DNA of 64,000 bases, from NCBI GenBank assembly GCA_003971905.1, contig RSEE01000042.1:310001-374000 (forward strand). The letters are read 5' to 3'. Below, in pieces: positions 1 through 64,000 of the stretch; positions within the stretch are counted from its first letter, which is position 1; every line of letters begins with the position of its first letter. The DNA comes from Moniliella sp. 'wahieum'. Lineage: Eukaryota. The notes beneath the pieces are model-generated. The model saw only the letters and a program-made list of their open reading frames with translations. It made no database searches and was not told where the DNA came from. The position numbers and the translations under genes were made by a program.

Positions 1-593
1 GTGGTGACGAGCGGACGCAGTTGGGCGTCGAAAAGGTGTAGACCAAGCCGGACGAACTGACAATCAGCAGCAGCACATGGCTGCCGGTGAGCAGGGCAAG
101 TTCGTACGCCTGTGCAGCGCGGACAAAGCCACGTTGACGGGCGAGGTGGCAGTGGCAGTGGCAGTGGCAAGTGTTAGTACACACCCACCTGGGAAAACCG
201 GAACCTAGGCCAGAAGGTGGACGTACCTTTTTCATCAGACCCCATTTGCGCTTGCTAAAGGCAATGTGGCGCTTGGTATCGTCCTCAATAAAGGCCATCG
301 TGATCGGGCGGCGACCAGTGGCCTTGTCGTCGTCGTCGTCGTCGTCGACCTCTGGCTCCTCTTCATCCACAACTTCGCTCTCGCCGTCGGCACGACCGGC
401 CTGGGCCGTCTTGCTCGGTGAACGAGGCGCGGCCGGGGCAGAGGGGGCGGTGTCGGCCGAGTATCGAGGGCAAGGAGACGGACTTGTTCGTCGGTGGCGG
501 GACGGAGGGTGCCGTAGGGCGTCTGGTACGCGCCGTCGGGTAAGGGCGTGACTGTGGCGGGCACTGGGGACGCAGAGGGGAGGCAGTGGACAT
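1..593 (-). CDS. MADS-box transcription factor, SRF/Mcm1 type (runs off left edge)
   Basis: Manual translation: acidic tract, then GRRPITMAFIEDDTKRHIAFSKRKWGLMKK / intron 110-226 (GTACGT..TACTAAC..CAG) / AYELALLTGSHVLLLIVSSSGLVYTFSTP. GLVYTFSTP is the SRF/Mcm1 signature. ATG at 593 is tentative. Confidence 0.9.
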
Positions 594-1510
594 GGCGGGT
601 GGTGGGCAGAGGGAGCGGGGCGGGCGAAGAGGAATGGGTAATGGACCCGACGGGGTGCGGAAGGCGGGCCAGGGCGTGTGGGACGGCGTGGCAGCCAGGG
701 CGTTGTACCTTGTACGCAGAGATCGACGCTGGGCGAGGGGGCTGCTCTGATTGACTGTGGATGCTGGCGCTGGCCTGCCTGGGTTGCGTCTGGGGCAGCG
801 TCGATCATCGATCATCCAGCGTGTTGGTGGCTGGGGGTGCTGGACGAGGGTGCGCCACGGTGGCGCCTGGACGCGCACTGTGCCCCCGTGGCGGGGGGGG
901 GAGGGCGGCCGACATGCCAGACCATTGATTCATTGGCATCGAAGACCCCCGCCCAGGCCTCCGCCGTCCCCCTGGCTGTCCCGTGCCAGAGGCGGCTGGC
1001 TGCGCTGAGTGCGCCCCATGTCCACACGCCCCACTGTCACCCATCACCCCATCACACTCGCCTGCCTTCCCGCCTTCCGCTTCCGGCTGCGCTCTGCACT
1101 CGGCACGGCCAGCCGCGCTTCCTCGTTTCCACACGCAGCGGAGCGGCACGATTTCAATGCTGCGGCTGCGTGTTTCAATGTTCAGAGTGGCCCGCGCGCA
1201 CGTGGCAGGCTCCGTGAGCTCAGCCAGCGCTCAGCTCCGTCGGGCTGTCTGCGCACGGCATGCAATCTGCATGCGCAGGCTCAGCGCTGAGGCTCAGCAG
1301 CAGCCCAGCACAGCCGCGCTTACTCACCAGCCGCCCGATAGGCACGGCGGAGCACATGGGCTGACGTCAGCGGCGTCAGGTGGGGGCTCGCCGCGCTGGC
1401 CTGGGCTGCGGCTGCGCTGCTGGCTCGGCTGGCTGCATCGCCCGCGCCAGCGCTTCCCTCAGCAGCCACAGCAGGCCGCACGCGTGGCTCTTGGGTCTGT
1501 GCTGCCATCC

Positions 1511-4257
1511 ATGTCCCAGTCGTAGTCTCCGCCCGCCCACCCCACCCCATCTGCCCATCTGACCCCCCCCCCCCGCCGCCAGCTCGACAGCACGTCCGCG
1601 CCGCCACCAAGCCCAACGGGCGTGCGCCCAAGCCCAGCACATCGACCCCCTCCTCGCCCACACCTTCTCCCGTGACCGCGACCTCCGCGACCTCGTCCAT
1701 GCCCTCGCTTCCCGTCTCTCCGACCGCGACCCCGAGGTCGCCTTCAAGACGCTCATCGTCATCCACACCCTCGTCCGCAACGGCGGCGTCGAAGAGGCCT
1801 CTCCACCGTCGCCGGGGGGATTGCGCCCAACAACTCAAGGCCTTGGCCGGCCGCGGCGGCTATGGCGGCGCGTCGCGCGGGGCCACCGCGTACGCTTCAC
1901 TCGTCCGCAGCTACGCGACCTACCTAGACGATCGCGTGCGCGCCTATAAGGAGCTCCATCACGACGTCATCGTGTCTCTGACACGGACCGCGCAGGCGCG
2001 GGCACCTCCAACCGCTTGCGCAAGCTCACTGTCGACCGGGGCCTACTGCGCGAAATTGGCATTACGCAGAAAGTGGGAAACTCGGTGCTCAATGCTGACG
2101 TATGTTGGATGCTGCCCCTGCCCTTTCCTTGCGCTGCACTCACCTCACCTCACCTCGCCTCATCTCGCCTCACTAACTCTCCCTCTCATCTCAGTTCTTC
2201 TCCGAGGATTTGCAAGACCCGCTGGTGATCGTGGCAGCTCAGATGTGCTTCAAGGACGTGCTGGCTGTGTATGCCGGGATCAACGAGGGAGTGATCAACA
2301 TGCTTGAACATTACTTTGAATGGCCAAAACGGATGCTGCTCGTGCCTCGAGCTGTACCGCCGCTTCGTCAGCCAGACGGAGAAGGTAGTAAGCTACCTCA
2401 ACCAATCCCGCGGGTGTCGCAATCGCTGGGCTTCCAAGTTCCCAAGCTTCGCCATGCGCCTACTGGCCTGGCCACTGCCTTGCATGAGTACCTCAACGAT
2501 CCTAACTTTGAACAGAACCGGCTCGAGTACAAGGAGAGCAAGCGGATTGCCGATGGAGGCGCCCCTTCCCAACCCCCGCCTAGCAAGCCCAAGGAGAACC
2601 CCCAAAGCGCCAGAGCCAGCACCACCCCGCGGCCCCCAAGCCCTACAGATAACCAGGCGGTCCAGGATTTCTTTGCCTCCATCGATACCAATCCGGCACA
2701 GTCAACGTTTGCCGTCCCTCATGATACGTTCAATGATATGTACGGCGGCATGTACGCCCAACCGACCGGCATGGGCGGCATGTACGACCCTTCTCTGCAG
2801 ATGGGCATGCAACCGCAGCCGACCGGCTTTAACCCCTTTGTCCAGCCGATGATGGCGCAGCCCACTGGGTTCATGCCCCCCAACAAACAGGGATGGTACA
2901 ACCGGCCTTCACCGGAGCTCCCCCGGTGCCTTCTCTGCCGACGCAAGGCCAGGCGCTACCCCAAACGCAGGCACTCACCGCTCAGCAGACGGGCACCTTC
3001 AACCCTTTCGGCCTGGTGCGGTGGGCACGCAACTGCCTGTGGGGGCGCAGGCAACGGGCATGTCCTCGCAACAGCTCCAGCCGCAAGTGACGGCTTTGCG
3101 TTTGGTTCGACGCAGTACCCCCTCACGGCCCAAGTGACGGGGCCAGTGCGGGCCCAACCCTGCGCACTTACCTCCTGTGCGCGATGGGCGGACCAAGAGT
3201 CCGCCGCCTGCGCGTTCGGCCGGTGCGGCCAAGCCGTTGACGGCCCAAAAGACAGGATCGAGGAACCGTTTGCGCCGCCAGGCGGCCTTCCTTCCCCGCT
3301 CCTTCCCGTCCTACCTTGCCCACCTTATCCGAGCTGGCAGAGCAAGGGGTCACCAACAAGTATGGCCTTGGTGCCGATGGCTGGGACGGTGCTTCCTCCT
3401 CCACCGCTACCACCACCGCCCCACCCTCCCAGCCTTCCAGTTTGGCGCCGCAGCCTACCGGTCTGCTGGGCAATGTGGCTAGTGAATTTACGCGTTCGGG
3501 CCAAGCGAATTTACAAGCGCAAGCGACCGGCGCGCCTCCGCCGACCACCCAAGGCCTGTCCAACGCAATGGGCTCCTTGTCGCTGAACACGGCAGTGCTG
3601 AGCCAGCCAACGGGAATCGGGAGTGGAGCGAGCCCTGCCGGCGGCCTGGGTACGCCCGGCGGCCTCGCCCCCCAAGCCACCGGTACCGTTCGGCCTTTCA
3701 AGCCCGAATCGGCGTTTGGCGCCAGTCTGGCAAGCCAGCCCACGGGGGCCGGCGCGGTGGCCAACCCGTTTGGTGCCAGTAGCGGCTTGTCGGTCCAGAC
3801 GGGAGCAGGAGCAGGAGCAGGAGTAGGAGCAGGACTGGGCAGTGTGCCAGCTGGCTCGCCCGCCTCGCCGCTCTCTTTGGCGGGTGTCGGGGGGCAGTCT
3901 ACCGGCTCGGGTTGGGTGGGAGTGGGCTGACGGCCCAGCCAACGGGTTTTGGGTCGCAGCTCCTTGGATCGGGAGCGGGAGCGGAGAGGGGGTGGGGGCC
4001 CAAGCTCCCGCCCTGTCCCTGTCGCAAACGCCTGGATTGGGAAGCAATGGGCTGGCGCCAACGTCCTTTGCAAGTGCTAATGGCAGCTTGTCCCCTCGCC
4101 GTTGGCGACGCAAACAACGGGCTTGCCCGGTTCGAGTGTCAAGCCGTTCCAGCCCTCGAGCGCGTTTGGCCAATCGCAGTTCCAGCCCGGCCCACTGGGC
4201 GCTCAGCCAACGGGCGCAGGCGTGCCGGGACAGACCACATTTGGCACGTTGATTTGA
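1511..4257 (+). CDS. ANTH-domain clathrin adaptor (AP180/Yap1801-like) with long QPTG/NPF-rich tail
   Basis: Fragments across frames: VAFKTLIVIHTLVRNG, YATYLDDRVRAYKELHHDVI, LRKLTVDRGLLREI, GINEGVINMLEHYFE, LRHAPTGLATALHEYLNDPNFEQNRLEYK; many QPTG and NPF motifs; ends FGTLI*. Introns about 1522-1582 and 2100-2193. Confidence 0.88.
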
Positions 4258-5360
4258 CCTGGACCATGATTCAATGGGCTGACAGGCTGGGGCGCTAGGG
4301 CCCACGCATGCATCGGCATCACCTCATTGATCTGAGATCTGAGAATCTGATCTCTGATTCCCGCTTAGGCCTGAGGCTCAGGCTTATTCTCAATCGATTA
4401 TTCCCTTGACCTGCAGAGGCAGTTGGATGGATGGTTCAACTAGTCCAATTCATGAAGCATGGCCCCCCCCCTTTTCCCTCCCCCTCTTTCTTCCCTTGCT
4501 GTCTTTCCTCTGTTCCCTCTTTTCCCCGGTCCCCACGCTCACTGTCCCGGCTGGGCACGGTGGCCGTTTCCTCGTGACGACTGCTATTCTACCGGCGGTG
4601 TCCCGCTTCTTGTTCTTATCTTTCCCCCCTCCCCTGCGACCGCCCTCTGTTGTGTTTTCTCGCCCCTCGCCCCGCAGCGGGGTCGGGAGGAAACAGCGAC
4701 AGTGTGGCATGCCAATGGACCGCCTGCCCATCGCCGCGTGTGCGCCGTGAAGCATAGAGAGAGCAGCCCTCGGCCCATCGTTCTGCGCGGGACGATGCAG
4801 ATGATGTCTGTTGGGTGTTGGGTGGGCTTGGATTCATCTCCAGACCAGGCGAGGCGCGGGTGGCCGCGAGTGAAAGCGGCTGGGGCGGCGCTCTTTCACA
4901 TGCGCGGCCACTCGCCCCTCCCAGAGCCAACCGTGCGCCGCGGGCCAGCGCCAATGTGCGGGAAAATCAGCCAGGCAGCACAGCACAGCAGCCCCATGCA
5001 CACCATCCACCGCACACCCCCTGCAGCAGCCGCTGCACGCCGTCACCGGCCACCCACGCAGGACGCATGACGGCATGACGCACGATACCCACCCCACACT
5101 GCCCCTGTGCCATCCGCGTCGCCCAGCTGCGCTGCTGGTGCTGCCCGCACCCGCGCCCGGCACTGGCGCTGTGCGGCCCACCGCACACTGCCCCTGTGCG
5201 GGGCGGCGGGCAGGGCCAGCGCGGCGGGCGAAGGCGGCCGCAGCCCCGCCCAGCGCAGCCCACGCCCGACTTCCACTCGGCGCCTCGCACGCCCCCTGCC
5301 ACCACCTCCTCCCCCACCCCCCCGCCCCTCCCCTCTCCTCCCCCTCCGCACACTCGCACG

Positions 5361-8300
5361 ATGCTGCGCGGCCACAAGGGCGACACGTATGCGGCGACTG
5401 CAGGACGCCCGCATGCGTGGCGCCTGGGACGCCCCCGCCTCCCCCCCCGCCGCCAAGCACTCCAAGCTGGGCAAGCCCAAGCCCAAGGCCGAGTTTGCTG
5501 TTGCCCCGTCTCCCACCTCGCGCGTAAGCTCTCCAAGCGCCACAGCGGGGGCGTTGGCGACGTTGCCTCGGCCGAGTTTGAGCTGCGCGCTTTCCTGCGT
5601 GCGTACTGGGACGAGGTGGGCTGGAACGCCCGCAGCCACGCCTCGGACTTTGCCCGCCCCGCCCATGTGGCCACACTGCCTTCCCCCCGCCCGTGCCCCA
5701 GTCGGGATCGGGGCGCGACCTGGGGCAGCGACAAGTACGCTGGCATCCTGTCCAACCTCGATGGCTGTACAAGCGCGCCAGCACCGAGGCCCAGAAGAAC
5801 TCGATCCTGCCCATCCTCGCCTACGCCCTGCTGCATGCCGGCCGCGAGGAGGAGGCGGTGATGGTGCTGCACGATGCGCATTTCATCGAGTCGCTCTCGA
5901 TTGAGGAGATGCGATCGACGAGTCACAGCGGCGACTATGACGTGGTGTTGGTCATCTTGGGCTTTGTCGTGTACGGCATGGCCAACGAGCGCTTGCACCA
6001 CGCGGACCCCAAGGCAGGCTATGCGCCATTTGCATTTGCCGGCTACGCACGTGCGATTGACTTGTACGACGGGGTGCGGGGCACGCTCAAGGGTAGCACG
6101 CCGACGAGATGGACCGGTGGGGCGCATTGGCACTGTACCGCACGCGCTCTGAGCGTTCGCGAAGGAGAGACGATCTCGCGCTCAATGCGCTGCGTGCGTA
6201 CCAGACCCATGCTACCCGCTGGCTGCCCTCCTTTGTCCCAACGGAGCGCGCGGTGATTTACCGTACCTACCTCGAAGTGCTCAACCGGTCCGTTGTCCAG
6301 CGCGCTACCAGCCTCCGCCTCTCACGCCCGAACCGGGCCAACACGACCCTCGCTCGCAGATTACCAGATCAAGGTGCTGCAGACGGTCGCGGCGCGCGTG
6401 CCCATCATCAGTGGTGTCAGTGGCGAGAAGGGGGCGCCGAGTCCCGTTCGGCCCGGCTCCACCGCTCGCTCGGTCATCAGCCGCACCGTTTCCTCTCGTC
6501 GTCCCCGCCGCAGCAGCGCATGCGTCCTGGTTCCTTGGTCTGGGGCGACGAGGTGTACACGGTCAGCGCGGCCCTTTCGCCCATCCTCGCTCGCTCCAGA
6601 TTTCCCTCGCGCCGGCCAAACCAATTTGCTCATGCTGGAATTGGCCGATGCGCTGATGACGTCGTGGAAACTCAATGGGCAAGAAGGCGGACTGGTCGCG
6701 GACGACTGGTGCAAGTACGTATCGTATCCTTCCCCCTACCCCCTCGCTTCGAATTGCCCCCTCCTTCCCTCCCTCCCTTTCTCCCTCCCCCCCCCCTCAC
6801 TATCGTCCTGAATACTAACGTCATTCCAGACCTTGTACGTGATGACACGGATGACGTTTGACTCGCACCTCATCACCGGAGTCTGATGGAGGCGCTCACT
6901 GTGGCGGAGCAGTACGAAGAGGCGGAACGTGCGCTTGGTCTGTACGTTGAGCTGGTGAACAAGGCGCGCGAGGCGGCGGAGGCCGAGCGCAAGAATGCGC
7001 GCAAAACAGAGGAAGATGCCCAGTCGGAGGCCTCGGCCGCGTCGGCCAAAATTTGACGATCACGACGATAGCGAAACGTATGCGCGTTCGTTGCTGTTTG
7101 GGGCACGGCTACTGGGCAAGGGATGGGCAAGCACCGCGAAGCGGACGAGTTGGCTCGCCAGGCCTTGGCCATGGTGGAGACCGATGCTGAGTGCTGCCTC
7201 CCTCCGAAGATGCCGACCAGGAAGAGAAGCAAGCCCATGCGGAGCTCCTGGCGTACATCAGCGTGGCGCTGGGATGCACGCAGCGCGCTTGCCGCTGCCC
7301 AAACCGACCCAGTGCAACGTCGGCGATGCACAAGGAGGCTCTTGCTCTCCTCACTGCCTCGGCCAAAGGCGACGACCAGGCCGCCGAGACGTTTTACCAC
7401 CTCGCCCGTCTACAGACCCAACTGCACGAGATTCCGCGGCGACAGTGTCGGCGCGCAAGGCGGTGGAATTGGAGCCAGCGGCGATTGAGCCTTGGCACCT
7501 GCTTGTCCTTCTGCTTTCGTGCAAGAAGATTACAAGGGGGCTCTGCGCCTGGCCTCGATCGCCCTCGATGCGGCTGACACGGACGCAACTCATGATGAGG
7601 CGGTGGCCGACCAGGAAGCTGCCTTGGCCGGGTCGGGGGAGGAGCACGAAATCTTGGAGGCGGTTGAGTTGCGGACGGAATTGTTGTCGTATGACTTCCC
7701 CCGACCCAAGCGGAGCGGGACGAGGCGGGCTTGAGCTGCTCATCACGCACAATGCCCTGGAGGAACTTGTGGCCGGCACGGCAGTAGCGATTGATGGACA
7801 AAAGGGATCTCCTCTACTTTCACAACCATATCGCGAGCGATGCCAGCAACGTCTGGGCCACACCAAGAAGGGACCGCTGCCCCAGCACGCGCTGTCGAAC
7901 GAGGTGTTGGAAATTGATACGCACCCGCCCGGCTACTTTCACCGCCGTGGGTCGCGGTTCGCTGCGCTTCTGCACGAAGGGCTGAACGCCAAGCACTCGG
8001 CTTCCTCAGCCTCGGACCCCGAGGCTGGTGCGTACAGTACCGTCACTGGTCTTGGCAGACGGGGATCAAAGCAGCCACGACGGCCACTGTCGTGCTCGGC
8101 ACGGAGGATGTAGCTAGTCCCGTTGCGGCCCCGCCTCCTGTCGCCGTCGACGGCGGCGCAGACGGCGAGCCAGCGCAAAGCGCGCACCACACCGGCAGAA
8201 CTGGCTCGGTGAAGCAGCGGTCTCGGTCGGAAAACAATCCTCGCTCGTCTCTGGCTCATGAGCGCCGCCACGTTCCGTCGTGCTGGTCAGCTGGCCGACA

Positions 8301-8885
8301 GCCGTGTCGCATTCAAGAAGCCGAACGTGCCGTGCCCGACTTGGCACCCGTGTGGACCCAACTGGCGTTGTACCACACTGAAAACGACCGGCTCACGCCG
8401 GCCACCAACAGTTTGTACAAGGCCTTGGCCTGTGACCCGCACGCGGTCCCAGCCGCCGTGCACTTGGCTCGCCTCTTGCTCTCCCGCCCGGACGAGGTAC
8501 CAGTCGCGTCGTCCAATGCCGTTTCGCACCAAGAGGCGCCTCCGCTCAGCCGCACCATCGCCGCTCCTTCCCTCGGCGCGACCGCGTCGACGCCAAGCCC
8601 GAGCGGACGCGGACGCAACCGCGGACGCGGCCCTGTCTTGCCCAAGGGTGTCACCTGGCGGCAGAGACCAAGTTGACGGCGCTGTCGTTGGCCGAGGCAT
8701 TGCTCACCTCGGCCAGCTCAGGAAGCGGATGGGACGTGGCCGAGGCGTGGCTCTACTTGGGTCATGTTGCCCGCCTGACCCAACGCCCGGAGCGAGCGGT
8801 GGAATGTCTCAAGTACGCGCTGTGGTTGGAACAAACCAAGCCCGTTCGCCCGCTCACCGAGGCGCTGCCCTTGTCGCTGGCGTAA
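5361..8885 (+). CDS. YPP1: Ypp1/TTC7-like TPR protein (PI4-kinase complex scaffold)
   Basis: Long helical/TPR fragments (AVELEPAAIEPWHLLVLLLS, LYKALACDPHAVPAAVHLARLLL) and C-terminus GWDVAEAWLYLG..ECLKYALWLEQTKPVRP. Intron 6715-6829 with TACTAAC. Start approximate. Confidence 0.75.
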
Positions 8886-9312
8886 CCTTTATCGTATCGT
8901 ATTTCTTTTGGTCCCCTTGCCTTTCCCTTCCTTTCATTTCCATTGCTTTGCGTTGTCTTTTTTTCCTGTGTCCCTTAGTGGTGCCCCATCTCGAGGCTCG
9001 CGTCCTGCTTTGTGCATTGAATGTGCCCTGGTGCAAGGACCCGGCGTGCGGGTGGTAGCGTTTTGGTTGCGAGTCTTGGATGGCAGGGGGGGGGAGGCAG
9101 CGTGGTGTGTTGCTTGTGTCTATGATAGAGTCGCTGAGAGCAAGGCAGGCAGGCGGAGGTGGAGCCAGGATGGAGCCATTCTGTGGCGCCAGAACATTTC
9201 ATTTGTTCAGCGAAGACTGGGTGCTGGCCGCTGCTGGGCTGGACAATAAATGAGGCCTGAGGCTCCGAGGCCGAAGACGTTACCTCCTCGCTCCCCCCAC
9301 CCCCCACCCAGC

Positions 9313-10778
9313 ATGCTCCTCCCTCTCGTCCGTTGCGGCTGCAGGCCGCCGCGACCACCGCGCGCCCCATCCCCGTGCTGATTGGCCTTGTGTCCCGTGC
9401 TGCCCCCCCCCCCCGCCCACGACGTACGTCTGCCCCCCCGCCCATGCGGGGCAAGTGCGTGCGTTAGTGCGTCGGCCTGGGCCGGGGCCAAAAAGGCACC
9501 CAAAAAGGGAGCTGTCAAGGGAAAGAAGGGTGTGGCGAGGGACCCAAGCCCCGACTGGGTCGGTGTCCAACAAGTTCGTCTCTTTTCTTCGTTCTTTTCT
9601 CTTCTCTTGGTGTGGCTGCCATGCGCTTCTCGAGTCCCGGCTGACGCAGCTTTAGTTTGAAGATGGGCATTGTGGGCATGCCGAATGTAGGCAAAAGTTC
9701 CTTGTTCAACCTGTTGTGCCAAAGTGAACAGGCCAATGCGGCCAACTTCCCATTTGCGACGATTGAACCCGAGGAAAGCAAGGTGGTGCTCAAAGACGCC
9801 CGCTTTGACTTTTTGGTCAACCTGTACGCGCCCAAGAGCGTGGTGCCTGCGCACTTGACTGTGCTGGACATTGCTGGCCTCACAGCGGGAGCGTCCAAGG
9901 GGGCGGGTTGGGGAACGCGTTCCTCTCCAACGTGCGTTCCGTCGACGGCATTTTCCAGGTAGTGCGCGCGTTTAAGGACGATGAGGTGACCCATGTGGAG
10001 GGCGAGGTGGATCCGGTGCGGGACATGGACATTATCTCGACCGAACTGCGCCTCAAGGATCTGGAATGGACCGAAAAGGCGTTGGAACAGGCCAAGCAAA
10101 AGGCCAAGCAGCGCACTACCAACTCGGTCGAAGCGCAGCGCCGCCAAACTGAAAACAAACCTTGGAAAAAGTGTACGCGCTGCTGTCGGAGAACCGAGAC
10201 GTGCGCAAAGGCGAATGGACCGAGGACGAGATTGAGGTGATCAACACCCTCACCCTTCTTACCGCCAAGCCGGTCATTTACCTTGTCAATGTCAACGAGA
10301 CGGACTATGTCGATCCAGCAAGAACATCTGGATGAAGCAGATCCAACAGTGGGTGGACCAGAACAACCCTGGTGATATGATTGTGCCAGTGAGCATCGGG
10401 CTCGAGCAAACCTTACTCGCCCTGGATTCTCCTGCGGACCAGGAAACGGCATTGAAGGAGTTGGGACCCAACGTGCAGAGCGCGCTGACCCAGATCACGG
10501 ACGCTGGGTACCGGGCACTGGACCTGATTTATTACTTTACTGCGGGCAAAGACGAGGTACGTGCGTGGACGGTTCGGCGGGGCACGTTGGCGCCGCAGGC
10601 GGCAGCTGTGATCCACTCCGACTTTGAGAAGCGGTTCATCTCGGCCGAGGTGATGCTGTCTCAAGATTTGATTGCTGCCGGCAGCGAAAGCGCGCTTCGC
10701 GCAGCTGGCAAGTACCACAACAAAGGACGCGCATGGGCCGTCGAAGATGGAGCGATCTGTTTCTGGAAGCTGGGTTGA
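9313..10778 (+). CDS. OLA1: Obg-like ATPase Ola1/YchF family
   Basis: [11 protein letters not shown] (G1), [45 protein letters not shown]-region [29 protein letters not shown]. Start uncertain (9313-9490); intron about 9574-9650. Confidence 0.9.
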
Positions 10779-10970
10779 CCTAGCCCAAAGGCCCTGAAGG
10801 CATGTGGCGGAAGAGCCGAGCTAGGGACCCCCGGCATGCCAGAGGCCATTTTCTACGAACGGGTTGAACTGCGGTTTGGGTACGAGGATAAGCAATCCAT
10901 GGACGGAGGAGGAGGAGGAGAGGAGGAAGAGGGTCTTCTCATTGAACAAGCGCATACACAGGTGGGCACC

Positions 10971-11492
10971 TTAGCCGTACACGAGACGGAAAACGTCATT
11001 GTAGACGTAGAACGAGCCACCCTCGGGGTTCAGGGTGAAGGTCTGGGTGAACTGGAGTGGCGCAGGCGAGTCGTCCACCAGCAGCTTGCCCGTAACAAGC
11101 ACGACAATGCTGCTGCTGTCGGCGCCGGTCGGCTGAGCATCCTTGGTGTCAACCTGGTGCTTGACCGACTGGAAGGGCAGCGTCTTGAGCTTCTCGATGA
11201 TGGCCGCTGCGCCCTGGTGCTGGGAGCCCTCAAACGTGAGCATCGAGTGGTCGCGCTGGGGCGGAAAGAGGAAAACGGATGGGCAAGGTGAGGGTGGCGC
11301 GGCAAGAGCGCGTGGGAGCAGCGGGGCACAGGAGAGGGGTACGCACGTAGAGGGGCGCCAGGGCGTCGCGCGACGAGTCGAACTGCGAGTAGTAGAAGTT
11401 GACAAACTGATGGAATGCGGATCGGAGCAGTCAGTACCCAGACGTCGGCGGGGGCGGGGGCGTGGGCATACCTGGTCGGCGATGGACTCCAT
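10971..11492 (-). CDS. NTF2: Nuclear transport factor 2
   Basis: Exons 11472-11492, 11347-11406, 10971-11255 splice cleanly to [50 protein letters not shown]. Confidence 0.96.
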   Translation of the reverse strand: [173 protein letters not shown]

Positions 11493-12144
11493 GGCTGGGC
11501 AGCGGCGCGGCGGGTGGTGGCGAGCAGCGGCGGATGTCGGCGTGTGGGGTGGGTGCTTCAGCACGCGCACGCCTCTGCCTCGGCTGCTGCTGCCCAGAAG
11601 CGCAGAACGCATCCGCCAACCCTACTGTGCCCGCCCCGATGCGAACGCAGCCAACACCGAGTCACGTGACCCTGCAGTCGGCCATGGCCCGCCTGATCCT
11701 AGATGGCACTGGCCAGGACGCTGTCCGATCGCAGAGGGCTGATGCATCGCTGATGCGCTGGTTGCTGGTGCGCCTGCCTGCCGGCCTGCCTATACGACCA
11801 CAGCGTCCAGTGTTTGTTCCCTTGCCCGCTGGGTGGCCACCCGTCGTCCACCCCTGTTATGGACGCCGCGGACGACGGATTCGATAGCCGGCTAATGATC
11901 ATGGTGTCCCAGTAACAGTAAGTGAGGGCAGGGAGGCAGTGATAGGGAGGAGAAGAACCGCAGTGGGGTGAAGCGTCGAGTCCAGACGCAGGAATAGGTG
12001 AGGAAGAGAACGCGGGGGATGGCACAAGCGCAGTGGAGGCGGAGGGGAGACGGGCGTGGTGCCGCAGGACGAAGACCAATGTGATTCTGGGCTATGTTAT
12101 GGGCTGGCCCTCGGACCGACCGCCGTGGTGGGCAGCACAAGCCT

Positions 12145-13136
12145 TCACATGTTGGGCTGTACGCCGAGCGACTTGGCTTTCGTCCAGGCCGCATCCACCC
12201 GATCCAGCATCGACTGCACCAACTTGACCGCACCCTTTCGTGCCTGTCGCAGCTCATCCGTCTGGGCATGTACATTGTCCAATGACAACAGCTGGCGCAA
12301 TAGCAGCTCGGACAGCTTCTTTTGCTGGAAGACAATCTGGTGTAGGTTGAGGCGACCAGCGGCTGTGGCATTGGGCCCAGTTAAGCGGATGTCCTCTGGT
12401 GCCAGCTCTTGCAATTCCTGGGTCTTTTCCAGGCCTTCTTGTCCGACGATGCTACGCTCTTCTCAAGTTGTTCCACTTCGGGAAGCAGTCCACTTCAGCC
12501 ACCCGTTGCGCTTCCTGAATCCGCCGCAAAATGCCTTGGTCCGACTGGTCTGCCTCAGCTGCCTTTCGCACTGCTGCAGCGGCTTGTTGCGCTTCAAATT
12601 CGGCGGGGGACGGGAGCTAGCGTGCTCGGCGGCTGCACCGCCATGCTTGCTTTTGGAATGCGAAGGATGCGGCTGAGTTGTCGGCTGTTGACTCTGCTTG
12701 CGAGGAATGCGATCTGGCTTGGCCCGGCTCTCTTTGCCCACCAACGTGACTCTACCGCCATCTCTCAACCGATACTTGTACAGCGGCGCGCGGTCGTCCT
12801 TCATAAGCACGCCGCCCGCGACGACTTGCATCTGGTCGTACGGGATGGAGGTGGCAGCCGAGAGCTGCCTCTTGAGATCAGCAAGGGTAGGGGCGTAGGA
12901 CGTTGGCGGCAGGTCAATGTAAAGCCTGCATTGCATATTGAGTCAGTCTCATAGACACAAAAACAACGTTGGCGGTGGGTAGCCAAATGAGGGTACGCAC
13001 GTCTGCGGACCCCAGCGCACCTCGAGCCGGGGATGGGTTCGGGGGAAGGAGGGCCGGATTGTCTCGCCGGTGGCGTGGTGGAGGGCGAGTCGAAGCCAGC
13101 GCCCCATCGAGGCCAGTTGCCGCTAAACCAGGACAT
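12145..13136 (-). CDS. BAG-family Hsp70 cochaperone (ubiquitin-like + BAG domain)
   Basis: UBL: TLADLKRQLSAATSIPYDQMQVVAGGVLMKDDRAPLYKYRLRDGGRVTLVG. BAG: LSELLLRQLLSLDNV..RQARKGAVKLVQSMLDRVD. Intron about 12926-13000. Confidence 0.85.
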
Positions 13137-13796
13137 GGAGGTTGCTGCTGTGGACGATACGCGGCGAGGGGGGGCTGGGGAGGTCGGGGAGGTGCGGAGC
13201 GGCGAGGCGAGGCGAAGCAAAGCGAGGGAATCCGGCCTGAGTTCAACGTTGAACATTCAATAGGCAACCGCAGTTCAAAAGGCCCGGTGGCTAGAGCGTG
13301 GTTTGAAACATTCAGTGCGTCATCCAGACTTCTTGACACATGTCACATGTCATGCTGGCGCTGACACCGAGGGGGTGGCTGTGGTTGTGTTTTTTTCCGA
13401 GGGACATACCAAGTTGAGAGCGACTCGGAGAAGTGAGAGTTGAGAATTCTGGCGTCGAGCGGGATTGAAGGGCGTGGATTCCAGGCATATGGAACGTGAT
13501 GCGTTGGTGCACTTATACCACCCAACGCTGCTGGGGGCAAGTCGTGTTCGGCTTAGGTCGCGGAGAACGCGTTGGGTATGGGACCCCATTTTGCTCCAGT
13601 TCCATCTGGTGTTTGGTGTGGGGGGCCGATAGTCGAAGAACGGCAAGGAGCGGGCGAAGTGCTTCAGCTCCACCACGTTGGGGCGATGGAAGCCACACTG
13701 TAGTCCTAACTAGCACTCTAGGACTAACTTGACATGGATCGCACTGCGGGTTCAACAACTATACGCGGGATGGAAGGCATAAAATGGAAATGACGT

Positions 13797-16700
13797 CTAC
13801 AGCACCGAATAGCGCCCAGGCGCAACTAGGGCCCCGAGCATCCGCCTCAAATACAGCCTGAGTCGCTTCAAGGAGGATCATCTTGATCTCTCGGATCGCA
13901 TGTTCGATGCGCTCGGGTTCGTTGGACTCGATGAGCAGTTGAAGCTTGGGTGGGTCGCCCAAGTTAGGCTCTTTGCCCTTATCGTAGAACGCGCCTTTGG
14001 AGGTGACCGATGCCCCAGTAGTCTCGACCAACATAGTCATCGTCTCCTTGTTCGTCACGCGCCAGCGGGATTTCTGGGGGAAGTCGTTGATGGGGATGAT
14101 GGCATGGAAGTCGGTCGCGTCGGGGTCCTTGGGTCGGCGCGCAGGGACAAAGCCCTGGGCAGCGAGGCTGGCCTGACGAGCTTCGTGTTGCTCCTTGATC
14201 TTCGACAGGGCGGCCAAGAGCTTGGAGGTGTCTGCGCCACTGGCCGCGGCCGACTTGATCGCTGCCTCCATCATGCTCTGCTGCTGCGCCGAGCGGTTCA
14301 AGTTGGCGTCCTCCGGGGGAGCCTGGATCTTGTTTTCTTTGATAAAGTCGGGCGCAGGGCCCTTGCGTACCTCGATCACCATATCGTTTATGCCGCTTGA
14401 TTCCTCACCACCTTCCGCCGCCGCGCCCGCAGCACCGGCACCCTCCTTGGCGCTTTCCTTGCCTGCTGCCGCCGCCTCCGCCGCTTCTTCGTCACCTGCT
14501 TGGCCGAAGGTCGACTGTTGTGCCTGCAGCGCTTTCTTGCGGTCCGAATCAAGACGCTCCAGACCCTTGCCACGGAAGCCCGAGCCAGACGCATGAGCCT
14601 TCCCAGTCTGTACTTTCTCACCAAATTTGGTAGCCAAAGCTTGCAGCTCGGGAGGAACAGCAGTGTTGCTCGCCTTCAGTGCCGACACAATGTCGCGAGC
14701 GAAACGTTCTTGTTGGGGTGTGATGAATGTAACCACTGTCCCACGGTTGCCCGCACGCCCCGTTCGCCCCGCCCGGGTGCACATAGTCTTCCAGGTGGTT
14801 TGGCACGTCATAGTTGATCACCAACTGGAGCTGCTTGACGTCCAGCCCACGCGCCGCGACCGAAGTGGCAGTGACAATCGGGACGACCCCTGCCTTAAAG
14901 TGCGATGGTCGAGTCGCGGTCCACTTGATCTTTGCCGCCATGGATGGACATGGTAGGGTACCCTTTCCGCATCAACTCGCGCAACAGGTCGTCCGCCGAC
15001 TCTTGTCGTTCCACAAAGATCAGCGTACGGGCATCCTCATCATTGTACGTCTTGCCCAAGATTTCGAGCAAGCGGGTGAACTTGGTGTCCTCCTCGCGCA
15101 CCTCAACCAGTTGCTCAATTTCCGGCGGAACCACGCTCTTGCCCCCCACAACAATCTCGAGAGGCTTGTGTTTGAGAACCTTGCGCGCCAAGCTCTCCAT
15201 CTGCTTGGGAAAGTCGCAGAGAATAAAACAGTTTGACGTTCGGGGCGAATGTTGTTGACAATGTTGGTCACCTGCGGTTCAAATCCCATATCAAACATCC
15301 GATCTGCCTCGTCCAGAACCAGGTACGTTACCCGGTGCACGTTGGTCACCCGCCCCGAGTTGGCTGTCAAGAGGTCAATCATCCGTCCCGGCGTCGCAAC
15401 CACAATCTCGGCCGTCTTCTTCATCTCGGCGATTTGTTCCGAAATGGGCACACCACCATAGACACTAACTGCTCGTAAGCCCAGACCACGCAGAAATGGA
15501 CGACACTCGCGGTAGATCTGCACGGCCAACTCGCGAGTTGGAGTCATGATCAACGCAATGGGACCTTCGCCCGGCTCGAGTGGACGTTGGTCTTTGATGT
15601 GCCGCAGCATTGGCAACAGGAACGCCATCGTCTTTCCCGACCCCGTCTTTGCCACCCCAATCACGTCCCGGCCGGACATGGCCGGGATGGCCTGGGCTTG
15701 GATGGGCGTCAGCTTCTGGTAGCCCAGCTGCTTGATCACCTCCACCGTGTTGGCCGGTAAACCAAGATGACTCCACTTGGTAATTGGCCGTGGGCAGTCC
15801 TTGCCACGAATTGAGATGCCGTCCAACTCGCGCCGAAGCTCGTCGCCTCTTCATCGCTCATCTCCTGCACTTCCGCAGGCGGGTGGTAGAAGGCTTTGCG
15901 GAACGGCTCATACTCTTGCTTGCTGTGGTCCGTCTGCGGCATGCCTTTCTTCTTGATGTTCTTGGCCGCTGCCGTCATGATGGCATCAATATTGGACAGC
16001 TTGCCCAGCTGGTCTTCCTCCTCTTCCTCGTCCAGGTCTTCCTCAGCATCGGATTTGCCGTCGAGCTCCTTCCGTGCATCCGTCGTACCATGCGATGCGC
16101 CCACTCGTGTCCGATCCATCTCGTCCACCTGTTTCACCTCTTTCTGACTGAAGCCATATAGGCTTCCAGTGGATCCTCCTCTTCGAGAGAATCGACTCCA
16201 TAGCGGCGGCCGCAATGGGCGCAACATTGTCTTTAGACAGGACCGGCTCGTCGCTCAAGGCCGAACCGGAGGAACGGTTGAGCAGCCGGGACAACGATGG
16301 TTTCTTAGGAGCTTCTTCCTCAGCCATATGCGACAACTTGAATGGGGTTGTGGACTTGCGGGACGTAGACCCCCCCACGAAGAGCAAATCCCTTGACTCG
16401 GCCTGTCTGCAGGCTGGCCGGCTCTGGAGGAAGGAAACAACAAAGACAAAGAAAAACAGCAGTCAGTTAGGCAACATTCAACGTCAATCGATCAGGAGGA
16501 AAACGTACTGGCCGGTGGGGGTGGGGCCGACACGGTCGCAGAAGGGCCCTTGGCGGACAGACTCGGATTGGCACTCTTATTTGCCTCTTCTTCTTTTTTG
16601 GCCCGCCGCCACGCCTCGAGTCGGGCCTTCTTGGAAAGCTTGTCGGTCTCCTTCGGGGCCGGCGTAGTGGTGCTGGAGGGGGTGGATGCTGAAGCAGGAG

Positions 16701-17087
16701 CAGGGGCAGGAGAGGTACCCGCCGCCGCCCTGCAGGGGAGGGTGCAGGGGTGGTGCTAGGGGCGGAAGGGGCGCTGAGGGAGCTGACGCGACCGAGGGCA
16801 GAGGCGCACCACGCGTGAGAGCGCGTGGCGGTGGGCGGGCCGGGGGGGGAGCAGGGGCAGGAAGAGGGGCGGGCGGGGGGGCCTGGTCGAAGCGGGACCG
16901 GCGCGAGGGCGGGGGCGGGGCGGCAGGGGGCAGACGGTCGGGGCAGGACGCTTGAGGCTGCCGCCGTGCCAGCGGCTGCGGGGCGGAGCGTCATGGGACT
17001 GCTCACGAGGCACCGAGGAGGCGAAGAAGGGGAGTGGTCAGGGGGGGCTGCGGGGCGCGGGGCGCAGTGGCCGGCAGGCTTACTCAT
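13797..17087 (-). CDS. PRP5: Pre-mRNA-processing DEAD-box helicase Prp5/DDX46
   Basis: RLEAWRR and [13 protein letters not shown]-terminal motifs, [51 protein letters not shown]-terminal [20 protein letters not shown]. Start approximate. Confidence 0.95.
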
Positions 17088-17678
17088 GGTGGCGCTCGAT
17101 GCCGCCGCTGCCAACGGCGACGGAGACGGCAAGGACGCCTCCGCTGCGGCTCGGGCCCCCGCATGCGGACGGGGGGCATGGCGCCCGTTCCCAAGGCCAC
17201 CGCCAACAGGCGTGGCGTTCTGGCGGCGGTCCCAGCTCATGGCAGGTGTAAGTGCGTGCGGAATGCAGCAGCCAGCGGCGATGGTTGCCCAAATGCCGCC
17301 GAGGGCGCGCAGGCGCAGCGGGGGCCCTTGGCGGGTTACGTCAGCTGCGCCCTGCTGGTTCCGTCGGGCGTGTGCATGCCCTTCCAGAGAAGAAAAGCAG
17401 CAGCAACCCTACTTATCCTACCAGCCCCGATGGTGTCCATCATCCATCATGCATCATGCACCATGCCCCCCTGCAGCCCATGGTCGGCTACGTCTCGGCT
17501 ACGAATGGGGGACTGGGACGGAACATCAGACGAGGCGAGGCTGTGGGATGCGAATGGCAGGGAAATTGGATTGGTACACATGAGTGAGAGAGATGCAGGC
17601 CGAGGCAAGGGGAGTAGGAACGAGGCGGGGGAGCGGGGATGGCATGGTAGCTGCCACCTTTTCATCCGTCGGGAACAG

Positions 17679-19109
17679 TTAAGGCTGCCAACTCGGGATC
17701 GGCACACGTGGTGGCCCAGCCCGGGAAGCCAACTGGTACGGCGCAAGGTGCGGCGGGTTAGCAGCGAGTGCTGCAGAGGCAGCAAGGGAAGGCTGGGAGT
17801 ACATGAGCGCACGGGCCATAGTGAGGGGGTCGGGCGTGCTAGCAAGGTAAGACGCCGACTTGGCATCCGCACGAGGAGGCGGTAGGCACGTAGGCGTAGC
17901 CCAGACGTATGGTGCAGCGTTCCAGCCAGTCCCGGGGGGTAGCAGGCATGGTGTCATCGGGCTGGAAAAGGAACTAACCATAGGGGGCGGCAGCAAGGTG
18001 CGCGATGCATCCCCAGTGGGCAGACGGGTGGGGTAAAGGTAAACTCGCCCGTGGGCACTCGCACAGGTTGGGGTGAGATGGGGGAATAGACACCGTTCCC
18101 GGGCACGGACAGAGACGCCGTCCGTTGGTACCGCAGAGGCGAGCACTGGATAAGGCGGGTGTGGCAGGCGAGGACGCGAGGAAGGCCAAGGGAGGGCTAG
18201 CTGCCGTGTGATGCATACCGGAGCGCTTGTTGCTGCGCAGCCAAATCGGACGCTTGGACTTCCGAGGCGCGCTGAGCCAGCAGATGGGTTACATGCGTTC
18301 CCACGTAGCAAGTTGGTCGGAAGTAACGTGAATGCTAAAGCCTAGGCCAGCCATAGTTGCGCTTCACACGCCGTGACAAGCTTAGTCGGGGAGCGCCACA
18401 ATGTCTGCCCACGTTTTGCTCGTATAGGTATGGTCCTCAAGCAATTTGTTTGCCAACACCAGCCCGGCCACGGATGCACGGTACTCGGACTGGGTTCCTC
18501 CGAGTACTTCCGGGTGGAGACATTTTAAAGCGTCGGACATACAGTCTGCGCCCAACTTGTGGTCAGTACATGAAAAAAAGGAGCGTAGGTACATGACTTA
18601 CAAGGCCACCAACAATGAATCATGTGTTGGTCGCAAGCTGCGAAAGACGTCCCGTAACCCGAGACAAACTGAGGACAGGGCCGTAAACGGCGACTGGCCC
18701 GGTCCGCCGCAGAGGAGGAAAGGGGAGGTCTGCCGGGTAGGAGACCGTGGGTCAAAGCGGTGTAGGAAGTCGGCTCGGAGAGACTAGGCCAGGCGGGCCT
18801 GGAGAGAACCACAGGGAACAGACAACTTCGGCAAACCACTTCGCCATTTCCGTAGGAAGGACGAGTGGATCGTGCACGGGGTCGCTTGGCTGTGGGTTGA
18901 ATAGCGGGCAAGGGGTGCATCGGGCGTGTGAACGACGGGGGGTAGTCAGTGCATGGAGGCTGCAAGGGATGGTAGTGGTGGGCAGGAGGGGATGGATGGG
19001 AATGGGATGCCTTGCGCTTTGGCCTGGACAGTGCCGCAGGAATGGGATACTGGACGGTAGCGGGGAGGGAGGACATGGAAGCGTAGCGATTGGTCTCCAT
19101 GGTGGTCAT
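17679..19109 (-). CDS. Pho80/Pcl-family (Clg1-like) cyclin
   Basis: Cyclin box QSEYRASVAGLVLANKLLEDHTYTSKTWADIVALP, then after a frameshift KLVTACEAQLWLALGFSIHVT, matching the family pattern L.LANKFLDDxTYTNKTW..E..FL..L.F.L.V; Pro-rich flanks. Confidence 0.75.
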
Positions 19110-20701
19110 GGCAAAGGCGAGCACACCCAGAGGAGAAGAAGTATGGCGTGGTGGCGGTGGTGGCGGTGGTAGGAGCACAGAAGCAAGCAAAGTTGTGTGG
19201 GGGGGAAGGAGAAAAATGGGCAAATGACCGCCAGAGCTAACTAACGTCTAGCCGTCAGCTTCACGTTGCGGCGCGTAGACAACCCATAGAAAACCTACGG
19301 TGTGAGCATGGGGCGGGCGTGGGGCAAGACGGGTTAGGCGTTGAGAGTTTGCAGGTGTGAATCAGTGATGAATATGCATGCGCGTATTAATCACCACCGT
19401 CGGGCGTTTGCGGCCGGCACCCGCGTACCACGTCTTGGACATGGTGGCGGGTGGTGGCGGGCAAGTGGAGCGAAAGGGTTGTCTGATCTACGTAGCATGC
19501 GCAGCCGGTAGCATGTAGCGTGTCGTGTGTGCGCCCCCTTGGCCAGATTCAAAGAGCGTCGAGCCTCCCCACTGTGTGGCGCAGCCATCAGCATGCCTAC
19601 GCATCATGCACCACACATCAGCCCTCCGTCGTCTCATTCTCCTCGTCTCATCGACTCATCGCCTCATCCATATTCGATCGCAATATCGCATCCCACAGCC
19701 CATGGGCCCAGACTGAGGCGCTGAGACGCTGAGACGCTCTGACGCTGGAGGCCCTAGTAAGTGTTGCCCGAGCCTCAGCAGTGCCGAGCTCGACTCGGTG
19801 CAAGCCAGCCGGCGTGATCGAGTGATCGTGAGGCGGTGACTATGAGCCTCACACGCCTCTCAGGGCCTGAGGCCCTGACCTGAGGCTTCCAGGTTCTAGC
19901 TGCTTCAGCTTCATGCAAACTCCATGTGAAGGTGACTGGTGACCTCATGTCACTGGTAAAGCCGGTGAGCTTGAACTTCCAGTTGAAGCGTGTGGCGTGT
20001 GGACATGCTGGACAAGTGGACAAAAGACCGTCCCACCCATTCGCCCATGCTTTGATCCCATCGCGCTACGGCATGCGTGGGAAATGGAGATGGACGGTCT
20101 CGATGATGGATGATGCCGATGATGTGTTGTGCAGGGCGCATGTGCATGATGCATGATGGGTGATTCGGCCTTCGAACGGCGGCCAGGCGGGCTTGCTAGC
20201 TCCATGCTACACGAGGAGAGCAGTGGCAGGGGGCGACAGGAGGAGGATGTGTGATGCTGATGGAGACGCAGAATGTGTGACATGTGATGATCGATCGATG
20301 ATCGATGATCGCGGATCGAGAGAGCTATTCATTAATCAGCGACAATCGACAACGGTTGAATTCTTCGTTCTGAACAGTTTGGGATCGCTTGAGCTTGAAG
20401 CGTGAAGCAAGCTAGTCCAAGCTTGAGTTCCTTGAGTACCTTGCGCTTCAAACAAAAAACCACGCCCCCAGCCATGATGCATGCATGATGCATGACGCCA
20501 AATACGTGGCGCATGGCGCGTAGCCAGTAATTAAAAAACAGCGGTTGCTGCGGCTGCTGCGCCTACTCGACGATGGTTGGTCCTTGGATATCTCTGGTTC
20601 CCGGTGTGGCGGCCACATACTTCCGAGGGGCCCAATTATTTCGAGGCCGTCACACGAAGGCATGGGTGCCCTACGCACGACACCCTCACCAATCATCATT
20701 G

Positions 20702-20728
20702 CATCATCATCATCATCATCATCATCAT
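20702..20728. repeat. (CAT)9 microsatellite
   Basis: catcatcatcatcatcatcatcatcat read directly. Confidence 0.9.
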
Positions 20729-23509
20729 TATCGACCCCATGTAGCTCCGGTTTGCCGATATGCACCGTTTCATTGTCCCTGTTCAAGTTCTGTATTACTG
20801 GTATGAAAAACTCCAATAGAAAACTAAGTACTAAGTACTAGTACTGCCTTCAACGCACTGTGGTGGTTGGCAGAGCAAATTAGGCCTCTGTGCGGTGACC
20901 GGTGACCAGCCAGTGACCATGGAGTTCACGCCAGATACTTCTCCTTACTAGTTACTCATTTTGCGTTAACGCCATTTACCGGATATACCCGCCGCGTCTT
21001 CTGCCGCGTCCAGCCGCCCCTTTTTCTTCACGCTCTCCCACCCAACCCCCAACCCCCTGGCACACACAATCGCGGCGCACAGGCACAGGCACAGCAGGCT
21101 GGGAAGCCCCTCAATCCTGCATCCAGAGCTTCATCGAAGATTGCCCCCTCCCTCCATAGTGGGTGGGTAAATGGCGTGCGCTAATGCGACGAATGCATCG
21201 TCGGGGACCGGGGCTTGTTGAATCCCATGGTCACATGCCACATGTCACACCGCCACAACGCCTCCCATAGAGCTGAGCTAAATTTCGCCGTGCCTGCCTT
21301 CTCGGAGCACCGGCCGCTCCATACCCAAAATTCATATGCTCCGTGTCAGCAGTGACTATAGTGAGGCTCGCTGTATAATACGCGCTCCAACCTAGTCACT
21401 ATGTTCACATTGTTCACAACAGAACGGCCTGGTTCATTTCTACAGAAGCGCGGTGGCTGTCGTCGTTGGTCAGGCGCCCCAAGCTGGGGGGGCTGGCAAC
21501 AGCTCCGGTGCCGCAACGACGGCGGATATATCCCAGGAACCCTTAATAACCTGGCCTAAGGGCTAAGGCCTCTAAAAAGGACTAAAGGCCTAAAAGGCCT
21601 AAAATTCAAAAGGTCTGACTAGTAAGCCGGTAACTCTAGTAAGGCTCAGCTCCCGGCTTTGGGCCAGCCACGGCAGGCCACGGCTACCCAAATTCCCAAA
21701 CTCGTCCTTGGCAGAGGGGATACCTCCGCGGTCCCGGCCAATCAAGTCCCCTGTTGTCACGGGCTGCGGCGGACCCAAGATGGTCCGACCCAAGCTAAGG
21801 CCCGCCTGCTCCGCACATGCCAAGTAGAGCGTGCACCGCAGGCCAATCAAGTGTGATGACGGTTGGCTAAATTAAGTACCGTGGCCCGAAAGGTCATGCT
21901 CCGTGCGACAATAGTCCCCCCGCCAAGTCCAAGTCGGCCGGCCTAAATAAGGCCACGAGCTTCCAGTGCCGTGGCGACGACTGTCGCCCCGTCCCCGTTT
22001 CCTTTTCCTTTCTCGTCGCGCCTGCGGCGACCAACCCCGCTTTTGACATGTCTTCCTTTCTACACCCCCTCTTGTATCCGTTTCCCTTTTTGATCCTGCC
22101 TGTACCCTGGTTGATGGGGATCTTTTCCCCCACCTTCCATTCTCGTCATCTCTCGTCTCCACCCTCGTCCCTTCCCGCCTATCCTGTCCGACTCCTGCCC
22201 GTTTTCCAGCCAATTGATCCAGTACAGGCAGCTCCTCTTGTTAGCGCCCGACATCTCCGACCTCGTCCTCCAGCCCTTCGTCAGTCCAATCGCGCGAGCC
22301 CTCCTTCGGTCGCGGCGATTCCCAGTCCCAGTTAAGGCAGTGTTTGTCCGCCGCTGCCTCCTCCCGTCCCTCAGTCCCGGAGGCTTCAGACCGTTACTAA
22401 GGCCCAGTCCAGATGCTCCAGAAGAGGCTCCAGAGAGGCCCACGGCGGTCTGTTTATCTGACCAGTGAATCTAGTCAGTGACTAGTGAGGCTGAGGTGAT
22501 CCGGAGATCACGCGTCACGCGCCACGAATGACATGTGACAATGATTAAGGAAATTTAATGCCAGGTCCCCGGACTCGGCGCAACCAGCAACCCCCAACCT
22601 CCCCCGCAGCACACCCTGGCGCTGAAGCGCTGAAGCTTGAAGCTTGAAGACAAAAGGGGGCCGGAGAAGTCGGAGAAGCTCATTGAGCTCAGCGAGCGCT
22701 CATCGCTCATCCGTCACGGTCACTAGGTCACTAGTCACTTGGTGCTAACGGACATGCCATCCCGTTGTCCATTGACCGAATAGAAACCATCGACAGTCCA
22801 CCGGCAAATGCTCAGCGGCTCAGCGCTGAGCGAGCGCCCATATGCCACAAAAAAGCTGCATCAGCCATCTGCATCATCAAGTCAAGCATTTGCTTTCTTA
22901 GGCTTTGGCCTTAGGCCTTGGACCTTACCGCTTACCGCTTACCGGTTACCTACCCGGAACCGGGAGTTACCGGCCGGTTACCATCAGCGCCTCAGCCTTT
23001 CAATCGTTGCACATTGTGCCCAGCGCGGCCAGCTCATAAAAACCCCAACAAGCAGTGATTAAAATGATCGCAACACAAAGCCCGCAATAGGCCACAACTC
23101 TCTGGAATCAGGTACCTCAGTGGTACCTGCTCGTCGTCTGGGGATCATGCATATCATGCATCATGCACGGCGCTCCGCCACACATTATAATACTTGGGTC
23201 GGTCGATGGTCGCACCCCTGTTGGCACGCTGTGCCTGTGGCGGCGCCAGACTAAACGAATCCGTCAAGCCACGCAGATGAAGTTGTGGAACTTGTGCATT
23301 ATGCCACCTGGCTGTGCCTGTACGTGTGTGACGGTCTGACATACGGCTGCGGTGCAAAAGAGGCGGGGGGGGGGTGGTCTCATTAGCATTATCCACACCT
23401 GCCCCACACCTCCTGAAGGAGTGTATATCCCGTGTGGATACGAGCATGCGCCGCGGCAGTGCTGCGGCTCGCTCTGAATTGATATCATGACACGCATGAT
23501 GCGGAGGGT

Positions 23510-23620
23510 CTTCAAGCTTCAAGCTTCAAGCTTCAAGCTTCAAGCTGGAAGCGCCGTAAGATCTAAGATCTAAGATCTAAGAAGGAAGCTTCCGGGTTCA
23601 ACGTTCAACGTTCAACGTTC
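23510..23620. repeat. Three adjacent 7-bp-period palindrome arrays: (AAGCTT-C)4+, (AGATCT-A)3+, (AACGTT-C)3
   Basis: AAGCTT at 23514, 23521, 23528, 23535; AGATCT at 23559, 23566, 23573; AACGTT at 23600, 23607, 23614. Confidence 0.95.
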
Positions 23621-26600
23621 GATACGTGACGGGCAGTGCGTGACGCCGCGACAAGCCAAGCCCAGCATATATGACCTCGAAGAGACTGTAAGGCAATAAC
23701 GGCACTAATAAGAGAGAGAGCGATCGCGGCGAGCGGTGTTCAGTATTAATTGCAAATTGCTGAAGAAGTAGTGATGGATTAACGGCAACGTAATATATAC
23801 CCCCGCCATGCTTTTTTGGATAGCGGCTTGATGAGATCGATGAGCTCTCGCATCGCTATTCAATTCTCATGTGCACCAAAGGGTTCGTCGCAGTAACAGC
23901 GAGAGAAAGGCAACAAAGGCGCACAATGAGCTCGAGTCACTAGTCACATGTCCCGCAGTCCCCTCATACCAGCTATAATAATCAGGTAAATCTTCTCCCA
24001 GTACTCTTCACCGATCCTGTCTCCTTTCTCTCTTGTACCAGTGCTTCCCTTCAGTGCTTCCCTTGGTACGTGGCTCTCACTCGTATCGTCCGACCCTTAC
24101 ATGTTACAGCTCTCTGTGTGTCCTTTAACGCGTTTTTATATACTGCGACGAGTTTATATATGCCGCTCAGTTTTTGTTCCCACTATGTTCACTGCAGTTG
24201 TTCACAGTTTGCATGTGCCTCTCTCATGCCTCAGTGCCTCATTGAATTTCCACGCTGACGTCACATGTCACAGGACACGCCACCATCGTGACGCCACCAA
24301 CCGAGCCTACCCAAAATGTATACCCAGCAAGAAAGCTGTGGGGCCGTCGCGCTCATTTTTGTCAACCAGCATCAGCCGCCCAGGGGTGCCTCCGGGGGGA
24401 GGTTGGGGGCCCACCGGTGCAGGCGACACTAGGCGACACCACGCCATCTAGCGAGGATGGGCTTTGGGGCATGCTGGGGCACCCATACTGTCGGCACTGG
24501 AAACGGGCGCTACTCCATTACGTATAGACACCACACAAGCTTTTTATATTCGCCTCTCGACATAATCTGATGCGTATCTGCACATCCCATCAAAATCGTC
24601 GTCATACTGACCCGAATCCCAGTGTGCTAGTGTGCTCTCGAAGAACAACAACCCCACCTCCTCTATTGTAGCACAGCGGCCCGACGGATAGGATCTCGAT
24701 AACATGCCAACACCGTATTAAGTGCGCGCAAGGAATGCACAGACACGCGGACCGTGACAGATGGAAGTGACTGACACGGTGTGTTGGCAGATAAACGGAG
24801 TCTGGCACTCGCATCAACATGGTTGATGAGTTACATCGCTGTGGTGATTTCCCAAGTGTTTTCTTTCACGCCGAGATGAATTCTAGACCCCCTGCAAGAA
24901 TCAATTCACTTTCGTCAATGAAACACATCATTTGTTACTTGGACATTCCATGGTCTCACCAGTTCCCCCTCCCAAACCTGCCAACAAGCCAGTTCAAATG
25001 GGGGCATCCAAAGTCTCCATATCGAAATTCCTTGTGCCGTTCCTGTTTGCGCAAGCGAGAAAGCTCGCGTGGCAACATGTCACCCTTGGTGGTCTATATA
25101 AGCATTGCCAACAACTTCTCAAACAGCATAATCCTAGTAATAGTGAAAGCCAACTCGTTCTTCGGTACACCCGTGTTGTTGTTCGTATATACCCTGATCA
25201 TTGGAAAAGAAGAGATGAAGCCAGGCAAAGAAGTCACCGTGCGTAAGGATCACCACCAGTAGTGAAGTGATCACAGTGAGCCTTTGGATCTATCACTGTG
25301 AATAAGGGAGACATAGAGCCCTCTCTAAGTTCTCTCGTGTAATGATATGCATGTACTAAATGGGAATTGGAGGGGACTCATGAATTGGCGTTCATTTCAG
25401 AGCGGCGCTCACCCACCCACCCACATAATATGAAGCTCACATCTCCGCAATCCTCCCCCTCCCCCCCCCACACACATGCCACGCAAGAGAAAGACTCGAT
25501 TCCTCTTCTTGAGTCAAAGAAGGATTGCGACAAAAGGATATCAAGTACCATGGGCAAAACAACCCAACTTTTGGCTCGTTAGTGATGAGCTATGGCGAAT
25601 GATCTTACGCCCATCATGGTAACAATCCATCTCTACTTTCTGAATCTATATCATTGATAGAGCTTAAGGCTGGGACAGGGGAACGCTAGGTCTAAACCGA
25701 ACCGTTCATCTTGCGGGGGTTACTTGGAAGCGCCACTAAGGTCAAGGACCAGGGGGATCGCCAGGATATCAGGACCCTCCGGTTCTCGCCATCCGGTCCC
25801 GTACCCTAGGAAGCGCGTGTGGACACGGATGAACGTGGTTGACATCCGAGCGAGGAACCATTCCCACTGAGACTTAGTAGCCAACTCCTTCCAATGCGCA
25901 AACAACTTGCCCGCTGTCTTGGTGCCGTAGTATCCTCGCGTCGTCAAAACCCATATGCGAGTAGACATCAAAAAGTGCCAACAACCCTACTGCTCCCCGA
26001 CCGAGTCGCGTCGACGCGCCGCTCCACCACCTTAAAAGGGGAGCGGTGGTGCAAAGAGAGTTAAGTGGTGGAGAAAGAAGGAAATGTGGAGAGCAATTGA
26101 GGTATTTGCGACAAAGATACGGGGGGGGGGGGCAAGAAGAGGGGGGGGACAAAGGGGGATGAGTGGAACAAAAGGGAGGGAATGGAGCAAGGATGATCGG
26201 TGGTCCAGAGAGGTGGTGGGCTCGATCCATGTAACGTGAATTACGACGACCCTGTAACAGGCGTGCCCAGCCGGGGGACTCACCCACGTTGGTGAGGTAC
26301 AATCCCTTAGATGAAGGACGACTCACGGTAGTTTCGGGCTTGGGCTTTTGGTGGATCCGAGCCGAGGAGAAGCCTTTGGGCGTGAAGCCGAGGCGGCCGC
26401 ACCCTTGGCAAGGCTGCATATGCGCCGGCTTGGGGTAGTAACGTGTCTGAATCCTCCCGGGCTCAGGGACGGGTAGATGCAGTGGAGGACAAACACTGCC
26501 AGAGCTGAAGCTGTGGGCAGGGGCGGCTGTCGACGTAGCTATGAAGGGAACCCACGCGATATGCTCTGTGATACGGGGAATCGACGCGGCTGAAGGAAGG

Positions 26601-26869
26601 CTCGCGCGACTGGGCGGATGGAAAGCTGGAGGACGAGGTTGGGTGATGAAGATGAGGCAGGTAAGTGGAGACGAGAGGTTTCCTGTATTACTCAATCAAT
26701 TGGCTGGAAACGGTCAGGAGTTGGACAAGAAAGGCGGGAAGGGACGAGAATGGAAGGTGGGATAAAGGATTCCCACTGATCGAGGATACTGACTATTGGT
26801 TGACCCCTTTTTGGTAACACCCTCCTGTCTACTGGCATAGATGTTAACAGAGCGAGAAGCAGATGAAGC

Positions 26870-27127
26870 TGCTAGAGTGCGACTTGATGGGAGCACTCGC
26901 GATCCTATGGATCAGCTGCAAAGCAGCCTTCAGACAAGGTGTGAAGGCAAAGTGGTGAGCAATGAGCCAAAGTCTTCAAGCAACGTCTGAACCGAAGGAG
27001 ATAGGAGAGCAAGAAGGGAAATGAAGCGAGCAGGGCGTGCGCGCCCTGCGAGCGGAACTCTTCCGCCCGGCTAAGCGAGCGTCACCGATCCACTGAGGGC
27101 CGTGCAGGGGAACCCCAGCACTACCCT
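26870..27127 (-). mobile_element. Solo LTR, copy A (same family as 45979-46233)
   Basis: Reverse complement aligns over its whole length with 45979-46233 and ends CTCTAGCA. Flanked by GAAGC direct repeats (26865-69, 27128-32). The first 6 bp (TGTTAG) appear lost or altered. Confidence 0.8.
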
Positions 27128-27810
27128 GAAGCAAGCGATGGCTGCAAAGGCTGCGAAGGCTGCGAAGGCACTAAGAATATCATCCGATAGCACTTCCTCG
27201 TGTACTATAATCACTCGCCTTATTCGAGTTTGAGAACAGTGGAAGACTATGCCAGAATGTCGGACGTCATTGGATCGCTATCGTTGTGAGGAGTAGAGTG
27301 TGAGTAGTTACAAAAGCGGGTGGAGTAAGCCTGACGATGGACGGTTGTGCCCTGCCTCTCCCTCCTCAAGCTTTTTGGCCATGTTTAATCCCAGACTAGT
27401 TACGCCACACCTCCATTGTTCCCTCGTTAGTTTCCCCCAGAACTGGTAACAGGACTCCAACTCGATAGAGGGCATACCACTACTGTAGGATAGGCGCCTA
27501 GCTTCGTCTTGTCCAACCTCCTCCCCTGTATGAAGCCGTACATCGTTACGAATGAACAGCACAGACCTAGTGCACGATAGTGCGTTCTATACCTTCTTTC
27601 GAGGCGCTGAATGATGTCCAATTGGCGTTCACCTGATTGGCCTGATTCCAACTCAAAACGATGCAGACCAAACTCACAAGTGGAGCCACCCTATACCGGT
27701 TGTTCCTCTCATTGTCCTCTTCAAAAGAGCAATGCGCAGAGCGCTCTGGCTCAGTATGCCAAATCGAACCTTGTAACATGTAACGTATCTGTAGCTTGAA
27801 GCTTTCCCTT

Positions 27811-27855
27811 AAGAGTCACTAGTCAAGGTTCAACGTGCAACGTTCAACGTTCAAC
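27811..27855. repeat. Mixed in-phase heptamer chain
   Basis: AAGAGT-C-ACTAGT-C-AAGGTT-C-AACGTG-C-AACGTT-C-AACGTT-C-AAC. Confidence 0.85.
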
Positions 27856-27998
27856 TTGAGCGCTTCAACGTGTCGCGTCCCAAACCAGAGCGCCTGTGTG
27901 GACCAATCTCGAAACCGTTACATCACAGTAGCTGGGATTCAAGCGGACCCTTGTGGGCAACGTGATGTAGGCCAGGAAGCCCCGAACTGTGTCCATTA

Positions 27999-29517
27999 TC
28001 AAGCACGCTTCTGGATGACAACCGCATTGAGCAGGCCAGCCTCCTTGAGCGTTTGGGTTTCGTCTGTGAGTGCCTTGGCGGGAAGCTGGTGGTAAGAATG
28101 AAAGACTCGGGGCTTGAGCCCGAGGCCGCCAAGAAGCGACGCACGTCAGCCACAGTGTGAGTCTGGTTGAACTTCTGAACCAGTCGGGTGCCATCTGCCA
28201 AGCGGAGCTGTAGCGTGGTGATGGGCTGGGAGGAATCCAGCTCGAATTGGGGCGAAGAAGCGGGCCCGGCCTGGGTCGCCGGCGCTGCGTCTGCAGTACG
28301 GGATGCCGAGACGGAGGAAAGGGCGGGGGAAGCCCGGCCAGAGGAGGTCACGGGGCTTCCGAGGCGGTTGCCTTGCCCCGCAAAGGCCCGGACCGGGCCC
28401 GGAGGTGGTGGGGTGTAAGGCTGGTCTATGCGCCGTTCGATGTGCAGGTCAACTTGCTGGTCCGGCCGCACATTGAACACGGAGTTGGGTGCACGCTGGG
28501 ACTCAATGGCCCGAAGAAGCCGTTGGTTTTCCGGGTTGTCGTACCGATACAACTCGGAATCTTCCACAGTGAAACCATCGGCCCAGAAAATCAAATGGCG
28601 CACAGCCAGTTCGTCCTCCTGCTCTTCCTCCTCAGGCTCACCGGTCTGACCCTCGCCGACTTCAGGCTCTGGTGCATTGATCGAACGCCCGTGGCCCCAG
28701 TGGTGACCGCCAGCACTGCCATCGTGTTCTGGTCCACCAGCGGCAGAAGGGGAAGGGGCGGGTCCCCCCTCAGCAGCCTGGCGAAGAATGTTGTTGACCA
28801 AGTCCATCCCTTCCCCTTCGTTGCCATCTGCGTGAGCCCGGGCCAAGGCCTGCAGCATACGCTGACGCCGCTGGGCTTCGGGGTCCTGGACACTCAGCCC
28901 ACTCCGCTCTCCACCAGTGTAGAGGTTGGGCGTGTCTTCTTCATCCGAATCAGGACCATCATCATGCTGCAGCCGCCAATGTTACCTTGACGATACGTGC
29001 CATGGCCATGGCGGCTAGTGCTGCTACTGCCGCCTTGGCCACTGCTCGAGCCAAAGCCATGCACGTTGGAGCCAATCCCGGATCCACTGCGAGGCCCTTG
29101 GCCCGCCCCATCCCTAAGACTGCCCAGGGTGGCGATACCTGTCCGGCGCGCACCAGATGGAGCCGAGGAGCCACCGCTAAACCCGTGCAGAGGATTGGAG
29201 CGTGTCTGGGGGGCACTTTGGCTGGGCCACGGGTCAGCCGGAGCGGGGGGCCGGACAAGGTGCGTGGGCCGACGTAACCAGGTGGAGCCTCTGGAAAGGT
29301 AAACAGACGTGTGAGCACAGGAAGGCAGCGCAAGGAGCACCCGAGACGTACGGGGTGTAGCAGTGGGAGCCGGCTGAGGCTCAGGCTCGCCTTCCTGCGC
29401 GGCCAAGTAGGTGGCAACAGCAGTCTCCAGGTTCCCGTCTGCAGTTGCAAGGTAGCTGCGCGCGGTCTCAGGAGATGCGCCTGTGAGGTCGGCAAAGTGG
29501 GCGACGGGGTCGGTCAT
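27999..29517 (-). CDS. SHP1: Cdc48/p97 cofactor Shp1/Ubx1 (p47): UBA-like, SEP, UBX
   Basis: HFADLTGASPETARSYLATADGNLETAV; SEP RHLIFWADGFTVEDSELYRYDNPENQRLLRAI; SHP box FAGQGNRLGS; UBX TTLQLRLADGTRLVQKFN..TSFPP..AGLLNAVVIQKRA*. Confidence 0.95.
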
Positions 29518-30103
29518 GGCAGCGGTCGCCGGTGGTGGAGGGGAGGCGGGGGTGTGGGTGGGCGAGGTAGTGGCTGGGGCAGCGTGCCAGGCGGAACTGC
29601 GGGCGGAATGGTGGGCTGGCAAGGGGATGTGAGCGTGACGCGTCAGCGCCAGGGCTGGCTATGTGCTGCGTCATCGATCATCGGTATCAATCATCAACAC
29701 CGTGCGACAGGCACTGACGTCATCGTGCCGCGCCGGATGCGGATGGCAGCGGGCCGCCGCCAGAGGGATCGGGGTGGGGGGCTCGGCTGTGAGCATGCGC
29801 AGCGTGCACAGCACGGCGGGCACGCGTCTGCCTCTGGCATTGGCGCGGGCCCCCGTCCCAGCCGCTTCACTGCCGCCCGCACAGCTCCTCCCGGCGCCAG
29901 AGCCCCATCCCCATCGACACGCGCCTGCTCCATGGGGCTCACATGTCACAAGCGGTGGTGATGCCGGTGATGTGATGGCCCACCCTCATTTGTCATGCGC
30001 AGCAATCCAGATTAGTATAGCCGCCGCCATAGCCCCCTTCAGTCTGTCTCCCCCTTCGTGACGCCGCCACCATCCACCATCCATCACCCCCACCCCCCCC
30101 ACC

Positions 30104-31528
30104 ATGGTCCTCTCGGGTCTCCTTGGCGGCAAACACGCCCACCACCATCTCTCCTCCCATGCGCCTTCCAACTCCCCCCCACCAGCGATGATGACAGCCG
30201 TGTGGGCGGCGACGGCGGCGAGGAAGAGCAGCTGGACGACGAGAACGGCAGCATCTTGCTCCATTTGATCAGCCAGCTGCGCATCGGCATGGATCTGTCC
30301 AAGGTCACCCTTCCTACCTTTGTCCTCGAGCCACGCTCCATGCTCGAGCGCATCACCGACTTTCTCTCCTACCCCGACCTTATCTTTGGTGCGTCCCAGC
30401 TCAGCGACCCCGTCGATCGCTTTGTTGCCGTGACTCGCTATTACCTCGCCGGTTGGCACATCAAGCCCAAGGGCGTCAAAAAGCCGTATGTACTGGGTTG
30501 ACAGCCCAATCCTAACCTGGGTGGACCTGTTCTACGTTCGACCGTTCTATTGACACTCTCCTTCCCTCCCACAGCTATAACCCCATCTTGGGCGAGTTTT
30601 TCACTTGTTCGTACCGGTACCCTGACGGCTCCACTGGCCATACATTGCCGAACAAGGTTCGTCTCCCCCTTCTTCCTTTCTTCTGGTTTTGCTTCCGTCC
30701 TTACTTACTCCCTGTTTCCTTGTCAGTTTCTCACCATCCCCCGATCAGTGCCTACTTTTACTGTGCACCCGAGCACAATGTCGTCATCTATGGGGAACTG
30801 CGACCCAAGAGCAAATTCCTGGGCAACAGTGCAGCCACCCTGATGGGCGGAGAGAGTCGCGTCGTGTTTCTTGATCGCCAATCCGCCCCAATGGGATTGG
30901 GGAAGATGTGATTGGGATGCCCAACATGTTCGCCCGCGGAATCATGTTTGGCAAGCTGCTGCTCGAGTTGGGCGATACGTCTAGGATCGAGTGCCCCGCT
31001 ACCGACACCTCGGCCTCGGTCGAGTTTAAAACAAAGGGCTACTTTTCCGGAACCTACAATGCGCTCGAGGCCAAGGTCATGCACGCTCGCAAGCAAGTTG
31101 GGCTTGTGCAGGGCAAATGGAGCGATACGATGACCTACACTGACATGCGCACCGCAGGATCCAAGGATGGTGACATTGGCGAACAATCCATCCTTTTTTC
31201 TGTTAAGGATGCACCCACTCCAGCGGCCAAGTCAGTCCGGCCTGAGGCGGAGCAGGCGCCAAACGAGTCGCGCCGGCTATGGAACGGAGTGACAATCGCG
31301 ATCCAGAAGAAAGACATGCATGCCGCCACTGAGGACAAAACGGCATTGAAGATGCCCAGCGGGCTCGGGCCAAGGAACGGGAAGAGAAGCATATCGAGTT
31401 TGAGCCGCACTACTTCGTCTATGTGCCCAGCCTTGGCCATTACTTGCCTCGCACGGAGTCGTTGCCGCCTGCCTTCCAAGCCCCACCGTTGTCTCGTACT
31501 TTGCCTCTCTCCACACTGCGTGAGGTAA
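30104..31528 (+). CDS. Oxysterol-binding protein homologue, Osh6/Osh7 subfamily
   Basis: ILLHLISQLRIGMDLSKVTLPTFVLEPRSMLERITDF, KKPYNPILGEFF, VSHHPPISA, PKSKFLGNS, ESRRLW. Introns about 30486-30574 and 30657-30726. 3' end approximate. Confidence 0.92.
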
Positions 31529-31775
31529 AAGGGGAAACAAGATATATATATATCATTACCCTTCTTGGTTCTCTTCACTACCTCTTGGCGTGAATTTGTG
31601 TTTTCGCCTTGGTTATCCCTTCCTGAAGCTGCCGGTGTAGAGTGGTCCGCCCAATCCAACCATGCGTCACTTCTACTGTTCCTTCTCTACAAGACGAAAC
31701 ATAGGCGTGACGAGGATACCAGACAGACTGGGGACAAAGGAAAGGCCTATAGAAAGGAGAGGATGAGTAGATGGA

Positions 31776-33252
31776 TTAGTCTCGCTCCCGGCTGAAGGAA
31801 ATTTTGACACCATCTCTCTCCGGCAGTGTGACTTTGTCACTGCTGCCCTTGATTGCCCACAGTTCGTCCACCCTTCGGTCCCAGGGCAAGTCGCGGTTGT
31901 AGATCCCCTGCAACCCAATCCCATCCGCCGGGCACCATTGCAACAGGCCTGCCATCTCGGGCGCGGAAAGCATGTAAGGAGGGAACCGACGAGCCGGATT
32001 ACGCTTCTGACGTTTTGCCTGTTCAATCGATGCACCGAGAAAGGTTAGCTTGGCGTTTCGGGAACCCAGGCGCAGCTAAACGAGAAAGGAGACGTACCAG
32101 CAGTTGACCATGGCAACCGTACATGTCCTTGTCGTAGAGGAAAAACCCATTTTTCTTTTCCTGAATGTACTGCTTACTTGTGTCACCCTCATCATCAAGC
32201 CGACATAGGTGAAGCGTCGGCGGTTGTGGTACAGCGCTTGGGTTGGCCACCGCAACGCCTTGGCGTGCAAATTCTTAAACCGCTCCTTTTTCATCTCGTA
32301 GCCGACAATCGTGACCCGTTCGGGTACCGACCGGTAATTCGCGGAATCGAGCGAGGGAGAAGAGCAAGTTTTGGAAGCTGTCCAGTGCATAGGTCTCGGT
32401 CGTCATCCGAAGCAAGTCCAATCCAGCCCCCGAGCCAGCTTTGAGAACAGTTGAAGGGGCATGGGCTTTTTCTCTCTCTTGGGTGCTTTCTTACCGCCGC
32501 CAACTGCGTCGTGCTCGACTGCCGCATTCTCTCCCGTCCCGTCCTTATCCGCATCCACAAACTGCGCAATTTCAGCCCCATGCTCGCCGGTTGTCAACAG
32601 CACCACCTCGGCACCGGGGAGGACGGGAAGATCCATATGGCTCTGCAGCGCCAACTGGAAGTAGCTCTCGGCCTCGGTGGCCAGCGAGTGGGGGCGGGTC
32701 TGCCCACCACTAAAGACCAAAAGGGCGGATGGATCCTGGTTGGCAATTTCAATGCCGCGCTGGATGTGGTTCCAAAACGTGCGCACCGAACCGCCCTTCT
32801 GGTACTCTCCAACACCCAGTTGTCGTCGGTCTGACGGCCATCAAAGGAGGAGCCGCCCAGATGGCATGGCCAACGACAAGCACCAAGTGGTCCAGCTGTT
32901 CCGCCCCGGGCTGTGGCGCGGGCGCGACTGTTTGGGCCCAAGACGCAATCTGCTCAGCAGTGGGGCCAGTTTGGTTGGCAGCGGACAGGGCCGAGGTGGG
33001 CTTGGAAGGGTGGGCCCATTGAAAGAGGTTGAGAAAGAGAGACAAGCTGGCGAGAGAGACGAGGAGGCCGATGCCTAGGTTGGTCACGCGGCTGGGTGAC
33101 GCAAGGCGTGTACGCCAATCGGCCGCGCCGCTGGTGGCGAAGGCGTAGGCGGCGGAGGTGGAGTAGCGGGCACTGGTGCGGCGCGTGGGGACGGTGTTCT
33201 TCCGCGACAGCACCGACGCGCGGCCATTGGTACTCTCGCTCGTACGCGACAT
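31776..33252 (-). CDS. YOR238W-like (DUF218-related) membrane-anchored protein
   Basis: TM segment (LGIGLLVSLASLSLFLNLF), HLVLVVGHAIW, LLVFSGGQTR, EAESY, ALDSFQNLLFS, VTIVGYEMKKERF..HAKALRWP, DMYGCHG. Confidence 0.75.
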
Positions 33253-34142
33253 GCGGCGGTCGCAACGGGCCTTGCGTCGCGTTCGCTGGCGAGAGGACGA
33301 GGAGGTCAGGAGGACGCCACGGCGAGCGACCGGGTGGCCAATCTGCAACCTGCCTGCGTGGAGCACGCGTTACCTAATATGCACCCCGTGGCGGTGCAAG
33401 TCACTTGCCCGCGTTGCAGCGTAAAAGTTTCATGGGGCAGTGAAACGGGGGGTTCGGAGGAACACGGCGGCAGCTGAGACGGGCGTGCTGGTGAAAACCA
33501 CATCCGAGAGTTGTGCGCACCCATGGGATACGGCTTTTCCAGCTACTTCTGCATTCAGCAACGCCACCATCTGCGCCCCTGCTCTCAGCATGGGACTTGT
33601 AACTTTCACACCGAGAGCACAACTGTTCCCCTCCCCTCCCCCAGAGAGGCCACAACCTGTGAGGGATTGAGCGGCTGATGGACGTAGACGTCTTTAGATC
33701 ACACAGTTCTATAGGTACCTGTGAACGAGCTCCCCGGAGGATTGCACATCCTCTTCGAGGCGAGTTCCGTGATGGCGGTTTGACGCTGGCCGAGCAACAG
33801 ATATCGTTTCGAATTTCTTCAGGAGAGCGGTGACAGACGCCTTGTAGTAGGAATGATGAAGGCACAAGAGGCCCAGACGATAAAAGGGGAAAGGTAGGAG
33901 TAGGGCTTTACCGAGAGGAGGGGAGACGGGAGGAGAGGGAGATGAGAGGAGACGGAAGGAATGGCAGATGGGTGGATGGGATTCTCACAATGAGGTGCAA
34001 GCTAAAGGCGTGATGAAAGCGGACGGAGGCTACTGTACAAACGAAGAACCAACTTGAGACCAGGGGAAGACTCACAGAGAGCCTGGGCGGGTAGAACCGG
34101 GAAAGTGAGGGATCAAGGTGGGGACGAGGCGGGAAACAAGTG

Positions 34143-36395
34143 CTAATATGAAAGATAGAGTACGTTGAGGAGCGGAAATCCGACAATGAGCCCAATCCAA
34201 AAGATCAGGTTGCCGCGCGTAGGCGAGTCCTTGATAAACTTGATTTGTCCCAGCATAATCAACGGGAGTTGGGCCATCTGCATCAAAAACAGGTACCCAC
34301 GGATTTTCCCAGTCACGATCGCCATCACGAGTTCGTGCATGAGGGAGCTGAGAAGAACGTAACAAAGACCGCCAACGATTTGGACGCGCCGACCGAGATG
34401 GTTGAGGCATAAACGTGCTTCAGGAGGAAACTGTCACCGGCCGGTTCCAGTCACGCGAAAACTCATCCATCGATTTCGAGTTCCACCAATCCTTGTAGAA
34501 CTCGCGGTCGGCAAACCTGAGCCAAGAGGAAAGAACGTTAGCAACATGAGATGGGAGGGTGATGAATTGAGGATGCAGCTCAAATAGCTAGGACGTACCT
34601 CGTTATCTCGGCAAAAAAGTTTAGGATCGCCTCGAATGATGTAAAAGATGAGGATATAGCAACCCATCATCGGAATCGAAAGCTCAAGGAAGATGCCAAT
34701 AACTTCTGTCGAAGAGTTGTTGGGTCCAGTGGGACTGATAGGCAGGATCCACGTAGTGGTGATAATGTAGATGCAGAAAAATGTACCAAAGGTGGCAAGA
34801 ACTTTCTCGAGCAGGTATCCGGGGCGAATTGAATCAGTGCGAGGATACTCCAACTCGTACACCAACGAGGGAACCAATAGATAGTCCATGAAGTTGGAGA
34901 AGGTCAAATTATGAGGGAAGGTCTGTCGTTGAGTCAAGTCTCCGCAGCGCCAAAGACGGGAGTGGCGGGACCCGACTCCGTGCCCAGGCGAAGGTATGGA
35001 TCACGCGATACGAGGTTGTCCCGCAGCACTTCAATGTCCACCGCCAATTTTCGAATTTCCTATTGGGATGCGTAGCCAGGGGATGCGGATCACGGATAAA
35101 AGTAGGTTCGTCCCTACGAGTTCGCGGCGGTGCAGGATGCTGATCGACGGCAGCAGGAGCTTGCTCTGGGGACGAATGTGTCTTCTCTTCCTTTTTCTCG
35201 GCCTCGGAACTAGCCGAGATTCCAGCGACTGACAGGGCTGGTCAACAGCTTCCTTGGCCATCGATTGAAGCGCCTGCTCCTTCTGCGCTCCATTTGGTCG
35301 GCGGTAGGGGGAAGCTTGTCAGCAGTAGTGGGCAGCTTGTCTGCCTCCGACACCTTTGCTGGGGGGCACCAGGGAATTGCATTCTTGGCCACATAACGTT
35401 CGCGGCAAATTCCTTGTTGAATCTGTTCCTTGCACCAGTCTGACTTGACCACCCACCAACAAAGTCGTCGTCCAGTACCTCTGAGTGATGCAAGGCGCGG
35501 ACACAGGCACGGCGCCAGATGCGAGTAGCACGATCAGGAGCTTCTGAGATGGAACTCGCGGACGAGGAGCGGGACTCGTTGTCACCCACATGCGCGGTCA
35601 CGCCTTTCTCGGAGTCCTCCCCCTCAGCTGCACCTTCGACTCGCTCCACTTCCAGAGCCAACTGGGCCTCCTTGGCATGCAGGCGCCAATAATCATCACA
35701 TGGTGGCCATTGACGTCAAGGTACGAATAGAGCTTCATCATCATGGCCATCGTATGGAGGACAAAAAAGCCACTTTGGACCCAAGGCCATTCACGTCGCC
35801 TGCTCCATGTGATGACCGCCGAGCGAGCATACCAGCAAGCCAAAAGTGGACGAGAAATACGAGGCCATTCGCATAGCGAATACGGTAGCGTTGAGCAAGC
35901 TGGATGAGGGGTAAGGCCAAAAAGAGGTGGGTGATCATGACGAGATCAGAAAGTGCAAGGATTTTGGCATCGCGGCTAAACAGATTGAAAAAGCTAAGAG
36001 AGAGGATGGATCCAGTATGGTGGTAGGTGCGCCAAAAGGAATTGAGCATGGCAAGAAACATGCTGATCCAAAAGAGGGTGTAGAAGCCACGAACGAGTCG
36101 GCGGATGACTCAGCATTAAAGCGGTCAAAGCGGCTGTTGCGAGGGCGAAAAGAGACAATGGAGCGGATGCGCTTGTTGCGGCGGGCGGTGAGTGGGAGGG
36201 GGCGGAGAGGATGCCCCCCTGGGGGGCGATGACGGTATGAACGCCACCGATGCCAACAAAGGTGACGGTGGCATCGGGGGTGAAGACTTCGGGGGGGATG
36301 TTGGCGTTGTCAGCGCGGCCGGCAAAGACGGAATGCCTGAGCGTCGCGCACGGTGACTGAGGGGGCGGGGGGGTGTCGGACGAGGGGGCGGGCAT
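34143..36395 (-). CDS. Sterol O-acyltransferase (MBOAT, Are1/Are2 type)
   Basis: MMMKLYSY, FMDYLLVPSLVYELEYPRT, FADREFYKDWWNS..EFSRDWNRPV, catalytic SSLMHE, GNLIFWIG..ending LYLSY*. Confidence 0.93.
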
Positions 36396-39312
36396 GGCGT
36401 TGGGGCAGGGTGGTGGAGGGAGCAGAAGAAGAAGCCACAGCACACGTCACGGTCAGGCGCCTCAGGGCCTCCAGTTGGTCCCAGGGGCACTGCGGAGTGG
36501 CGACTTAAGGGCTGAAGAAGGGCTGAAGCTGAAGAGTGAGCGGCGCGACAGCTGCTGGGATCCGAGCTTTTTCAATGCGATTTAATATTAGCTCCATGGC
36601 ACCGCACACACGTAATAAGCATCGGCCTGCGGTTTGGGTGTGCGATTATAACGTTCAACAACAGGCATGCATTATCTCTCGCCTCAACGTTGATGACGTT
36701 ATGCTCTGATCGCGACCCACATGCGACGGGTTTCTGTGCATGATAGTCACGCTCATCCGGCCCATTCCTACGCCAACGGACGAGCGAAATGCCTCTCTGC
36801 GCTTGATCCTCCAGGCGCAGCGCCAACACACCCTTTGTTGTCATGATGAGAAAAAACGTGAGGATCTGGTGAAATAGGCCCGTCGTACTTGGAGTTCATC
36901 ACATTGACCGAACTGGTGGTACTGAACCCACCATCTTCATCGTCATATGGCTTAGAGTACTCGATGAGTCTCATTGGACATTGTTCACCCCTCGCATATA
37001 TTGGTTGTACCACCGTCACGCTCATTCGTAACGGCACGGGCGCCATAACGCGGTGGAACGGAAAGCAGATGAATTTTGGGCAGTATATACGTCTACGGAC
37101 GGACTGGAGGTAGTATAATATCCGAAGGGGGGGACACGTCTGAGAGGAGGACTACACCCAGGATCTCGAACTGATAAGAACACATCATAGGGCCCATGCA
37201 CAAGGACCTAGTCGGCCAAAGAATCCACCGTCTAGCACTACGGAATGTCTGGCAATATTCCAACAGAGAGAGAGCCCCGAACAATTGCTGCGACTTGATT
37301 CTTCATGGTGGGCAAGAGAGGCCTCCGATGGCGCTTCAAAGTAACCCCGCCAACATAACGGTTCGGTTTAGACGTAGCGTTTCCCCTGTCCCAGCCTTAA
37401 GCTCTGTCAATGATATGGATGCAGAGAAGAGGGATTGAGGAAAGTAATCGCAGTCAGGGCAAAGATTCACACATTTTATAACATCTCACATCTCAAACCG
37501 GACAAGTTTTCCATGCCGTCTCCAGGGTCGGCGCATCTTCAATTCCCGACGGGACATACTATTACCCGGCCTGACATGTGGCATATCTCCCTCCGTTCCT
37601 CCGTTGCATGCATGGCAGATCACTACATCACCTTCCTTGAACACATTCACATATACAGACGTTCTCATATCTCAGATCTCATCGATCTCAACGTTTATCA
37701 ATAACATTCAACATTCAATAATGTGTTCATCACTCGCATACTCTCTCACAATCTCTCACTGCCGAGGTCCCCCATCACCTCTTCAGGCACATCTCAGCGC
37801 TCCGACAGACTTAGGGGCCTCTGTGTGATGACCGGATCAGTCCCACTGAGCCAGGGCGGGTTGCCGAGCCCAGCCGAGAGGCCGGTGATCCGTGCGTTGG
37901 CTTTTTGAGTCCTGGTTTTGTTTTATCTCGAATGATATACTAATTGGACTTTTGGTCGTGGACGTCTGAAAGTGAGCTCTGCTGTGAGGCTGAGCACGTT
38001 GAGGTTCTGAACAAGATCAGATAGCAGGCAGTTGATGGTGTGTATTGCATTGCACATGAGCTACAGAGGCCATAGAGAACATTCCTGCCCTCCACAGTAA
38101 GTAGTATTGGAAAAAGGAATGCACCGGAAAGACCCGGGCTTGGGCTACTGGGGCCACAGCTTCCGGATCTGAGGTTTTTGTTTCTTTTGGTCTGTGTGCG
38201 TCTCGTGTTTCTACGAGCCCTCTCCCCTCAGGCTTTCTCGTAGGGTGGAGAACCAGCCTGTTACTTGGCCCTTTCTGTGGGTTCTGTGACAGTTCTCCCC
38301 TGGCATTCCTCTGGCTGATACTGTGGGAGGTCTTTCCTACTTTTGGTATGTGTGCTTCTTCTGTCAGTTGAAGGCCATTGGAAGTGGCCTGTCTTCCTCC
38401 AAGAGAGAGCACTTCTAAACTGTGGGTCGGGCCCCAGTCCGGGGTCCGCCCGTGACATGTGACACTCAAAGCGCCTCGGCAAGACACCAACATCTCCGAG
38501 GAAGTGAAGAGTTACCTCGAAGGTTTTTTAAAGCCTTTGGACTCATGTCTTCCGTCGCTCATTAATCACTGCTGAGCACACATGTCAAATGTGCTATACA
38601 TACTTAGTAGTCCTGAATGTAGTATCTACTGCTGGGGAGGCCCACTCTCACCCTAATCACATGCTATAATACTGTGGAGAAACGTGAGGATGCTTTTGAT
38701 GGCTCTTCACGATTATGAGGATAGAGCCACCATCCACATTCATGTGCACTCTCACTGTGCTCTTTTGTGCTTCATAGCAATTTCTGAAAAAGCTACCAAG
38801 AGGCCGGCTCGAGGTGATCAGAGTTGTTGCTGCACCCATAAAACAAGACACGGTTGTAGCAGAATTGTATAGAAGTAGATGAGAAGTGATTCGGAAGAAA
38901 GAGGTGCGGCTTGATCTGCAATCTAAAAATGCCCACCACAGACACTGAAGAGAGATGCTTCCTTCCGCTTATAAAGGGAAAATGAGATTGTGCGCCGACT
39001 CTGCGTTCATTTTAGATTCGTCTGTCTCTGGGGATGAGCGCTTGGCAGGCGAGAGAAGGGTGCAAAAGGGTCGTTTTGGAAGAATCAGCGTGCTGAGAGA
39101 TGTGGCCAGCAGCCCTTTGGTGTATAATGGGGAGAGAGGAGAGTGGAGTGACATGTGTGTCATGTGTTCCTTCCTGGCATGGTGCAAGAATCGGGCTGTT
39201 GCAGTTGTCTATGGATACCGGTTTACTGGTTACCACACCCAGCATAACGCCAGCACCAATATAGAGCTCTCTCAAATATACTACTCCTCGTGAAAGAACG
39301 GGTGCTCACTGA

Positions 39313-39602
39313 TGTGACCGGATCCCGATGCCAAGCGAGACAGCAATCAAGAACTGGGGTCAATAGACGATAGGGATTGTTTGCTGGTGAGCGATAGTAG
39401 AGAGTAGCGGAGAGGAGGAGGAGGAGGGAGTGGAAGAGAGAAGACTAAGAGCTACGACTGCCGGGGCTTCTAGAAGGAGGCCAGTCGGCCAGCCACACTT
39501 CCGCCCGAGCGGAACTAGCGGAGAGCCGCTGGATGGAAGTGGCTGGGAGCGCCAGAGTCCGGCTATGCCTTTGGCACACCGCACTAGTGTCCCAACATCA
39601 CA
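39313..39602. mobile_element. Candidate solo LTR, second family
   Basis: 290 bp bounded by TGTGA..TCACA and flanked by CTGA direct repeats (39309-12, 39603-06); internal purine tract. Single copy in the window. Confidence 0.5.
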
Positions 39603-39901
39603 CTGAGCGTTAATACGCGTATTATATTGTTTCCAAAAAATGTGTGACGGCAGCCACGGTTTTTGGCTTTCGCGCCACTGGTCGATTATAGGTCACTCGC
39701 GCGTCACTCCAATCGCATATAACTCTCACCCACCCGTCCCACTGATTACCACCATTGTCACCACCGCTCCACGTGCACCACTGCTCCCACTTCCACTTCC
39801 ACCGTCGCTTCCACTCCCGCTTCCACACGGCTACCACGGCCACCCACCTATATTTCTGTTCCAACCGCTCGCTTGTCCGCACCCTCTTTTTTCCCTCCAC
39901 C

Positions 39902-42130
39902 ATGTCTCTCCCAATTACTTCCCATTCGACTCCAAGGCTTCGAGCTAGCCTCGAGTTGACCGATTTTGACCTCACCAGCCTCGATAATGTCAGGCTCGGA
40001 TTACCTCCAAGGCCGTCTACCCTTCCACAAGACCGAACCACACTCCCCTACTCCCATGACGGGCCAGCATACCGCCACTACCCAACGCCATCAAGCCCGC
40101 ATCGATGAAGTCCGTGTCGAAGCCGAACTCGACGAAGAGGTGCCTCGGCGGCGGAGGCGTTATCGCCGAAGAATCCCTCCCCCTCTTATTTTATCCGATG
40201 CCATTTTGAACCACCTCCCAGCGGACAAGGCATCCGTCAAAACTATCGAAACGAAATCGCAACAATCATCTCTTCTTTCACCCTCATTCAAATCCTGGGC
40301 GTCCCAAGTATTGATATCCTCGCCACATCTTCATCGCCCCGCTCGTCTTGAACATGTTTCTCCTACTGTCAACACTCATTCTGCCACACTGCACCGCCCC
40401 AACAGCGTCTGTAATCGCTCTTCCCGCCTCTTTGGGGACTTACTTCCTCGCTTATCTTCTTCGGGAAGTGAAGCTGTCCTAGGCTCACCCATACCCAAGG
40501 AAGACATTGTTCCTCCTGGATCCCCCTTTTTCAAAAGCGACGTTGGTAAAGCCCAGTCGTCACCCCTTTCCTTTACCTGCTGTGGAAACCCAGAAGAAAG
40601 TTTTTTGGAGGAACTGGGTGCATTCTCTGTTCCGTCAAACTCGTTCCAGCAGAACGATGCTGCCATCTTGAGTAGCCTCTCTGGCCTCCATGCTAACCAT
40701 CCGTTCTTGCATGACTTCGAAAGAAAGGAATGCCCTTCCACCGATTTTTTCATCACGGAACTGGCAAATACGCTCCTGTTGCACGATCCAAAACCGTCCA
40801 GCGACGACGAGTGCGGGTCTCATGTTAGTGAGGGTGCGCCTCTTTTCGAATTGCTGTTCTAAGAATTTTCTCTCGTTCCTATTACTCACTCTCTCCAATG
40901 TACAGCCGTCATTACCGGCATTACCAGCGCCCTCGGACGATCCCGTTTTGAACGTGGTCGATGGATGGGCGATGGCATGGACTGTCTTTCATCTCCCAAG
41001 ACCAGCACCATTGATAACCTGGAGAGGCCGGAAGATTCCGGGCCAGATGTACCTCACCCTCACCCCGCGAGCTCGACCACATTGCCCTGTCCTCATCCGC
41101 ATGCGATCAGCACGTCCCAAGACAAAATTCCCGACGGTGGGCTACCGATGACGCGAACTCAGGCTGTCAGCCTTGGGACTGAAGATGGACCCCCCGCCTG
41201 AGTCTGCGTCTGCTGGGATCGGAGTGGTACGACTGGGAAGGTGAGGGATCTGCACTTTTGGGACACTCTGAGCCGGACGCAACCACAAACCAGGAGCCGT
41301 CTACACGCGCCACAGCAACCCCTCGACAGGGTCGCTCATGCGGAACGGGTCTCGAGGCTCTACCACAACTTCTCCTACAGTCTACTCTCTGGATGAAGAT
41401 GCTCCCGTCTCCCGCGAGCGCAAGGAAAATAGCACGTCTACCTCGAGAAATTCGGGGACCTCCTCTCTGTCCCCCAAAACTCGAATCAGCACCGTCGACG
41501 GTCCTTCGACGGATTCAGTGGAAGAAATTCACCGGGCTGGCATGACGCTAAAGGAAGCTCGTTCCAAGTTCCTCTCCCCTCTTGCGCACGTGCCACTGCC
41601 GGCTTTAGCCAGTTCGGTCGGGAGGGTCAGTTTGACCTCCCGTCCGGTCTCTACCCCGCGTTTCCCCCATCATTTTTGCCTTCTAAAGAGACTATTCCAG
41701 CGCCCATGCCAAAGGGGAGTGCGCATGACGAATCAAAGGATAAAAAAAGGACCAGGAAGGGAAGCAAGGAATCCGGAGCTACTCCCACAATCCCAGCTTC
41801 TTCAGCCAAGGTGGCAGAGGACACGCCAGCGACGCTGGCATCCCCATTGGGACCTCTGCCGACAGAGTACAAGTCAAAGTTCCACTTGGTCCGGGGCTAC
41901 AAGTTGGTCAAGCCCGGATTCCAGCCCTCTCGCAAGCAACGCTGACTCCACCAAACACAAAAACAGAGGCGGCATCTCATTCTTTCCTTAGGGCTCGCCG
42001 CGATCACAAGGCTTGGCGTGGCTGGCTGGCCCCTTTCCCTCCTAAGCAAGGACAGGAGGAAGTCCAGCTCCAAACCAGCAACTTGTCTCCCGCCTCTGCC
42101 TCTCGCCCTCGATCCTAATCTTTGACACCC
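39902..42130 (+). CDS. Hypothetical Ser/Pro-rich protein
   Basis: Chain of overlapping same-strand ORFs (39755-40108, 39966-40862, 40965-41201, 41338-41991, 41676-41945) with protein-like composition; no domain recognised; ends approximate. Confidence 0.5.
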
Positions 42131-42900
42131 CTCTTCTCGGCGCGGAGGCTCTGAAGCCAGAAGAACAAAAAATGGGGTGAAAAACTGTACTGGAACTCTG
42201 TCGATCATATATTTTTGCCACATCATTGTGGTACATCACTTTCTTTTCGTCCCGTTCATCCTGCCAACACTTCGACCTTTTGTCACTCTCTGTTTCTGTG
42301 ACCCAAGCGTAAAATCTGACTATATATCTTCCTGTCGTTTCCGGAATCACTTGCCAAATTCATGATCTTACAAGTACCCACTGACTCTTATGATATAATA
42401 GCTGTGAGAATCAGTTGCTCTCTGGTGGGTGTCCACGGTACTGCGCGATATGTATGTTGTGAACTCCGTATCTCCCTTCATTCTCGTTTCTACGTGGTGA
42501 GTCAAGATCATGGTGATAAACATCCGAGCAGCCGGCGGTGACTGCCAGTGACTGTGTGAAAACGTTGAACGTTGAACCATCTCCATTGAGACTCTTCTTT
42601 CCACACAGTGCCCAAACATCAGATGTATACTACCTCATTGTCGGAAAGGGGCTGTATCTAATACGAGAGTCATAGTATTGCCATGTTGTTATAGTTTGTT
42701 AGTAGTATCGAGTCATTTGGAAAGCTAGAGGACAGAGGAAGAAGGCTGAGGGCGTCTTTATGGTGCGCATGGGGGCCATCGGTTGGGAACATGTGTTACG
42801 TTCTGTGTAACGCGCAACCACCTCTCGATGCGGCCCCATTGAGGTCCATAGAAGGGAAGCAAAAGAAAAGACCGAGAAAACAGGGGAAGCAGAAAACTTT

Positions 42901-44787
42901 TCAAGCCAGGGTCCGGGGAACCAGCTTGCAAAGGTACGGGTTGATCATGGGAAGTGTGACACTCGCGCCATAGGTGGGAGGGTTGCGAGCCAGAGCTTCT
43001 TGGTTGAAGACAATGTCAAAGTGGCCCAGCAACAACGACAAGACTGAACAAGCTTCATACAGAGCCAGTGTTTGGCCCAAGCACAGGCGCGGACCTGCGT
43101 TGAAGGCATGAAACACGTACGGACTAAACGTTTTCAGCGAACCGTCCGACTTGAGGAACCGCTGTGGCTTGAATTCCTCACAATCCGCGCCCCACACTTC
43201 GGGCATACGCGCCATCGCATAATCCGAAAAGTTCCGTCGTGCCCTTTTGGATGATCACGTCGGGAAGGGGCGCGCTGGGCACCGCCCCAGTTCCATAAGG
43301 GTCAAGCGGCGTGCCCCCGACCAGTTTCTCTTGCGCATAGGGGCGGATGACATCGGCTTCGACAGCAAACTTGACGTTCTTGGCCACCGGGGGCTGCAGG
43401 CGCAACGTCTCATGCACCACAGCTTGAGTGTAGGTCATATTTTTCAGGTCATCATACTCCATCAGACGCTGGTCTCGTCCTTCGCCCAAAACGGTGGCAA
43501 ACTCTTCCCGCATGCGCGCAAGCACCTCCGCCGGAGCCGAGTGGAGGGAGATAGATGCACCACGTCAACGCCTGCGCCGTCGTGTCCCGTCCAGCAATGA
43601 TAAAGTTGAGCACAACCGGAAGCAGCTCGTCTCGGGTTAAGCCCTCGTTCATAAAGAGTTGAAGCAAGTCTTTCCCTCCTTGGTCTGTGCCCCCTTTTGG
43701 TCCCCACCGCGCGCCTGACTCGCCTGCCGCTGATCAATAATATCATAGCAGGTGGTGCGGATCGTGGCCAATGCGGCTCGCATCTTGCGGCCCCGCTGGG
43801 AGAACAGTTCTGTCACCTTGAACAGCGGGTCCATAAACCGGTCACTAATCACCGTCTGAGCATAGTCAAAGGCCACAGCAAACGGGACTTGGTGTGACAA
43901 GCCAGCTACCTCGGGCCTGTTACACACCATAGGTTCATCAGTATGTCGAATCGGGCAAGGGAAGGGTCAGGGGGGGATATAGAAAATGTAGGTACGTACG
44001 GGAGACATCCCATATTGGCTCCAAAGGCCATCATACCAAAGGTTTCAAGCGTATAGCGAAAGAAGATATCCGGCAACACAATTTCCTCTTGCCGCGCCGC
44101 CGCATCGTCAGCCAAACGCTTCAGAACAACAAGATGGTGTTGGACCGAGTGTTGAACATGGGATCGAAAGTTGCTCACGGAAAACTGTATGAAAAGGCAA
44201 AATTGTCTTTCGTCAGAACCCCAGATACCAAGCCACCTATATCCAATACAAACCAGAGTGGGAGGTAGAAGAGGCATCGCAAGGACAAAGAAGAAAACGT
44301 ACAATACGCGAGGCGAGCTTACGCTGCCGTTTCCACGCGTCTCCATCGGCAACAAAGATGCCCGTCTCGGAGAGCAGGTCAGAAAAGTTGCGGCGAAAAG
44401 GGGCGCCCTTGACGTAATTGTCAAAGTTCCCTTGGAACTTTGAATCCACTGCAAGTATTCAGGCCGGTTCAACGTTGTGGTCTGACCGCCGAGGGTAGGG
44501 ATATGGAATGCAAACGGGCGTCCACCGGTCCCGACGGTACGTTGATACCCCAGCATCTGGTCCAACAGGTTGTCCGTATGACCGGATATCGCATCCCACA
44601 TCAGATTCCAGCTCCCAATCAGGGGCACACCGCCAGGAATGCTAGGCACGCCGGGAATCTTGTGCACGCCAATCGGACGGTCCGGATAGAGGAGAACGAG
44701 GACAAGGAGGACGGAAGCCCCGACGACGAGGACGACGAGCGGAATGGGCACTTGGGCGAACATATTGAGGTCCAGTAGTGATGCCAT
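42901..44787 (-). CDS. Cytochrome P450 (fatty-acid/alkane hydroxylase-like)
   Basis: N-terminal TM; I-helix NFIIAGRDTT; ETLRL; EFKPQRF; heme motif FHAFNAGPRLCLG. Confidence 0.95.
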
Positions 44788-45518
44788 GGCGAGCGAGAGT
44801 GGTGCGGTAGATGCAAGCCCCGACGAGGAAAGCGGCCCTACACGAAGCTGGGGGGGTAGGGGGAGGAGAGAGTCCTCGGCATGGCCGGGATTGATATCCC
44901 TTCCCCCCCCCCGCCCCTTTCCCGCTTCAGTACGTTACGCGCCCGCTCTCCGTGCACCTTCGCAACGAAAACTTACTACAGCGTCAAACGCGCCGGGGCG
45001 TAAGTACGAAGAGACCCCAAACAACAGACATAACACAATCCCTTTTACTCAGAGATTGATTTGGTAAGGCCGAGCTAGGCCGAGATCCTCGCCATGGTCC
45101 CCGTGCCCATATATGCTTGCCACCTCCTTGTGGGGGGGCACATACCCTTTCACGGGTGTGGCATGCTTACCTACCAATCTGGCGCGGGCAGGAGAGTCGA
45201 ATTCCCCCGTTTGGCGCTCGTAATCTTGTGTGGCCGAACAAAATAAGTGCCTCGCTTATTATTGCAGCTGAGAAAAGGTGTGTCGGGGTTACCGTGGGCC
45301 CCACGCCGCTCATCGGGCTCACCGGGCTCAGGCTCAGTGGTGAGGCTCACTGGTCGCCGCTATCCCCATCCGTCCCCTCTTTCCTTTTTCCTTCCTCACA
45401 AGAAGGGTCCCACAGGTCTGCTTGACGACGCGCTGGACGATAATCGACAAGGCCCAGGCGTAATAAGCGCGAGCGGGGCATATTTACCCCCACACAGCGG
45501 ATGATTAATGGGTGGGGC

Positions 45519-45787
45519 CGATGATCGATGATCGATGTCGATGGGGCTGCATGCATGATGCATGATGGATTCGATGAATGCCGATGAGCAATGATCATCG
45601 ATGACGTCAACGACGCCTGGAATATAGTTGGTGGCAGAATCAATGGAAGGCTGAGCCAGACCGACAGTGCAGCCTATGTTCAAAGGCAAAGCCAGTTGCT
45701 AGTTCCCGCCTCCATTCGTTGGGGGCCACAGTCCTTTCACGAGTATGACAGGATGCATGATGCATGATGCTGACATGTGACATGTGC
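45519..45787. repeat. Cluster of heptamer palindrome arrays: (ATCGAT-G)2, (ATGCAT-G)2 twice, (ACATGT-G)2
   Basis: ATCGAT 45524/45531; ATGCAT 45551/45558 and 45753/45760; ACATGT 45773/45780. Confidence 0.9.
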
Positions 45788-45978
45788 GAACACAAAAAAA
45801 GTTGATGCCCACACACACTGGGCCAACGGCCGTATTTGGGACCAGCGTCTGTGCGGAACAGCCTCAAGACATCCGCCACTTACGCCACACGCGTTCGCAC
45901 GGCCCCCGCAGGCGCTAACCTAGGCCCTCACACGTCGGCCTCATGGGCGGCCTCAGACTGAGTGATCGATGACCGGAT

Positions 45979-46233
45979 TGTTAGAGGGTAGTGCTACGGT
46001 TCCCTGCGCGGCCCTCAGTGGATCGGTGACGCTCGCTTAGCCGGCCGGAAGAGTTCTTCCGCTCGCACGCCCTGCTCGCTCCATCTCCCATCTCCCTCTC
46101 CTGTCTCCTTCCTTCAGACGTTGCTTGAAGACTTGTGACTCACCACACTCACCACTTTGCACGCCTTGTCTGAAGGAAGGCTGCTTTGCAGCTGATCCTA
46201 GGATCGCGAGTGCTCCCGCGTCGCACTCTAGCA
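45979..46233 (+). mobile_element. Solo LTR, copy B (255 bp)
   Basis: Ends TGTTAGAG..CTCTAGCA (TG..CA, 7/8 inverted match); perfect 5-bp TSD CGGAT at 45974-78 and 46234-38; second copy at 26870-27127. Confidence 0.9.
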
Positions 46234-46760
46234 CGGATGATCTCCATCCACCCCAATCCATTGTATTACTTTTGTCTGCACCAAATCGAGTGCGAAGCTA
46301 CAAACTGAACGAGAGATGCGATTGGGGGGGAGGGGGGAGGGTTTCCATAAGTACTAAGTCAAGCAGTCCCATCCGGGCGTCAGCACAGAGATAAGAGGGG
46401 GTCAAAAGATTCATATGAAGCTCCTTAAAGGGCAAGCGAGCAGAACAGAAGAGACCAAGAGACAAGGGGGCACAGAGGAGGGAGAGGGAGAGGGAGAGGA
46501 GGGAGAGGGAGAGGGAGAGAGGAGAGAGGCGACGCAAAGAAGCGGCGAAGCGAATACCAGGTAGAGTAGCTGCCTTTCCGTTCTGGGGACGGGGGTAACA
46601 CATTGAGGGAAGGGGGGGGGGCGGAGGGCGGGGGAGGGGAAAAAAAAGGAAAGCGAAAGGGGGTATCAACAGTCGGGCCCTGGCACACGGCCCATCCCAA
46701 ACCCCCATCCCAAAACGGGAGGGGGGAGGGGCACTGTGGCGGACAAGCCGACGGAAGGGA

Positions 46761-49434
46761 TTAGCAATACACCGTAGGCGTAGGTGCGTGTTTGGCGATG
46801 CTCTCCAGCACCTCTACAATCACACGCGGGTTGACCATGAGCGAATGACCTGCGCCGCGTACCCGGCGGATCTCGACCAAGGGCATTTGCGTCTGCATCC
46901 AGACCAACCCCGTAAACGAGATCCGTTCGTCCTTGTCGCCGCGCCACACGACCAGAGGTAGTTGGACCTGCGGGAAAGTGAAACCCCAGGGCTTGGCGCC
47001 TCGGGTGGCAAGGATGCGCACCAGGTCGGCCGTGCCGTGTGTGGCCTCGCGTGAGCAGCTTGAAGTAAAGCCGTTCCCAATACGTCCGTGGAGGCCGCGT
47101 GCGCGGAAGGCAGTGGCAGGCTGCCCGCCGAAGGTGCTCGCGGACGGGTTGGCACGGTCTTGGACCGTTTGGAGGAGACAGGCAGACCACGTTTGCCTCG
47201 TGATGAGGAAGGCGACAGGCTCGGGGAGGGCGGGGCGGACGAAGGTGCGAGGGGGACGTAGCCCAGGAAAGGACGGCACGAACGTCACCCAAGGACGAAT
47301 GGGAGGAGTGAGCACTCTCGCTGCTGGAACGAAACCAGCGATGGTGGGCAAAGGAAGAGACGGTCCTTCGGGTTCCGGTCGCCTCCAACGCAGGGTCTGT
47401 TCCCAGTGACAAGACCTCCACTTCTCCTTCGTCCTCCTCTCCATCCCGGGGGAAGAAGGGAACGCCACCACTGTGACCCAGAGGTTCAAGCGCCGCCGAG
47501 GCAGACTCGGAACGGAGTCGCCCATCAGGTCGATCGCCAAAGGCACTGGCGCTCGGACCACTCTCCCATCCTGAGCTGCTTTCCGCAGATCGGTTTCCGA
47601 ATGTGTGTTTAAGATAGGAGGCGATTGGGTCCAGGAGGCAGAACGAGTGTGGTGTTGTTCGGTCTGAGGCAAGTCGTTGATGGTGGAAGAAGGATGAGGG
47701 TGGGGGGGAGGCAGGGATCCTGGCAGGCGGCGCGGGAGGCCGGCCCAGTTTCCAGCCTTGGACATGCCATTCGGCCGTCTGGGCCGTACGGGAAGAAGCG
47801 AATGGGCACATACCGAGCCAGTGATAGCCCGGCTCGACCGCCGGGTCGGGGGAAACCCACGGTGCGAGCAGATGGATGGCCCAACGACCTGGTCAGGAAA
47901 GGCAAGGGCAGTCGCCATGGCAAACGGTGCACCTGCACTATGCGCCAATAGGCCAAACTGGCCCACCCCCAATGGGCTGCCACTTGCCCATGACGCTGGC
48001 CCAGTCTTGCACACCAAATTCAGCTGTCGACACTGCGTCTGTGCGTCATCCCCCATCGGTCGGCACAGATGAGGCGCAGGCCAAGGGCATGCGCCAAGTC
48101 GTCATATAGCCCCACGAGGTGACGTACGGCGCCGAGGCCAAGAAAGAAGGACGGGAAGGCCGGCGGATCACCAACGTCGGCGACGGATACCCGCAAGCCT
48201 TGTTGGGAGGGCGGTCAAGCTGGATGATGCGAGTCAAAACGGGGCGAGTGGACATAGTCGAGGATTTCCTCGGCCGATTCGGGTGCCGAGACGGAGGGGG
48301 GCCGAGGCGAGGGACGAGGAGGCCCAGGGGAGAAGGGGAAGGTGCGGGGGGAGCGGTGTGGGGGGGGCGGATGAGGGCGCGATGGGAGCCGACATGGAGT
48401 GGGTATCGGGCAGGAGGGCCGGGGGGGAGGGGGGAGAGGGAGACGAGGGTTGCAGCCGCTGATACACAGCCGCATTGTGCGCAATCAGCTGGGCCAGCAG
48501 GGTCGGGTGTGGGGGTGTGCGGGGGGGGCGGCGGAGGGGAGGGGAGGGCGGCGGGAGGAGGGAGGCGTGGGAGACGGCGCGGGTGCGGGAGCGGGGTGGG
48601 GGGGTGGACAGACACCAGGTCCCACGAGGCAGCCGAGGCGCAGGAGGGGCGCGGACGTGGAAGCGGAGTGGGTCCGAGGCATGGGAGGTTGGGGCGTGGG
48701 CGGGTGCGCAGGGGGGGGTGGGCCTGGTGCGGTGCTGGGAGGGGTGGAGCGGAGGAGGGCAGCGCGTGCGACGAGGCGAGGCAGCTTGCTCGCCGTGCGT
48801 GGCGGGGCAGTGCGTGGTGGGGCAGTGTGCGCCGGGGCGGGGGGAGCAGGCGGATGGGGGCGCAAGAAGCGGAGCAGGCTGCGCTTGCCAGGCAGGGGCG
48901 TGGCGCGGCAGCAACAGAGGCCGCAGCAGGGGCAGGGCCAGAGCCAGAGCCTGTGGCCTCGGCCGCAGCCGAGCATGCAGGCGGCGCTGCATTGGCGGTG
49001 CTGCGGATCGGAGGCAGGGCCACCCCCGTGCGTGGGCCATGGCCAGGTCGGCATCGGCCAGAGGCCGCAGACAGCGGCAGAGCAGGGGGGACGGGTATCA
49101 CGCAAGGCGCGGCGGGATGGGATGGCAATGCGGGGGGTCGGCGCAGGGGGGCGTTAGGACGTGGGCCGCAAGCGAGCGCTGTGTGTCGCGCGGGCGGTGC
49201 TGGTCAGGCGGCGGGGGCATGCGCTGGCTGGCGCTGGGCGGCGGGTGCCGGGGGGCGGGCAGGGCGGTGCGCGTTGCTCGGAGCGGCGCAGGTTGGAGAG
49301 GGCGCGGGTGCGGCTCAAGCGTGCGCGCGCACACACCCCGCAGCCGACGGCGGCCAGGGCGCGCCAGGCGGGCTGCAGGCGCTGGGCAGCGTCGGCGCTG
49401 CAGCGGCGGTGCGCGTGCTGTCCAAGGACGACAT
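46761..49434 (-). CDS. Alpha/beta hydrolase with long low-complexity N-terminus
   Basis: VSVADVGDPAG, LGLGAVRHLVGLYDDLAHALGLRLICADRWG, nucleophile elbow AHSAG, PWGF, VWRGDKDERI, GAGHSLM. Start uncertain. Confidence 0.8.
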
Positions 49435-50568
49435 GCCCGCGGGGCTGCTCAGGCAGGGCGCAGCGTAGGCCTTAGGCCGTCGGGGAGCAGCCGGCCCAAC
49501 AAGATGCGCCGCTGCCAGCGATGGCATGCGATGGCTTGGTCGCATTGGATCGGATCGGATGGCGTTTATGCCGTCAGGCACAATGGCCGACGGCCCTCCC
49601 TCCGAAAAAAAACTTACTAATTGCGCCGCGCGCGCCCGCTGCCACCCCTCGCCCATTCCACCCACCCAGTCACCGGTATCCCAACTCCGCCACCGTCAGG
49701 CCAAATCAATCCGTTACGTTGCCCGAGTCCTGCTGGGTTTGCACGTGTGACGAAAACTTCCGATGCCCCTCTCTGGATGCAGGTCTACGGTAAGAGCCGG
49801 GGAGGGCAAGTCGAACCAGGCTACACAATGGTGCAAAATGATTCATTGGTAGAGGAGAGAAGATGGGGCTTTAGGATATCTGGCTAGGGCTGATTGCGCT
49901 GGTTCCTTGGATGAGGAGCTGCAAGGTGGTGCTGCTCTTCTTTCATTCCACCACCACCTGGCTTCCTGAGAACCCCGATTGGGATGCGGCCGATTCTGTT
50001 GATGGGCTAACCCATGAATTTTGATCGTCTCTGCTTTATAGTCACCTCGACCACCTCGGCCGCTTCCTCTCCCTGGCCCTGCACTTACTTGGTCCTGATG
50101 GTGCCAATCCCCAGCTCGGTTATGCTTGCGTCACAACGCCGGGGCATGGCCATGCATGCACTGGCTTGCAGCAACCCCTTCCCCACTGATCTACCACCTC
50201 TTGAGCTTTATCATGAGCTGAACATAGCTCGCCAGTGCATCCACCCCGTCTCCCCAAAGGCCGATCATGCCACGCGCCGATACTGCCACCTCCCACTTTC
50301 CATTCTGAACATTGAGTCGCTCCTGCCTGGGGAAAGACGGTCGTTGATCTGGCACCTCGCTGAGTTGAGCCATCTTTATGTATGGGATGCTTTGTGGGAG
50401 AGGAGCTAGAGGCGAGAAACGTGGACCTAGAATACCTGTCATCTGAGGGGGCGCGTCGCTGTGGTACGCAACGACGGTTACCTATGGCTGGCTGACTGGG
50501 TGGGGCTTGACAGCGTGCGAAAGGGAGTAGTGAGTGCGTCGATTGGGGAGCGAGGGTTTGAGACGCAA

Positions 50569-51550
50569 TTACTTCCGGGACTTGGCCGCATCGGGGTCTT
50601 CCGAGGCACTAGGAAGGCAAAAGAGTCAGGTGCCATGTCGGATGTGAGAGGAAGAGGGGGACATACACATTGAGCAGGAGCGACTCGGCATCGAGCATGA
50701 TCTTGTTGCCACTGGTCGACAAGGTGGCAGCGATTTCCCTTGCGGCCTCTAGCTTGCGCAGAGCAAGGAAGCCCTTGTTCTTCTTGAGTGCTTCGCCAAT
50801 CAGTTCGGCGGAACGGGCCTCACCCTGCGCCTTGACAATGATCGACTGCTTCTCCTGCACCGCCTGGTCGACGAGGAAGGCAGCACGCTGGCAGTCTGCT
50901 GAGCAATCTGCTTGGCTTCGACGGCTTGCGTAAACTCGGGACTGAAGGCAACATGGGTAATCGACACATCGTCCAGCACCAAGTTGAACCTTCTAGCCCG
51001 GGCGGTAAGCGAGTCACGGACCAAGCGCGACCATTTCCCGCTGCGTAATCAACTGGGACGCATTGAACTGGGCCACCACCGCTTTCAGCACCTCGTTGAC
51101 AATCGACGGAAGCACCCGCTCATCATAGTCGGCGCCCAGTTCGCGGTAGATGGTAGGCAACTGGTGTGCGTCCGGACGAGAGAGGACACGGCAGTAATGT
51201 TGACCATCTGCAAGTCCTTGGTGCCCGTCAAGGAAGCGATGCTGCGCGGCTTGGCACGCACATCGTAGTCGATCGGATCAAACCAGGGAGAAGGAAGTGT
51301 GTTCCCTCGGGTAGACAGTGGGAAGTACACCATCGATACGACTGTACTTGATCGCACGGTGACCACCATCGACGTTGAACAGCGACGCATTGATGCCCAC
51401 CGCCAGCACCACCAAGCCCACCAACGCGCCCGTACCGCCAAGCACACCCTTCGGAGGACCACGGCCGCCACCAGGGAACGATCCACGGCCGGCGCCCCTG
51501 GCGGTGGCCTGCATCCGGCGCATAAACTCGTCCATCGGCGAGCGCGACAT
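50569..51550 (-). CDS. PHB2: Prohibitin-2
   Basis: [75 protein letters not shown]; 3' intron about 50609-50667. Confidence 0.95.
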
Positions 51551-52295
51551 GAGCAAAGAGACAGACAAGCTGATGGAAGCCACCCAACCACGCCCACGCC
51601 CCCCCAACCATCAAACAACCTTCGGGCCTCAGAGCTTCGGCCTCGCTGAGCCGGCCATTTCCGAAGCCTCCTCCTGGTTCCGCCCGGGCCGCCGAGCCAG
51701 GTGTGCACAGTAGGGTTGTCAAGGGTCATCCGTCTTACTCATGCACTCATGCATCATGCATCATTCGTCCTGCGCCATGCTGTCATGCATCATGGTAGTC
51801 ATCGCTCACCGACGAGGCCATCGATCATCGTGTCGCAATTTGCCTGCCGCATCACGTGCACCTCGTTGCTTTGTTTCCAACGTCAAATCCACCGTGGAGC
51901 CGCGCACTCTGCCCATTCTGTACCCATCTTTCCCAGCCGGACATGCCCCAGCAGGGGTGTATGAATAGGAGCCGAGGCTTTTGCTATTCGGTAAAAACAA
52001 AGTGGCAAACCCAAAAAAGTAGCTACCGTCGGTCTTGATCCGACGACCTGTGGGTCACAGAGCAATTATGAGCCCACCGCTCTTCCGCCTGAGCTAGGTA
52101 GCTGCTATTATTAGGGTTCAAGTGATTCCCAACAATGCCTGTAGCTTTCCTAAGATGACTTCTTCTGACTGATTGAGTCCAACAATGAATCGTCCCCCGG
52201 TTTACGTTCTACCACCTCTTCGTCTTGCATGACCGACGTCATGCCATGGCTAGTTATACACTTTGAGCGCGGAGCACAGTTGTATTAAGGAATCA

Positions 52296-53362
52296 TTAAT
52301 AGGTCCGCCTTGGGGGCGGAGGAGGGGGTGTCGAAGGTAGCTGCTCCGCTGCAGACTGAGGCTGGGATCGAGTTGAGTCCGACTGCGCCTCTTCACTCGA
52401 GGGACCATCTGGAGCTGCTGGGGTCGCATACCGCTTCTCATATTCTTGGGCCAACTTATCCATGTCGGCCTTTTCGTAGGCCAGCGTTAGGTCGCGCATT
52501 TGAGCTGCCTGCCTCTCCTTGGACTCGAGTTGGGAACGCTCCTCCTCCTCCTTCTCCTTTTCCGCCAGCTGTTGGGCAAGTCTAGCTGCCTCTGCTGCCT
52601 CCTTGGCACGCTTCTCTTCCAGCGCCTCATACGCCGCCATCAAACCTACCCATCATCAAATCCAAAAAGCAAAAAGGTCAGTTGACGAATTTCTCCTTCG
52701 CAAGACGGGAGCGACGCACGTTCGGCATACTGTTCGTCATCGGCTTGGGCCTGTTGCAACCTCGCAATTTCGTCATACTCCTCCTCTTGGGTCATGCTCC
52801 GCCCGGTTCCAATCAGAGGCATATCAGCCTTGGCATTGCTAAAGGCTTGTTGGAGCTTTTTGCGCAGTACCACGCTGGACCAATTTTTGCCCATTATGAC
52901 CGACGTCCAACTGATCGGCCCAGATGGCGCAGGCGGTTCCGGACCTGCGTTCAGGCCCACGTCCGACGGAAGTAAGCGGGCCCGACGCAGACCCTGTCCC
53001 AATTTGACTTCGTCCCAGTCCAGCGCATTGGGGTCCGACTCGGGCCCCGCCACAACCGCCCGAGCCGAACGTTCGACCGCATCCAGCGCCTGCATCTGCC
53101 GCTTGTGCAGGATCGCCGCGTGCTCTTTTTCTTCCGTGATCGCCGCTGAATTACGACCAGACCCAATGAGCAAGGTAAAGAGGAGGACAAACCCACCCAC
53201 TTGTTTGGCCAGCTTGCGCCGCGGGGACGGGGACGGGGACGGGGACGGCTGACTGCTAGCGGAGTAAAAGCGCCACTGGTGCAGCGGTGGTGGATGGAGA
53301 GCCGACGCCGGAAGCGAAGCATGCGCACGCCAAGCTGGCGCCAGACGTATCCGGCTGGCCAT
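52296..53362 (-). CDS. Hypothetical mitochondrial membrane protein with coiled coil
   Basis: 238-aa ORF with Arg-rich presequence-like start (..QWRFYS) and one TM (VGGFVLLFTLLIG); probable intron about 52647-52718; then E/K/A-rich ORF 52296-52643. Confidence 0.65.
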
Positions 53363-53803
53363 CGCGGATCGGGGATTGGAAGGGGGAGACTCGAGGTGAG
53401 TAGGTTGACCTCAACGATGAGGTTGAGGGTCGGGTCAATGCGGCGTCATCACCCCCCCACTCCATTGCGATTGCGCTGGCGGCACCAGCAGAAGAGAGGC
53501 AAGCGGAATAGACAATGTTCCTCTTGCCAACCCAATTCCGAACATTGGACACGCGCCGCGTACAGCGTTCGTTCAGCGTTCAACCAACGTTCAATGTTGA
53601 AGCTTGCATGATGCATGGAGTTACGAAGCGTGAGCTATGCGAGGCCACCCCGTTCTTCCTCTTTCCATCCCACTGGTTGGGTTTGCGGCTGCCTGCACCT
53701 GATGGCATGGAAAGCAAAAGCGGGAAGAGGGAAAGGTTGGGTGCAACACACGTCATTACATGACCGATGGATGGCGATAGTAAAATACCGACGTGTAAGA
53801 ACT

Positions 53804-53899
53804 GGCAATGTGCCCGAGTGGTTAAGGGGATTGATTCGAACTCCAGTTTGAAATATCAATTAGGCTTCGCCTGCACAGGTTCGAGTCCTGTCATTGTCG
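53804..53899 (+). tRNA. tRNA-Ser(CGA) with 14-nt intron (53841-53854)
   Basis: Acceptor GGCAATG/CATTGTC + G73; D loop GAGTGGTTAA; anticodon stem ATTGA/TCAAT with CGA at 53837-39; long variable arm AGGC-TTC-GCCT; T arm ACAGG-TTCGAGT-CCTGT. Confidence 0.95.
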
Positions 53900-53906
53900 T
53901 TTTTTT
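53900..53906 (+). terminator. Pol III terminator (T7)
   Basis: T-run immediately after the tRNA. Confidence 0.85.
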
Positions 53907-54404
53907 GCTTGTATTAGCGCAGATAAGGGATTCGCAGGAATGACTTGTGTTCGGTACGCCGTCGCAAGGCTAGGCATGCGCTGGTGGAGGATGGGGGGAG
54001 GACGGGGGACATGGCATGGGTGAGGCTCATCAGTGCCTATGGACTGCGGCGATGACCTAACAGGGCACTGAGCTTGAGCCTGTTTTAGCCCGCCTTGGCA
54101 GGCCTTGGCTAGGAATAAGAGAACCACGTATTGGTCGCATATTCAGTACCCCACATTGCACTCTGCACCTTTTTTGTGCGACCCACCACCACCTTCCTTT
54201 CACCATCTACATGCTTGCCAGATCTCTCATTATTCGCCGCATGCATCCCATGCACCGCCTCGGAACACGCACCGCGACGGCCGGACTGTCGCATAGTGCC
54301 CCCATCCCCACCCCCTGCCGCCTGCACCCTCGACCATCACGGCCCGCTTTCAGCTTCCGCAGGTGCCGCCGCCGGCATCGGCCGCGTTTGCGTCCAAGGA
54401 GCGC

Positions 54405-55582
54405 ATGGCTACCCGTATTGCCCGTGACTTTCGTTCTGACACACTCACGGTCCCCAGCGACGAAGCAATTGCGGCCATGGCCAATGCGTCACGTGGGGAT
54501 GATGTGTACGAAGAAGACGCCACCACGAGCGAATTTGAGGGCCAGTTGGCCGCCCTACTCGGGAAGGAGGCCGCGCTCTTCTGTACCAGTGGCACAGCCA
54601 GCAATCAACTTGCTGTCCGCACTCATCTAACTCAGCCACCTTACAGCCTTTTGTGCGACGCCCGCGCTCACATCTTTGTCTACGAAGCCGGAGCAGCAGC
54701 GATGCTTACCGGCGCTCACACTATCACTGTACTGGCCGAGACGAATGGCCACCATATCGTATGGGAAGACTTGGAATCGAAAGTGGTTGCCGACGATGGG
54801 GATGTGCATGGAGCTCCCACACAGCTGGTGTGCCTGGAGAATACCCTCAATGGCACCATCTTTCCCCAGGAGGAGATTGTGCGGATCGGGGAGGAGGTGC
54901 ACAAACGGGGGATCAAGCTTCATCTCGATGGCGCACGACTGTGGAACGTGGTAGCTGAGACAAACATGCCCTTGGCTGAGCTTTGTGAGCCTTTTGACTC
55001 GGTCAACCTGTGCCTGTCCAAGGGCCTGGGTGCCCCGATTGGCTCGGTCCTAGCGGGGAGCAAGGCATTTATTGCCAAGGCGCGCCATTTCCGTAAGGCG
55101 TTTGGCGGCGGGTTGCGCCAGACTGGGCCCATCGCAGCGGCGGCCCGCGTGGCGCTTGAGACGGGACTCCCCAAGTTGAAGGCGACGCATGAGCTGGCGC
55201 GGTGGGCCCAAACCCAGCTGGAGCAGCTGGGGGTGCAGATCACTATCCCGGCCGAGACCAATATGGTGCGTCCTGCCTGCTTTGTTTGGAGGCCTATACT
55301 GACTTGTGGTCGGAAAAGCTCTTTATCAACACGCGCAGCATTGGGGTTGGTCCGGATGAGCTGGTGGAGCGGGCGGCAGGGCTGCCTGAGCCGTTGCTGA
55401 CCTATGGCGAGCGCTTGGTCTTCCACCTCAACACAAGCCCGGAGGCCGTGGAGGACTTGGTTGGGCTGGTCGCGCAACTCAAGCGGGAGAAGCTGGCCGA
55501 CGGCGTTGAGCCGGACGGGGCGCAGGAACGCCGGCGCGCGGGGGGCATCTACGGGCAGCGCAAGCGCACCGAATCGGCCTAA
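54405..55582 (+). CDS. GLY1: Low-specificity L-threonine aldolase
   Basis: DFRSDTLT, GDDVYEED, SGTASNQLA, YEAG, CLENTLNG, LHLDGARLWN, PLP-lysine CLSKGLGAPIGS; intron about 55267-55318; may start at 54211. Confidence 0.95.
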
Positions 55583-55827
55583 GGCCTAATCCCATATCCA
55601 TCCCCAGCCAGCCCGCACCCTCACGCCCAGGCGCGCGCAAGCGAAGCCGGCCAGAAAGTTGCAGCAACGGCGCACAAGTAGGCATCGGTGCAACAGATGG
55701 GGGACAGGCGGACAGGCGTCTTACGTCAGACGGCAATTTTTTTCAGCACGGGGTTGCTAGCGAGCCGCACATGGGCTGGCGGTGGAGCCTCTTCTCCCCC
55801 ACCGGCGTGCTCTCCTCGACCACCGCG

Positions 55828-58617
55828 ATGGCCGGCCACCACCACCGCGCGACGCTCACCCAGAGCAACAAGCCCTTCAAGTCTCGCCACGCCTCCAAGG
55901 GCAGCATCAAGGACGCCGCCAAGGGTGTGTCTCCTCCTCCGTGCTGCCGCCTCTCCTGCTGACCCCCAACTCCCCACCAGGCAAGCCCGCCGACGCGCCC
56001 CGCTCCGCCCAGCACAAGGCCACCCCCTTCTCTGGCCCCGGCTCCCGCCAGGCCCGCCGAAACAACGCCAAGCAGGCAGCCCAGTCCAAGCGTGCTGCCC
56101 TGGTCGAGTCCAGCCGCATCTTTGGCGCTGGCACTGCCCCTGGCTTCCCCGCCCCCGACGCCGACGCCGTCGCGAACGGCCTTGGCTCGGCAAGGGTGTC
56201 TCCTCCACCGGAGGTGGGGCTCCCCGCATCTGTGCAGTCGTCGATGTAGCCGGCGGGGACCCTTGGCTTGCCGTAAGGAGATCGAATCCGAGGGCGAGGA
56301 GGGCGGGATCAAGCCAGTCCCAGGACACAGTGCAGCCGAGGCACTGGCCAAGGGCGATGCCTATAGCGAAGTGGAGGCTACCCGTTTTCGCCAGACCATT
56401 CAATTTCTTCCCCTCCCATACGGCGCGCTCTATCCCACCATGGACGCTTGCAATGTGCTGACTTTGTCCTGCTTGTTCTCTCTTCCACCCGCTCCATCGA
56501 GCCCGGCTCGTGGGGGGAGCTGTGCTTGCGGGCGCTACAGGCCCAGGGCCTGCCCAGTTTTGGTTTGTGCTCCCACACTTCATCCCGAGGGCCAGGCCGG
56601 GGTAGGGGGCAGCAAAAAGGCGGGCCCGCTGCAGCGGGCGATCAACGAGACGCGCAAGAGTCTCTTGAGCTTTGCTCAGTACTTTGCCCCCGAGGTTGAG
56701 AAGGTGCACGCGCTGGATGAACATGCCGAGCGCTCTACGCTGATTCGGACCCTAGCAACTGCCACGCCCAAACGCGTTTCATGGCGCGATTTCCGCAGTT
56801 GGCTTGTATCAGAGAGCTCCGATGGACCGCCAACGAGCAGGACCCCACCACAGGTACGCTCCAGGTCAATGGCTGGATCCGGGGCACGCCCATCAGCGCG
56901 AACCGCTTGGTTCATATCCCCGACCACGGCGACTTTGAGGTGGAGAAGATTGTGTATGCGCCGCTACCAACAGTCACTCGGCATGCCAAGCGGCCTGTGG
57001 TTATGCCGCCCCAACTTAGCGATACGGAGGAGGTCGAGATGGAGGATGCTGAGGAGGACACTGCCGAACAAGCTTTGGTCCCGCTTCAGCCGGGGGAAAC
57101 GCTCGATGAGCGGGACGAGGAGCTGGCTGACGATCTGCGCAGCGTCAATTCGGTTGACGATATGGCCAATGAGCAGACATGGCCCACAGAAGAGGAGATT
57201 GCGGCTGGAGAAGCTCGGCAACGGGCGGCAGAGATGGGAGTCGAGTATGCCCCTCCTCCTGCTGCTCCAGGCACGACGCCCAAGACAATTGTGCGCAACC
57301 CTCGTTTGAAGAAGAACGAGGATGTGGGCGAAAAGTACCGTGCTGCTTGGATCATCGAGAGTGATGACGAGGGCAGCGAAGAGGGCGGAGAAGAAGCAGT
57401 GATGGATGACGTGGAGGTGGAGTCGAATGCACCGGCTATCTCGGACGCATCTGAGGGGGAGGATGAGGAGATGGATTATGACGAGGCAGAGGAACAAGCC
57501 GCGTGGGAGGAATACCAAGCGCGCAAGCAGCCGAGCGCGAGAGGATGACGAGAACAAGTTCCCTGACGAGGTGGACACGCCCATGCAAGTGGATGCCCGC
57601 CAGCGATTTGCGCGGTACCGTGGACTCAAGTCCTTCCGTACCAGCCCCTGGGATCCATACGAAGATCTCCCTCAAGACTATGCTAAGATCTTCCAGTTTG
57701 ACAGCTTTTCCCGCACCAAGCGTCGGATTCAAGCCAGCGCGCTTCTTGACGGTGTACCCCCGGAACGCGGGTAGGCTTGGTGCTGCGCAATGTGCCTATT
57801 GGTGCAGCGATCCAAGCTCGCGCTACAGGGGTGGCCAACCTCCCCCCTCTAAACGACGGAGAGCGGGTTCCGTTTGTCGTATTTGGTCTGTTGCAGCACG
57901 AACACAAGATGAGCGTACAGAACATTGCCGTCACCCGCAACACTGAGTTCACCGAGCCTGTGCGGAGCAAAGATGAGCTGGTCATGTGTCTTGGGCCGAG
58001 GCGGTACATCACACGGCCACAGTACTCGATGAACACCCTTTCTCAAGGAAAAATGAGCAACGGGGTACACAAGTGGCAACGCTTCCTTCCCCACGGAATC
58101 GCAGCCAGCATTGCCACCGTTTATGCTCCGATCACGTTTGGCGCTGCCCAGCCCCCGGTTGTGTTTTTCAAACAGCGGAACGCAGCCGCTGGGGAGGCTG
58201 GGTACGACCAACGTGGTGTCGGTGCTGCTCAGACGCCCCACCTCGTTGGGACGGGCAGTCTGTTGGGTGCGCAACCAACCCGGATCAATGCCAAGCGCAT
58301 CTTCCTCACTGGGCATCCATTCAAGGTGCACAAGAAGACGGCCACGATCCGGTGGATGTTTTTCAACCCCGAAGACGTGCGCTACTTCCAGCCCATCACT
58401 TTGCATACGAAGCACGGCCGCTCGGGAACATCACCGAACCCCTCGGCACCCACGGCTACTTCAAGGCTCACTTTGATGGACCGATTACGCAGATGGATAC
58501 GGTGATGCTGCCGCTCTACAAGCGGGTTTACCCGCGTTGGCCCACCCCTTCACGGCTTCACGCGTGGAGATGCCGCTGCCGCGGAGCGAGGTAGAGTATG
58601 AGGAAGATGACGAGTAG
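55828..58617 (+). CDS. TSR1: 40S ribosome biogenesis protein Tsr1 (Bms1/Tsr1 family)
   Basis: [101 protein letters not shown]. Confidence 0.96.
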
Positions 58618-58858
58618 TCTTCTGCTAATCATTGATGGTTTTTGCCTGCCTTGCTCCATCTTGTTGGATGTGCAGTGGGAGTGGGATTTGCATGTTTAAC
58701 GTTACCCCTATAGTCGAAGTAAATAAAACACGTAAAAGACGCAGACGGTCATAATAATTGAACTTTTTGGGTTGGCATCGTGCATCGTCACGCCCCCACC
58801 CGGCGGGCGGACTCCCGCAGCTTCCACCACCTTGCCTTCCATCGACACGCGCGCGGTG

Positions 58859-60566
58859 ATGGGGATGAGAGTCTTTATGCTGGCCGCAGCGCTGGCCGTG
58901 TGTGTGTGCCGAGCGCGCTGGCTGAAGCATTCCATGAACGTCTTACGCTTCGCCCGCTCGACGACGGCCATGTCCACGCCCTTTAACTTCACTTTTGCCG
59001 CCCCGGCGGCGCGCAACGGAGGCGCGGCCGTCGGCTCGGAAGACATTGCTGTCCAGAGCTTTCGTGTGCTGCCGCGCGCACTTATCCAGCTCAGCGACGT
59101 GGCTGGTGTAGAAAGGCTGGACCTGAGTCTGAACCGCGGCGCGTGGGACTATGCTGCCTGGGGCAGTCCCCTGTGGTCCGGCGGGGGCCACGACGCGGTT
59201 GGCACAGGCGCTGAAATTGTCGCCCAGCTGCGGCCGCAGTCGGACCCCCCTCTTCCCGAAACCTGGATCGAGCAGCTTTTCCCTCCTCCCACCAACGTTG
59301 CTCCGGCCGGTCTGTTGGCGCAGTGGCGGACGTTGACCGCTGGCCTGGCCGGTTTGTTCTGTGCGTCGCTGGACACGGCCGCGGACCAGGTGGTGGTGCT
59401 TCCTTCGCACAAGTCGGTCCTCCACGCTTTTCTTCCCGCCGAAGGAATCTGCACCGAGAACCTGAGTCCGATGGTTCGCATGCTTCCTTGCCACGCGGCT
59501 GGTGGCATCGGATCGCTGCTCAACCCTCACCATATCTTCGACTCGGCCTTCCATGGGATGAGTGTTCGAGTGCACCGGACCCCACTGGTTGGGAAGTATC
59601 CCTTCTCTTCCAAGCCGTCTTTACCCCCGCTGCCCCTGCTGAGGCTCTGATGACTCCGTTGCGGATCGGCCTTGGTCCATGGCAGGATTGTTTGGCCGCC
59701 CTCTTATCCGGACGTGCCCTGTGGCCAACTCGTCCGGAGTACTGGTCATCAAGCCTCGTCGGCCCGCGCGCTTGCTGGCGCTGGAGGAGTTCCCCATGGA
59801 CATTACATTTGATGCCGAGGTGGCCCTACCGCTTAACATTGACCTGGCTTGGAACACCAATTCCACCGATTCGGTTACCCGCCCAGACACGGAACTGTTG
59901 AGCGCCTCGCGCGCCGTGATCAGCTCAAGCCAGGAACGGGGCCACATTGAGGCACGCATCGTTAACGCCGACCCCCTTTTGGAACGGAGAGTGCTCTATA
60001 CCGATGTGCTGCCCGCCTTGATTCGTCCCTACCTCCATACCATCCAACTGGACACTACTGCCTTGCCGCCCGCCGGGACTTTGAACCCCGAAGTGGTGCA
60101 GTTCCGCCAGGAAACGCTGCTCGGCAGGCTGCTCCACCTCTCCCATACCCCAGGCGAGACAAGAGGAGGCGATTTGAATCCAGGCCGGGCCCGGCCAGGG
60201 GTGCTGCAGATGGAACTCGCCATCCCTCCCGCCAGTACGGTGAGCGTGTCGTATGCGATTGACAAGGCCATGCTGCGCTACACTGACCATCCGCCCGATG
60301 CCCACCGAGGCTTCGACTTGCCCCCGGCAGTGATCCAACCACTGGATGCGGGTAGATTGCCCGACTCCCCCCGACCGTTGCGCAAGGCAAGTCGGCTGGA
60401 CTTGGTCCGGCGCTACACCCAGCCGGCCCTGGTGGAACTGGCGGTCCCGGACTTTAGCATGCCCTACAACGTCATCATCATGGTTTCAACCATCATGGCG
60501 CTCTTCTTTGGATCGGTGTTCAACAACCTCTATCGCTCCTATGTGGACGTGGTGGTGCCCAAGTAG
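58859..60566 (+). CDS. GPI16: GPI transamidase subunit Gpi16/PIG-T
   Basis: Signal peptide; LAGLFCASL; EGICTENLSP; PPDAHRGFDLP; PDFSMPYNVII followed by a TM helix. Confidence 0.93.
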
Positions 60567-60704
60567 CCACTCCAACCCAAATTGACCGTTACTGTACCTG
60601 GAATGTTTTATTCGGGAGCGAAATGCAAGGCGTAACAGGTTATAATGTACAAACATATGGTAGGAAGTACCCAACAAGACATGAAGTGCCAACGGTCGGC
60701 CAAC

Positions 60705-63700
60705 TCACAACAAGCCATTTCCTTCAGCATCTTGGTAATCTTTTTCTCGTCCCGCTCCCGCGGCTCCAGCTGGAGTGATAGCTGGTACAACGCATCGTCA
60801 GAGGGAACCTCGACAAGACTGTCTTGGATGAACCGCTGGATGCCCTGGACCGGGGTAAGCACGTAGGGCGTACTCTGGTAGGTACCAATCTCTTTGATCA
60901 CTTCGGCTGTCATGCGATGCTTGGCAAAGTTGATAAACTGGTTGGAGCGAAGCAGGTCCGGGTTGCCCTCGTCGATGAAGGTTAGGTCGGTCAAATATAC
61001 ACCCAAAAAGGGCACGCAAGGTGGGTTGAGGTTGTGAATCATATCGCGGTACTGGCAAAGTTCTTGGTGTTGAACAGGACCTTGTTGAGCGATTGAACGT
61101 GTCTCGGTTCTTGGTGCTGACCAGTTGCCACGTTGCACGCAGACGGTAGATGGCGGCGCTGTTGAGCCCACTGACAATGGCCGTCATGGAGGCAAAGTTG
61201 TGCAGCTGGCGGCACCGGTCGGCAATCTGGATGAAGTGCCGCACCCATTGCGCCCGCCCCTGGCATCGGACTGAAGAAGAATGGATTCGACAACCCAGCC
61301 GGTCACCTTGTTGCCCGTTGCGACAATCTCTTTGACGTGGGGAGAGCGGGTGGTCCGTCTGGCTTGGCCCAATTGCAATCGAGACACTCTTGAGGGCGGA
61401 TGCGGCCAAACGCATCCGCCTCGCGGATGGTGACTGGCGTGCCATCTCAAGTGGATCAATGTCGAGAAATTTGAGGTGCTTGGCTGACAGGTTGGGCAAG
61501 ATGGGGGGAGGCGCATTGCTAGTGTTGATCGAAAGGGTCTTGCGTAAATGCCATCCGCACTGCGTACCGTCCTCCCTTCTTCGATCCAGAGCACGAAGCA
61601 GCTGGTTTTGGGCGAGACCCGACATGTCGTTCTTAATAAAAACAGCAATCTTGTCCAACACTTGATCATCCTTCTCGTCCCACGAGTAGGTCTCGAGCCA
61701 CGTTTTGAGAGCATTTTGAACTCGGAGCTGGATCGGGCGTTGCTTTTTGGTCACCCAAAGTGTCTGCTCTTTCTCCGTCAGACCATTCGGCATCGGCAGT
61801 CGGAACCGCTCAAAGAGCATGTCCAACAATTCTTCTGTGCTCATGAAGGAACGGTAGGTCAGAAGAAAGGTGTTGTTGAAGGAAGGGTCGTAGTTGTCGT
61901 GCATAGTAAAGTGTTGGATGAGGGCACGGGACGTGCCAGCCTTGACCATCCCATTCTTGCCGAACAAAATGCTGTCTGACGAAATATCGCCCTCTAAAAA
62001 CCAAGGAACAGGTTCCTCCGATGCCTTGGAGGAAGGCGGCGGAGCCAGTGTAACCGACGCGGATGGAGAGTCGAGGTGTGGTGGTACATCCTCTGCCGAT
62101 GGAGCCAGAGACGGAGTGGCAGAAGTTCGCTTGCGTTCCTGCGGTGGAAGTTCCGTACCAAGAGAAAAGGGACCTGGAAACGATGAATCGTCCATAAAAA
62201 ACTTTCGCAACCTCTCCGCCCGCGACAAGCGGGCCGAATCGGCTACTGTACGTACTTGGGCACGACCTTGAGCAGATGGAGATCTTGAAAGTGGAACAGA
62301 CAGGTCCCCCGAATTGACGGGGGTAGGTGGGGCAGAGGAAAAACTTTTCCTGCCATGAACCTTATTCGTTCCTGACAAGAGGCTCGTGGGCAGCCTCGGT
62401 CCCCGGCGGCCCCACTTGGCAAACGTTTTGCCCTCTGTTTGAGACGTTCTGGACGATCTTCTCTCCTCTGCCGAGTTGGCAAAAGAACTGGCATTCTCAG
62501 GAAAGGTGACATTGCTGCTGGCGCTGCTGGGCGCACGTCCTGTTGGAATACGGCTAAGACGGCTGTCGGAGCTGTCTGACCGGCCGCGAACGCCCAAGCC
62601 AGATGCGGGGATGTACGGATGGAAGACCACTACTATCGTGGTGGGTACGCGCAGTAATGTTCAAGGTGCTTTGGGGGACGCTCCAGTCAACAGGTCCGTA
62701 TATTTTGCTCCGTGCTCCGCAGTAGCTTGATGGAGACGACTGCTGCTCTGTTTGCAACTCGAACAACTGGGTCATCGCATCATGAATCTTCCCGAGATTT
62801 GCGTCGACCTCACTGAGCAGAGGGATCAGGTCCGCGACACTCTGGGGGGCCAAAGTGAGCCCGTCATTTGCCAGGCCATCTTGCGCACAGACAAAAATCT
62901 CATTAGCACCATCATAGAGATTCTGCTTGGCTTGAATGAAACGCTGAACGAGCATACGGGCATGCGCGGCACTCTTGGCAGACGGATCACGAGGTTCTTC
63001 CCCCCCGCTAGGTCCATCGTAGTCCAATCCGACAGCCAAGTCCACATCCTCTAGAAGGGTAAGGTATGTTCCCACGCGATAAAGCATCGTTCGGTCTTCT
63101 CGAGAAACATGTCGTACGAAGGTAAACCAGAGGGACTAAGATCCGATCCGCCTTCTGGCCCTTGCGCATCCACCAAGGCGCGGAGCTCGGCCACCTGCGC
63201 TCGCACATCGTTCTCCTGTGGGTGCAAAAACTGGGCGAGGTGAACAGAAAGCTCTTGGTTGGGTCGGCGGCTGAGATGAACGTGGCCGCGAGCCAGAAGG
63301 ATTTGGTGTCTGAAGCCAAGTCGAAAGGATTGGTGAAGGCGCCCATTGCCTCGGCGCGGAGACAATCCATCTCGTTGGCAGAGGGCAAGACGAACCCGCT
63401 GCCCCTCCATCCGGCTGCCGACCCACCACTGAGAGAATTCGGATCAATTCCCGCCGCACCATGAGAGCTGCGGAGAGAAGGGAGTACAGCCCGAGGCCAG
63501 GCCCGTCAGCACGAGCGGCGAGGACTAGACCCTTCGAGCATCGTATACTGATCCAGTTCAGCCGAAGTTCGACACGCCGTCTGCAAAAGCTCAGTTGTGC
63601 TGTCGGTAGCACCTCCTTTTGTTGAAGTATACGCGGATGACAGGGTCGCACGCCCGTAGGCAGCTCTCGCTGCTGTCCAAAGGATTCCACTGGGCCTCAA

Positions 63701-64000
63701 GGCGGCAGAGATAGATAAGTTTGTCCGAAGTGACCATGAGCCGAGCCAGGCATTGAAGGATGGCAGTGGCAGGAAGTGCGACGGTTCGGGGATATTGGCA
63801 CTGAGGCTCGAGGAAGGTCTCCTGCCGAGAGGAGGTGGATGCGGAGGATCCGCGGGCCTGCGACGACGGGGACGCGGCATCAAGGGGTCCGAGGTCAAAA
63901 TAAAGTCCCCTGGAGAATTCAGCAGGTTGTCCATCTCCTCCTCCGAAACTGGAAACACTCCTGAAGCATAGAGAAGCGAGCGGACCGCAGGCAAAAAAAC
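60705..64000 (-). CDS. Cdc25-family Ras guanine nucleotide exchange factor (5' part outside window)
   Basis: REM domain VKAGT..TFLLTYRSF; RasGEF domain IDPLEMARQ, LHNFASMTAIVSGLNSAAIYRL, PCVPFLGVYLTDLTFIDEGN, INFAKHR. Confidence 0.93.

Follow-up and report, generated by a model that had tools for sequence, protein, structure and literature searches.

Short head-to-tail repeats whose 7-bp unit consists of TNA plus a 4-bp palindrome recur across the window, by which we mean the whole 64-kb stretch of DNA analyzed here; all window counts come from this one stretch of one assembly. We confirmed that these repeats are real and very non-random, and they apparently form an undescribed class within microsatellites. 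The unit, a 7-bp odd palindrome centered on T-N-A, is equivalent to an A-xy-y'x'-T hexamer followed by a single base (the spacer). Our preferred reading, held tentatively and at a probability of roughly 0.4, is that the arrays are lineage-specific heptanucleotide microsatellites that arose from mutational bias and not from selection for a motif bound by protein.

Results

Counts of period-7 palindromic repeats

A sequence-only reading of this DNA had described three different arrays side by side at 23510-23620, had claimed that their geometry (T-N-A, 4-bp palindrome, T-N-A) recurs with other cores, and had proposed counting palindromic hexamers P in the arrangement P-N-P against a Markov background. 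By Tandem Repeats Finder (TRF), the three neighbors are perfect period-7 arrays. We carried out the proposed count over the whole window for all 64 hexamer palindromes at spacers of 0 to 4. At spacer 1, there were 19 matches, and all 19 had an A....T hexamer (AACGTT, AAGCTT, and ATGCAT, 4 each; ACATGT, AGATCT, and ATCGAT, 2 each; AGTACT, 1; 7 cores in all), against a mean of 0.02 and a maximum of 1 in 200 third-order Markov simulations. Hexamers of the C..G, G..C, and T..A classes gave no match at spacer 1 in the window, and spacers 0, 2, 3, and 4 gave totals of only 0 to 3 matches.

The core-independent geometry was borne out by exact period-7 runs 13 bp or longer, of which the window holds 79 across all classes, where ∼14.6 would be expected. 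The unit is reverse-complement symmetric in 35 of the 79, and in 34 of these 35 it is centered on T-N-A (expected, 0.12; maximum, 2). The sole symmetric exception has an A-N-T center; no run is centered on C-N-G or G-N-C, for which the expectations were ∼0.6 and ∼0.5. The 44 nonsymmetric runs were set against an expected 13.2. The TNA class is ∼280-fold enriched versus ∼3-fold for other heptamer duplications. The 34 arrays use 11 cores: ATGCAT (8 arrays), ACATGT (5), ATCGAT and AGGCCT (4 each), AGATCT and AACGTT (3 each), AAGCTT and ACTAGT (2 each), and AGTACT, ACCGGT, and ACGCGT (1 each). The sequence-only reading had listed 12 of the 16 possible cores as tandem; 11 of 16 form exact direct arrays that reach 13 bp or more. 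The remaining one, AGCGCT at ∼1282 and ∼22822, proved to be the center of a perfect even palindrome, TCA-GCGC-TGA, with complementary spacers. Several of the listed sites are, as had been stated, only partial (1.9-copy) repeats.

Cores made only of G and C are not favored (6 of 34 arrays). As spacer, C and G each occur 14 times, A 5 times (a count that includes the A-N-T-centered exception), and T twice, and the spacer is A or T in 5 of the 8 arrays with x=G cores (CTNAG) versus 1 of the 26 with other cores. Among 19 near-symmetric period-7 runs, with one broken pair, 10 are likewise TNA centered. Periods 5, 6, 8, and 9 showed no such bias toward TNA palindromes, and none of the 17 period-9 runs or the 23 period-8 runs had a symmetric unit. 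Two symmetric period-11 runs, TGA+(TCGA)2 and TGA+(TGCA)2, have a doubled 4-bp core and otherwise keep the grammar. Within the nonsymmetric period-7 runs, T.A was present in 12 of 44, close to the ∼14 estimated by chance; palindromy is therefore required as well as TNA.

When the spacer is read as a purine, 12 of the 34 arrays stop precisely after T-R-A-x-y, where 4.9 would be expected. In the cluster at 20102-20907, the spacers are purines on the plus strand. Across clusters, strand coherence of the spacer was not significant in a runs test (14 runs versus 18 expected; z, ∼-1.4).

Genomic setting

Judged from its sequence, the window comes from the nuclear genome of a basidiomycete that resembles the Ustilaginomycotina. 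The best named match of the threonine aldolase ORF (54363-55400) is from Tilletiaria anomala, at 67% identity, followed among named matches by Thecaphora, Tilletiopsis, Violaceomyces, and Pseudozyma; two further matches are closer, at 80% and 69% identity. GC content ranges from ∼51 to 69% in 2-kb bins. A codon-usage gene map was too weak, and genes were placed by means of Pfam matches on ORFs (Table 1); the scan covered 280 of the 308 window ORFs of at least 100 aa.

Of the 34 arrays, none falls within a Pfam-matched stretch, although one (801-816) touches the edge of an ORF. Arrays occur in promoter-bearing gaps (MADS/ANTH, DEAD/BAG, UBX/OSBP, upstream of P450, and threonine aldolase/Tsr1), and neither of two short convergent gaps holds one. 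The region from 19.2 to 25.9 kb, home of the three side-by-side arrays, has no Pfam match. Beside those arrays, the ORF at 23990-24448 had no homologue at an E value of ≤0.001 among proteins of 84 to 268 aa, and five more ORFs near 23510-23620 had no Pfam match. The cluster at 27772-27871 lies immediately 3' of the SEP-UBX gene and also contains partial AAGCTT and ACTAGT repeats. Of the degenerate arrays, the one at 51739-51794, with its perfect ATGCAT+C part, is 17 nt away from the initial ATG of an ORF on the minus strand.

Table 1. Genes and period-7 arrays in the window. Array units are given as A....T hexamer plus spacer base.
Feature	Position	Strand	Length and copies	Setting	Basis
MADS (MADS-box ORF)	2-811	-			Pfam
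ANTH	1563-3583	+			Pfam
YchF	9645-10775	+			Pfam
NTF2	10974-11621	-			Pfam
BAG	12148-12462	-			Pfam
DEAD/KH (DEAD-box)	13762-15850	-			Pfam
SEP-UBX	27926-29658	-			Pfam
OSBP	30016-31525	+			Pfam
P450	42904-43564	-			Pfam
tRNA	53804-53899				
Threonine aldolase	54297-55397	+			Pfam
Tsr1	55963-58591	+			Pfam
Gpi16	58736-60563	+			Pfam
RasGEF	60801-62660	-			Pfam
ATCGAT+C	801-816		16 bp	Upstream edge of MADS-box ORF	
AGATCT+G	4329-4344		16 bp		
CTNAG-unit run, N varying	4358-4385			3' of AGATCT+G array 4329-4344	
AGGCCT+G	9251-9263		13 bp		
ACATGT+C	13337-13352		16 bp	Between DEAD-box and BAG genes	
ATGCAT+C	17445-17460		16 bp	Within TRF array 17438-17466	
Near-symmetric GATGATG	20102-20115			Cluster 20102-20907	
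ATGCAT+G	20143-20158			Cluster 20102-20907	
Period-11 unit TGA+(pal4)x2	20286-20306			Cluster 20102-20907	
ATCGAT+G	20293-20311			Cluster 20102-20907	
Near-symmetric TGAAGCG	20396-20408			Cluster 20102-20907	
Period-11 unit TGA+(pal4)x2	20473-20494			Cluster 20102-20907	
ATGCAT+G	20481-20495			Cluster 20102-20907	
AGTACT+A	20823-20840			Cluster 20102-20907	
ACCGGT+G	20893-20907			Cluster 20102-20907	
ACGCGT+C	22508-22521			Cluster 22508-23167	
AAGCTT+G	22631-22649			Cluster 22508-23167; period-8 unit GCGCTGAA before it	
ACTAGT+C	22727-22739			Cluster 22508-23167; period-8 unit GGTCACTA before it	
AGGCCT+T	22907-22919			Cluster 22508-23167	
Near-symmetric CTTACCG	22924-22944		x3	Cluster 22508-23167	
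ATGCAT+C	23153-23167			Cluster 22508-23167	
AAGCTT+C	23510-23546		37 bp, 5.3 copies, perfect		TRF
AGATCT+A	23557-23582		26 bp, 3.7 copies, perfect		TRF
AACGTT+C	23596-23620		25 bp, 3.6 copies, perfect		TRF
TTGCAA+A (A-N-T center)	23748			Sole symmetric exception	
ACTAGT+C	23935-23947		13 bp		
ACATGT+C	24260-24272		13 bp		
ACATGT+A	27772-27784			Cluster 27772-27871	
AACGTT+C	27838-27855			Within degenerate 7-copy array 27823-27871	
ATCGAT+C	29671-29683		13 bp	Divergent gap SEP-UBX/OSBP	
Mixed-core run TCA-GATC-TCA-TCGA-TC-TCA-ACGT	37663-37700				
AGATCT+C	37669-37681			Within mixed-core run 37663-37700	
ACATGT+G	38452-38464		13 bp		
AACGTT+G	42561-42577		17 bp		
ATCGAT+G	45519-45537			Cluster 45519-45786, upstream of P450 gene	
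ATGCAT+G	45551-45567			Cluster 45519-45786, upstream of P450 gene	
ATGCAT+G	45752-45770			Cluster 45519-45786, upstream of P450 gene	
ACATGT+G	45771-45786			Cluster 45519-45786, upstream of P450 gene	
AGGCCT+T	49466-49478		13 bp		
ATGCAT+C	51747-51764 (perfect part)			Within degenerate 7.7-copy array 51739-51794	
ATGCAT+G	53605-53617		13 bp		
AGGCCT+A	55576-55589		14 bp	Between threonine aldolase and Tsr1 genes	

A role as stop codons or in upstream ORFs was considered and rejected; on this idea TNA would serve as TGA/TAA (or the complement), with all three frames closed by the 7-bp period. A long ORF starts within 200 nt of 5 of the 34 arrays in the TGA/TAA sense and of 3 of the 34 in the opposite sense (medians, 1446 and 848 nt), and with respect to Pfam-supported genes the arrays have no uniform orientation. 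Over 19250-25870, TAG/CTA is not enriched (0.92) and TCA/TGA reaches only 1.20. The absence of bias at ORF starts, the mixed gene orientation, and these triplet ratios together led to the rejection.

Direct duplication, decay, and predicted folding

Of 62 adjacent TNA-pal4-TNA pairs, 53 share one spacer base and 6 have complementary spacers (C/G). Arrays are homogeneous in N for up to 5 copies, and all eight strict 17-mers of the form TNA-pal4-TNA-pal4-TNA have a single core. Given the identical spacers, the arrays are direct tandem duplications and not micro-inversions. As in microsatellites, exact head-to-tail repeats stand above chance, the perfect TRF arrays having 3.6 to 5.3 copies. Fourteen of the 34 arrays are 13 bp long and 17 are 14 to 19 bp; the other three measure 25, 26, and 37 bp. 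TRF also detected degenerate arrays of 4 to 8 copies and 75 to 90% identity, starting at 17438, 27823, and 51739. At 22619-22649 and 22718-22743, a period-8 array passes into a period-7 array. When internal paralogous segments of the window were compared for the birth of arrays, homology stopped before the arrays.

Outside period-7 runs, TNA-centered palindromes occur at expectation, whether the arm is 2 (571 versus 567 expected), 3 (155 versus 150), or 4 (39 versus 38.9). The surplus of A..T hexamers and of TNA palindromes in the raw counts thus sits wholly inside the arrays. Single-copy TNA palindromes are not enriched, which argues against a transcription factor motif, in agreement with the sequence-only reading that a single such motif does not fit. 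A cluster of transcription factor sites was likewise not supported, the cores being 11 in number instead of one or a few related ones and the single sites unenriched. About 1 in 5 TNA-centered 7-bp palindromes is duplicated, versus ∼0 of ∼780 in the other three classes.

As single-stranded DNA, the segment 23500-23630 has a predicted folding energy of -25.2 kcal/mol (z, -4.3), and none of 200 shuffles was as good. The predicted fold contains stems of 5 to 6 bp, TCA triloops, and 1x1 mismatches. Folding better than composition-matched shuffles, the segment behaves in this model as a hairpin- or cruciform-forming repeat. U-turn-like T-N-R loops were considered and discounted, T-N-G being present in only 1 near-symmetric array. 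Perfect even palindromes occur as CTCAGCGCTGAG at ∼1282 and as GCTCAGCGCTGAGC at ∼22815.

Comparison with other DNA

As a control, we used metagenome contigs carrying (AAGCTT N)3, taking flanks of at most 10 kb per side (121 stretches totaling 640 kb); these flanks were chosen on one core and are not random, but with respect to the remaining cores they are unbiased. After masking of the seed arrays, same-N TNA-pal4-TNA pairs numbered 66 in the control, versus 72 for ANT, 36 for CNG, and 43 for GNC. In the window, a tenth of the size of the control, the corresponding counts were 53 for TNA versus 1, 4, and 3. Among 496 period-7 runs in the control, 45 to 46 belong to the TNA class, ∼28 of them AAGCTT repeats near the seed; the other three classes have 9 to 10, 8 to 9, and 14 to 15. 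As far as tested, the bias toward TNA palindromes is not general to DNA.

Elsewhere, in data of other projects, (AAGCTT+N)3 arrays are present in no fewer than 121 stretches of metagenome and 68 of viral contigs. In one metagenome contig (L075), (AAGCTT+C)3 adjoins (ATCGAT+T)2.5, with AACGTT+C ∼500 bp away, and the named relatives of its kinase ORF all belong to Agaricomycetes (43 to 47% identity). This layout, together with the kinase relatives, indicates that the side-by-side arrangement exists, thinly, in a distant basidiomycete. For the AGCT core, viral contigs gave 68 A..T, 7 C..G, 3 G..C, and 32 T..A stretches. The 68 come mostly from contigs of ∼36 to 41% GC, each with several AAGCTT+G/C arrays. 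Since these repeats are the motif of one virus group, the viral class comparison is confounded and was set aside.

Discussion

If the arrays are microsatellites born of mutational bias, a 7-bp unit would first be duplicated head to tail, and copy number would then change through slipped-strand mispairing, both steps acting almost only on 7-bp odd palindromes centered on T-N-A. A looped-out unit, or pair of units, would self-pair into a hairpin containing a T-N-A triloop plus 1x1 N.N mismatches. Through this proposed self-pairing, the slipped intermediate would persist or escape loop repair, while noncomplementary 7-nt loops would be removed. We infer both the hairpin intermediate and the neutrality of the arrays. 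Consistent with this reading are the direct repeats, the restriction to period 7 and TNA, the unenriched single copies, the intergenic location, and the lack of any gene-orientation signal among the 34 arrays. The microsatellite-like lengths, the older degenerate arrays, the overall surplus of short tandem duplications in this DNA, and the triloop hairpins predicted for the single strand of 23500-23630 fit it as well. For prokaryotes, a special slippage status of 7-nt units has reportedly been proposed (Mrazek 2007, in PMC4679880); by analogy, period 7 here may be a general property of slippage.

Several observations nevertheless count against microsatellite slippage through hairpins. Hexamers of the C..G and G..C classes would give stronger stems, yet have no arrays despite ∼300 single-copy precursors each, and period-9 palindromic units would fold better, yet none of the 17 period-9 runs is symmetric. 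Slippage cannot create the first duplication from one copy. The mixed cores at 37663-37700 and the CTNAG run with varying N at 4358-4385 break the one-unit rule, and the T-R-A-x-y end polarity is not predicted. Hairpin slippage accounts neither for T-N-A nor for 7 rather than 9. The earlier view that slippage alone would be insufficient stands: plain slippage leaves the restriction to TNA unexplained. Palindromic flanks of any sequence imply that something pairs the DNA with itself, while an exact 7-bp step and an exact T-N-A center imply the involvement of something with fixed geometry or chemistry. We know of no nameable process that supplies both. The lineage might, though we think this doubtful, have an undescribed site-specific process in which precisely 7 bp are duplicated at T-N-A-centered 7-bp palindromes of any sequence. 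Such a process would combine self-pairing of the DNA with a protein whose geometry is fixed (7 bp, TNA); for instance, a short-lived mini-hairpin or cruciform might be cut by a symmetric nuclease or a topoisomerase-like enzyme, after which the ends would be filled in and joined.

A more conventional enzyme would be a 2-fold symmetric one that targets T-N-A, such as a DDE transposase/integrase or another dimeric nuclease, leaving the arrays as its footprint; taken jointly, the versions of this idea seem to us rather unlikely. Staggered breaks of 7 nt might be filled and rejoined, giving a target-site duplication without an insert, or a 3-bp TNA duplication might flank a 4-bp palindromic remnant, as after PIF/Harbinger-type excision. 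Every event would recreate targets, and arrays would grow unit by unit. Such a footprint would account for the fixed 7-bp step, the first duplication, the conserved N, and the strict T-N-A. The 53 same-N pairs do have the form of a TNA direct repeat flanking a remnant, the period-11 units read as TGA plus two 4-bp palindromes, and the A/T spacers of CTNAG cores (5 of 8 arrays versus 1 of 26) resemble the CTTAG-type PIF target. However, the palindromic flanks are arbitrary, with 11 cores that a protein could not read, and the remnant version would need 11 families of element ends where one or a few cores would be expected. TNA alone is insufficient, being no more frequent than chance in nonpalindromic runs. 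No transposase domain was detected among the 280 scanned ORFs, and no long direct repeat family within the 64-kb window. Selection offers a different explanation, in which the self-complementary arrays are cis elements of promoters or UTRs that are read by structure, forming small hairpins or cruciforms on either strand of the DNA or in RNA, or are homotypic sites at which a variety of dimeric factors bind; between them, we regard these alternatives as unlikely. The presence of arrays in promoter-bearing gaps and in neither short convergent gap, the clustering with differing cores adjacent, the folding far beyond shuffles, and the like layout in the distant basidiomycete contig would all suit such elements. 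ACGCGT and a full TGACGTCA site are also known fungal motifs. Set against this, single copies are not enriched, one geometry is common to 11 unrelated cores, and neighboring dimer sites spaced by 7 bp would overlap one another. Moreover, many arrays appear to be decaying (13-bp remnants and arrays of 75 to 90% identity), orientation relative to genes is unbiased, and structure alone does not demand T-N-A.

The sequence-only reading had proposed repeated micro-inversion, by hairpin capping and off-center opening or by fold-back template switching at TNA, as the builder of arrays whose two symmetry centers lie 3.5 bp apart. In yeast, fold-back templated insertions and quasi-palindrome template switching are reported (PMC11724301, PMC5677150), and a minority of window sites are of inverted type, namely, the 6 complementary C/G pairs and the two even palindromes. 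Repeated inversion predicts a mixture of N and its complement, however, and the spacer is unchanged in most pairs and homogeneous over as many as 5 copies; nor are odd palindromes outside the arrays enriched in any class. We consider this route very unlikely. An artefact of assembly, amplification, or sequencing is less credible still: the 34 arrays, with 11 cores, extend over 55 kb and are embedded in unique sequence, some are degenerate in an age-like manner, and (AAGCTT+N)3 recurs in the metagenome and viral-contig stretches of other projects. Nor are we aware of any artefact by which heptamers of TNA plus a palindrome would be produced.

Returning to the arrays as microsatellites, their closest known counterparts are the prokaryotic heptanucleotide repeats of Mrazek, Guo and Shah 2007, which are exemplified by Xanthomonas/Nostoc and TAACTGA and are attributed to polymerase slippage as a proposed cause (summarized in PMC4679880). 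Both sets consist of head-to-tail 7-nt units that are mostly intergenic and differ by locus, period 7 stands out, and there is no established function; TAACTGA and the TGA/TAA-spaced units of the window alike place stops in all three frames of one strand. The prokaryotic unit is not self-complementary, whereas that of the window is a palindrome with an obligatory T-N-A center, and the window arrays are short (2 to 5 copies) and have a eukaryote host. They also differ from the inverted-pair, long-hairpin type seen in another contig (L062), where oppositely oriented arrays of a nonpalindromic heptamer are paired; each window array is single, with a palindromic unit.

Other relevant systems are 'cryptic simplicity' and the self-complementary microsatellites (CAG/CTG, AT-rich units), which expand via slipped hairpins. 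Hairpin-forming microsatellites share with the window arrays direct noncoding repeats, self-pairing of the single strand, and turnover with decay, but in the window stem strength does not predict abundance. Target-site duplications of TNA are made by PIF/Harbinger and IS1031, and TNA-centered palindromic targets are used by Tn10 (GCTNAGC) and HIV (GTWAC). Such DDE transposase/integrase targets resemble the arrays in the T-N-A dyad center, the same-N TNA repeat, and the fixed step; unlike them, the arrays have no element between the repeats, have arbitrary palindromic flanks, and reach 5 copies. In yeast, fold-back templated inverted insertions of ∼5 to 34 bp and quasi-palindrome template switching are reported to be likewise short mutations tied to self-complementary sequence, but they yield inverted copies, and the window arrays are direct with an unchanged central base (PMC11724301, PMC5677150). 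The heptamer class of TNA plus a 4-bp palindrome, in fungi or elsewhere, was not described in the full-text literature searched, which lies outside subscription journals, and it is plausible that the class is undescribed, a point of novelty that the sequence-only reading had left to a literature search.

The birth of microsatellites is understood less well than their growth, and in this DNA the first duplication step seems to be bound by rules: a 7-bp unit, self-complementarity, and a T-N-A center. The class-specific excess provides a clean, countable read-out for the repair, replication, or nuclease pathway responsible, and it does so in fungi that are tractable as a group. If the arrays are selected, they would be promoter elements defined through symmetry instead of sequence. 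A site-specific process duplicating 7 bp, if real, would leave behind a mutational signature of a new kind, one that seeds microsatellites in promoters.

Inverted segments and other features around the array clusters

A segment of ~270 bp occurs twice in the window in inverted orientation, with ~90% identity overall and 96% in a 55-nt core. An array cluster lies within a few hundred base pairs of either copy, and no Rfam match to the segment was found. The 4-kb stretch carrying the main arrays is flanked on both sides by inverted paralogous segments of ~350 bp (~80% identity). This segment may represent a duplicated exon of an uncharacterised gene; neither of the ORFs located at its two copies had a Pfam match.

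Elsewhere in the window, numerous ATGA-containing repeats surround the CRE/ATF-type site. ARAGORN made no tRNA call at the interval matched by Rfam, despite that match, which may correspond to an intron-containing tRNA gene. Long low-complexity, purine-rich tracts (GGGAGA-like) occupy a region where the GC content is 61-69% and long ORFs overlap one another; no Pfam match was detected there.

Features of the window
Feature	Position	Strand or orientation	Remarks
CTNAG unit run	4358-4385
Period-8 and period-9 repeats	19639-19747; 20422-20443; 45308-45354
~350-bp paralogous segments	22115-22470; 26445-26775	inverted
ORFs at the ~350-bp paralogues	22115-22465; 25877-26695	+; -
~270-bp segment copies	26880-27130; 45990-46230	inverted
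Third inverted repeat pair	25626-25718; 37345-37438	inverted	~93 bp, complementarity 83-86%
CRE/ATF-type site	45602-45609		perfect TGACGTCA, upstream of P450 gene
Purine-rich tracts	46300-48600	+
tRNA	53804-53899		Rfam tRNA hit, 96 nt, 47 bits

Related repeats in the window and on other contigs

Tandem repeats of period 8 and period 9 likewise contain TGA/TCA (CTCATCGA, CTGAGACG, CTTGAGTAC, GCTCACCGG). These trinucleotides were present in 11 of the 23 period-8 runs in the window, and across 19250-25870 TCA/TGA was the most over-represented trinucleotide (1.20). In the CTNAG run, N varies while the flanks stay constant (CTTAGG-CCTGAGG-CTCAGG-CTTATT), opposite to the period-7 arrays, where N is constant.

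On L062, a metagenome contig of 41.5% GC, long TAA-containing heptamer arrays (CTTAACG/CTTAAAG) lie at 3700-4100 and 5020-5210, on either side of one gene and in opposite orientations, an inverted pair of the prokaryote type. Among the viral (IMG/VR) contigs L232-L299, many with a GC content of ~36-41% contain several AAGCTT+G or AAGCTT+C repeats apiece, at separate sites and with up to 5 extra repeats per contig, as though a single virus group used this heptamer as a recurring signal.
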